From Cyanophora paradoxa CCMP329 (lineage: Eukaryota > Plantae > Glaucophyta): 50,643 nucleotides of DNA. Below, in pieces: positions 1 through 50,643 of this stretch. Where the stretch lies: positions 1-50,643 of the forward strand of contig QPMI01000041.1 of NCBI GenBank assembly GCA_004431415.1, in the 5' to 3' direction. Numbering within the stretch: position 1 is the first letter of the stretch; the number at the start of each line of letters is the position of its first letter. The notes under the pieces are model-generated. The model was not told where the DNA came from. It worked only from the letters and a program-made list of their open reading frames with translations, and searched no databases. Made by a program: the position numbers and the translations under genes.

Positions 1-3000
1 GGAGGCGGGGCTGCGGCTGCCGACGCGGCCCACCCGCCGTGGCTCAGGCGCTCGCCTTCGCACTCGCGCGCGGCGTCTACTCCGTCGCCAGGTCCGCGTA
101 CCCCTCCCCAGCCCCGCCTTCGCCTCGCTTGAGCTTCCGACGCCTTCCGCGCAGGTGTTCCTGGAGCGAAAGGTCGACACGAACCCGCGTACCTCTCTGA
201 CGAGGAGCGCGCGGGCCCCACATCCGAGCGCGCCCCGGGCCCCTCCCCACTTTTAGATGAGATTCTGAGATTCTGCGGGGCAGGGCGAGACGCTCCTGCA
301 CAATCCTGATGGGCCGGCGCGAGCACGGCGAGTCCGCGGAGGACTTCGACGCCTGCCTCCGGTGCGCGCCCCGCCGGCCGGCCGCTCGCTGGCCTGGCCT
401 GCCCGGGCCTTGGGCGACGTCGACCGGCGGCTGCGCCTGCAGGCTCATCCTCGACAACGGGGCGGACGTCAACGAGTACTGCGAGGGCTCCTCCCGTGCG
501 CACGCGCGCGCGCCCGCCTCACGCCTCTGCGCGGCTTGAGCACGCCGCCGCCTCCGCAGCGCTGCACCTTGCGGCGGGCAACGCGGAGGCGGGGGCCGAG
601 ACCGTCCGGTGCGCCCTTCCCTTGCGTCGCGCCCGTCGGTTCTTCTGCGTGATCCGCCCCTCACGCCCCTCTCGCAGCTTCCTGATCGAGCGGGCGCGGC
701 GCTGGAGGCGGAAGGACGCGGAGAATGACGAGGAGGGAGGGGCCGCGCCGCGGCCGGGGCGAGGCCCGCGGGCGGACGCCGCTGCTCGTCGCGTCGCCGT
801 CGCCGCGAGCAAGGGCGAGGATGGCCTCGAGACGGTCCGGGCGCTGCTCGACGCCGGCGCCGACATCGCGCGCGCGACGCGGAGGGCCGGAGCGCCGCGG
901 CGATCGCGGCGGCGGCCGCCGACCTCGAGCTGCTGCGGCTGCTGATGGGCCGCGGGGCCGGGCGCCACGCGCACGAGGGCGAGATCGTCGCGCCGCCTGC
1001 GGCTCGGGCGGCGGCGGGCGGTACCGCCGCGGCCCCGAGACCCGCGACATCCTCGGGTGGGGCTCCTCTTCCCCCGTCCCTCCCGTGCCCCCTGAAACCC
1101 TTCCCCAGGGTCCTGCTGGAGGACGAGCTGAAGGAGGTCTCGGCGGAGGGCTTCGCCTGGCCCGCCGTCCGCCGCGACGCCGACGGCAGCCTCTCCGGCC
1201 GCGCCAAAGGGTCCCGCCTTCAACCCCAGCCCCTCGGCCCGCCCCTCTGAAGCTCGGGGCGGGCAGGTACTCGACGGCGCTGGGGAGGCGATGCGGGACG
1301 GGTCCGAGATGGCGGCCGAGGACGCCCGCCAGTGGGCCGACCTCCTCCTCTGCTGCCCGCGGCCCGATACGCTCAGGCGAGCGCGCAGGAAAGCTAGAGG
1401 GTGCCGCTGGCTGACGGCGCCGCAGCGAGATCACGCGCTGAAGCCGGAGGAGACGGGCGGGGACGCGCGGGGCCGCTGGTGGCGGCGGCGGCGCGCGTGC
1501 TGCGGCTCGAGGGCCGCGTCGAGCCCGAGCCGCCCGAGGACCCAAGAAGACGAAGAAGAAAGCGAAGTGCGCCTTAGATTTGGTTCCTGTCATTGCCGGC
1601 GTGTGCTGAGCGGCCCCGTGCCGGCGGGCGGGGCTGCAGGGCAGAGGAGAGGAGGAGGAGGCGGAGCGCGAGGACCCCGCGGAGGCGGACGCGCGGGACC
1701 GGGAGACGCCGCTGCACGCCGCCTGCGCGTCGGCTCCGCCTCACCGCCCTCCGCCTCGCCGCCGCCGCCACCCGGAGACCGTCGAGTGCGAGATTTAGGT
1801 TGCTTAGGCTAGTCTAACTAACTGAACCTCTCGCCCAACTTGGCCCGCACTGAGCCTCTCTCGCAGCGCTTATCTTAACTGAGCTTAAGCTTCGCCTTAA
1901 CTAACTTAGACCAGCCTAACTAGCTGAGGCTAGGCTAACTGGACTGGACCTAGGCTAGGCTTAGATTTGTTTGACTTTGCCTCGCTGGGCCCCCCGCGCA
2001 GCGCGGCGGACGCGGCGGAGGAGACGGCGCTCTCGCGGGCCGTCGCCTTCGGGCCCGCCCTCTTCGACGTCTGCGCACTCCTCCTCCAGAAGGGCCGCCC
2101 GCTCTTGAGATTATTTGATATCGCCTTTCTTTCGCTGGATCTGAGCGCCTCCGCTGCTGCTGCTGCGCAGGGGCGGACATCGGGCGGCAGGTCGGCGGGG
2201 CCGACGGCGGAAGCAGCGGTGCGTTACGGCTAGGAACAAGCCCAAGAATTCCCTCCTCAACGGCTCCGGCAGGCTGTGCTGGACGGGACGCGGGACGCGG
2301 CGTACCGCGCGCAGCTGAAGCGCGCCGCCGCCGTCCGCGACGCCTTCATCTCGTGCGTACCCCCCTCTCATTTCCCCTCCCCCCCTCGCTTTTCCTTCTC
2401 TTCCTGAGCCCCCGCCCGCGCTGCACGCACGCAGGTACGGGCACCACCCGCCGGAGGTGGCGCGGTTCACGGCGCAGCTGAGGGACCGCCTCCAGGCCGA
2501 GCAGGTCTCGGTCCGTTGTACCCCCCATTTCTCTCCTGGTCTCTCTAGCTTCGGCTTCCGCTCCGGCCTCACTCCGCCCCGCACGCGCCTCCCACGACCC
2601 TCGCCCACGCAGTGCTGGGTGCGCCTTTGTTTTCATTCCCTCCTCCGCCCTCGTTCCGAGGCTGACGCGCGCTGCCCGCCGCCAGATGGACGAGATGAAG
2701 GCGACGGGTACGCCATTCGATTCGCAGTTGACTTTCACCCCTGACCTCGCTCCGCCCCGCGGCCGGCAGGCATCGAGGCCGGAACGGAGGCGCGCGCCCC
2801 TACGCCTCCGCAACGCCCTCTGAGGCGCCCCTGAAAGCCGCGCGCAGTGGCGGGAGCAGATCGGGGCGGGGATCAAGGCGGCCCGCGCCGTCCTCTTCGT
2901 CGCCTCCAAGGCGGGCGCTGCGCCGCGCCCCCTCCCCGCCTCTTCCGCTTCTGATCGCAGCGCCCTCCTCCCGCAGCACTCGTGCGCGTCGGACTGGTGC

Positions 3001-4650
3001 ATGCTCGAGCTCTCCCGCGCCCGCGGTGCGCCCTCCCTGCGGCCTGGACCTCTTCGTTCTCAGCGCCCCCAGACCTGGGGCGACCGATCTTCCCCGTGTG
3101 GGCCGAGGCGCCCTTCCCCCTCGACGACCGCCCGCCGTGCGCGTGTACCCCTCCCCGCCGCCCCTCCTCACAGTACCCCCCGCAGGGCCTCCTCCGCGGC
3201 TGCCGCATCGTCGACCTCTCGCGGTGCCCCGCCCCGCCCGGCCAATCCAAGCTCCCCGCCTGAGCGCCGCCCCGGTCCGGCGCAGGCCGGCGCTGCTGGA
3301 GGCGGGCTTCCCCGCCTTCCTCGCGGAGGTGCGGGGCGCCTCGAGGCCGCCGCCGCCGCCGACGACGCCGCCGACGCCGACGCCGCCCGGGCCCGCCCCT
3401 CACCCTCACCTTCCCCGCTCTTCCCCTCCTCATTTCTGAGCCGTGCGCAGGCGCTGCTGGCGCGGCCCGAGGCGCGCTGCGACCCCCGGCGGGCCCCCTT
3501 CCTGCTCGCCTGGGCCCTGCCCGAGGACGCCCGCAACGCCGCCTCCCTCCTCTCTGCCCTCGCCTTCCGCGGCGTGCCCTGTTGGCTCCACTGCCCTGTA
3601 CCCACACCCCCGTCCTCCCCCACCCACCCTCGCATCTTCCTCACAGCCGCGCAGGGCGCGGACCCGACGGAGAGGCGGGGCGGACGCTGCGCTGGCGGCG
3701 TGCGCGGCCTTCGTGCCGCTCCTCTCGCCCGCCTCCGCCTCCTCCCCCTCCTCCGCGACCGCCTCCAGGCCCGCCCGCCCTGCGCTCGACCTTTCTGTCG
3801 CCTCACTGTGCCCCCGCTTCGCAGCGCGCGCGGGCGGCGGGGCGCCCGTCCGGCCCCTCCTCCTCTCCAGCCTCCAGGCGAGCGCGCCCCCGCCCGCCCC
3901 GTCTGAAGCTTAGGCCGCCCCGCCGGACAGGTGCCGGCGTCGCTCGAGTACTCGCTGGCGCGAACGCGCAAGTTCCCTTCTTCGCCGAAGAGCCCGAGGG
4001 CTTCTTCCCGGTGCCGTACCCCGCCTTCCTCCTCCCCCCCCCCCCCCTTCATCTTCTTCCGACCTCGCCGGCAGTCCCTCGACGCGCTGCTCTCGTCCCT
4101 GGGGCACCGGCCCCCGCCGCCCCGGTCCGCCCGCCCCGCCCCGCCCGGCCCTCCCTACAAGCCTCTCGCCCTGCAGCTGACGCCCCGCCGCGGCGCAGGC
4201 GAAGCCAGAGGGTCCGCCCGCGCTGCACGCCCCCGCCACGTCGGCTGGAGGCGCCGCCCCGTCGGCCCTGGACGCGGTGCGCCCACAGGCGCCGCCCGCC
4301 GCGCGCAGGGCTCACGCGGCGCAGGCGCGGGCGGGGTGCTGCAGGCGGAGATCGCCGGCAGCGACCGCGAGCTCGAGCAGGCGCGCGCCCCCCCCGCCGG
4401 CCCCGCCGCGGGGCCCCGCCCCCTCTCCCTAAGCGAGAGAGATCGCGCGCAGCTGGAGCGGGAGATCGCGGAGCTGGAGGCGGCCGCCGCCCGCGGCTCG
4501 CGGCGGGGGAAGAGGGGCAAGGGCTCGAGTTCGAAGGCCGCCCCGCCGCCCCTGCCGGCGCCCCCGCCCCTGGACCCCCCCGGGGCCGCCCCGGCCGCCC
4601 CGCCCCGCAAGAGGGACCACGGCAAGAGCGGCGCCTGCTCCCTGATGTGA
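1..4650 (+). CDS. Intron-rich ankyrin-repeat / TIR / TIR-like / coiled-coil / CaaX protein, copy 1 (5' end outside window)
   Basis: Manual splicing gives ankyrin repeats (…DACLR|LILDNGADVN…LHLAAGNAEAGAETVR|FLIERG…GRTPLLVA…ETVRALLDAGADI…) and an in-frame TIR domain. The gene ends …RRGKRGK…KRDHGKSGACSLM, TGA 4648-4650. A few exons outside the TIR need 1-bp homopolymer corrections. Confidence 0.85.
2339..3101 (+). other. TIR domain (TIR_2-like) spread over 8 exons, copy 1
   Basis: Exons …-2352, 2435-2510, 2613-2618, 2686-2707, 2770-2789, 2848-2910, 2977-3025 and 3073-… join with no frame correction to DAFISYGHHPPEVARFTAQLRDRLQAEQVSCWMDEMKATGIEAGTEWREQIGAGIKAARAVLFVASKHSCASDWCMLELSRARDLGRPIFPVW. 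This matches the TIR consensus FISY…W.D…I..G..W…I…S…S.WC..EL..A…I.PV. Glu codon at 3007-3009. Confidence 0.92.
3451..3990 (+). other. Second, degenerate TIR-like domain
   Basis: PFLLAWALPEDARNAASLLSALAFRGVPC … DAALAACAAFVPLLSPASASSP … VPASLEYSL follows the TIR strand/helix pattern but lacks WCxxE. It needs frame corrections in C-runs. Confidence 0.5.
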
Positions 4651-6564
4651 GGGCTCGCGCGCGGTCGGACCCGCCGCGGGTTCTACTGTTATACGATTTA
4701 TTGTAATTACGGATACGTATTGCACACGTACGAATTATATTCACGCTTCAAATTAAATGGGGCTCTGGTGGCCGCGCCGTACCCATATCCCCGGCCAGTC
4801 CCTCGGCTTGCAGTGCCTCTGGCGGCAGTGCCCGCTCCGGCGGTGCCCCTTCGCGGCCGGCCACTCTGTCTCTCCTGTACCCGCCATCCGCCGCCCCCGC
4901 GCCCCGGCGCATGCCCAGCCCCGCATGCGCAGCCGTCTGACCCGTCGTGGAGTCGCACGCCGACGCCGCCGGCGTTAGTGCACGCCTCGACCGACGAGGC
5001 GGCCCAGGCATGCGCACCTCCAGAACATGAAATGCGCCAGTCCTTTCATATGCATAGTGACGTCTTCGCTCCCACACGCACACTTTCATTTCTTTCCTTT
5101 CCCGGTTGAAAAGGCAAATCAACGAAAAATCAACGGCCTTTGTTGAACAATTACATAAATATCGTTCGATGATCGTTTTGATTGCTCTCCCCTCACCGAT
5201 GGGGCTGCATCTGGAGCCGCCGGACGCATTCGCTCCTCCAAATTGCTGATGTCATATGTGCATGTATATCCGTCGACGTCGACGTCGACGCTCTTGGGTA
5301 GAGTTGCCGTCCGGGCATGCGCACCAGCTGCAGCTTCACTTTTGCAGCTGCGGCGCCGGCGACGAAGGACGTATACGATAACACCAGCTACAATGGCAAG
5401 AACACCGACGCCACCAGCTACGCCGCCAGCGATGACTGGTAAAGAAACTGATCCGGATGACGGTCACGGATGAAGTACTGGCACTAGAACTCGCATCGTT
5501 GCCTGCAATGGTCTCCTGTACACCTGCTTTGTTCAATCAATTCAGCGATGCATATGATTCGAATTTCGTGCGCGAGCCGATCAAATGCAATTGAAATGAA
5601 TATTGCTCACTTTCGAACAGGAGAGCGGTTTGTTCTAGACTCTTGATTTCCCATGGGAGCTCGGCCGCTAGAACAAGAATGCCGGTCGTTTCCATACTCT
5701 TCAAAAGTTTCGCCGCTTCGGTTGGTCGCAGTGCTACGCTTCGGTAAGGTTGCGAATGGTGCTGCGTAACAAACAATTGCAATTGCGAAGTCCGAAGCTT
5801 ACCAGATGTGCTTCCCAGGCCAGGGCTGTGAAGCAGGGAGAATGTCACTGCAGTTGGAAAGATTTCGATGGCGGCTTTCGCAGTTCGATGCCGATTCCTC
5901 GAGCTTCTTGAGCTTGCCTCCATCCTAGTGACCATCACTTTGACATGTACAGAGCTGGTACCGTAGTCGAGTGCGATGGCCTTCTCAAGACCGGCAGTGA
6001 AGGTCGAAGTTTTCGCTTGGTCCCATGCCGCGAAATCGATGTCGAGAACCGCCGTCATGCTTACCCCTCGAACGCGTTTGCCTGTCCCTGGGTCCTTTTC
6101 AAGTTCGAGGCTGGACTCGGCTGTCCTCTGGATGAAGACGGTGAAGACAAAAGAGGCACTGTCCGTCGCCCCGTGGAATCGTCTCGAGCTGTAACCATGA
6201 ATGTTGCTGTCGTGTACTGAGCTGACGCGCATCTGGAGTCGGTGCCGTAGGCAGAAGAGACACGAACAGAAACGACGCCCGTATCCGGAAATATGGACAC
6301 GCTATTGCCTTCAGCACACGGCTCCAAAGACTGCAGTTTCACGACGAAATATCGGATTTTAGCCTTCGATCTTTTTTGTCTTCCGTAGCTCGCAGCGACA
6401 AGCCCGTATACGTAAGTAGCACTGCTGGGCTGAGCAGAGTTCGTGATGACGGCTAGTTGCGAGGATAAGCGAAAGCCTTCGTAGCCGACGCATGCAGGGT
6501 ATGCTCTCAATGGATCCTGACATAGACTCTCACACGTAAATGCGGGACAATCCTCTGGTAGACA

Positions 6565-8327
6565 CAAGCAGGGGGGCAAGCCCCCCCGCACCCCCCCATT
6601 AACTGATGATCGATATCATGACCGTCGGACATAGCTTTAGCGATCGCACGCGAATTCGAAAGAAACTTACACGCAGAAATGAATTTTTTCGCGATCTGGA
6701 ATTCGAAGCATGTATACGTAGACCTAGATCTGCAGCTGAACTTCAATCCAATCGAGAAACGCGCAGCGTTGACCGTCGGACGTCAGCGCCATACGCGTCG
6801 CGTCGGCCGCGCCGACCTCGATCTAGACTCTCAGATCTTGAGCTTCGGAAGCGGAGCTATAAGATCTAGCGATAGATCGGAACTGTCCCAATTAGCTATT
6901 ATATATTTCGAATCTTGCGCAGTTTGCCAGAACGACCGTCGGACGGACGTTGTCAGGACAAAAGAATTCGAATAATCTTCGCGGCCGCCGGGCACTTCAC
7001 GATCCGGAGCGGGTGCTTATAAGCAGCGGCTTCGACAAAATCAGGATCACTGCTTTCGCGATCGCAATCGCTGCGTTGACTTCGAATTCACCTGCTGATG
7101 CGCCGCAGTGCTCCGTCTGCACAAGCATGCGCAGCAGCGCTAGCTACATGCGCAGCAGCACTAGTATGTACGTGGTTGCTAATATAAGCGCAACTGCAGC
7201 AACGACAGCTGCTGCTGCTGCTCATGAATCATGATCAGCGGGCCTGCAGCTAGACGTCGACTGCAGTGTGTTTCGGTTACTTTCCGTTACTTTTCGCTAT
7301 CCGCCACTTAAGCTGTCCGTTACTTTCCGGAAACGTCCGTTATAATTATCCCGGGCCCGCCACTTTCCGTTACTTCCGTTATCTGCCACTTTCCATGCAC
7401 GCCACTGGCCAGCTTAAACTGCTGGGAAAAACTCGACTCACGCGACAGTCGCGCGGCTCGCGCCACGCCGTGACGTCGACGGCGCCGCGTGGCGGCAGCC
7501 ACGGCCAGCGCGCGCCGCAGGCCCGCAGCGCGCCGCTAGCGCTAGCGCTGCGCGCGCGGCGCTACCGGTACCCGCGGTGACACACTGTGACACGTCAACC
7601 TGAGTGAAGGAAAATCCGGTACGTCCGATCGGATCGAACTGGTAGTAGTAGTCTGGTACTGGCGAAGGCCGAGGGTACCGGATCGTCGATCGGATCGATT
7701 CGATTTTAATTTGTTTTATAGAAGTTGCCCGACAGCTCACTGAAAGAGTCCTAGTCAAAGTCGACGTCGCGGCCCGGGCTCGCGATTGCGACGTCGCGAT
7801 CGGCTCAATCATTTGAATTTGCGAGCACGTGCACGTAGCGTAGTACTACGATCGCGTCCGCAGTTGACTCCGCACGCACTGCGGCATTTGGCGCGCACTA
7901 CGACTGCGAATCCATGTGGCATGCATTAAATTTCTTTAAAACCCAATTAAACTGGAACCGGTTTTCGATCGATCGATTTCGATCCGCGCGCGGCTGGGCA
8001 AAATTAAAATTGCGGTTTTTAAATTAAATTAACGTGCTGACATTTTGAGTTTAGTTTCACTTGGGGTAATGTGTCTGGCGTTATCGCAGCAGATTTTCGA
8101 GAATAAGCGCGGTACCTAACTGTAAATCTGAAGTCAAAATTTAATTTGTGATTCTGATGTAATTTACGTTATGCCACACTGTGTTCTCATATGCGTTGAC
8201 ACAACCCTAAGGTAAGTTTTCTGACCTCAATCAAACTACCGAGGATTTTTGGCTCGGCCGTCCCGTGAAGACTGAGTTTTTTTACGGGTGTCCGCATGCG
8301 TCATAAGTAATAAGTTATAACTTAGTA
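6565..8327 (-). mobile_element. Non-autonomous rolling-circle (Helitron/HUH-type) insertion, 1763 bp
   Basis: The empty site in the duplicate reads ggtagaca|ttcctttcg (about 41392-41408). The insert sits between A and T with no TSD. On the - strand it runs TACTAAG…GCGGGGGGG-CTTG-CCCCCCTGC-TTG (3' GC hairpin, CTTG end). A 14-bp palindrome TAAGTTATAACTTA (8311-8324) marks the other end. No transposase ORF. Confidence 0.75.
7264..7587. mobile_element. Possible nested hAT-like MITE remnant
   Basis: 8-bp inverted ends CAGTGTGT/ACACACTG and clustered TCCGTTA(C) subterminal-type repeats at 7275-7390. No 8-bp TSD. Confidence 0.3.
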
Positions 8328-9135
8328 TTCCTTTCGAATTCTTCCCAGCAAGCACTCGCAGAAGCCTGTGCGAATGTTTTAACTGGGCTCTTGGGAGGCA
8401 TGCGAGATTTAGATCTGTGCTTGCGCACCTGCAGTACCACGAGGAATGAGCTCGGTGCCTGTCTGTTGTCGAATCGTCCCAGATACAGGCTCCGAGGTCG
8501 CGCAAGCATCAGTTCCATTCCAGCACCATTTCTGCGAGCGTTTGCATCCACCGAGCCCGATTGGTCTCGCTATAGCTGTAGGCGTGTGCGCAGGTGAAGG
8601 GCCCGGGGTAGCAATGGGGCGAAGTGTGATTGCTGGGGGTGAAGGCGACACAACATGATCTGTTGGTGAAGGGCGAGCGGTTGGCGAAGGAATTGCTGTC
8701 GGCGATGCGGTCGGAAACGGCGATGCAGCGGTTGTCGGTGAAGGGGAAGGTGAAGGTGAAGGAGTAGCTGTAGGAAACACTGTGCATGTGGGCAAAGGAG
8801 ATCTAACGATAGCCGAAACTGCGATCGCAGATTTACATAATTATTATAAGGCTGTACATGTGATCATCATGAATCCAATTTAAACACCTTCGCCTTTGAA
8901 TCTGTATTGCGCTGAGAACCCTTTGCCCGGGTCCACGCCGTATGTATAAAAAACCACGAGGAGTGCGCTAGACGTCTGAGAAGTGACAAAAGACGTCCTG
9001 CTCAAGGACGCCATTTGCCCGTTCAGTCTCGCTAGAGCTGCGTCTGGCAAGTAGTAACTTCTCACATACTGATAGGGGCATGTCACTGCCGCGCCATCGT
9101 ACAACTGCGTAGCACTCGGATCAGAAATGCTAACG

Positions 9136-9605
9136 AGATAGGTGACCGTCATCAATATCGCGCGCGCCAACGCCGCCAGCTCTTGCGCATGCTGCACCGA
9201 CTGGCTCGCCGCCGGCGCCACATGTACAGCTGCCCGCCGGCCGGCCGCCCCTGCAGCTGTACGTGCGTCAGATGCGGATTCGATATCGATATCGATCTTA
9301 GCTTTCACGCGCTTCAAATTCCAGCGGCATGCGCACGTGCACGCGCACGAATACAAGTCGCATCTACATCAAGCGGGAACGCGTACGCGTCCTGATCATG
9401 ATCATGATGCGCGCTCCACGCGCAAGCCCGGCCCGCATATATTCCTGGTCCTCAGGGCCTGCCGGGCCCCAGGCGTGAGCGCGAGCTCGAGCGCGAGTCG
9501 ATCGCGGTGGTTCTTGCATGCGCAATTATAACTAATTAGTCGGGCAGACAGCGCTAGCGGTCACGAGTCACGACCAGCAGCGCACCTCTGCCACCTCTTC
9601 ATAAC
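9136..9605 (+). repeat. Segment duplicated at 50172-50643
   Basis: Near-identical sequence starting AGATAGGTGACCGTCATCAATATCG and running to the window end in the second copy. Confidence 0.92.
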
Positions 9606-9764
9606 GAGACTCGTCCCCGGGCCCGATCGCGAGGATTCATTCCGTACTTGTACTCCTGCCGCATGCGCAGTGCTGCTCCGCCGGGCCGGCCGGACTCGGG
9701 GTGGACCCGGACTCCCGGAGTCGCGGTGGGCGCAAGCGCCGCCCGCCGCGCGCCTGTCCGAAAG

Positions 9765-10110
9765 GGCTCACAAGGGGCCGTTGTCCGGCGCAGGCGCGGG
9801 CGGGGGCGCTGCAGGCGGAGATCGCCGGCAGCGACCGCGAGCTCGAGCAGGCGCGCGCGCGCGCCCGCCGGCCCCGCCGCGGGCCCCCGCCCCTCTTCCT
9901 GAGCGAGAGAGATCGCGCGCAGCTGGAGCGGGAGATTGCGGAGCTGGAGGCGGCCGCCGCCCGCGGCTCGCGGCGGGGGAAGAGGGGCAAGGGCTCGAGG
10001 GCCGTCCCGCCGCCCCTGCCGGCGCCCCCGCCCTGGACCCCCCGGGGCCGCCCCGCCGCCCCGCCCCGCAAGAGGACCACGGCAAGAGCGGCGCCTGCTC
10101 CCTCATGTGA
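9765..10110 (+). pseudogene. Orphan 3' fragment of the ANK-TIR gene (coiled coil + CaaX exons)
   Basis: Homologous to about 4310-4650: ALQAEIAGSDRELEQ…LEREIAELEAAAARGSRRGKRGK…GKSGACSLM*. Confidence 0.85.
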
Positions 10111-10489
10111 GGCGCTGTTACAGGATTTACTAAAATATTTGGTGGCGTGGGGGGCGGCCGGGGGCGGCCATAAGAAAAATTAATTGAAAAATGCACAAGG
10201 CCCTAAGAACCGCCGGCCGTGTTTTGGGGCGGCCATAAGAAGAATCAATTGAGAAATGCATAAGAGAAATGAGTTGAGAAATGCGGGCTTTTTGGCGCGT
10301 GCGGGAAGCTACAGAATTCCGGGTCTCGGGAGAGGGGCGCCGGCGGGCGCTGCCTCGGGCCCTCTGCCGGGCCAGCCCTGCTGCCAAGATCTATAGCTAG
10401 AACGCCCGGCGGGCCCTCTGAGCCCGGTCCGCCAGGCCGAGCCCTGCAGCTGTGCGGCCCCGGGCCAGCCCTGCAGCTGTGCGGCCCGG

Positions 10490-10771
10490 TGTCGGATGGG
10501 AAGATTCCCACCCGATTAGGCACCCGCGCAGTACTGCGCGGGGCCGGCTCCCTGTGCTGGAGCAGCTGTAGATGCAGGCTGGTGTATTCACTGTGTACCC
10601 GGAAGACTACTGACTCTGTACCCCTAAGACAGGTAGAGGCAGGCCAGCGTAGGCTACCGAGAGGTAAGCCTACAGGAAGAGAGACTATGCTAAGCCACTC
10701 AGGTTACGTCAGGCACCAACTAGCTCTAGTCACTAAGTCACCGCAAGGCCGGGGAATCGAGCCAGGCGACA
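10490..10771 (-). repeat. 3' LTR
   Basis: TGTCGGATGG…GCCAGGCGACA, identical to 22446-22727 except one G/A. Contains a perfect 20-bp palindrome CCCGCGCAGTACTGCGCGGG (10523-10542). Confidence 0.95.
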
Positions 10772-10782
10772 ACTCCTCTTCC
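10772..10782 (-). other. Polypurine tract (PPT)
   Basis: GGAAGAGGAGT on the - strand directly abutting the LTR. Confidence 0.8.
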
Positions 10783-11719
10783 GCTGACGTCGCGTCCGCG
10801 CGACGTAGCCAGTCAAACCGTGACTCTCGTCGGCATAACCGCAAGAGGGCGTCCCCAACACCGCCGATGGGTGCACCGCTCGAGGGCACCGACAGGCCCC
10901 AAGACGAGGAACCTGAGCCACAGCCCGAGGACAGGAATGCAAACAGCTGCAGGCCAGGTAGAAGGCCAGGTAGCTGTAGATCGATCCCGTCCAGGTCGTC
11001 CAGGTCGTATGCAAGGCATGGCAGGTGGGGCAAATGCGTGCATGCGGGAAAGCTCGAAAGGGAAAAGCATAAAAACTCGAAAGGTGTAAACGCTGGCCCA
11101 AACTCACTCCAAACGGCGAGGGCCGCTGGAGAGTGGCACGGATGGGAAGTTTCACCGCCTCGGGAAGAAACCAACGAGGAGGTATTCGGGCCGCCCATCA
11201 GGCCCAACGAAAGGATAGGGCACGACTGAGTGCACCCCCAGCCAGCAACCTCGAGCCCCTCACGGACCCGCAGGCACCCGGAGGCCTACACCCAGCCACT
11301 CTCCACGAGCGACGGGCCAGATCCCAGAAAATGGAACGAAAGGCCCAGATGACGCCCCGTGATCGGCCACCAGCCAACCCACGTCCCATCTCGAAAGCCA
11401 AGGTTGAGGCAAAGCTGGCAAAGAAATCTGCCGTCGACTCTCATCTCATCTCTAGCGTCGCCCTCGGCGTCCCACACAGGAACCCTCGGCGCCGACGTAT
11501 GGGGCAAGGTATAGATTTGGTTCGGGACGTTTGGTTGGGAGTAGGGTCCGCTGAGGCTCGTAGGAGGTCCGTTTCGCACGTCATGAAGACGGGATTTGCG
11601 ACTGCACATGCAGGCTTCCGATCCACAGCCAGCTGCAGCGTGCAGCTGCGTCGAGCGGAGTAGTTGAATCCGAACTCAGACGGCATTGGCGCAGCTGATG
11701 TGGATTCATGAAGCGTGCA

Positions 11720-14700
11720 GTCGACGTCGATGTGAGCGGCGACCTTGTATGCACTTGCACGTGCGTCTCGAGCTCGAGCTCGCGACCAGGTGCACGCGAT
11801 AAAGGTACGAGCCCTTGAGCCGCACATCATCGAAGAGCAGAAATGCTTCGACGATCCCGTGACTGCTTTGGCGCTCCTGTCGAGGTCGCGCAGCTTGCAG
11901 TGCAGGGTCCAATCCGCGCGGCCCCCGGTTCTGACCGCTGGGACCACAGGGTGCACAGCTCAGCAGCTGCACCCTCGTGGTTGGATCACGAGGCCGACGT
12001 GCGAGTTGCCGAGCTCAACGCCTCAGCTGATCGCGGGCGAGCGGCCCCTCGCGACTGTCGGTGGGAGCGTGCAAGGTTGGAGCTCGTGAAGCATACGCCA
12101 GGCTGTCAAGCACGCGCTACGGCGTGATCATGAGGGCTGCAGTGTACGCGTGTACGTAGAGCCGCGGCGCGGGATTCCCTGGAGGAGGTCCGGGTCCCTT
12201 GGCGGACGTACATCAGTGTACGCTGGCACTGGCGCTGTGTGTGGCCTGGGGCGAGAGATGGGGCGAGGACCCGAGACCGAGCCCTCACGTTCGCGACGTG
12301 CGTGACATCGCAGCGCTCAGCTGCTGGCGATGAAGCCAGGTGTCGACGCTCCAGCTAGACGCGGCCTTCAATCGAAGGCGCGCGTGCTGGCCGCGAATCC
12401 CATCAGTCGTTCCCTCGGCCTGGTCTTCCTGGGATCCGGCCGCAGCCAGGCTCGTTGGCAAGCTTGGCGGGTCATGATCACGGGAAGGGGTTCTGCAGCA
12501 ATCCGCGAGACTGCATATTCGCGGTGCCGAGACCCTCGGATTTGCGACCGATTCGCCAGCCTTCGCCGTGGGCTCGTTTCGATCGCATCCCAATACCAGG
12601 CGATCAGGCGAAGCTGACGGACGGCGAATCCTTCAGAGACTCAGATCTCTTGATCGGGGATCCGAATTCGTGTTCGGTGCGTAGCCAGACCGCGACACGG
12701 CGTGCAGTCGGCTGCTGAGATCCGATTCCGATCCTTAGGAGGCCGCATCGGTGAGTAGTGCGAGCGAGTGCACTGGCCGTAGCTGGACTCTCAAGCTCTG
12801 TCGAAACAGCACTTGCCAGTCCGTTCCGGACACGGTCACTGGCTGTGCACGTAACAACAGGGCCTGAGGGCCATCAGCCCCAGTAGCATCGCCACCGATG
12901 GGTTTCCGAGGCGGAATGTGGTTCGCCAACGGCGAGACCTGGATCCCGGCGAGCCGCCGTGTGAGGAGACCTCAAGGCGGTTAGCTAGGTTCGATTGCTT
13001 GTGCTCGATCAGCCTGCAGACGGCAGCGCGCGCTGGGGCGAACTGCTCCACAGCAGATCTAGGCGCGACGTCGACTACATGCTCGAGTCTGATCATGGTC
13101 CCGACTCCTCTTCCGCTGAAGAGGGGAAGTCGGGGCGTGGCAGGCATCCGCCGATCGAGGAGGGGCTCAGGCGTCGGGCCAAGAGGCAGCCTTCGGCTCG
13201 AGCGCTTGTGCGCGTACTCCTCTTCCGCTGAAGAGCGGAAGCCGTAGCACGGCAAACTGCCTCCGATGCCACTCCCTCTTCGGTTAAGCACCGTCCCCGG
13301 TGCTCCACCGTCTTTCGCGAAAATTGTGGCACGCTGATCATGAGGCCGCTGGGATCCGTGATTGGATCGGGACAGCGTGGCCGTGGTGGAGAAATTCGCG
13401 AGTGCGGGTAGAAAGAACGGCGAGGCGTGATCGTGCACGACCGTAACCGTCTCTCTTTCGTTGGATTCCATGGCGTTCCGGGCCGCTGCCACTCTCGATT
13501 CGAGGGGCGAGCGTGAGCCGCGGGGCCAGAGCGAGGTTGAATGGATGCTGGCTTCGATTTGAATTGAGTTGTGGGCAACTGATCAATTGCGTCGGCCGGC
13601 CACGATTGTGCCGATCGCGAGTCAATCGCACTGCAGTGCCCGCCGTTCGAATTTCGCGATTCGATCGGACGCCAGTCGTGTCGAGCACGAGGGCATCGAG
13701 CCTCGACTTTCGAGCGGGCGTCGATCAGCGCAAGGCTTGGGCCGAGCTTCCGAAACACGATTTGCATATATAGCGCTCGGCTGTGTATGCTCGTGTCCGT
13801 AGGCCCGTGTTGCCGCTTTTTGCGGTTTTAGGCCAGGCGTTGGGGCGCCAGCACCCAGATTTATGGGAGCGGCCTCAGTGAATGAAGCTGGTGACGGTGG
13901 GTGCGCCACTGCCGGGAATAAGATCCCGGGTCGCCGGCGCCCAGCGCGAAACGGATTTGGCAGCTATGTCGAACTCGTTCGCTCGCAGGAGCGCCAGCTG
14001 CATATGCATGCAGCCGGGCCCGCGCGACTTGGTATACGTATGCGCGAACGTCCGGTGGTCCGGGTTGCGGGGCAGAATTTGAGAAAATCCGTGCCGCTGC
14101 TCGGGACGAGAGCCCGGCCGGCGGGTCGCCAGCGAAAATCGACGACTTTCGCCATGCTGGGCCCTCGCGAAATTTCGCGAGCCGAGAGGTACGAAATCGG
14201 CCGTGCCACGGTGCGTGCGCGGTCCGACGGTCTGGCCTTCTCGAGCGGGCCGCGTACGCGTAGCCTACATCTCGGTTCCGAGCCGCGCGCGGCGTCGGGG
14301 CGGAATCGCGAGATCGAGGTCAACCGTCGGACTCGGGTGAGTCTCGAGAGCCGTGACCGCTTTAGTAAGCGTCAGAACCAGGCTCAGCGGCTGGTCTGAG
14401 GCTGAGGATGATGCATATGCTTGGCCGAAGGGCCGTGCAAGGGCCGGTCTACTGGGCCGGGCATGGCCACGCACACGTGGGCGCGAAATTAAATTGCCGC
14501 ACTCTAGTGCTGCAAAATTTTCGTGGCGACGCGAAGTGATTCGCATGCACAGATCTAGAGGGCCCGGGAAACGTCCGGCGCGATGATTGTGCACGCGGGC
14601 GCCCTCACGCCGTGACGTCCGCTGGCGTGCGCCGTGACGGCCTCGCCACCGCGGCAGCCGGCCACGGGCGTGCACTGCGGCCGCCGGGCACAAGTGCGTG

Positions 14701-17700
14701 TGCAGGGCGCGGCTGCGCATGCCGTGGTATTGATGGCTGGGCGCCAGCCGCCGTACGCGTGGCAGCTTTAGCAGCACCATAGGGATCGGCAGGCGGGCTT
14801 GCAACCAACGCGATGGGTTCCCAGCTGCAGGAGCGGGACCGGTAGCGGCCGGTTGCAGGAGCCGTGCTCGTGCATACGAGTGTCAATATCGTGCCGACGA
14901 TGTCATGCACGATCGCAGGCTTTCTCTTAGAAGACCGGGGGGGCCCCGGTGCTCTCGAGAGAGCTGACGATAGAGCTTTCGCTCTGTCTCTAGCTCTCGG
15001 TGGCCGTGGCGGGTACCCGGTGCGCTGGAGTGTGAAGCCGACAGCTGCAGGTTCCACCAGCTAGGCGGGAACGGCTTTCCGAAAATCGGATACCGTGGCT
15101 TGCGCACGGGCCAGCCACTTGGGGCGCGCTGCCGCGCGGATCATCAGATCCGGCTCATCATTGAATTCCGAATTCGAATCGCGAATTCGAATTGCGAATT
15201 CGAATTGCGATGCTTTCGAATTTGGGTGCCGCAGTGCGGTCGACAGGTTCGCTTCGCTCGGTAGCGAATTACGATTTCTGCAGCTCATGCAGTCTTCCCT
15301 GCCTCATCCTCTCTCCAACCGTGTTTTAGCGGGAGGTCGAGGCATGAGCGTGCCGCAAGGCGGGTGGGGCTGAAGGCCGCGTGCGCAGGCTTGGCGGCGA
15401 GCGGCCGTGCCGAGGCCTGGAACCTGCCGCCGTGCGGTCGCGTGTAAATTTTGCGGGCCGGTCTGCGAGCCCTGAAGGCTGCGCTACGGTGCGAAAAATG
15501 CCTGCAGCCAGCACCAGCTGCAGCATCGCCGGGTTTGGCGAAGTGGTGCACAGGTTCCGGCTCAGGGCGGCGGCAATGCTCTTTTCGAGCTAGCACTGCC
15601 CTTGGCGGCGCAAATCGCGACCGTACATTCGATAGCTGGATCGGCGCTCTGTAGCACGGCGCTCCATTACAGCGCCTCATCAGCGCTCGCCGAGCGGCGT
15701 GCCGGCGTTGGCAGAGAGAGCCGGGCGCTGTTCAGCGCAGCCGATCGTCCGTTCGCGATCGCGAGTCGACGTCGTTTCGCGAGTCGGTCCGGGGCCACGG
15801 GGCCGTGTGCGCAGCCTCTTTGAGAAAGCTACCGCATAAGTGCTCAGGCTTCGAATTTTTCGCGGCGCTCAGCGCGGCTGCTCGGCGGCTGCATCCGATA
15901 TCCGGTCGCGATATCGATGCATATGCTGTGGGCCTGGCCGGGGCTGAGACCCGCGCCTGCAACACACACGTGCACGTGCACGCGGTTTATGCAAGGTAGG
16001 GCTAGCCGTTTAGTTTTGTTTAACGGTTGCAGCCTTTATTCCCGCTGGCCATGGTGGCTGCGGCTTGAATATTTGTGGCGCTCGCGATCGGTGTCCGCGT
16101 CCGCGGCCACGCGATTGCACGTGCAAAGAGTCGTGCGCGGCTCGACAAGCGGCTCTGGGGCCCGCTGTACGTTGTAGCGCTGGCCCACGCGTGGGAGTCC
16201 GACATTCGATTCCAGTCGCTAGCTTGACGCTCGCAATTGGCCTCGGTCTCCCTGGGACTCGGGAGGACGAGTCGAGCCCGTTGCGAGCTTCGATTCGCGT
16301 TGGGGCCGGGGGCCACAATTCGCGGCCTCGTAGGGGCAAGGCCCTAATTCACAGCTTTGCGACGTCCAGCGACCGAGCGTGATCGTGGATTCGCGACGCG
16401 GATATTCGCGGGGCCTAGGCTCGCCGCGAATCTCGCTGGGCTCGTGGCCGTGCCGGTTTTCGCGGGGCAGGCCGGTGCGGCCCGGTGGGCCGGGGCTGGA
16501 ATCCCGATGCGGGTCGCCGCAGGCGCCGACGAGGAGGCCCTTGGGCGAGGGCCCGCGAGGGGACCTGCCAGGCAAGGGCCGGTGGCCGCCTGAATCTCGA
16601 CTACGCCGAGCTCGAGGCTCGCGATTGCGCGGGCTCGAATATTACGGGCCGTCCTTCCGATATGGGCTGGACGGGCCGGGCACTCGGAATATTCGATCGC
16701 GAATCTTTGAGTCCGGTCCCGATTATCGGATTTTCGCGATATCGATATCGGACGGGCACGGCTTCCGCAGTGCCGGCCCGGCGGTGGGGACAGTCTGGCA
16801 GGAGAGAGCCGGAGCTGCGAGCCCGGGCAACCTCAGACCTCAAAAGGGCCGAGGGCTGCCCGCGATCGCAGCTGCTCCAAATCCGATCGCGAGGCTCGCG
16901 ATAGTCGTTCCTTGCGATCCAAATTCGCAGGCCGGCACCCTGAATCGGGGCAACGATTGCAAATTGACGGATCTCGATTATCGGATTCTCGCGGGTCATC
17001 GGACCCCATATGCATGGCCAGGCACGTGCACGGCAGCCACGGGCGGCCGCGGGCTGGAGCGCGTGCAGCGGGCTCTGGGTTTATATCCGAGCGAGCTAGC
17101 GTAACTTTGATCGTGAGCTCGAGCTCGCCGAGTCGCCTTGGCCGCGGGCCAGATTAGAGGCAGCTTGAGGCGAATTCGAAGCGCAGTGCCCGAGCCCCGA
17201 GGCTCGTTCACTGGCCGGGCTCGGAATTGGCTTAATTGAACCGTTCAACGGTTGGCCACGTGCATCGGGGCGCCAGGCGCATTGGACGCTTCGGCGCGGG
17301 GCGCGGGTGCCGCTGTCAGCTTCGGGCCCTGAGGGCAGGGCCTCCGGGACGCAGCCGCCAGCTGTTCGCAGGCAATTGCAAGCGCCGATCGTAGGCTGAG
17401 CTCGTCCTCTGGATTCGAGGCCAGGGACCGCAGCTATTTGCAGAGGACTTCCAGGGCTCAGGGCCCAGCGGCAAGCCGGCCGTGGACTGCGGGGCCTCGG
17501 GCCGAGGGCGAGGCCGGGCGGCCGTTATTTAACAGGGCCGTACACGCATCGGCTTGAACGTTTACAGGCATTCGCATGACCGTGCAATCTGCACGTGCTC
17601 GTGCACTGTGGCTACGGCACCCACCGGCTGCCGCAGTGCGGTTCGGTTGCGCAGCCAAGTCGCGGAAATATGCCCAGGGCCCGGCCGGGTGCCCGGCGCC

Positions 17701-20050
17701 GGCGGCCTCCGCCTCTGAGAGAGGGCGAGACTCGCGATCGGCGGGCTCGAGGTCGCAAGGCAGGCGGTCGCGACGTCGACGGCGGTCGCAGGCAGGCAAC
17801 GGCCAGGGGAGCGGGCCGTGCCGCACGGTGCCGCGCGCACGGCGCTGTCGTGTACGTGCACGTGATCCGATGATCGGCTTCGTTGGGGATCAGCCACGAT
17901 ATCGATATCGATCTGGATAGACTCATGGTCGTCTCGAGCCAGGGGCTCGGAATCGCGATCCCACGTCCGTGGATCGGGGGCCGGATTGGGATTCAAGCTT
18001 AAGGCCCGCGATTTCGCGATCGGTCGGCGTAGGGCATCGTCGTGACCGGGCGTTGCAGCGCTCCTTGCTCGCAGCGGCGTGAGAGACGCCACTCTCAGGC
18101 CTCTGGGGGCTCGTAGCGGCGCGAGATACAGGGCCGATGTCTGGGGACCGCAGGCCGGTCGTGAGGCACGGCATTTTGCGTGCGGGAACTCGAAGGATCC
18201 CGACGTCGCAGCACGCGAGATCAGCCATGGGTTCGACCCGTGCGCTGTGATAAGCGCCCTTGGTCCGGGCGTGCTGCGCAGCTTCGCAATCGCTCCTCTG
18301 ACCGTGGGGCCGGGGCCCGGCCGGCCGCGGGCCACCTCGAACGGCACTGCGGCAGTTCGGCGATGCAAACGGCAGCTCGGCGGTCGCGATCCTGTCCGCG
18401 AAGGCGAGGGCAACCGCGAGGGCGAGTTGCTGATCGTAATTCGATGGGGCCCGGCGGCCGAGACCGGGACCGGCAGGTGTCGGCGGCCGAGACCGAAACG
18501 CCGTGACGGCATCGAATTTGTGCCTGGCGAGGCTTGGCACTGCCAGTCGCAGGTCTGATCGCAGGCCTGGGGCTCAGCAGCCGCGGAGCCTTGGAAGCTG
18601 GGCAGCTCTGAGCCGTGGTGGACGTGCTCATGCACGTGACTTCCGGCCCTCAACTCGCGGCTGAGCTCAAGCTGTACCCGCTGGCACGTGCACGCGGCGG
18701 CAACGTTAACGGCGGGGGCCGAACTCGCAGTGCCAGCAGGTCCTGATCATGAGAGCCGAAATTGACCCATAACCGGATCCAGGGCTCGGAAGCGAGCTCG
18801 AGCTCGATCGCGAGGCGCCGCGCCGGGCGGGCCGCCGGGCGTTCGAGCTGGCACAGTGGCGGCTTGCGATTGCTCCAAGGCTTAGTCAACCGGGGCCCAG
18901 AGCGTCGACGTCTCGCTCGAACAGCAAGCGTGAGCTTCGGGGTCCGGCCCGGCGGATCCGGATCTCGGCCTGACAGCTTCCAGTCCGGATCGGAGAGTCT
19001 CGGGATCCGGACTTCGGGAGTTGAGAGCTTGCATTGAGCAGGCCAGGCCAGGTGCTGGCTAGAGGTGCGCCGCGCGGCGCCTTCAATCTTGGGCCAGGCC
19101 CGGCTGCGGGGCGGCTTGCGCTTTTCGCGACAGCTGTAGGCAGAGATCTAGAGCCTCAGCAACTCGGGTCCCTCTCGAGCCTGGGGCTCGTGATTACGGT
19201 TCGCGCCGGTGCTCGCAGCTCGAATCCGCAGTTCGCATCGCCGCCAGGGCTAGCGCTAGGCTCGAACTCGTAGACCACGGGGCACAGGCTAGGTAGCCAG
19301 GTGAACCTCGAGCTCGGGAGCCACATGGGCCGGCTGTGCGTGGAACGCGCCGCTCTCGGCGGGCCTCAGACGGGCAGAAGTGCAGGCCGGGCCTCGAGAT
19401 CCAGGCCTGGTCGGGGGGCGGCTCGAATTCGAGCATCAAGGCCTCAGGATGCCGACCGGCGCTCTCGAATGCAGCACGCAGTGCTGCGGGAAGATCGTCG
19501 GACAGGCCTAGGCCCTGAGGGGCCGGTTGCGAGGCCCGGCAGCCCTGATCCGAGCTTGAAGCTCGTGCGGGGTAAATTTCCCAATTTCATGCGGGGTAAA
19601 TTTCCCAATTTCGCAGTCAAGGCCCCGAAGGAGCTTGCTGCAGAAATCAAACGCTCAGCCTGGCTCTCGATCGCGACTGCAGTCGAGCAGCCTAGCAGCT
19701 CCGAGGCTTGCAGTCGCAATCGCGATGGGGTTCGCCGGTCATGCGTAGGCCCGGCTGGCCGAGGCCTGGCAGACCCCGGAACTCCGGCTTCTACCCGATG
19801 CGGATCGGGAGTCAGCCGGTCCTCGGGATTGACCGGCGAGCGCCAGTGGCGCGTGTTGTACTCGTCCCCGGGCTGCCACTGGGCCACCTCAGGGCACTGC
19901 GGCAGGGCCCCGGGGCCGCGGGGGAAGATCTCGTCGGGGTGCAGGGCCGTGGCTCGGCGAACCCTCTAGCGCCCCACCAACGAGGTCCAGTCTCCGAGCG
20001 CTTGGGGACTTCCTCGAGCTCGGCAAGCGCGAGGGGAAAGTCGTTGGTGT
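11720..20050 (-). pseudogene. Heavily frameshifted pol remnant (RT, integrase, chromodomain)
   Basis: Motif fragments across frames, in order: FPLALAELEEV…RGFAEP…SSPAAP (about 19900-20040, RT N-terminus); KGAYH and GSFEF…MP…GL…AAT..QR (18100-18261); SHSS…GH…KLYRQLSRE and GLLQP-LPVP-SWEPIAL (14800-15040, integrase zinc finger/core start); LR.CYV…TDW…VHS…HYSP (12740-12870); VHPV (about 11950); IVEAFL..DVRLKGSYLYRVH-W (11790-11855, chromodomain). Confidence 0.7.
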
Positions 20051-22445
20051 CACAGGCGTCCGGTGGGGCGGGCCCACTAGCTATAGGCGGCGACTCGTCG
20101 CCGGCCTCGCCCGGCCGTGGAGCGTCTGCTTTGGCGTGAGCCTCGAGCTCGGAGCGCTCTCCAGCAGGGTGCACGTGGCTGGGGCGCCCAAGTCGCCCCG
20201 AGGTCGTCGGGCATCCCCTCGTCAGAGGGAATTTAGCGCTCCTCAACGGCAGGGGCCGGGCCCAGCTCTCGTCGCTTCGGAGCTCGAGGCGGCAGGGCTG
20301 GCTCAGGTGCCGTCGGCGCAAAGCGTTCTGGCCGCAGGGCGGCCCGCGGCCGCGCCCGCTTGCACGTGGCGGGAGCCTTGGCCTTCGCGAACCCAGCAGA
20401 CACGGCGAGCTTGGCGAGCTCGCGGGGGAGGCCTCGCGGGGCGCGTTTTAATTCGATTGTGCAGCTCGAGCCCGTGGTCTTGCATTTGCATGATCATGGT
20501 CAGCAGCTCGCGTACTGTGCATACGCATGCGGTACTGCCGCAGCTTGCCATCATGATCATGATCGATATCATGGCATCACTCCCCCTTCTTGCTAGCACC
20601 GTCCTCGGTGCTTCACGATAGAAGGTGTCACGGTGTGCCAGGTGCCGGCCAGCTGCAGCTGCCGCAGTACTAGTACTAGTGCAGCTGCAGGGCCAACTGA
20701 GCTGCAGGTCACGTACTACGCGTACGGTAGTGCGTACGTATACGTGCCGCGAGCTCACTGTGAGTCAAGCTCCGAGGCAGACAGCTAGCGTATAGCTAGG
20801 GCTTTACGTCTCGATTTTGCAAGCTCTAGAAGTGAGCCTGATCATGAGACCACGTCTCGCAGCTAGGCCTGCAGCTTAATCATTGAATCAAGCTTGAGCC
20901 TTGCGTAGATATTCGATGTTTGTGCCGCTAGCACCGAGTGCATCACCGTCACCGCGCGCGGCGCCGGCGTTGCGCATGCGTCAGATCCGAGGCCATATGC
21001 ATATATGCATGGCCAGCGCGCAGCCTGGCAGGCACTCATGATCAAGAGTTGAGGCCGAGGGAAGCATCAGCCAAGGGAAGGCTAATGCTCTCAAGCTCGA
21101 GATCTTGGCCATGGCGGGGCAAGAGGGCCCTGCCTGCGCGCGAGGCAGCAGGTGGGTCCGCTCTGCAGTCGGGCCACTTGAGCTCCAGGTCTTGAGGGCA
21201 TTCTCAGGTCAAGCGACGGCGTAAAGCCACGCTAGTCCGTGAGAGAATGTGCCTCACTCGAGATCCAAGGCCGTCGTGGTCCACAGCAGCGGCGAGCAAG
21301 CTCGGCTGCGGCGATTCTGGAGACAGCTCGGGCGCGCACGCCTCAGCCATCGATCCGATCGCTCTTCCTCTCGCCCGGAAGGAACTCGGGCGCGCGGCCT
21401 CAGTTCTCAATCCGGTCCACTCGAGCTTGTCCAGCACGATCGCAGCAGCCGTAGAGGGCTGGCGTCGCGGCGAGTGACTGGCGACCGACCGGGAATAGCA
21501 CCCTCGGGCTCGCACGGCAGCTCGCGCAGGCGGCGTCGACGAATCCGACCGGGAATAGCACCCTCGGGTATTTGCGCGCGGGCCTGGCTTCCGCAGGACT
21601 AAGTTCTGGCCGTCGTAACCGCGCTGAGCCAGAACCTCAGCCCGCGGCCGTGGGCGCCAGGCTAAGCCACGCGGCTGCCCCCACGTCTCCTCCAGATCCG
21701 CTGAAGGATCTGCGGGCGAGCGGCTCGCCTGGCTCTCTATAGGTGGCCCGCGACCGCCCGCGCTTAGTGGGGCGCGCGCGGCGCAGGCGAGGTCCGAGCC
21801 CGTACGCGTCCAGTGCCAGGATCAAATCTGCCGACCCCAGCAGATCAAATCTCAAGGGCGAGGGCCAGGCGCGCACCCCGAGGGCCGTGCGCGTGCGCTG
21901 CGCTAGCACAGGCCGTGGAGAACTCCGGCGCGAAGCGCTGGGCTCGGAGTGCAAGGCTAGCGAGAGCCAGCACAGCCGATCGACCAGACTCATGCACGCC
22001 TCGGTCCAGGGCGAGGTTCGCCAGTCGCCGGTCGTCGTAAAGGTCTTCTTTTATCTGCTCGAGGCCGTACGCGCGGCGCTGCGCGGCGGGGCGCGCGTAC
22101 GGGCATGGGCGTCGAGGTTGTCCCTCGGGGATCTGGACAAGATCTGCGGCGTCCGTCGGCGAGGGCGACGGGAGGGCGCGTCCGACCGCATTTATCGGTT
22201 CTCCAGAGCTAGTTCTACGTTTCCGGTGCGCTGACGGAGAGCCTGGCGGCTCGCTGAGGCTGATCGCTGTGTGCGTATCGATCGCACGCCGATCCGGGCC
22301 CGCCGGTGCGCGGGGTCGCCGCTCGGCACTGAGAAGATCTTCTAGAGCTACTAGCGATGCGTGCGCATCGCTGCTGGTCGCCGAAGATGATGGGCTGATG
22401 CTGTCGGAGGCTGCCCACGGGCCCAGTTCCGTGAGCAGTGGCGCC

Positions 22446-22727
22446 TGTCGGATGGGAAGATTCCCACCCGATTAGGCACCCGCGCAGTACTGCGCGGGGC
22501 CGGCTCCCTGTGCTGGAGCAGCTGTAGATGCAGGCTGGTGTATTCACTGTGTACCCGGAAGACTACTGACTCTGTACCCCTAAGACAGGTAGAGGCAGGC
22601 CAGCGTAGGCTACCGAGAGGTAAGCCTACAGGAAGAGAGACTATGCTAAGCCACTCAGGTTACGTCAGGCACCAACTAGCTCTAGTCACTAAGTCACCGC
22701 AAGGCCGGGGAATCGAGCCAAGCGACA
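22446..22727 (-). repeat. 5' LTR
   Basis: Direct repeat of 10490-10771, followed by the TSD CCCGG. Confidence 0.95.
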
Positions 22728-22978
22728 CCCGGGCCAGCCCTAAGCCCGGGCCGCCAGGCTGAAGCCCTGCCAGGCTGAGGCTAGCGCTAGGGACCAGCTG
22801 GCCTGCAGCTGTGGGCGGCGCCCCAAGTGATCATGATCATGATTGCGCTCGCGTTAACGTTTTGCGCTCGCGATCGCCCCCCGCGGCCTCAGTTTCGGGC
22901 CTTCCATTTCGCCGCGAAAAGCAGGCGACTCCCGTCCCGGTTTTTTGTATGGGCCAGTTTGCAACTTGATCCGGCCGC

Positions 22979-23024
22979 CGCCATAGTAAAAACCGGGGAC
23001 ATGTCCCGGTTTTTTACTATGGCG
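22979..23024. repeat. Near-perfect 46-bp palindrome within GTCCCGGTTTT repeats (DNA-transposon subterminal-like)
   Basis: CGCCATAGTAAAAACCGGGGACA|TGTCCCGGTTTTTTACTATGGCG; arms differ only in homopolymer lengths. GTCCCGGTTTT occurs 3 times in 22935-23037. Confidence 0.6.
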
Positions 23025-24699
23025 TCCCGGTTTTTTCGGTACCGAGCTCGGATCCCGCAGGGTCCGCTTTTCACACAAAGCCGCTTTTCACATAGCTGCA
23101 GCCTGCAGAACATGATGTGACATAGCTATAGGCTACAGCACGCGGAAACTCGATAGTGGTAAACGTTGGGGCAGCGTGCTAGCGCTAGAAGCCAGCCGCG
23201 GCACAGTGCCGCTGGGAGCGGCGGGCGGAGGCACTGAACGTAGAAAGAGAGGCGCTGGCCTGGTGCTAGCTGACGACTGGAGCCGGAGCAGTGGGCTGGG
23301 GCCGCCGGACAGCGGGGCGACGGCGCCGGCGGGGCGGGGCGGGGCGCGGTGGAATGGCGGCCGCGGCTCCGGGGCGGCGAGCCGCGCGGCGGATCAGTAG
23401 CGCCAATCCTCCTCACGCAGCTGCGAGCAGGCGCCAGGGAAGCGCGTCTCTCACCCGAACCACGCAGCCCTCAGGCTGCGAGTCTCCGCCCCGCGCGAAG
23501 GATGACAGGCTGCGTGGTTCGGGTGAGACGCGCGCGGCCGCGGCCACGGGCTTCGGATCCGCTCACCAGCAAGAGCAGCGTGCGACGAGCACCTACATCC
23601 GCATCACCGGATGCCGGGCGGCCCGCTAGCTCTGCGCGATGGGTGCACGCGTACGGGTGAGATACTGCGCGCCGCCGAGAACGGGTGCAGGGGTGACCGA
23701 CCAGAGCACGCTCAGGATCGCGAATGAATCGACAGCTGCAGGCGGCTCATGCCGCCCTAGCTGCGATGCAGCCCTAGCTGTTTGCAGACCGCGCGCGGTT
23801 CAGCCGGCTGCGGACGATCCAAGAAGGCAGCTCAACGTGCTCGAAGGTTCCTCAAGGCGGGGCACGAGGCGGCGGCGTGCGAGGCGGCGGCTTGCGAGGC
23901 GGGATTGCCGTGGGCGGCGCTTCCGAGACAGGCCAATCGTGCTCTGGAACCGCGAATGAGCGCATTCTCCCGTCCAGCTGCTCGCCCGCACGCTGTGGAG
24001 CGAGATGCTGTCACGCACGATCTTTTTTGCGCCGGCTTGGGGTACCGCGCTCGCCCGTTCGCTTCGCTCCTCGGGCTTCGCAATGCGCTCTGATCATGAG
24101 GTGGTTGCCGGTGCGCTCTCTCTATGTCGTCTTTCTGCACTTGAATAACCGTCGCGGCTCGCAGTGCTTGCGAGCTCGTGCGGCGCCGCCGAGTTACAGC
24201 TTACGGCGCGCGCCCCGCGGCGCGCGCGCGTGGCTCGATGCCATGATGCGAATGGATTGCACGCCAGGCGTCGATCCGTGAGGCGGCCCAGGCCGTGCTT
24301 CTCCAGGCGCTGCGCATGCATATGCATATGCGGCACGGTACGCCTCCCAGCGCCGCGCCTCTTAGCTTCGGGCTTGAGCCTGGCGCTGACTTTCGATCTT
24401 TCTCCGCTTGCAGCGCGCTGCTCGACGCGCCGCACGCCGACGCGAACTTGCAATTGCGGTACATATGCATTTACGCCTCGCTTCATTCGAATGCAGAAGA
24501 CCTAGCTATCTTACGCCTGACACTACTTAGCTAGATGCACGGGATAGCGCATCGGTTGGGCCCTGAGGTACGGCAGCTCAAGGCTGCTTTCCCGGGAACC
24601 ACGTATCATAATACGTTGGCGATCGACCAGGGCGGATCGCCGTATGCCATTCCGGCCTCGCCCTTGCGAGTTCCGGAACAAGAACTCTCCGGGTAAGCG

Positions 24700-25023
24700 C
24701 GCTAGGCGCCTGTACCCCGGTGAGGGCCGTTGCGGGACCGAGGCGGTGTACCCCGCTCGGGGTACTCCGCTCGGGGCCGTCGCGGGGCCGATCGGGGTAC
24801 CCCGCTCGGGGGTACACTTGATCGGGGCCGCTTGGACGCTGTACCCCTCTCCGGGGTACGCGTTCGGCCTCGGGCCGCGCCTTGTGGGGCCGGTTGGGGC
24901 GAACGGCGTACCCCGGGGAGGGGTACGCGGTTTCTTCCGGGTTCGGGGATCCGAAGCCGGGTACCGCCGCCGGAGGCCGCGGGGGTGAGCGTAGCGAACG
25001 CAGCACGAATGCAGTACCCCCTA
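24700..25023. mobile_element. Probable hAT-like transposon end
   Basis: About ten GTACCC/GGGTAC-type motifs in both orientations, ending in CAGTACCCCCTA (TAGGGGGTAC on -). No partner end identified. Confidence 0.4.
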
Positions 25024-25449
25024 CCAAACAAGAGTCAGGTCACAGCCAGCCAGAATAGCATACATAAGAACAAGAGCGATCAAGAGGGCGAGGGTTGCAC
25101 CACCCTCCTCCTGCCCCCCCCCCCCTCTTTTCTCCCCCCCGCCACCTCAACGTGTCTTCGGACGCTGAGCCCCATCCCCAGCGCACTGTGCTGTAGGGGA
25201 ACGGGCAGAGAGCGTGAATTCGGACAACAACATGCCATGATGGGGCCGGGGGGCCAAGAAGCCCGAGGTAACGAGCCGGCACAGAAGGCTGGGGAGGTTC
25301 TCGCCGTGCCCCTATGGGACAGTCGACTAACTGGGGCGGCGCTTGATAGTTGCGCCGCCAGATCCCGCCGCCAACAATTGGCAAGTCATGCTGGGCGGTG
25401 CGGGCCAGGGCGCGCTACGGGTGGGGGCGGGCAAGGTGGCCGCACGTGC

Positions 25450-28400
25450 ACTGCGCGTCGGCGTGAAGTCGCGCGAGGCCGTTACGGACCTCGGGGCCGC
25501 GGCGGAATGTTAAAACACTCCAGCCGGTGCGCATCGACAGCAGGCCCACCGACGGCCCGCCCTGCGCCAGCAGGCGGGGCGGCGGCAGCGGACGAGCAAG
25601 ATCGTGGGGCCGCGCGCGGTCGCTACGTATACAGACCTCGGGGCGGTGGCGGAGCCTGAGCTCCAGCCGGAGAGTGCCGCGGGCGAGCCAGCGGCCGGCC
25701 TGCCCTGCGCCAGCAGCTAGCAGGTCAGGCGGCGGCGGCTAGCCGAGCCGCAGCGCGGGGCCGCGCGAGGTGGCTACGGACCTTGGGGCGACGGTGGAGC
25801 CTGGGCTCCCGCAGCAGGGCTGCGGGCACGCCAGCGGTCAGTCTGCCTTGTGCAAGCAGGCGAGGCGGCGGCGGCGAGCTTGGCGGCGGTGCGGGGCCGC
25901 GCGAGGCCGGTACCGGCCTCGGGGCGGGGGCGGAGCCTTCAGCTCCAGCCCGTGAGCGCTGCGGGCGAGCCAGCGGCCGGCCCGCCCTGCACTAGCAGGT
26001 CGGTCGGGGGCGGTGAGCCGGGCGGCGGCTCGGGGCCACGCAAGGTTGTAACGGACCTCGGGGCTGAGGTGGAGCCTTGAGCTCCAGCACGAGAGCGCCA
26101 CGGGCGAGCCCCACGGCTGGTACGTCTTTGTGCAGGCAGGCGAGGAGGCGGCGGCGAGCTCAACGGCGGCGCGGGCCGCGCGAGGCTGCTACGGCCTCGG
26201 GGCGGAGGCGGAGCCTGGGGCTCCAGCAAGGGAGCGCCGCGGGCGAGACAGCGGCCGCCCCGCCCTGCGCCAGCAGGTTAGGCGGTGGTGGCGCGCTCCG
26301 CAGCGGCGAGGGCCGCGCGAGGTCGCTGCGGACCTTGGGCGGAAGCGGAGCGCTGCGCTCCAGCAGGGGAGCGCCACGAGCGAGCCAGCGGTCGGCCAAC
26401 CTTGCGCAAGCAGGTTTGCGGCGGCGGCAAGCTCGGCGGCGGTGCGGGGCCGCGCGAGGTCGAGATGGGCCTCGGGCCGTGGTGGAGCCTGGAGCTCCAG
26501 CAGGAGAACGCCGCGGGTGGGCCAGAGGCCGGCCCGCCCTGTGCCAGCATGTCAGACGGCGGCGGCGCGCGTTGTGGTGGCACAGGGTCGCGCGAGGTCG
26601 CTACCGACCTCGGGGCGATGGTGGGGCCTGGAGCTCAGTAGGAGAGCTCCGTGGGCGAGCCCGCGGTCGGCCCGCCCTGCGCTAGCAGTCGAGGCGGCGG
26701 CGGCTGGGGGCCGCGCGAGGTCGTTGCGGACCTCGGGGCGGTGGTGGGCCATAAGCTTCAGCAGGAGAGCGCTGCTGGCGAGCCAGAGGCCGGCCCGCCC
26801 TGCGCAAGCAGGTTATGCGGCGGCGGCGAGCTCAGTGGCGGCGCGGGGACGCGCGAGGTCGCTGCCGACCTCGGGGCGGGGGTGGAGCCTCGCGCTCCAG
26901 CCAGGAAGCGTCGCGGGCGAGCTAGAGACCGGCCCGCCCTACGCAAGCTGGGGGAGCGATGGCGGCGGGCCGAGCGGTAGTGTGGGCCGCGCGAGGTCGC
27001 TTCAGACCTCGGGGAGGTGGTGGAGCCTCGAGCTCCAGCCGGGGAGTGCCGTGGGCAAGCCAAAGGCCGGCCCGCCTTGCGTACGCAGGTCAGGCGGCGG
27101 TGGCGAGCCGAGCTGTGGCATGGGGCCACGCGAGGTCGCCACGGACCTTGGGGCGGCGGCGGAGCTTTGAGCTCCAGTAGGAGGCGCTGCGGGCGAGCCA
27201 GCGGCCGGCCCGCCCTGCGCAAGCAGGTCAGGCGGCGGCGGCGAGCCGAGCGGCGGCGCGGGGCCACGCGAGGTCGCAGTAGACCTCGGTGTAGTAGCGG
27301 GGCCTGGAGCTTCAGCCAGGGGGCCTTGCGGGCGAGCCAGGGGCCGGCCCGCCCTGCGCAAGCAGGTCGGGCGGAGGCGGCGGGTCGAGCAGCGGCGCGG
27401 GGCCGCGCGAGGCCGTGACGGACCTCGGGGCCGCGAAGGAGCCTTGAGCTCCAGCAGGGGGTGACGTGGGCGAGCCAGAGGCCGGTCAGCCCTGCGCAAG
27501 CAGGCGAGGTGGCGGCGGGGAGCCGAGCGGCGGCGCGGGGCCGTGCGAGGTCGCTGCAGACCTCGGGGCGGTGGTGGAGGCTTGAGTTCCAGCAGGAGAG
27601 CGCTGCTGGCGAGCCAGCGACCGGCCTGCCCTTCGCGAGTAGGTCTGACGGCGGTAGCGGGTCGAGCGGCGGCGCGGGACCGCGCGAGGCCGCTACGGAC
27701 CTTCGGGCGGCGGCGGAGCTTTTTGCTACCGCAGGAGGCGCTGCGCGCGGTCCACCGGCCGGCCCGCCCTGCGCAAGCAGGTCAGGTGGCGGCGGCGAGT
27801 TCCGCGGCGGCGCGGGATCGCGCGAGGTTGCTGCAGACCTTGGAGCGGTGGCGGAGCCTTGAGCTCCAGCCAGGAAGCGTCCGACGGCCGCGGGCGGGCT
27901 ACGGGCCGGCCCGCCCTGTGCCAGCCGGTCAAGCGGAGGCAGCGAGCCGGGCGATGGCGCCGGGCCGCGCGAGGTCGCTGCAGACCTCGGGGAGGTGGTG
28001 GAGCCTTGAGCTCCAGCAGGAGAGCGCGGTGGGTGGCCAGCGGCCGCCCGCCCTGCACCCGCAGGTCAGGCGGCGGCGGCAAGCCGGGTGGCGGCGTGGG
28101 GCTGTGCGAGGCCGTGAACGGACCTCGGGGTGGAGGTGGAGCCCTGGGCTCCAGCCGGGGAGCGCTGCATGCGAGCCAGCGGCCGGCCCGCCCTGCGCAA
28201 GCAGGTGATGCGGCGGCGGCGGGCCGAGCAGCAGCGCGGGGCTGCGCGAGGCCGTGACGGACCTCGGGGCGGAGGTGGAGCCCTGGGCTCCAGCCGGGGA
28301 GCGCTGTATGCGAGCCAGCGGCCGGCCCGTCCTGCGCAAGCAGGTTATGCGGCGGCGGCGAGCCGAGCGGCAGCGTGGGCCGTGCGAGGCCGTGATGGAC

Positions 28401-31400
28401 CGCGGGGCGGAGGTGGGGCCCTGGGCTCCAGCCGGAGGGCGCCGCGGGCGAGTCAGCGGCTGGCCCGCCCTGCGCAAGCAGGTTATGCGGCGGTGGCGGG
28501 TCGAGCGGCGGCGTGGCGGGGCCGCGCGAGGTCGTGACGGACCTCGCGGCGGAGGCGGAGCCCTGGGCTCCAGCCGGAGAGCGCCGCGGTCGAGACAGCG
28601 GCCGACCTGTCCCGTGCAAGCAGGGCAGGCGGCGGCGGCGGGTCGAGAGGCGGGCGCGGGGCCGCGCGAGGTCGTTTTTGGACCGCAGGGCGGAGGTGGA
28701 GCCCTGGGCTCCAGCCGGAGAGCGCCGCGGTCGAGCCAGCGGCCTGCCCGCCCTACGCAAGCAGGTTAAGCGACGGTGGCGGGTCGGGCAGCAGCGCGGG
28801 GCCGCGCGAGGCGTGACGGACCGCGGGGCGGAGGTGGGGCCCTGGGCTCCAGCCGGAGGGCGCCGCGGGCGAGTCAGCGGCTGGCCCGCCCTGCGCAAGC
28901 AGGTTATGCGGCGGCGGCGGGTCTTAAGCGGCGGTGGCGGGTCGAGCGGCGGCGGGGCTGCGCGAGGCCGTGACGGACCGCGGGCGGAGGTGGGCCCTGG
29001 GCTCCAGCCGGAGAGCGCCGCGGTCGAGCCAGCTGCCGGCCCGCCCTGCGCAGGCAGGTTATGCGGCGGTGGCGGGTCGAGTGGCGGCGCGGGGCCGCGC
29101 GAGGCCGTGAACGGACCTCGGGGCGGAGGTGAAGCCCTGGACTCCGGCCGGGGGCGCTGCATGCGAGCCAGCGGCCGGCCCGCCCTGCGCAAGCAGGTTA
29201 CGCGGCGGCGGCGGGTCGAGCGGCAGCGCGGGGTCGCGCGAAGCCGTGACGGACCTCGGGGCGGAGGTGGAGCCCTGGGCTCCAGCCGGGGGGCGCTGCA
29301 TGCGAGCCAGCGGCCGGCCCTGCGCAGGCATGTTATGCGGCAGCGGCGGGTCGAGCGGTAGCGCGGGGCTGCGCGCGGCCGTGACAGGCCTCGGGGTGAA
29401 GGTGGAGCCCTGGGCTCCAGCCGGGGAGCGCTGCATGCGAGCCAGCGGCCGGCCCGCCCTGCGCCAGCAGGTCAGGCAGTGGCGGTACGCCGAGCTGCAG
29501 CGCGGGGCCGCGCGAGGCCGTGACGGACCTCGGGGCAGCGGTGGAGCCCTGAGCTCCAGCCGGGGAGCGCTGCATGCGAGCCAGTGGCCGGCCCGCCCTG
29601 TGCAAGCAGGTTATGCGGCGGCGGTGGTCGAGCGGCAGCGCGGGCTGCGCGAGGCCGTGACGGACCTCGGGGCGGAGGTGGAGCCCTGGACTCCAGCCGT
29701 GGAGAGCTGCATGCGAGCCAGCGGCCGGCCCGCCTGCGAAAGCAGGTTATGCGGCGGCGGCGGGTCGAGCAGCAGCGCGGGGCTGCGCGAGGCCGTGATT
29801 GACCTCGGGGCGGAGGTGGGGCCCTGGGCTCCAGCCGGGAGCGCTGCATGCGAGCCAACGGGCGGCCCGCCCTGCGCAAGCAGGTTATGCAGCGGTGGAG
29901 GGTCGAGCGGCAGCGCAGGGCCGTGCGAAGCCGTGACGGACCCCGGGAGCGGAGGTGGAGCCCTGGACTCCAGCCGGGGGCGCTGCATGCGAACCAGCGG
30001 CCGGCCCGCCTGCGCAAGCAGGTTTTTCGGCGGCGGCGGGTCGAGCGGCAGTGCGGGCCGCGCGAGGCCGTGACGGACCTCGGGGCGGAGGTGGAGCCCT
30101 GGGCTCCAGCCGGGGAGTGCTGCATGCGAGCCAGCGGCCAGCCCGCCCTGCGCAAGCAGGTTATGCGGCGGCGGCGGGTCGAGCGGCAGCGCGGGGCCGC
30201 GCGAGGCCGTGACGGACCTCGGGTGGAGGTGGGGCCCTGGGCTCGAGCGGGGAGCGCTGCCTGCGAGCCAGCGGCTGGCCCGCCCCGCGCCAGCACTGCG
30301 GCAGGTTATGCGGCGGCGGCGGGTCGAGCGGCAGCGCGGGGCCGCGCGAGGCCGTGACGGACCTCGGGGCGGAGGTGGAGCCCTGGGCTCCAGCCGGGGA
30401 GTGCTGCATGCGAGCCAGCGGCCGGCCCGCCCTGCGCAAGCAGGTGATGCGGCGGCGGCGGGCCGAGCAGCAGTGCGGTGCCACGCGAGGCTGTGATGGA
30501 CCTCGGGCGGAGATGGAGCCCTGGGCTCCAGCCGGGGAGCGCGGCAGGTGAGCCAGCGGCCGGCCCGCCCTGTGCAAGCAGGTCAGGCGGCGGCGGCGGG
30601 TCGAGCGGCGGCGCGGGGCCGCGCGAGGCCGTGAACGGACCTCGGGGCGGAGGTGAAGCCCTGGACTCCGGCCGGGGGCGCTGCATGCGAGCCAGCGGCC
30701 GGCCCGCCTGCGCAAGCAGGGCAGGCGGCGGCGGCGGGTCGAGCGGCGGGCGCGGGGCCGCGCGAGGTCGTTTTTGGACCTCAGGGCGGAGGTGGAGCCC
30801 TGGGCTCCAGCCGGAGAGCGCCGCGGTCGAGCCAGCGGCCGGCCCGCCCTGCGCAAGCAGGTTATGCGGCGGCGGCGGGTCGAGCGGCAGCGCGGGGCCG
30901 TGCGAGGCCGTGACGGACCTCGGGGCGGAGGCGGAGCCCTGGGCTCCAGCCGGGGAGCGCTGCATGCGAGCCAGCGGCCGGCCCGCCCTGCGCAAGCAGG
31001 TTAAGCGGCGGTGGCGGGTCGAGCGGCGGCGGGGCCGCGCGAGGCCGTGACGGACCGTGGTGCGGAGGCGGAGCCCTGGGCTCCAGCGGGGAGCGCTGCA
31101 TGCGAGCCAGCGGCCGGCCCGCCCTGCGCAAGCAGGTTATGCGGCGGCGGCGGGTCGAGCGGCAGCGCGGGGCCGCGCGAAGCCGTGACGGACCTCGGGC
31201 AGAGGTGGAGCCCTGGGCTCCAGCCGGGGAGCGCTGCATGCGAGCCAGCGGTCGGCCCGCCCTGCGCAAGCAGGTTATGCGGCGGCGGCGGGTCTGAAGC
31301 GGTGGTGGCGGGTCGAGCGGCGGCGGGGCTGCGCGAGGCCGTGACGGACCGCGGGGCGGAGGTGGGGCCCTGGGCTCCAGCTGGGGAGCGCTGCATGCGA

Positions 31401-32180
31401 GCCAACGGGCGGCCCGCCCTGCGCCAGCAGGTCAGGCAGTGGCGGTACGCCGAGCTGCAGCGCGGGCCGCGCGAGGCCGTGACGGACCTCGGGCAGAGGT
31501 GGAGCCTGGGCTCCAGCCGGGGAGCGCTGCATGCGAGCCAGCGGTCGGCCCGCCTGCGCAAGCAGGTTATGCGGCGGCGGCGGGTCTGAAGCGGCGGTGG
31601 CGGGTCGAGCGGCGGCGGGGCTGCGCGAGGCCGTGACGGACCGTGGGGCGGAGGTGGGGCCCTGGGCTCCAGCCGGGGAGCGCTGCATGCGAGCCAACGG
31701 GCGGCCCGCCCTGCGCAAGCAGGTTATGCGGCGGTGGCGGGTCGAGCGGCGGCGCGGCGGGGCCGCGCGAGGCCGCGACGGACCTCGGGGCGTCGGTGGA
31801 ACCCTGGGCTCTAGCTGGAGAGTGCCGCATACGAGCCAGCGGCCTGCCCGCCCTGCGTAAGCAGGTTACGCGGCGGCGGCGGGTCGCGCAGCAGCGCGGG
31901 GCCGCGCGAGGTCGCGACGGACCTCGGGGCGGAGGTGGAGCCCTGGGCTCCAGCCGGAGAGCGACGCAGGCGAGCCAGCTGCCGGCCCGCCCTGCGTAAG
32001 CAGGTTATGCAGCGGCGGCGGGTCGAGCGGCGGTGCGAGGCCATGCGAGACCGCGACGGACCTCGGGGCGGAGGTGGGGCCTGGGCTCCAGCCGGGGGGC
32101 GCCGCAGGCGAGCCAGCGGTCGGTCCGCCCTGCGCCAGCAGGTCCGGCGGTGGCGGCGAGCCGAGCGGCGCGGATGCGCG
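25450..32180. repeat. GC-rich tandem satellite, unit about 139 bp, roughly 48 copies
   Basis: Recurring GAGGCCGTGACGGACCTCGGGGCGGAGGTGGAGCCCTGGGCTCCAGCC…CCCTGCGCAAGCAGGTTATGCGGCGGCGG. Measured spacings: 139 (28191 to 28330; 30064 to 30203), 137 and 145. Confidence 0.93.
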
Positions 32181-32684
32181 GAAGGTCGTCAGCGGCCGAC
32201 TCGCAGCGAGATCTAGAGCGCCAGCGAGGACGTCGACCGTAGTCCGCAGCGTAACGTGCCAGCGACAGCATTGCGGCAGCGGAAGCGCCAGCCAGGCAGC
32301 TGCAGCTGCAGTTGCGGTGTCGGGCGCCGCGGCGTCGGCTGACTCAGTGAGTCCGGGCTGACTCGCAGTGTCTCGCACGCGCACGGCGGCTGCGGCTGCA
32401 GTACGGCGGCTAGTTTTCGTGCGGCCGCCCGGCCGCCGGCCGGGCATGTGGCGATATCGATGCGCTGCTGATGCGCACTGCGGCAGCGGATTCTGAGCGG
32501 AAGCGCCCGGAATTCGAAGCGCCAGCCTGGCACTGCGGCAGCGAGACCGCGCGCCGCGCGCGCGCGCGCCGCGCGCGCGGCCGCGGGCGCCCCGGCCCGG
32601 GCCGGCCGCCGCGGCCCGCGGGTTCGCGGGTCCGCCGGTCCAGCGCCGGCGGCCGGCGGCGGCCGGGTTCGCGTTTTTTTTTTT

Positions 32685-32763
32685 GTTTTTGTTTTGTTTG
32701 TTTTAGGTCGAATCAACCATTGAATTGACTAAAATCGACCGAAAACAAACAAAAAACAAAAAC
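32685..32763. repeat. AT-rich inverted repeat (27/29-bp arms, 23-bp spacer)
   Basis: GTTTTTGTTTTGTTTGTTTTAGGTCGA - ATCAACCATTGAATTGACTAAAA - TCGACCGAAAACAAACAAAAAACAAAAAC. Confidence 0.85.
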
Positions 32764-32839
32764 ACTCTGCGATCGCGATCGATCGCGAGGCGGCCGGCAT
32801 GCGCAGCGGGCACTCCGACGGAGTGCGGCCTCGGGGCGG

Positions 32840-33612
32840 CGGGGCCCGCAGCGCGACGCGCCAGCGGTCCCCGGGCCGGAACTCAGAGGACGGGGCCCGC
32901 AGCGCCGGGCAAGCGGTGCCAAGCGCCAGCGGGCCATCTCGCAGCGGTTCCGCCAGCGAGGCCGTACTCCGGGGTGGAGCTCGCCGGCCGCGGGCGCGGC
33001 CGGGGCCTGCGGGCAGGCCGGGACCGCGGCGCGCCGCGCCAGCGGTCCCGGAACTCCGAGCACGGGGCCCGCAGCGGCAAGCGCCAGCGGGCCATCTCGC
33101 AGCGGTTCCGCCAGCGAGGCCGTGCTCCGGGGTGGAGCTCGCCGGCCGCGGGCGCGGCCGGGGCCTGCGGGCAGGCCGGCCCGGCGGGACCGCGGCGCGC
33201 CGCGCCAGCGGTCCCGGAACTCCGAGTACGGGGCCCGCAGCGCGCCGCGCCAGCGGGCCCTCTCGCAGCGGATCCGCCAGCGAGGCCGTACTCCGGGGTG
33301 GAGCTCGCCGGCCGCGGGCGCGGCCGGGGCCTGCGGGGCAGGCCGGGACGCGGCGCGCCGCGCCAGCGGTCCCCGGAACTCCGAGCACGGGGCCCGCAGC
33401 GGCAAGCGCCAGCGGGCCGACTCGCAGCGGTTCCGCCAGCGAGGCCGTACTCCGGGGTGGAGCTCGCCGGCCGCGGGCGCGGCCGGGGCCTGCGGGGCAG
33501 GCCGGGACCGCGGCGCGCCGCGCCAGCGGTCCCCGGAACTCCGAGGACGGGGCCCGCAGCGGCAAGCGCCAGCGGGCCGACTCGCAGCGGTTCCGCCAGC
33601 GAGAACCGTACT
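32840..33612. repeat. Second tandem array, unit about 160 bp, about 5 copies
   Basis: GCAGCGG(T/A)TCCGCCAGCGAG recurs at about 32941, 33099, 33265, 33424 and 33584. No evident similarity to the 139-bp unit. Confidence 0.9.
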
Positions 33613-34592
33613 CCGTCGCCACCCCGAGCCGCGCGGGCGGCCGGGCACCGTCCGTCGGTGGATCACGCGTAAGGCACGATCCAAGCCCGACGGCGCGGTG
33701 GGCCTGCAGCGCGAGCGCCAGCAGGCCGGGGCGGTCCTGCGCGAGCTCAGCCGGCGTGGCGCGGCGGCGGCGTCCGGCTCGAGCGCCGAGGAGCTCCCGG
33801 ATCATGCGCGCAGGGAATGGTCAGGGATCCGGCGGAATCGCGCGGCGGGTCTCAATACACGCTTATAGAGTGTATAGGCAAGCCGGCGGCCGCGGACTGA
33901 CGGTGGGCCCCGGGATAGCCAGCGCGCGCTGGATGCGAGCGTGGCGGCGGGCCCGGACGTGAATCCACGTACCGGCACGGCAGTAAGGCACCAGATTCAA
34001 GCGTGAATCGGGGCCCGGGGCCGATTCCGGGAGGATCGCTGGGAACAGGGTTTGCTCCGGCCAGCCAACGAGGCAGAACTGCTTCACAGTCGCTGCCGCG
34101 GGATCGCGCTCCACTGCAGCTAGTCATGGTGCTGCGGAGTTGGGTCGGCTCCGTGCAATGGGAGGGACGGCCGATATGTGCGGCCACCGGTCCGACAGGG
34201 CTGTTTAGGAGTGATTGCTGTGCTGGCTGTGGCGATTTCGCTTCGCCGCTGGTCGCTTCGTGGCCTGGAGCGGCCGCGAGCGAAGCTGGGCGTGAAGGGA
34301 AACCCGAATCAGCGTACCCCCGGAGCTCGGCGGCTTCAAGCCCGCCGGCTCGGCCCAACGGCTAGTTCAGCTAGTCCCCTGCGGGACGTTCGCTGCAGCC
34401 TGCTGCTCATCCCGTGCTCGCCTCGCGCCGCTCCGCGGCTAGCGAGTCGCTCGGCTCTTTCGTGCCTGGCGCTCGGCTACGGTCTTCTTTACTCGCATTC
34501 AGTCGGCGCAAAACTCGATTTACGCATTGAGAGCGCAAATCCCGATCGCCGGTTCCGATCACTCGCGGGACCCGGGCCCCGCGCCGCTAGAC

Positions 34593-37500
34593 ATGGCGGC
34601 GACGCCGCTAGACGCTCATCCAGTGGGGCCTGGGCCGCGAGGAGTCTCAGTGTGCGCGCGCCGTCCCTTCCGCCCGCCCCGGTGCCCGCTGGTCCCTTTA
34701 CGCGCTTGCTGCCAGGGCGCTCCTGGAGCTCGGCTGCCCCGTGGACGACGCGGCGTACGCTGTGGAGGAGGAAGGGGCGAGGGCGCCTGAGGCGGCGCTG
34801 CCCTCGCCGCCGAGCGCGGCGACCTTGAGCTCGTCCGGTGCGCAATCTCTCTCTGAGGAGGCCCGCGCGCCCTCTCTCTTTCTCGCCTGTCTTTCTGACA
34901 GGCGGCGGGCGGGGCCAGGGAGCTGCTGGCGCGGGGCGCCTCGCCGGGGGCGCGGCACGGGCACAAGGCGGGGCCCTACGAGCTGGCCGCGCTGGGCGGC
35001 CACTTCGAAGTCCTCCGGTGCACCCCTCCCCCGCGGTCTAGGTCTTCGGGCCGCCTCTCTCTCTCTCTCTGTCTTTCTGAGGGGCGGCGGGCGGGCGCGC
35101 AGGGAGCTGGTGGCGAGGGCGGCGCCCCCCGCGGAGGTGGTCGAGAGCATCGCGGCGGGCTCCGCGCGCGAGGGCTCGGCCGCCTGCCTCCGCGTCGCCC
35201 TCGACGCCGGCGCCGACCCGCGACGCCGCGTGAAGGAGAACAGCGCGTGGCTCACGCCGCTGCTGATGGCGGCGGGGAACGGGCACCTCGGCTGCGTGCG
35301 GGAGCTGCTGGAGAGGGGGCGGACCCCGGCGAGGTCGAGGGGTGCCCCGCCCAGGCGCACGCCGGAGCAGGAGGAGGAGGACGAGGCGGAGGGGCGGCCG
35401 CCCCCGCCCGAGTACGTGCTGGCGGGCTACTCGGCGCTGGAGCGGGCGGCGCGGGGCGGCCACGCGGCGGTGGTCCGCCTCCTCGCCTCGCGCGGGGCGC
35501 CCGTCGACCGCCCCGACTCCGGCCTCAACAGCGCCCTCGGTCAGTGCCCGGCCCCCTGCGCCCCCGGCCCTCGAATCGGCGCCAACATCCAATCGGGGCA
35601 GGCCTCGCGGCGAAGGAGGGGCGCCTGGAGGCCGTGCGGGCCCTCCTGCAGTGCGGGGCCGATCCCGCGAACCCCAATGCGCGTACACGTACCCCCCTCG
35701 CGATCGGCGGCGTGCAGACCGCCCTGACGCGCGCGGACCTGTACCCCGGCAGGCCCTGAAAGCGAGCGGCGTGCTGGACTCGGCGTGGTGCCCCGCCCTG
35801 CACGCCGCCGCGTTCAACTTCGACATACCCTCCGTCCGGTGCGCCGTCCGAGCCGTCTTTGCCGCCTGAGCGTCCGAGCCGCCGTCTGACCCGAGAGAGA
35901 AGGGCGCTGCTGGAGGCGGGGCGCCGGTCAACCAGGCGGACGCGTCGAACCGGACGCCCATCATGCGGCCGCTCGCCTCGAGCGCCCACGAGAAGGCGCC
36001 TCTGATGCTCAAGACCCTGCAGTGCTTTGATTTGTCTAGATCTCCTCTTGTTATCGTTAGTCTCGCTCCTCTTTGTTCGTTCGGCCCACGCCACCCTCGC
36101 AGGGAGCTTCTGCGGGCGGGGGCCGACCCCTTCTACGGATGGCAGGACACGTGCACCATCGAGCAGAACCTCCTCTACCAGGTTCGAGCCCCGTCGGGGC
36201 CCTTTTTCCTTCGTTCTCACCCGGCCGCAGGTCTCGGGCATGTACACGAAAAACCGCCTCACCATCCTCGCGTGCGTACCCGTCGGTTCTTCTGCGTGCA
36301 TCCGCCCCTCACGCCCCTCTCGCAGCTTCCTGATCGAGCGGGGCGCGGCGCTGAAGGCGAAGGATGCGGAGAAGGAGGAGGAGGGGAGGGGCAGGGGCCG
36401 CGGCCGGGGCGAGGCCCGCGGGCGGACGCCGCTGCTCGTCGCCGTCGCCGCGAGCAAGGGCGAGGATGGCCTCGAGACGGTCCGGGCGCTGCTCGACGCC
36501 GGTGCCGACATCGGCGCGCGCGACGCGGAGGGCCGGAGCGCCGCGGCGATCGCAGCGGCCGCCGCCGACCTCGAGCTGCTGCGGCTGCTGATGGGCCGCG
36601 GGGCGGGCGCCACGCGCACGAGGGCGAGATCGTCGCTGCCGCCTGCGGCTCGGGCGGCGGCGGGCGGTACCGCCGCGGCCCCGAGACCCGCGACATCCTC
36701 GGGTGGGCGCCCCGCTCTCATCCCGTCCCGTACCCTCTGAAACCCTTCCCAGAGTCCTGCTGGAGGACGAGCTGAAGGAGGTTTCCGTTGAGGGCTTCGC
36801 CTGGCCCGCCGTCCGCCGCGACGCCGACGGCAGCCTCTCCGGCCGCGCCAAAGGGTCCCGCCTTCAGCCCAGGCCCCTCCCTCGGCCCCGATCCCTCTGA
36901 AGCTCGCGGCGGGAAGGTACTCGACGGCGCTGGGGGAGGCGATGCGGGACGGGTCCGAGATGGCGGCCGAGGACGCCCGCCAGTGGGCCGACCTCCTCCT
37001 CTGCTGCCGCGGCCCGATACGCCTCAGGCGAGCGCGCAGGAAAGCTAGAGGGTGCCGCTGGCTGACGGCGCCGCAGCGAGATCCACGCGCTGAAGCCGGA
37101 GGACACGGGCGGGGACGCGCGGGGGCCGCTCGTGGCGGCGGCGACGCGCGTGCTGCGGCTCGAGGGCCGCGTCGAGCCGGAGCCGCCCGAGGACCCCAAG
37201 AAGACGAAGAAGAAAGCAAAGTGCCCCTCGCTTCGGTTCCTGTCATTGCCGGCGTACGCTGAGCGGGCCCGTGCCGGCGGGCGGGGCTGCAGGGGCCAGG
37301 AGGACGAGGAGGAGGAGGCGGAGCAGGAGGACCCCGCCGAGGCGGACGCGCGGGACCGGGAGACGCCGCTGCACGCCGCCTGCCGCGTCGGCCTCCGCCT
37401 CACGGCCCTCCGCCTCGCCGCCGCCGCCACCCGGAGACCGTCGAGTGCGCTATGTGTATAGCTCAGGCTAGTCTAACTAACTGAACCTCTCTCGCCCAAC

Positions 37501-39652
37501 TTAGACCAGCCTACCTAGCTTAGGCTAGGCCAACCGGACCTCTCGCCCAACTTGGCCTCGCTGGGCCCCCCGCGCAGCGCGGTGGACGCGGCGGAGGAGA
37601 CGGCCCTCTCGCGGCCGTCGCCTTCGGGCCCGCCCTCTTCGACGTCTGCGCCCTCCTCCTCCAGAAGGGCGCGCGAGCCCCGCTTCTCGAAATTATTTGA
37701 TATCGCCTTTCTTTCGCTGGATCTGAGCGGCTCCGCTGCTGCTGCGCAGGGGCGGACATCGGGCGGCAGGTCGGCGGGGCGACGGCGGAAGCAGCGGTGC
37801 GCCCCGAGACCTCTACTGCTAGGAACGAGCCCAAGAAATCCCTCCTCAACGGCTCCGGCAGGGCTGTGCTGGACGGGACGCGGGACGCGGCGTACCGCGC
37901 GCAGCTGAAGCGCGCCGCCGCCGTCCGCGACGCCTTCATCTCGTGCGTATCCCCCTCTCATTTCCCCTCCCCCCTCCGCTTTTCCTTCTCTTCCTGAGCC
38001 CCCGCCCGCGCTGCGCGCGCGCAGGTACGGGCACCACCCGCCGGAGGTGGCGCGGTTCACGGCGCAGCTGAGGGACCGCCTCCAGGCCGAGCAGGTCTCG
38101 GTCCGTCCTCCTTCGCTTTCTCTTCCGCCGTCCCCTCGCCCCGTCTCCCCACTCGACTCGGCCTCACTCCGCCCCGCACGCGCCCCCGCGACCCTCGCCC
38201 CGCAGTGCTGGGTGCGCCTTTGTTTCAATCCGCTCCTCCGCCCCCGTTCCGAGGCTGACGCGCGCTGCCCGCCGCCAGATGGACGAAATGAAGGCGACGG
38301 GTACGCGATGCGATTCGCAGTTGGCTTCGCCCCTGACCTCGAGTTCGCTCCGCCCGCGGCCGGCAGGCATCGAGGCCGGAACGGAGGCGCGCGCCCCTAC
38401 GCCTCCGCAACGCCCTCTGAGGCGCCCCTGAAAGCCGCGCGCAGTGGCGGGAGCAGATCGGGGCGGGCATCAAAGCGGCCCGCGCCGTCATCTTCGTCGC
38501 CTCCAAGGCGGGCGCTGCGCCGCGCCCCCCCCCCCCCTCCTCCGCCTCTGATCGCAGCGCCCCCCTCCCGCAGCACTCGTGCGCGTCGGACTGGTGCATG
38601 CTCGAGCTCTCCCGCGCCCGCGGTGCGCCCTCCTGCGGCCTGGACCTCTTCGTTCTCAGCGCCCCCAGACCTGGGGCGACCGATCTTCCCCGTGTGGGCC
38701 GAGGCGCCCTTCCCCCTCGACGACCGCCCGCCGTGCGCGTGTACCCCCTCCCCGCCGCCCCTCCTCACAGTACCCCCGCAGGGCCTCCTCCGCGGCTGCC
38801 GCATCGTCGACCTCTCGCGGTGCCCCGCCCGCCCGGCCAATCCAAGCCTCCCCGGCCTGAGCGCCGCCCGGTCCGGCGCAGGCCGGCGCTGCTGGAGGCG
38901 GGCTTCCCCGCCTTCCTCGCGGAGGTGCGGGGCGCCCTCGAGGCCGCCGCCGCCGCCGACGACGCCGCCGACGCCGACGCCGCCCGGGCCCGCCCCTCAC
39001 CCCTCACCTTCCCCGCTCTTCCCCTCCTCATTTCTGAGCCGTGCGCAGGCGCTGCTGGCGCGGCCCGAGGCGCGCTGCGACCCCGGCGGGCCCCTTCCTG
39101 CTCGCCTGGCCCTGCCGAGGACGCCCGCAACGCCGCCTCCCTCCTCTCTGCCCTCGCCTTCCGCGGCGTGCCCTGTTGGCTCCACTGCCCTGTACCCACA
39201 CCCCCCGTCCTCCCCACCCACCCTCGCATCTTCCTCACAGCCGCGCAGGGCGCGGACCCGACGGAGAGGCGGGGCGGACGCTGCGCTGGCGGCGTGCGCG
39301 GCCTTCGTGCCGCTCCTCTCGCCCGCCTCCGCCTCCTCCCCCTCCTCCGCGACCGCCTCCAGGCCCGCCCGCCCCTGCGCTCGACCTTTCTGTCGCCTCA
39401 CTGTGCCCCGCTTCGCAGCGCGCGCGGGCGGCGGGGCGGCCCGTCCGGCCCCTCCTCCTCTCCAGCCTCCAGGCGAGCGCGCCCCCCGCCCCGCCCCGTC
39501 TGAAGCTTAGGCCGCCCGCCGGACAGGTGCCGGCGTCGCTCGAGTACTCGCTGGCGCGAACGCGCAAGTTCCCTTCTTCGCCGAAGAGCCCGAGGGCTTC
39601 TTCCCGGTGCCGTACCCCGCCTTCCTCCTCCCCCCCCTTCATCTTCTTCCGA
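34593..39652 (+). CDS. Ankyrin-repeat / TIR protein, copy 2 (3'-truncated: coiled coil and CaaX deleted; may be a pseudogene)
   Basis: Ankyrin repeats: ACLRVALDAGADP, WLTPLLMAAGNGHLGCVRELLERG, YSALERAARGGHAAVVRLLASRGAPVD, CPALHAAAFNFDIPSVR|ALLEAGAPVN. Homologous to copy 1 from 36279. Start ATG 34593 is tentative. Deletion junction at 39652. Confidence 0.75.
37929..38697 (+). other. TIR domain, copy 2
   Basis: Same exon structure, including the 6-nt exon (38206-38211) and GC donors (38387, 38508). Glu codon 38604-38606 retained. Confidence 0.9.
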
Positions 39653-39887
39653 GTGCCTCTGGCGGCAGTGCCCGCTCCGGCGGTGCCCCCTTCGCGGCCG
39701 GCCACTCTGTCTCTCCTGTACCCGCCATCCCGCCGCCCCGCGCCCCGGCGCATGCCCCAGCCCCGCATGCGCAGCCGTCTGACCCGTCGTGGAGTCGCAC
39801 GCCGACGCCGCCGGCGTTAGTGCACGCCTCGACCGACGAGGCGGCCCAGGCATGCGCACCTCCAGAACATGAAATGCGCCAGTCCTT

Positions 39888-42800
39888 TCATATGCATAGT
39901 GACGTCTTCGCTCCCACACGCACACTTTTCATTTCTTTCCTTTCCCGGTTGAAAAGGCAAATCAACGAAAAATCAACGGCCTTTGTTGAACAATTACATA
40001 AATATCGTTCGATGATCGTTTTGATTGCTCTCCCCCTCACCGATGGGGGCTGCATCTGGAGCCGCCGGACGCATTCGCTCCTCCAAATTGCTGATGTCAT
40101 ATGTGCATGTATATCCGTCGACGTCGACGTCGACGCTCTTGGTAGAGTTGCCGTCCGGGCATGCGCACCAGCTGCAGCTTCACTTTTGCAGCTGCGGCGC
40201 CGGCGACGAAGGACGTATACGATAACACCAGCTACAATGGCAAGAACACCGACGCCACCAGCTACGCCGCCAGCGATGACTGGTAAAGAAACTGATCCGG
40301 ATTGACCGTCACGGATGAAGTACTGGCACTAGAACTCGCATCGTTGCCTGCAATGGTCTCCTGTACACCTGCTTTGTTCAATCAATTCAGCGATGCATAT
40401 GATTCGAATTTCGTGCGCGAGCCGATCAAATGCAATTGAAATGAATATTGCTCACTTTCGAACAGGAGAGCGGTTTGTTCTAGACTCTTGATTTCCCATG
40501 GGAGCTCGGCGCTAGAACAAGAACGCCGGTCGTTTCCATACTCTTCAAAAGTTTCGCCGCTTCGGTTGGTCGCAGTGCTACGCTTCGGTAAGGTTGCGAA
40601 TGGTGCTGCGTAACAAACAATTGCAATTGCGAAGTCCGAAGCTTACCAGATGTGCTTCCCAGGCCAGGGCTGTGAAGCAGGGAGAATGTCACTGCAGTTG
40701 GAAAGATTTCGATGCGGCTTCGCAGTTCGATGCCGATTCCTCGAGCTTCTTGAGCTTGCCTCCATCCTAGTGACCATCACTTTGACAGAGCTGGTACCGT
40801 AGTCGAGTGCGATGGCCTTCTCAAGACCGGCAGTGAAGGTCGAAGTTTTCGCTTGGTCCCATGCCGCGAAATCGATGTCGAGAACCGCCGTCATGCTTAC
40901 CCTCGAACGCGTTTGCCTGTCCCTGGGTCCTTTTCAAGTTCGAGGCTGGACTCGGCTGTCCTCTGGATGAAGACGGTGAAGACAAAAGAGGCACTGTCCG
41001 TCGCCCCCGTGGAATCGTCTCGAGCTGTAACCATGAATGTTGCTGTCGTGTACTGAGCTGACGCGCATCTGGAGTCGGTGCCGTAGGCAGAAGAGACACG
41101 AACAGAAACGACGCCCGTATCCGGAAATATGGACACGCTATTGCCTTCAGCACACGGCTCCAAAGACTGCAGTTTCACGACGAAATATCGGATTTAGCCT
41201 TCGATCTTTTTTGTCTTCCGTAGCTCGCAGCGACAAGCCCGTATACGTAAGTAGCACTGCTGGGCTGAGCAGAGTTCGTGATGACGGCTAGTTGCGAGGA
41301 TAAGCGAAAGCCTTCGTAGCCGACGCATGCAGGGTATGCTCTCAATGGATCCTGACATAGACTCTCACACGTAAATGCGGGACAATCCTCTGGTAGACAT
41401 TCCTTTCGAATTCTTCCCAGCAAGCACTCGCAGAAGCCTGTGCGAATGTTTTAACTGGGCTCTTGGGAGGCATGCGAGATTTAGATCTGTGCTTAAAAAA
41501 AAAAGCTTGCGCACCTGCAGTACCACGAGGAATGAGCTCGGTGCCTGTCTGTTGTCGAATCGTCCCAGATACAGGCTCCGAGGTCGCGCAAGCATCAGTT
41601 CCATTCCAGCACCATTTCTGCGAGCGTTTGCATCCACCGAGCCCGATTGGTCTCGCTATAGCTGTAGCGTGTGCGCAGGTGAGGGCCCGGGGTAGCAATG
41701 GGGCGAAGTGTGATTGCTGGGGGTGAAGCGACACAACATGATCTGTTGGTGAAGGCGAGCGGTTGGCGAAGGAATTGCTGTCGCGATGCGGTCGGAAACG
41801 GCGATGCAGCGGTTGTCGGTGAAGGGGAAGGTGAAGGTGAAGGAGTAGCTGTAGGAAACACTGTGCATGTGGGCGAAGGAGATCTAACGATAGCCGAAAC
41901 TGCGATCGCAGATTTACATAATTATTATAAGGCTGTACATGTGATCATCATGAATCCAATTTAAACACCTTCGCCTTTGAATCTGTATTGCGCTGAGAAC
42001 CCTTTGCCCGGGTCCACGCCGTATGTATAAAAACCACGAGGAGTGCGCTAGACGTCTGAGAAGTGACAAAAGACGTCCTGCTCAAGGACGCCATTTGCCC
42101 GTTCAGTCTCGCTAGAGCTGCGTCTGGCAAGTAGTAACTTCTCACATACTGATAGGGCATGTCACTGCCGCGCCATCGTACAACTGCGTAGCACTCGGAT
42201 CAGAAATGCTAACGAGATGGATCCGGAACGAGAAATGAAACGTCAACGAGCGAGACAGCGTCGTAACCTGTTCCAGACACAGCATCAAAGCTTGTGAAGG
42301 TCAATTCAATACCACCACTCTGCGCGTGTGGGGCGAGAATAAGCCTGCCCAAAGACGTGATTAGCAAAAGCGCGACAAAAGTGAAGTGACTGCGGGCTAA
42401 CCACATTTGTATAGGATCCCATGGCTGAACTGTGTGTGCCAATGATCGAGTGGTGGGCGCCGCCGACAAAATTACAACGTTATCGGCTGATCATGGCCAT
42501 CAGTGAATTATATATCGAGTCTCAGCTGCACAATATATGTATATATACACACGTGATTGAGTGCTGCTGCAAACGGCGCGGAACCCGGCTCCAAAAGAGG
42601 AGTCTCTATACGTGAATACGACGTGGAGCGCATCAAGTGTGCTGATGTACGTAAACGTGACCGCAGAACTCGCGAACCGCTTCCGCAGATCCGTCTGACG
42701 GGGTGAGAGGGGCGCATGGGCGTCTTTTCCGTCAAAACCTATATAAATGCATCTTATGATTAATATATTCAATATCTGCAGAAAGGTAAGAACGTGATTA

Positions 42801-45709
42801 CATGGATGCAGTCGCAAGCTGACGCAGCGTTGAAACTTTCCAGATGGAAAACAATTCGGCCGATCCTTTGGGAAGCTTGCAAATTCCATAGACGCGTGTG
42901 CTGCTGTGCGCGAGTGGACTCTTCTGAACTTTGGGTGCGTGTGTGAAATGCAATTCGTTACACCAGTGGTTGTCAGTTTCGAAGTCCGTGATGCGAGCCG
43001 GAGCAGCTGCGCAAAGCGATATCGATATCGAAGCTGCGAGCGCGAAGTCTGCTGGTGCATCTTGCTTTACCTCTGTATTCAGCTTTGAATATCGGTTCAA
43101 AGCGGCTAATATGTGTATCAATAGTGACCTTTATCAGCAGAATATTGCTTAATGTCCAGACAACACGCGCTGCAGAGGCATATCGTTGAAAGATCCACTG
43201 ATTTTCCGAAAGGGTGTGTGTCCGCACACGCCATCATATGCCTGCGCATATACGCACTTGCTCGTAAGCCGATATACATGCAATAAATTTGTACCCTGGG
43301 CCTTCTGTATACGTATACGTATCGTAATGTATACGTATCCACGTGCACGCACAGAAACGAGATCTTGAGTGGCTTGCGTTCAGGCTCGTGAATTTCAGTT
43401 CTACCATGTTTTGAACGGGTGCAGAAATCATCCTGCAAAATCATGAAGTGTTAAAACTCGAGCTCAATGATTAATTCTATCCAAAATCTGCACCAATGCC
43501 TTGTCTGTGTACTGCTATTCGCATCGACGGCGATATCGATAAAAGCGAGCTCGTCGATGCCGTGAGTTTGCGGACCGGCCCTGAGCGTCTATTAAATATG
43601 GCGTATTAATATCCATGATCATCGATGTCGCAACCGGACACAATTACTCGATATTGCGCCAAGAAGCTCACTGCTGTGCTGCGGTGAATTGTGACGAACA
43701 TGCTGCTGCCTGTGCTTATGTACGTGTGGTCGCCGGAAGGTAGACTTTCTCCATAGGTAAGGTTCCGCAAAGCCCGCTCTGGGGTGTGAGTCTGGAACCC
43801 AGACTCGACGTGTTTGTGCCATCGTAGATCTGCGAAGCACACATGATCTCCAGTCACGCGTAAATCTTCAGTATCATTCGGCGGCGTGCGTACGTGAACA
43901 CACTCTCCATAACTGGCGGACAGTTCGACAAGCTGAAACAGTACCCGAAATCCGGATGCCGAATAAATAAACCTATATTTTGAGTACAAGCAATCAAAAG
44001 AAAAATCGTATTTCGAAGCGTACGTAATAAGATATATGTATCTGTATACCAACGCTGATGATCATGATTGCCGTATCGGATCCAGACCCATAGTAATTGA
44101 AATCAGCGCAGCCCGGGTCGAAGTCTGGATTACCATAAAGCTGCAGAGTGGACGTGGGGACATCAACTGCGCGCGAGCAAGTCTGAGATTTAGAGTTGTA
44201 TGTATGCGAGTCTAGAGAACGTTAACATTTGATGTACTACGACCGTAATTATATAATAAGTTTACCCTTGCATTCTGCGGCAAATCCCTCAGGCTCCCGT
44301 GACACGGACGGCGACCTTTGAATGACGGCGAAATTCGAAAGCGTGTAAAATGTTTTGGTCGTATATCTGATAGGAGTCCTTTCACACGTCCAATAGGGCT
44401 ATCTTCGAGAGAGCAGATGCCGTCGTATACCTGTTGCCACCTTTTTAATTGCATACAGCTGTGCATATGCATGCCACTGTGCATGCTGCGTACTTTTACC
44501 CTTGGAAATCCGAGTCCGGAACGTTGAGGCTCGTAATCGTCAACTGAATTCCATTCCCCACAGGAGCAGTGATCACCCTGCGTGAATTTTGAAGAACGTT
44601 ACCCGGCACAATCGCGATCCGGAAGTACTCGAAAACTGGATCCGGAGCGCACGATCGCGAGCGCGTTCGTATACGCACCACTCATCTCCATCAAGTAGTT
44701 CTCGAATCCGGTTGATCCCTCGATTGAAGCCACTTCGGTCGTGTCGTCAGCGTTATGAACGGTACCGACCGAAACGCTGTTACCAGCCGCGGTGTGGCCA
44801 AATTAATGATCACGCGCACGATATCGATCAGATTTGCAAACAAATATAATTGTTTACGCACTGCCTGCGCGATATACTCCCCCGAAAGTCGTAGCTGACG
44901 TTGACGTCGTGTTAACGTTGCGTTGCAAAGTGATTAGGAGGGTGCCTCCGTATTCGCGATAGCTATCTGTAGGAGTGCTGATGTATGTGTGGTCGACCGA
45001 GGGAAGGGAGCTCAGGTTCCGCAAAGCCCGCCTGGGGGTGAGTCTGGGGCTGAGCGTGCTTGTGCCATCGTAGATCTGCGAAGCACCCGTATATATACGC
45101 GATCTCAGTAATTGTTTGAAAAACAATACATATATATATGGCCAAAGTGCGGCGTTGCGCACGTGAACACACTCCCCAGCACTGGCGGACAGTTGAGTAA
45201 GCTGAAACAGTGCTCGATGTGTATCACTCCAAAATAGTACACGTGCGCGAATGATCCTGGAGAGAATTCCAAAGTCAGAAGTTCAGATTCTGGTTGGCGC
45301 ATCCAAGGGAAGGGCCCGGGATATATGCAGCACGCCATTCAGATCTGGTCAGAAGGTGATTTGACAAGGAAGCGCATCGAGTCTGGGCGCTGAGCTCCAT
45401 GCCAGAGCTGCATATACACGAGAGCGCTAATCATGAGCTGCGCGCGTCATTCCCATGATATAGTATACGTATGTACGGCCGCACCAGCACTGTTCGCGAA
45501 AGCATACGTAGTGTACATGTAGATGTGACAATCATAGCTATGGCGAAGCAATACGCCTGCAGCTGCAATTGCAAACGTATACGTACAGATGCCGAATGTT
45601 GCACATTTTGGCTCGGGACCGAACAGCTGACATTTTGACACGTACAGATGCGCATGCCGAACGCTCTGCACAGGAGAAGGACAAGGCACAGAAGAGGACA
45701 AGTGCACAT
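39888..45709 (-). CDS. Intron-rich type I membrane protein with about 6 CUB-like domains, S/T/P stalk, TM helix and short cytoplasmic tail
   Basis: Signal-like start MCTCPLLCLVLLLCRAFG (ATG 45709). CUB motifs: VITAPVGNGIQLTITSLNV, GIELTFTSFDA…GYDAVSLVD, IYDGT…LCG, RRICGS, QLYDG…GFSAQY; (Y/F)DG at about 45070, 44425, 43825, 43230, 42735 and 42175. Stalk PTATPSPSPSPSPT. TM LPVIAGGVAGGVGVLAIVAGVIVYVL followed by RRRRR (about 40195-40285). Stop position approximate. Confidence 0.8.
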
Positions 45710-46416
45710 TTTGCACAGGCTGCCCTGCTGCTAACTTAGTAAGTGTTAACTTAAAAGCTGTACATGTTCAAGCATCATTGAAGCATGAGGGTGGCTGGCC
45801 ATGGCATGTTCAAGCTTAAGAGCTGTACATGTCAAGCATGTTCCAGTGGGCCACTGCATGCCAGTGCATGGCTGGCAAAGAACGCGTCTTCGCGTTTGCA
45901 TGGGAAACCTAACAGAAACTTAAACCAAAGAACGCGTCTTCGCGTTTTGTATGTTGTATGGGGCTCTATGTTTAAATTGTATTAGTCCACAGTCCACCGA
46001 AATCTTGACTCAGTCCACAAATTTGGGACCGATTCCCTGATGAGAGGCGCCTCATACTATACCCCCTTAATTACCATCCAATACAAGCCTGAAAATTTTA
46101 CATCCACAATTTCGATTCGGGCTCCAGTGTTTCGCATAATTATGAGGAGGGTTCCACGTACAGTTTTATACGGTACGTATACGGCATACGGTACGGTACG
46201 GTACGGTAAGGTACGGGCCGCCGGGGCCGGATCATCGATATATACTGCCTCGGGGCCGTACCGGCCGTACGTATACGTAATATTACGTATACGGCCGGAA
46301 TCGCCGATAGATGTCAATGACGGATCATATCGATACTATGATATCATCACGGCCGCGGGCCGCGGCCCGGATGCATATGCGAATTATATATGCAGCGAAT
46401 ATCATAGTACACTGTA

Positions 46417-46576
46417 CAGTAGCCCAAATGGCCAACTTAAGCGTGCAACTTCAAGGCTTGCAAGCCTTGAAGTTGCAAGTTGCAACTTGCAACTCTAGCC
46501 TAGTAGATTTTAAAACTTGAAGTGCATTTTTCAAGTTTTAAGACTTGCAACTTGCAAGTGGCATTTTGGCGGACTA
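46417..46576. mobile_element. Possible MITE with ACTTGCAA repeats and a perfect 34-bp palindrome
   Basis: Imperfect inverted ends CAGTAGCCCAAATGGCCAACTT / AAGTGGCATTTTGGCGGACTA. TGCAACTTCAAGGCTTG|CAAGCCTTGAAGTTGCA at 46444-46477. Confidence 0.45.
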
Positions 46577-46616
46577 GTAAGCGCGACTACTAATAGGCAT
46601 ACTAGTAGCCTACTAG

Positions 46617-46953
46617 TAGGTTCTGGCGACGGTCCGGCTACCAATGACACTCAATGACATCATCATCACTGTCGCAGCAATGCATATGTCCGACGCGGCG
46701 ACGCCGGGACCGACGGTCGCTTCAGCCAGGTGGCTCGTGTACATGTCACACGAGTCGTGTGAAAAACTGGTATTCTCAAGTGTCTAATTCGAATTCATCC
46801 AAATTATTGATTGATAAAACTCGCCGAGTCGACGTCGATCGACGCCGAATCGACGCCGACTCGGCGTCAAGTCGGCGCCGACTCGGCGTCAAGTCGGCGT
46901 CGACTCGGCGTCGAGTCGGCGTAAACTCGCCGAGTCCGACGGTCGGCAAGCTA
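46617..46953. mobile_element. Possible MITE with GACTCGGCG/CGCCGAGTC repeats
   Basis: Weak inverted ends (TAGGTTCTGGCGACGGTC / GACGGTCGGCAAGCTA) and a dense motif cluster at 46820-46935. Confidence 0.3.
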
Positions 46954-46989
46954 GCCTCAGGCCTAGCTAGGCCTACCGTAGGCTAGCGG

Positions 46990-47530
46990 TGCGGTAGTAG
47001 ATATCGATCGCGTGAAGATCTAGATCTGCAGACTGCAGCGCAGGGCAGCCGCTGAGCTGCAGTGCACTGCGCCTATGCGCATTGCGCATGCATATGCATG
47101 CGGCAGCCGCTGATCATGATATCGATTATGAGGCGCGCGCGCGCTGCAGCCGCGCGCGCGCGCCGGCATGCACAGTATAGCTAGTACTGCGCGCGGCAGC
47201 CGCTGATCATGATCGATCATGATCATGAGCCTGCAGCGCTAGCTATAGCGCTAGCCGGCCGGCGCCTGCGCGCGCGCGCATGCGCATTATGCCATGCATA
47301 TGCATATATATGATGGCATGCGCATGCATATATATGCAGCCCGCGCCGGCCGGCAGCTGCAGCTGCATGCGCAGCAGCTGCAGGCTGCAGCTAGCTATAG
47401 CTAGCGCTAGCTAGCGCTATAGCTATAGCTGGCACACACCGCTAGCAATAGCTATATATAGCAGCTAGCCTAGCTGGCTATTTCGCACACACGCGCGTGC
47501 GCCGGTATATACGTACGTATACCGGGCACG
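46990..47530. repeat. Low-complexity tract built from overlapping short palindromes
   Basis: Chains of GCTAGC, CTATAG, ATGCAT, CAGCTG, TGATCA and GCGCGC with almost no non-palindromic spacer. Confidence 0.8.
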
Positions 47531-47869
47531 GGCCCGGGGATGGGGGGGGGGGCACTGGGGCAAAAATTGGGGCTAGCTATAGCTCATGATCATGATCATG
47601 ATCAGGGGCATTGCAATTGGCCAATTAAATTAGCTACAGCCTACAGCTGCTCTCCGCGAGTCGAGCCGAATTTCGGCTGCAGCTGGCTAGCTAGGCTGGC
47701 TAGCCTAGTAGGAGCTAGCTATATCGTAAATTAAAAGTCACGAAGTGTTTCTGATTATAAGACACCGATTTCGAATTCATCTAACAACGTCGAATCATTT
47801 GCTGTATAATTAATTGCGGCTGGTCGGCTGGCCAGCTGGCCTGACCAAGTCATCGGCTCCTAGCTTATA

Positions 47870-48087
47870 CCGTGTAATACTTAATTACCGCGCTGACATA
47901 ACTACTGCGCTACATATTACTGCGCTCAAAAATTTAAGAACGCAGTAATTTGGTAGCGCAGTAATACCCCTTGGCCTATTACCCAGTATAATATTTTCCG
48001 AGGCCGATGGAACGCAGTAATTTGTGGCGCAGTAAAGCGCCTACCGGCGCAGAAAAAACTCTGGCGCAGTAAATAAGTGTTACACGG
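47870..48087. mobile_element. Tc1/mariner-pogo-type MITE (218 bp, TA flanks); right end re-duplicated at about 48120-48158
   Basis: Inverted ends TA-CCGTGTAATACTTAATTACCGCGC / GCGCAGTAAATAAGTGTTACACGG-TA (23/26 match). Internal GCGCAGTA repeats. An empty-site-like copy of the flank (CATCGGCTCC-TA-GCTGGAG) lies at about 48255-48273. Confidence 0.8.
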
Positions 48088-48599
48088 TAGCTGGAGGCTG
48101 GCGCCAGTGTTATTTTAGAACGCAAGTATTTGTGGCGCAGTAAATAAGTGTTACACGGTAGCTGGAGGCTGGCCGCCAGTAGCTATATATAGCCTATAGG
48201 ACGCGCGCGGCCGGCCCCGGCCCCCCGCTTGAGCTGGCAGCTGCCTGACCAAGTCATCGGCTCCTAGCTGGAGCTGCCGCCAGTAGCTATAGGCCGCGGC
48301 TGGGCCCGGCCCTCGATCGCGAGCTCCGGCCTATAGGCCGCGGCCGGCCCGGACCCCGGCCAGCGCTAGCGCGAGGCCTGGCTGGCTCAGCGGCTGGCTG
48401 GCGCTTTACTTTTACCTTACTCCTACTACTCCTGTTACTCTTTTTTTTCCTACTAAGAGGGGGTACAGCGCTACAGACACGCCGGGGGGAGGGGCAGGCT
48501 CTAGCAGTGCGGGGAGCGCAGTTCGGTGCATATCGCGTTGCTCACCTATCGATTTCGAAGCTTTTCAGCCGGCTCAGAGCTCGAGGGGGACGTCGACTG

Positions 48600-49974
48600 G
48601 GCTGCGTGCCGCGCGCTCCTCTCGCCGGCGCGGCCTCCGCCTCCTCCCCCCTAGGCCTCCTCAAGCTCCGCGACCGCCTCCATGCAGGCCTGCCCGCCCT
48701 TTGCTCCGCTCCGCTTGCTTTAATTCGCTCACCGTGCACGGCGCCCCCGCAGCGCGCCCGGGCAGCGGGGCGGCCCGTCCGTCCGCGGCCCTCCCGATCC
48801 TCCTCTCCAGCCTCCAGGCGAGCGCGCACCCCGCCCCGCCCCGCACCTTTTGAGGCCCGCGGCAGGTGCCGCGTCGCTGGAGTACTCGCTGGCGCGCACG
48901 CGCAAGTTCCCCTTCTTCGCCGACGAGCCCGAGGCCTTCTCCTCCCGGTGCCGTACCCCCGCCTTCTTCCCCCCCCGCTTCTTCTTCCTTCGACCTCGCC
49001 GGCAGTCCCTCGACGCGCTGCTCTCGTCCCTGGGGCACCGGCCCCCGTCGCCCCGGTCCGCCCGCCCCGCCCCGCCCTCCCTCACAAGCCTCTCGCGCTG
49101 CAGCTGACGCCCCGCCGCGGCGCAGGCGAAGCCGGAGGGTCCGCCCGCGCTGCACGCCCCCGCCACGTCGGCGCCCGCCGGAGGCGCCGCCCCGTCGGCC
49201 CCGGACGCGGTGCGCGAGTCCAGCCGCTGGCGCGTCTGCCCCAAAGACCTCACGCGGGGCCGTTGTCCGGCGCAGGCGCGGGCGGGGGCGCTGCAGGCGG
49301 AGATCGCCGGCAGCGACCGCGAGCTCGAGCAGGCGCGCGCCCCCCCCGCCGGCCCCGCTGCGGGGCCCCGCCCCCTCTCCCTAAGCGAGAGAGATCGCGC
49401 GCAGCTGGAGCGGGAGATCGCGGAGCTGGAGGCGGCCGCCGCCCGCGGCTAGGGGTGGGCGTAGTGGGGGTCCGACCCCACTGAGTCAGTGGCCCCCCCC
49501 CCACTGGCACCCCACTCAGTGGCGCCAGTGGGAGGGGGGTACCTGTGATTCTACAGCAAAAAACGACCTAAACTAAGCGAAAAAGCGCCGAGCTTTCAGG
49601 CGCTTCGCGCCCTCCCTTCCAGGCGCTTCGCGCCTTCACCGAGGAAATTAAAGTGCAAGCCCGTCCCTTCTGTGACTAATAAGCCTTGAAGGGTTTTCGA
49701 CTCCGCCGATGCGAAAACCGCACCGAAAATCGAGAAGATCAGATCAAAAAAGCGGAAATCCGCACATCAACCTCGGGTCGGGTCGATCTGACGACAAGAG
49801 CCTACCCCCACCCCCGCGATTTTCCGGCGGGGGAAGAGGGGCAAGGGCTCGAAGACCGTCCCGCCGCCCCTGCCGGCGCCCCCGCCCCTGGACGTCGACC
49901 CCCCCGGGGCCGCCCCGGCCGCCCCGCCCCGCAAGAGGGACCACGGCAAGAGCGGCGCCTGCTCCCTCATGTGA
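48600..49974 (+). pseudogene. Degenerate 3' fragment of the ANK-TIR gene (TIR-like end, coiled coil, CaaX)
   Basis: Homologous to about 3710-4650 with many small insertions. Interrupted by 49450-49816. Ends GKSGACSLM*, followed by the same 3' flank as copy 1. Confidence 0.85.
49450..49816. mobile_element. hAT-like MITE inserted in the CaaX exon
   Basis: Absent from paralogues at about 4498 and 9968. Ends TAGGGGTGGGCGTAG / CTACCCCCACCCCCG (12/15 inverted match). CCCACT/CAGTGG subterminal repeats. No clean 8-bp TSD. Confidence 0.7.
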
Positions 49975-50643
49975 GGCTCCCGGTTGTCCCGGGCGTGGGT
50001 TCTACTGTTATACGATTTATTGTGATTACGGATACGTATATTGATTTATCTTCTAGTGCACACTGTGACATGTGGCCGCGCCGTACCCACGCTGCAGCTC
50101 GGCACGCGTACGCCCCCGCCGACGCCCCCCCGCGTTTGACGAGGCTGCCCCACTCAAGGCGTTGAAATCGAAGATAGGTGACCGTCATCAATATCGCGCG
50201 CGCCAACGCCGCCAGCTCTTGCGCATGCTGCACCGACTGGCTCGCCGCCGGCGCCACATGTACAGCTGCCCGCTGGGCCGGCCGGCCCCTGCAGCTGTAC
50301 GTGCGTCAGATGCGGATTCGATATCGATATCGATCTTAGCTTTCACGCGCTTCAAATTCCAGCGGCATGCGCACGTGCACGCGCACGAATACAAGTCGCA
50401 TCTACATCAAGCGGGAACGCGTACGCGTCCTGATCATGATCATGATGCGCGCTCCACGCGCAAGCCCGGCCCGCATATATTCCTGGTCCTCAGGGCCTGC
50501 CGGGCCCCAGGCGTGAGCGCGAGCTCGAGCGCGAGTCGATCGCGGTGGTTCTTGCATGCGCAATTATAACTAATTAGTCGGGCAGACAGCGCTAGCGGTC
50601 ACGAGTCACGACCAGCAGCGCACCTCTGCCACCTCTTCATAAC

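Follow-up and report, generated by a model that had tools for sequence, protein, structure and literature searches.

The ankyrin-TIR gene at the start of the window

The window (50,643 nucleotides of Cyanophora paradoxa contig QPMI01000041.1) opens with the 3′ half of a gene (positions 1-4650) that is 96% identical to the public model tig00021178_g19210 (1752 aa; P0006), with 839 of 870 residues identical in a local protein-to-DNA alignment of positions 39-4650 (Table 1). A first-pass annotation made from the sequence alone had placed many ankyrin repeats upstream of a TIR domain, and the array is present in P0006, although about 2.5 kb of the mRNA precede the window, in which only the last repeats lie. 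The same annotation took the gene to be hidden, which proved mistaken, as near-identical public models are already in EukProt.

Table 1 Features of the gene at positions 1-4650 and its copies in the window (residue numbers refer to P0006).
Feature	Position	Strand	Basis and remarks
Last part of ankyrin array and non-repeat spacer	1..2093 (exons)	+	Residues about 850-1281; P0006 alignment, Pfam Ank on P0006, spliced RNA-like contigs X17 rec 9 and X19 rec 13
Ankyrin-to-TIR junction helix and TIR strand A	2171..2352 (exons 2171-2220, 2273-2352)	+	P0006 alignment; junction also alignable to marine relatives
TIR1, ten short exons	2273..3389 (2273-2352, 2435-2510, 2613-2618, 2686-2707, 2770-2789, 2848-2910, 2977-3025, 3073-3136, 3186-3223, 3286-3389)	+	P0006 alignment, Pfam
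Putative catalytic Glu of TIR1 (E1397, in WCMLE), GAG codon	3007..3009	+	Aligned with the AbTIR NADase Glu; invariant in 9 family members
TIR2, degenerate TIR-fold domain	3451..4124 (exons 3451-3597, 3655-3768, 3825-3877, 3931-4010, 4075-4124)	+	Profile and fold comparison
Arg1578 at the catalytic-Glu position of TIR2, CGC codon	3760..3762	+	HH alignment
Short heptad segment, probable coiled coil	4325..4495 (exons 4325-4380, 4453 onward)	+	Sequence pattern; similar in P0008, P0009, P0010, P0012 and P0015
Basic patch RRGKRGK	4501..4521	+	Sequence; about 40 residues ahead of CaaX
CaaX motif CSLM and stop codon	4636..4650	+	Sequence; like end in P0005, P0006, P0008, P0010, P0015 and marine P0023
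Copy B (tig00000171_g10958, P0001)	34594..39672	+	Begins near residue 465; an internal in-frame deletion removes residues about 836-952, and the last CaaX exons are missing (joint 4061/4812)
Copy C, isolated 3′ fragment (heptad exons to CSLM and stop)	9722..10112	+	Sequence comparison
Copy D, 3′ fragment (end of TIR2 to CSLM and stop)	48614..50039	+	Matches P0017; last exon split by an insertion of about 375 bp at 49451-49824

In the alignment to P0006, positions 39-4650 are interrupted by about 28 short introns (median 62 nt), with GT-AG borders in 17 cases, GC-AG in 10 and a donor one base off in the last. As proposed in the first-pass annotation, eight short exons (2273-2352 to 3073-3136, including the 6-nt micro-exon 2613-2618) join without a frameshift to give a TIR with the motif SDWCMLEL (2989-3012, + strand), while exons 3186-3223 and 3286-3389 complete the domain. 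The junction 3136/3186 requires one missing base or an unusual GC donor, and the GC-AG joint 2910/2977 was seen in RNA-like runs only. RNA-like contigs from two studies show that the gene is transcribed and its introns removed, although none of those listed spans the ankyrin repeats to the CaaX motif. Profile and homology searches were run with single exons, natural in-frame stretches or the public models P0002, P0005 and P0006; among the single exons, only the 2848-3024 stretch had a Pfam match (TIR_2, E = 0.02).

Outside TIR1, the window copy carries about 20 single-base frameshifts, mostly in homopolymer runs, which look like long-read assembly errors because short-read contigs restore the letters, and with them the frame, at the listed breaks (1281, 1356, 1468, 3974 and 4332). 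These frameshifts would also fit a real family of which the window copy is a decaying duplicate, or a redundant and error-ridden assembly copy of the tig00021178 or tig00021116 loci, as would the truncation of the neighbouring copies B, C and D, the recurrence of this set of models on tig00021116 (full P0005, fragment P0017 and 3′-deleted P0007), and the fact that RNA contigs are not assignable to one of several near-identical copies. Such decay or redundancy is nevertheless quite improbable, given the restored frame and the lack of any in-frame stop, an RNA-like contig (X17 rec 9) that reaches 2871 nt further upstream than position 692, precisely the distance to the start of the 1752-aa form, and another (X19 rec 13) that includes exons missing from copy B at the expected length (271 nt for 90 codons).

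The two TIR domains and the C-terminal CaaX motif

Pfam identified TIR_2 in two stretches of P0006 (E = 5e-21), and TIR1 (residues 1310-1460) scored 65.9 bits against a cut-off of 28. The motif set for NADase is kept (FISY, an acidic residue after strand B, and W-x-x-x-E), with the whole catalytic motif invariant in all retrieved members and the marine relatives described below. The best PDB sequence matches were the NADases AbTIR and related bacterial TIRs (E = 1e-4 to 2e-4), in which FIS, W-x-D, W and Glu align with TIR1, although these proteins have an N-terminal coiled coil, a single TIR and only about 25-30% identity to TIR1. Among paralogues, TIR1 is the most conserved block, at 70-90% against 25-60% for the ankyrin array, as would be predicted if a constant effector served variable sensors.

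The degenerate second TIR-like region of the first-pass annotation also stood up to comparison. TIR2 matched TIR1 (HH 94%) and a bacterial TIR profile (HH 97.5%, E = 5e-12), while Pfam alone gave 20.7 bits, below cut-off. The top eight VIA-align matches of its AF2 model (pTM 0.69) were all TIR or ThsB (Z 11.3-12.4); the best was the RRS1 TIR, tied with other TIRs, and the SARM1 TIR was also among the fold matches. TIR2 is, by profile and model, a TIR-fold domain and is predicted to be catalytically dead through the exchange of Glu for Arg. In the two-domain model (pTM 0.47) the relative placement of TIR1 and TIR2 is poorly defined, which counts against the interpretation favoured below. Foldseek with this model was confounded by other two-domain alpha/beta proteins, whereas the single-domain search was clear. 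The ESM Atlas structure search returned tandem or single TIR proteins (TM about 0.5), and feature searches only generic TIR or ankyrin clusters.

The C-terminal elements read in the first-pass annotation (RRGKRGK, a second basic stretch, RKRDHGK, and a terminal CSLM with stop) are all present. A C-[SA]-[LV]-M end is kept in four distinct paralogues (CSLM, CALM, CALM and CSVM) and recurs as CSIM in marine P0023, while the flanks diverge. By analogy with known biology, the CaaX Cys (X = Met) is very probably farnesylated by farnesyltransferase, which would hold the protein on a membrane. The proposed polybasic partner of the CaaX motif is less consistent: in K-Ras4B the basic signal is adjacent to CaaX, whereas in the Cyanophora family the patch is distant and not universal (a strong one is absent from P0010 and P0015), and the 15 residues ahead of the CaaX Cys carry a net charge of 0 to +3. 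Models P0011, P0012 and P0014 have no CaaX, which, like the distance of the patch, counts against the favoured interpretation, though some may be model errors. As background, 1-2% of proteins end in CaaX (PMC11152559). No convincing transmembrane helix was found (hydropathy over 19 residues peaks at 1.7, within an ankyrin repeat), and Pfam found no LRR or Ig domain, which separates these proteins from Toll-like and IL-1 receptors.

Lipid-anchored TIR proteins need not be enzymes. MAL/TIRAP and TRAM, for example, are small, N-terminally targeted, non-enzymatic adaptors without an ankyrin array or prenylation, in which, as predicted for Cyanophora, a TIR is kept at the membrane through lipid binding or lipid modification. 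A comparable adaptor or scaffold, in which both TIRs would form polymers with further TIR proteins and the ankyrins would bring in partners, would account for a second TIR that is predicted dead yet conserved. It is, however, unlikely, as the TIR1 catalytic motif is invariant and its nearest solved relatives by sequence are enzymes. In its favour, a 2026 preprint reported cyclic ADPR production in E. coli for only 4 of the 29 TIRs from unicellular eukaryotes that carry the Glu, many thus being inactive in that heterologous screen (10.64898/2026.04.20.719644), so that the Glu alone is weak evidence for activity. TIR NADase activity has been demonstrated in protists (10.64898/2026.04.20.719644; PMC13142454), and TIR genes are induced in virus-infected and resistant algae (PMC12489294).

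Paralogues, window copies and marine relatives

That the locus belongs to a gene family was borne out, with at least 10 long models in the Cyanophora paradoxa genome. Copies A (positions 1-4650) and B differ at 1.6% of exon sites and 5.4% of intron sites (p = 1e-9), and at only 0.4% in the TIR exons; the joint 4061/4812 of copy B was found in both DNA runs. Lineage expansion, with duplicated and truncated copies in the window, is a pattern common in immune gene families. An 'exon-shuffled sensor' was rejected as the cause of the A/B difference at 609-677, as was a fusion of copy B to another ankyrin gene, copy B being the same gene with an in-frame internal deletion. P0003 and P0004 were likewise discarded as low-complexity, Cys-rich false matches. 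In agreement with the first-pass annotation, no STAND NTPase was found in six family proteins, either as a Pfam match (NB-ARC, NACHT or other) or as a Walker A motif. Pfam found ankyrin repeats only, with no ARM or SAM domains, which argues against SARM1 orthology.

Active and inactive TIRs also occur side by side in plants, where RPS4 needs RRS1, and the Cyanophora protein could similarly be the executor half of a two-gene receptor that needs a head-to-head neighbour with a Glu-less TIR1. Among the fold matches of TIR2 the RRS1 TIR ranks first, jointly with other TIRs. We consider a two-gene arrangement unlikely. No such partner gene was found on either strand within the window, the 5′ neighbour of copy A lying beyond it, and a Glu-less TIR1 occurred in none of the 15 retrieved models.

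Contigs from marine eukaryotes encode ankyrin repeats, a Glu-bearing TIR and a probable pseudoTIR, with 34-40% identity to Cyanophora across the ankyrin-TIR junction. The full-length marine protein P0023 (1280 aa), from runs SRR27445056 and SRR27444700, has in addition a ribokinase-like domain at its N-terminus, which matches Pfam PfkB at E = 9e-36 and ribokinase structures at E = 4e-31, and carries a basic patch and CSIM at its C-terminus. The marine second domain aligns with TIR profiles in the same register and has Met in place of the Glu, but the match is weak (HH E = 0.004-0.007; 1 of 60 column shuffles scored as high). A clade of Cyanophora and marine proteins was not recovered in the free TIR1 tree and was not rejected (p-AU 0.19); the tree thus neither shows nor rejects a common origin. 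Homologue searches returned only Cyanophora proteins and weak bacterial TIRs, which is not evidence of absence, because P0023 was missed although its length was in range for one of them. No viral relative of the marine TIR and no dinoflagellate spliced leader on the marine contigs were found.

The ribokinase-like domain fits metabolic sensing as well as pathogen sensing, and so counts against the favoured interpretation. SARM1, for example, senses NMN and NAD+, not pathogens, and the Cyanophora protein could be an active TIR enzyme without an immune role, a membrane-bound metabolic or stress sensor that responds to a sugar, nucleoside or NAD-related metabolite by making a cADPR or ADPR messenger (e.g. 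in Ca2+ signalling). This is distinctly improbable, since the ribokinase-like domain is absent from the Cyanophora proteins, homology to the marine proteins is unproven beyond ankyrin-TIR1, and the expansion, variable ankyrin arrays and frequent truncated copies fit an arms race better than housekeeping.

It is conceivable, though doubtful, that microbial eukaryotes share an ankyrin-TIR-pseudoTIR-CaaX module that is either old or has spread horizontally. Its members would be STAND-free prenylated TIR enzymes with an active and a dead TIR on the same polypeptide and a front end that can be exchanged: a long array of ankyrins in Cyanophora and, in marine plankton, a ribokinase-like domain that would bind a sugar or nucleoside. 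If so, such proteins would add to NLRs and Toll-like receptors a third design for an intracellular immune receptor based on NAD+, in which membrane clustering by a lipid anchor replaces the NTPase switch.

A candidate repeat-gated TIR enzyme and its relation to known systems

The preferred reading, which we hold at about evens, is of a farnesylated, repeat-gated TIR protein that cleaves NAD+, probably in defence or stress signalling, SARM1-like in logic and not an NLR. The protein would be tethered to the cytosolic face of a membrane, with the TIR enzyme gated by its own repeat array: the ankyrin solenoid would bind a trigger (protein or metabolite) and until then keep TIR1 apart. Membrane clustering, aided by the heptad segment, would then allow the TIR1 domains to come together and cleave NAD+, yielding ADPR or a cyclic isomer; we consider this course of events, from trigger to cleavage, slightly favoured. 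TIR2 may act as a built-in spacer, brake or assembly surface, and the output could be a nucleotide signal or a loss of NAD+ that limits infection. An immune role is predicted as reasonably probable; the apparent expression of the genes in ordinary culture runs counts against it.

This logic (repeat sensor, oligomer, TIR) would be that of SARM1 with a C-terminal lipid anchor added. SARM1 and C. elegans TIR-1 likewise place a repeat solenoid N-terminal to a Glu-bearing TIR, have no NTPase and are membrane-tethered (predicted for Cyanophora), but use ARM repeats, SAM domains and an N-terminal mitochondrial anchor, whereas the Cyanophora proteins have ankyrins, no SAM, a second dead TIR and a C-terminal CaaX, and their TIR sequence is nearer to bacterial TIR_2 proteins than to SARM1. 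Similarly, plant TIR-NLRs such as RPS4/RRS1 share the catalytic WCxxE and an expanded, rearranged family, but the Cyanophora proteins lack NB-ARC and LRR, carry their TIRs C-terminally and in one chain, and fall in the bacterial-like TIR_2 group and not the plant clade.

Glaucophytes diverged close to the root of the plant lineage, and the papers searched do not treat their TIR proteins. To our knowledge, hardly any receptor of algal or protist immunity has been characterised. Among protists, the Dictyostelium proteins TirA and TirE join RCC1 repeats to TIR, with two diverged tandem TIRs in TirE, and TirA has been linked to antibacterial function (PMC13142454). They resemble the Cyanophora proteins in architecture, as a repeat domain followed by one or two TIRs, and differ in having an RCC1 propeller instead of ankyrins and no reported CaaX. 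Ankyrin repeats joined to TIR in cytosolic microbial-eukaryote proteins have been noted in oomycetes (PMC9153377) and choanoflagellates (PMC6040629), although these papers mention no second TIR or CaaX, and their proteins were absent from the homologue search results. The first-pass suggestion of an undescribed family therefore stands only for the full architecture, as ankyrin-TIR proteins and each domain type were known already and the proteins are in EukProt. No paper on the ankyrin-TIR-pseudoTIR-CaaX form was found; the literature search likewise found no work on TIR proteins of Cyanophora, nor on a TIR combined with CaaX or ribokinase.

As all parts are known domain types, interest rests on their combination and predicted function. 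The family offers a direct test of TIR enzyme gating outside NLRs and SARM1, and of the role of a dead TIR within the same chain, while the marine ribokinase-fused form points to a candidate ligand class, namely ribose or a related sugar or nucleoside.

Exon structure and domains of the ankyrin-TIR protein

The window is high in GC and dense in introns. Its first gene (copy A), aligned locally to the public model tig00021178_g19210 (P0006), is split by approximately 28 short introns, of which 10 are GC-AG. The alignment takes in P0006 residues 850-1752 and has 839 identities over 870 residues. As the first-pass annotation had proposed from the DNA, eight short exons (2273-3136), including a 6-nt micro-exon, splice into the TIR core without a frameshift against P0006. 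The assembly is long-read and unpolished, and short-read contigs from two DNA runs restored or removed single letters at many sites. A rival reading, that copy A is a dead local copy, concerns its approximately 20 single-base frameshifts, all outside 2273-3136 and chiefly in homopolymer runs; those at 1281, 1356, 1468, 3974 and 4332 are repaired in short-read contigs, and many of the remainder are not present in copy B, a second family copy in the window. Comparison of the two copies gave differences at 30/1928 exon sites and 72/1330 intron sites (p 1e-9); in the TIR exons the figure is 4/912, three of them silent. Exons thus diverge less than introns, and TIR exons least, which places the exon model under selection.

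In P0006, Pfam matched ankyrin repeats in 10-11 stretches and TIR_2 in two (E 5e-21), with no match to NB-ARC, NACHT, LRR, ARM or SAM. No Walker A motif was found in P0006 and the family proteins, in agreement with the proposed lack of a STAND NTPase, and there was no convincing membrane helix. In the first domain (TIR1) the putative catalytic Glu aligns in register with that of the NADase AbTIR and is unchanged in every family member compared. The degenerate TIR-like region reported after it held up: TIR2 was related by profile comparison (HH) to TIR1 at 94% and to bacterial TIRs at 97.5%, has a predicted TIR fold (pTM 0.69; top structure matches RRS1, Hydra TRR-2, MyD88, Cat1 and SARM1, Z 11.7-12.4) and carries Arg at the catalytic-Glu position. 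A joint TIR1-TIR2 model (pTM 0.47) left the domain arrangement unfixed.

Transcription and the family in Cyanophora

Evidence for splicing came from two runs of two studies, which are guessed to be RNA. Their depth is zero at intronic positions where the DNA runs are deep, and they contain the 2910/2977 GC-AG joint, which is absent from the DNA runs. One contig joins ankyrin exons across positions 1-1785, with 271 nt separating positions 93 and 692 (P0006 requires 270); a second reaches 2871 nt upstream of 692, which at exactly 957 codons is how far away the 1752-residue form begins; and a third (3285-4553) runs from the TIR1 end through TIR2 to the basic patch, identifying 3390-3450 as an intron kept in error by P0006. 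Since none of the contigs listed covers the whole gene, and near-identical copies are not discriminated by them, we infer rather than observe that ankyrin, TIR and CaaX exons share one mRNA.

The family was described as hidden, but its models already stand in the public gene set: the in-frame stretch 2848-3024 retrieved two proteins, both Cyanophora paradoxa models in EukProt, one of which (tig00000171_g10958) is copy B. The family is real, expressed and already public. Homologue searches retrieved ten long models, along with five or six fragments; among distant paralogues, identity is highest in TIR1 (70-90%) and lowest in the ankyrin array (25-60%). The C-terminal C-[SA]-[LV]-M is shared by four distinct paralogues despite divergence of the 50 residues before it, and 1-2% of proteins have a CaaX motif (PMC11152559). 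Of the claimed pairing of CaaX with a polybasic patch, the CaaX is present; the patch lies approximately 40 residues ahead and is missing from some members. The public model of the family member P0009 (tig00021571_g22378) continues into pyrroline-5-carboxylate reductase, most likely because the predictor ran two genes together.

Marine relatives and proposed mechanism

When metagenome contigs were scanned with the TIR1 profile, the best matches were eukaryote-like contigs of marine origin, some of which contain spliceosomal introns. In these, ankyrin repeats lead into the junction helix and TIR start seen in Cyanophora; a Glu-bearing TIR and a second alpha/beta domain are encoded as well. For example, P0023 (1280 aa), the full-length representative of a ten-sequence cluster (JGI, ENA, Logan), comprises a ribokinase-like PfkB domain (E 9e-36) whose catalytic Asp appears retained, a short ankyrin array, the TIR, the second domain, a basic patch approximately 40 residues from the C-terminal end, and CSIM*. 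Over TIR1 and the final ankyrin repeat, identity to Cyanophora proteins is 31-40%. TIR profiles match the second domain in register, with Met in place of Glu, but the match is weak (E 0.004-0.007; 1/60 shuffles scored as high) and makes it a probable pseudo-TIR. In TIR1 trees with bacterial TIRs, built from TIRs retrieved here and leaving out those of animals, plants and oomycetes, the Cyanophora and marine groups were separate and each well supported; their union was neither recovered nor rejected (p-AU 0.19). Five features match in order, which makes a common origin of the entire module plausible; convergence is the alternative. The layout recurs in at least three other versions from marine eukaryotes (L001, L002, L010, L012, L021); the L002 protein ends without a CaaX, and in genomic pieces of this set the introns are GT-AG and contain many simple repeats.

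In the proposed mechanism, prenylation, predicted from established CaaX rules, would bring the C-terminus to the membrane; the ankyrin solenoid would keep TIR1 inactive until a trigger binds; and clustered TIR1 domains would build a BB-loop-dependent assembly, as TIR NADases require (PMC9153377), and then cleave NAD+, with TIR2 as a brake or assembly surface. The anatomy and its conservation are the only observed part of this scheme. TIR1 is a putative NAD+-cleaving enzyme, with a non-enzymatic adaptor as rival; in heterologous tests, 4/29 Glu-bearing protist TIRs made cyclic ADPR in E. coli, a poor base rate (10.64898/2026.04.20.719644). Family expansion and TIR induction in virus-challenged algae (PMC12489294) suggest an immune role; a metabolic sensor is the rival. 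Function might instead depend on a partner gene, but none lies on either strand within the window.

In its proposed mode of working the protein is closest to SARM1, yet by membership tests it falls outside SARM1, NLR and TLR. A literature search, whose coverage excludes most subscription journals, found no paper on Cyanophora TIRs or on proteins of the form ankyrin-TIR-pseudoTIR-CaaX. Novelty thus applies to the full combination, as uncharacterised ankyrin-TIR proteins were already noted in oomycetes (PMC9153377) and choanoflagellates (PMC6040629). Dictyostelium TirE likewise joins a repeat domain to tandem TIRs (PMC13142454), and the Cyanophora family adds a variant to repeat-gated TIR proteins.

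Duplication and truncated copies in the window

Duplicated blocks mark the region as a tandem segmental duplication with rearrangements. Part of it may be assembly redundancy, because tig00021116 carries a comparable assortment of models: full-length, fragmentary and truncated. Copy B begins mid-array, has lost approximately 117 ankyrin-region residues in frame and lacks the CaaX exons; its 3' deletion joint (4061/4812) is seen in both DNA runs. The tig00021116 model P0007, of the same truncated form, reads past this deletion into the former 3' flank, and its ending may reflect coincidence or an error in the gene model. Tandem arrays sit immediately upstream of copy B.

Coordinates of features in the window and on marine contigs
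Feature	Location	Strand	Remarks
Micro-exon, TIR strand B	2613-2618	+	6 nt, Cys-Trp; skipped in several public models (P0001, P0007, P0011)
Former 3' flank read by P0007-type form	39652-39783 and 4812-4940		CaaX-like end CAAV*
Satellite-like tandem array	25553-32170		~47 copies, 138-139 bp unit, 77-80% matches
Second tandem array	32920-33615		~166 bp
Duplicated block pair	4812-6564 / 39652-41399		97-99% identical
Duplicated block pair	8327-9139 / 41399-42218		97-99% identical
Duplicated block pair	9136-9605 / 50172-50643		97-99% identical
Insertion, last exon of copy D	49451-49824		~375 bp; MITE-like, internal hairpins
Coding regions of marine proteins P0023 and P0025	L143:1544-5386 and L144:505-4347		further contigs L145, L146

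Ten of the longest ORFs in 10200-25400 and 40300-48500 had no Pfam match; these stretches are intergenic and richer in AT and palindromes. Copies C and D each consist of a 3' fragment, and in the copy D insertion 49452-49464 and 49802-49814 form imperfect terminal inverted repeats of 13 nt.

Follow-up and report, generated by a model that had tools for sequence, protein, structure and literature searches.

In the brown alga Ectocarpus, the ROCO (LRR) and NB-ARC-TPR genes undergo shuffling of repeats that are encoded one per exon (Zambounis et al. 2012, PMC3341825). The exons of these genes are equal in length, their reshuffling obscures paralogy, and diversifying selection acts on them. The ankyrin-TIR genes of the glaucophyte Cyanophora paradoxa discussed here resemble the Ectocarpus genes in that candidate immune-type repeats are cut by introns at one recurring position and phase, so exon insertions and deletions stay in frame, and in that the genes are clustered, recently duplicated and subject to deletions and truncations. 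In contrast to Ectocarpus, the Cyanophora modules range from 33 to 52 residues, and some repeats have no intron or have extra introns. The order of the Cyanophora repeats is fixed, their substitutions look constrained, and only one private deletion was seen. A second point of comparison is the symmetric-exon rule of the Patthy type, whereby complete exons are lost with the reading frame intact when a deletion runs between two introns of the same phase. The loss in copy 2 of the gene described here is the same in essentials, now in a glaucophyte ankyrin-TIR gene, and is best filed as an instance of this classical rule. It provides a small documented example of how repeat arrays with same-phase introns tolerate the loss of whole modules.

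The window, by which we mean the whole stretch of 50,643 nucleotides analyzed (contig QPMI01000041.1, with all gene features below on the forward strand), contains two direct copies of an ankyrin-TIR gene about 35.6 kb apart. GC content is 66% across the window and 73% in the genes, and the introns are short, beginning with GTGCG and ending with CAG. Self-BLAST aligns copy 1 at 620-4078 with copy 2 at 36266-39673 at 92-94% identity. From position 678 to 4650, copy 1 encodes the remainder of the gene, comprising the last ankyrin repeats, a linker, the TIR, a second TIR-like region, a coiled coil and a C-terminal CSLM. The corresponding part of copy 2 runs from the FLIERGA exon to the TIR region (36326-39616), and the gene is truncated near 39652. 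Upstream, copy 2 has a series of ankyrin exons (34590-36271) that extends from the predicted start to the exon ending in KNRLTILA.

Relatives of these genes were collected at the protein level. An exhaustive search of the representatives with the FLIERGA exon returned mostly generic ankyrin proteins, with P0027 as the sole useful match, and a word search with this exon alone (92 aa) gave neither a match within its length range nor short fragments. P0027 (EukProt tig00000171_g10958.t1) is the public model of copy 2 and maps at 100% to 34593-39616. Used as queries, P0027 and then P0153 led to five paralogue models on other contigs, namely P0151 (tig00021116_g18418), P0152 (tig00021178_g19210), P0153 (tig00021116_g18416), P0154 (tig00000158_g10181) and P0155 (tig00000581_g2243). 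The paralogue proteins were placed on the window by ungapped search and exact k-mer peptide mapping (gapped tblastn ran across introns), exons were handled through the public protein models, and phases were read from the codons beside each candidate intron. Ankyrin repeats and a TIR domain occur in one polypeptide in P0152, which has Pfam matches to Ank_2 (3.8e-88) and TIR_2 (5.1e-21, residues 1322-1437) and ends C-terminally in CSLM. The TIR exons of P0152 map to 2267-3224 in copy 1 and 37851-38820 in copy 2. P0027 itself falls below the TIR_2 cut-off because frameshifts corrupt the copy 2 model.

Laying P0152 along the window relates the upstream parts of the two copies to each other. Residues 477-834 map to 34708-36272, residues 838-953 map to 2-609, and residues 954 onward map to both copies, with residues 954-1752 covering copy 1 from 678 to 4650. 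The upstream exons of copy 2 are collinear with residues 477-834 and match P0027 at 100% identity, and P0152 and P0153 also map to them. Exact mapping of P0152 and P0153 peptides assigns residues 838-953 to five exons of copy 1 at 1-608, the first of them cut by the window start, and these exons encode three ankyrin modules that are absent from copy 2. In P0151, P0152 and P0153, the exon ending in KNRLTILA is followed by 119 contiguous residues and then by the FLIERGA exon, and P0154 has a homologous block between the same two exons. Given this mapping, the TILA exon set and the set at 1-608 are therefore consecutive parts of one array. The initial annotation had described the upstream exons of the two copies as unrelated. 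They do lack shared sequence, ending in AETVR in copy 1 and in KNRLTILA in copy 2, but in the paralogues they are consecutive segments of a single array.

Among members P0151-P0154 and P0027 of the paralogue alignment (A2), the block is missing in P0027 only, where the gap measures exactly 119 residues. The missing block comprises five exons that make up three modules, 33, 52 and 34 residues long, and phase-2 introns delimit each module. The corresponding loss of DNA is about 0.7 kb, of which 631 nt are visible in copy 1; the remainder, off the window, consists of the beginning of the first exon deleted and the larger part of the intron before it. At lineage-diagnostic residues that separate P0151 from P0152 and P0153, P0027 is of the P0151 type at four of four sites upstream of the junction and at four of four downstream. 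Both flanks of the junction therefore belong to the copy 2 lineage, with no other paralogue contributing. P0151 is nearly identical to P0027, yet undeleted; both show an intron read-through that is specific to copy 2, and both are truncated at the 3′ end in the same way, into a downstream element. A substitution private to P0027, E to K, is located 10 residues past the junction. From these comparisons, copy 2 very likely underwent a private, in-frame, intron-to-intron deletion of about 0.7 kb as a one-off event that kept the helix register. This deletion is the youngest of several rearrangements in copy 2. A single in-frame deletion in copy 2, with the 5′ end of copy 1 lying off the window, had been offered earlier as a fallback explanation, and the collinearity of the paralogues and the lineage sites now speak for it.

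Copy 1 and copy 2 become homologous abruptly, at positions 632 and 36279, respectively. MAFFT found nothing alignable upstream, and the self-BLAST edges fall at 620-632 and 36266-36279 in matches of 92-99% identity. The abrupt start therefore marks one boundary of the segment deleted from copy 2; the opposite boundary is situated shortly before the first base of the window. In copy 1 the onset at 632 is held by a 69-nt, phase-2 intron at 609-677 (ETVR/FLIER, the slash marking the intron). In copy 2 the deletion junction sits in a 54-nt hybrid intron at 36272-36325, of which positions 36272-36278 derive from the intron after the TILA exon and 36279-36325 match 632-677 of copy 1. The hybrid intron has the donor GTGCGT, an acceptor ending in CAG, phase 2 on both sides, and a length within the local range of 49-85 nt. 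These results agree with the initial annotation in that homology starts inside introns at these positions and that the two introns, both of phase 2, precede the same FLIERGA exon. Its placement of the junction in copy 2 was likewise sound, although the start that it gave for the intron was one base off.

Most introns of the reconstructed array conform to one pattern. Phase 2 at the same helix position was found for 9 of 14 introns, and the remaining five are in phase 0 or 1 at other positions. In copy 2, the phase-2 introns upstream of the junction are at 34838-34918 (LVR/ELL), 35018-35102 (VLR/ELV), 35839-35902 (SVR/ALL) and 36022-36102 (TLQ/ELL), and the intron after the TILA exon (ILA/ALE) is now the 5′ end of the hybrid intron. 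Those in copy 1 are at 92-154 (SVAR/WFLER), 362-442 (CLR/LIL) and 609-677 (TVR/FLI); the exon after the first of these carries a 1-nt homopolymer indel, which precludes an exact automatic match. The ninth, at 36703-36752 (ILG/VLL), has its copy 1 counterpart at 1057-1108. The introns at 362-442 and 35839-35902 had earlier been recognized as phase 2 at equivalent repeat positions, which the codon readings bear out. The general proposition attached to them, that recurrent phase-2 introns at one repeat position allow whole modules to be lost in frame, is borne out by the 9 of 14 introns and by the loss observed in copy 2. The pattern has its irregularities, and the exon at 35103-35539 spans three repeats without an intron. 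Two phase-0 introns implied by the paralogue proteins, at 228-283 and 35679-35752, would begin with GC (GCGCG) rather than GT and are either real GC-AG introns or base errors.

Structural modeling gives a view of where the phase-2 introns fall in the protein. In an AF2 model of an undeleted segment, P0151:285-603 (mean pLDDT 80.9), all five phase-2 introns of that stretch lie exactly 4 residues before the end of a helix (34/35 in H23-38, 74/75 in H69-78, 107/108 in H103-111, 159/160 in H151-163 and 193/194 in H188-197). By this model, the deletion would fuse residues 1-6 of one 10-residue helix with the final four residues of an equivalent helix. The AF2 model of the deleted segment has a pLDDT of 54.5, which is too low to judge the fold.

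The events that led to copy 2 can be proposed as follows. The conserved array of the family runs from the KNRLTILA exon through three ankyrin modules (119 residues in five exons) to the FLIERGA exon, an order that copy 1 would retain, with its own TILA exon presumably just off the window. A single intragenic deletion in copy 2 would then have started 7 nt into the intron after the TILA exon and stopped 23 nt into the one that precedes the FLIERGA exon. The two cut introns are in phase 2 at the same point of the ankyrin helix. Because phase and helix point match, the remaining halves make up a normal-sized intron of 54 nt whose splice signals are intact, and both the reading frame and the repeat register are kept. 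The deletion is presumed to be real in the organism rather than a fault of assembly, and the hybrid intron at 36272-36325 is presumably spliced. From the intron lengths, about 1 in 15 randomly placed deletions is estimated to be equally clean, a chance that is notable and not compelling for a single event.

The alternative that fares best is that the missing 0.7 kb reflects a fault of the consensus or a collapse in contig tig00000171, in which case copy 2 would in reality be undeleted, as tig00021116_g18418 is. Polishing is poor in this multi-copy region, where homopolymers contain 47 of the 54 one-base indels that separate the copies. Indels outnumber substitutions between the copies in the downstream element. 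This homopolymer pattern reflects residual long-read consensus errors and not evolution, and such errors are why both copies look frameshifted. The existence of a nearly identical, undeleted gene on another contig also favors an error of this kind. However, PacBio consensus errors are typically 1-nt indels, and a clean loss of 0.7 kb is atypical of them. The junction moreover leaves a well-formed intron, and the private E-to-K substitution close by in P0027 suggests a distinct locus. The assembly was made with Canu v1.0 on PacBio RSII reads, a point for the error, but it also went through two rounds of Quiver as well as an Illumina majority-rule fix (Price et al. 2019, PMC6704402). The same work describes a probably haploid genome with 34.7 Mb of duplicated features (PMC6704402). 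On balance, we consider an assembly error unlikely. Regardless of how the deletion is viewed, claims about catalytic "dead" and "live" partners or about domain content that are based on these gene models call for a check of the reads first.

A broader proposal takes the phase-2 lattice as a cassette system. Module loss and gain, together with gene conversion among clustered copies, would then supply continuing, selectable presence/absence variation in the recognition surface of a glaucophyte TIR receptor family, with the copy 2 deletion and a gap in P0155 as the first two cases. Owing to that gap (A2 columns 870-928), the model of this older paralogue is without the TILA exon, the final part of another exon and the first of the three modules; the gap stops precisely at the phase-2 boundary that precedes WFLER. 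Either a second deletion at the module level or an artefact of the gene model could account for it. We regard the cassette proposal as quite improbable.

Even less probable, to the point of being very doubtful, is recurrent exon shuffling, in which intron-to-intron recombination regularly swaps, duplicates and deletes ankyrin modules and thereby diversifies the sensor on a constant TIR. The initial annotation had favored this reading, with the ankyrin arrays of the two copies swapped in the junction intron. Several observations lend it some appeal: 9 of 14 array introns share one phase and helix position, one in-register module loss does exist in copy 2, a block ending at another phase-2 boundary is absent from P0155 (a second case or the artefact just mentioned), and site patterns among the paralogues show exchange of sequence. 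Against it, the searched set contains only six proteins with the region, and collinearity extends to all six, even to P0154 and P0155, whose identity is only about 50%. No duplicated or reordered module was found among these six, which share one fixed repeat order and differ by deletions only, so the mosaic order that shuffling would predict is not there and the junction comes down to a one-off loss in the copy 2 lineage. Both flanks of the junction come from one lineage, and the other deletions in copy 2 are not at phase-matched introns. The excess of amino acid change that diversification of the sensor would produce was not seen either. Third codon positions account for 22 of the 27 mismatches between the exons of copy 1 and copy 2. 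Mismatches affect 1.5% of exon columns (27/1805) and 6.8% of non-exon columns (75/1099), which makes the exons 4.5 times less diverged, in a comparison that covers the shared part only, has few sites, and carries some bias from defining exons by exact match to the public models. The substitution pattern as read from the two copies indicates constraint, not diversification. Swapped sensor arrays in a protist TIR receptor thus made for an attractive reading but an incorrect one, which is now removed.

Other origins for the junction can be set aside briefly. Unequal crossing-over between copy 1 and copy 2 was rejected as the source of the deletion since, within about 50 nt of the junction, the sequence returns to residues specific to copy 2. 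Recombination over long homology between the two introns was rejected on the grounds that similarity at the breakpoint is patchy and limited to about 12 nt, with just GTGCGTA making up the 5′ end of the hybrid intron (the 5′ breakpoint is known from the copy 2 side alone). A tandem duplication whose breakpoint made a chimeric gene was rejected because the paralogues have both upstream exon sets consecutively in one array.

With the single deletion in copy 2 as the preferred reading, the recently duplicated ankyrin-TIR copies here differ mainly by deletions, by exchange of sequence between copies and by homopolymer errors of assembly. Sequence exchange is apparent from the distribution of diagnostic sites in the alignment, over columns 531-1556 (approximately 34900-38500 in the window). 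In A2 columns 531-610, four sites separate P0152 from P0153, P0151 and P0027, and from column 820 onward eight of eight sites group P0152 and P0153 against P0151 and P0027. The calculated chance of so clean a split of four and eight sites is about 1 in 495. This points to gene conversion or crossover between copies at some point from about 35180 to about 35925. Divergence between copy 1 and copy 2 is very uneven along their length. Such reticulate relations among paralogues are ordinary for clustered duplicates and concern sequence tracts, not module order.

Copy 2 has lost more than the three modules. At about 39652, it is missing the equivalent of copy 1 4063-4812, which holds the coiled-coil and CaaX exons, and P0151 has the same loss. 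At the other end, short remnants of the N-terminal array (P0152 residues 38-42, 87-105 and 415-427) lie side by side and partly out of frame at 34495-34650. Among these remnants, at 34593, is the start codon predicted for copy 2, and the truncated start is common to P0151 and P0153. In sum, copy 2 is without the greater part of the N-terminal array and has neither the three modules nor the coiled-coil and CaaX terminus, and it may already be a disabled or at least unanchored derivative.

Both copies are followed by an element of lower GC content (4812-9139 and 39652-42218). Its matches, at 97-99% identity, pair 4812-6564 with 39652-41399, 8327-9139 with 41399-42218 and 9136-9605 with 50172-50643, and this identity is far above that of the gene introns, which are 6.8% diverged. 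The element has an extra 1.76 kb in copy 1 at 6564-8327 and adjoins the truncated gene in copy 2. The element may be mobile and young, or it may be a tract that was homogenized recently. After copy 2 only, a 6.5-kb stretch of low GC content (about 49%) at 42218-48748 contains three ORFs of 148-186 aa. Six ORFs from the downstream element and this low-GC insert gave no Pfam domain, and neither did an ORF between the copies at 17562-18653. Diverged fragments (83-93% identity) of the 3′ end of the gene, from the coiled-coil region, occur at 48748-50039 and 9748-10116 and appear to be remnants of further family members beside both copies. A 6.6-kb tandem array at 25553-32170, located downstream of an exon-like match at 24413-24457 and upstream of copy 2, consists of about 47 copies of a 138-nt unit (77% matches, 76-79% GC) with a higher-order period of 277 nt. 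A second tandem array, at 32920-33615, has 4.3 copies of a 166-nt unit. Finally, a 282-nt direct repeat at 10490-10771 and 22446-22727 is 99.6% identical across a distance of 12 kb.
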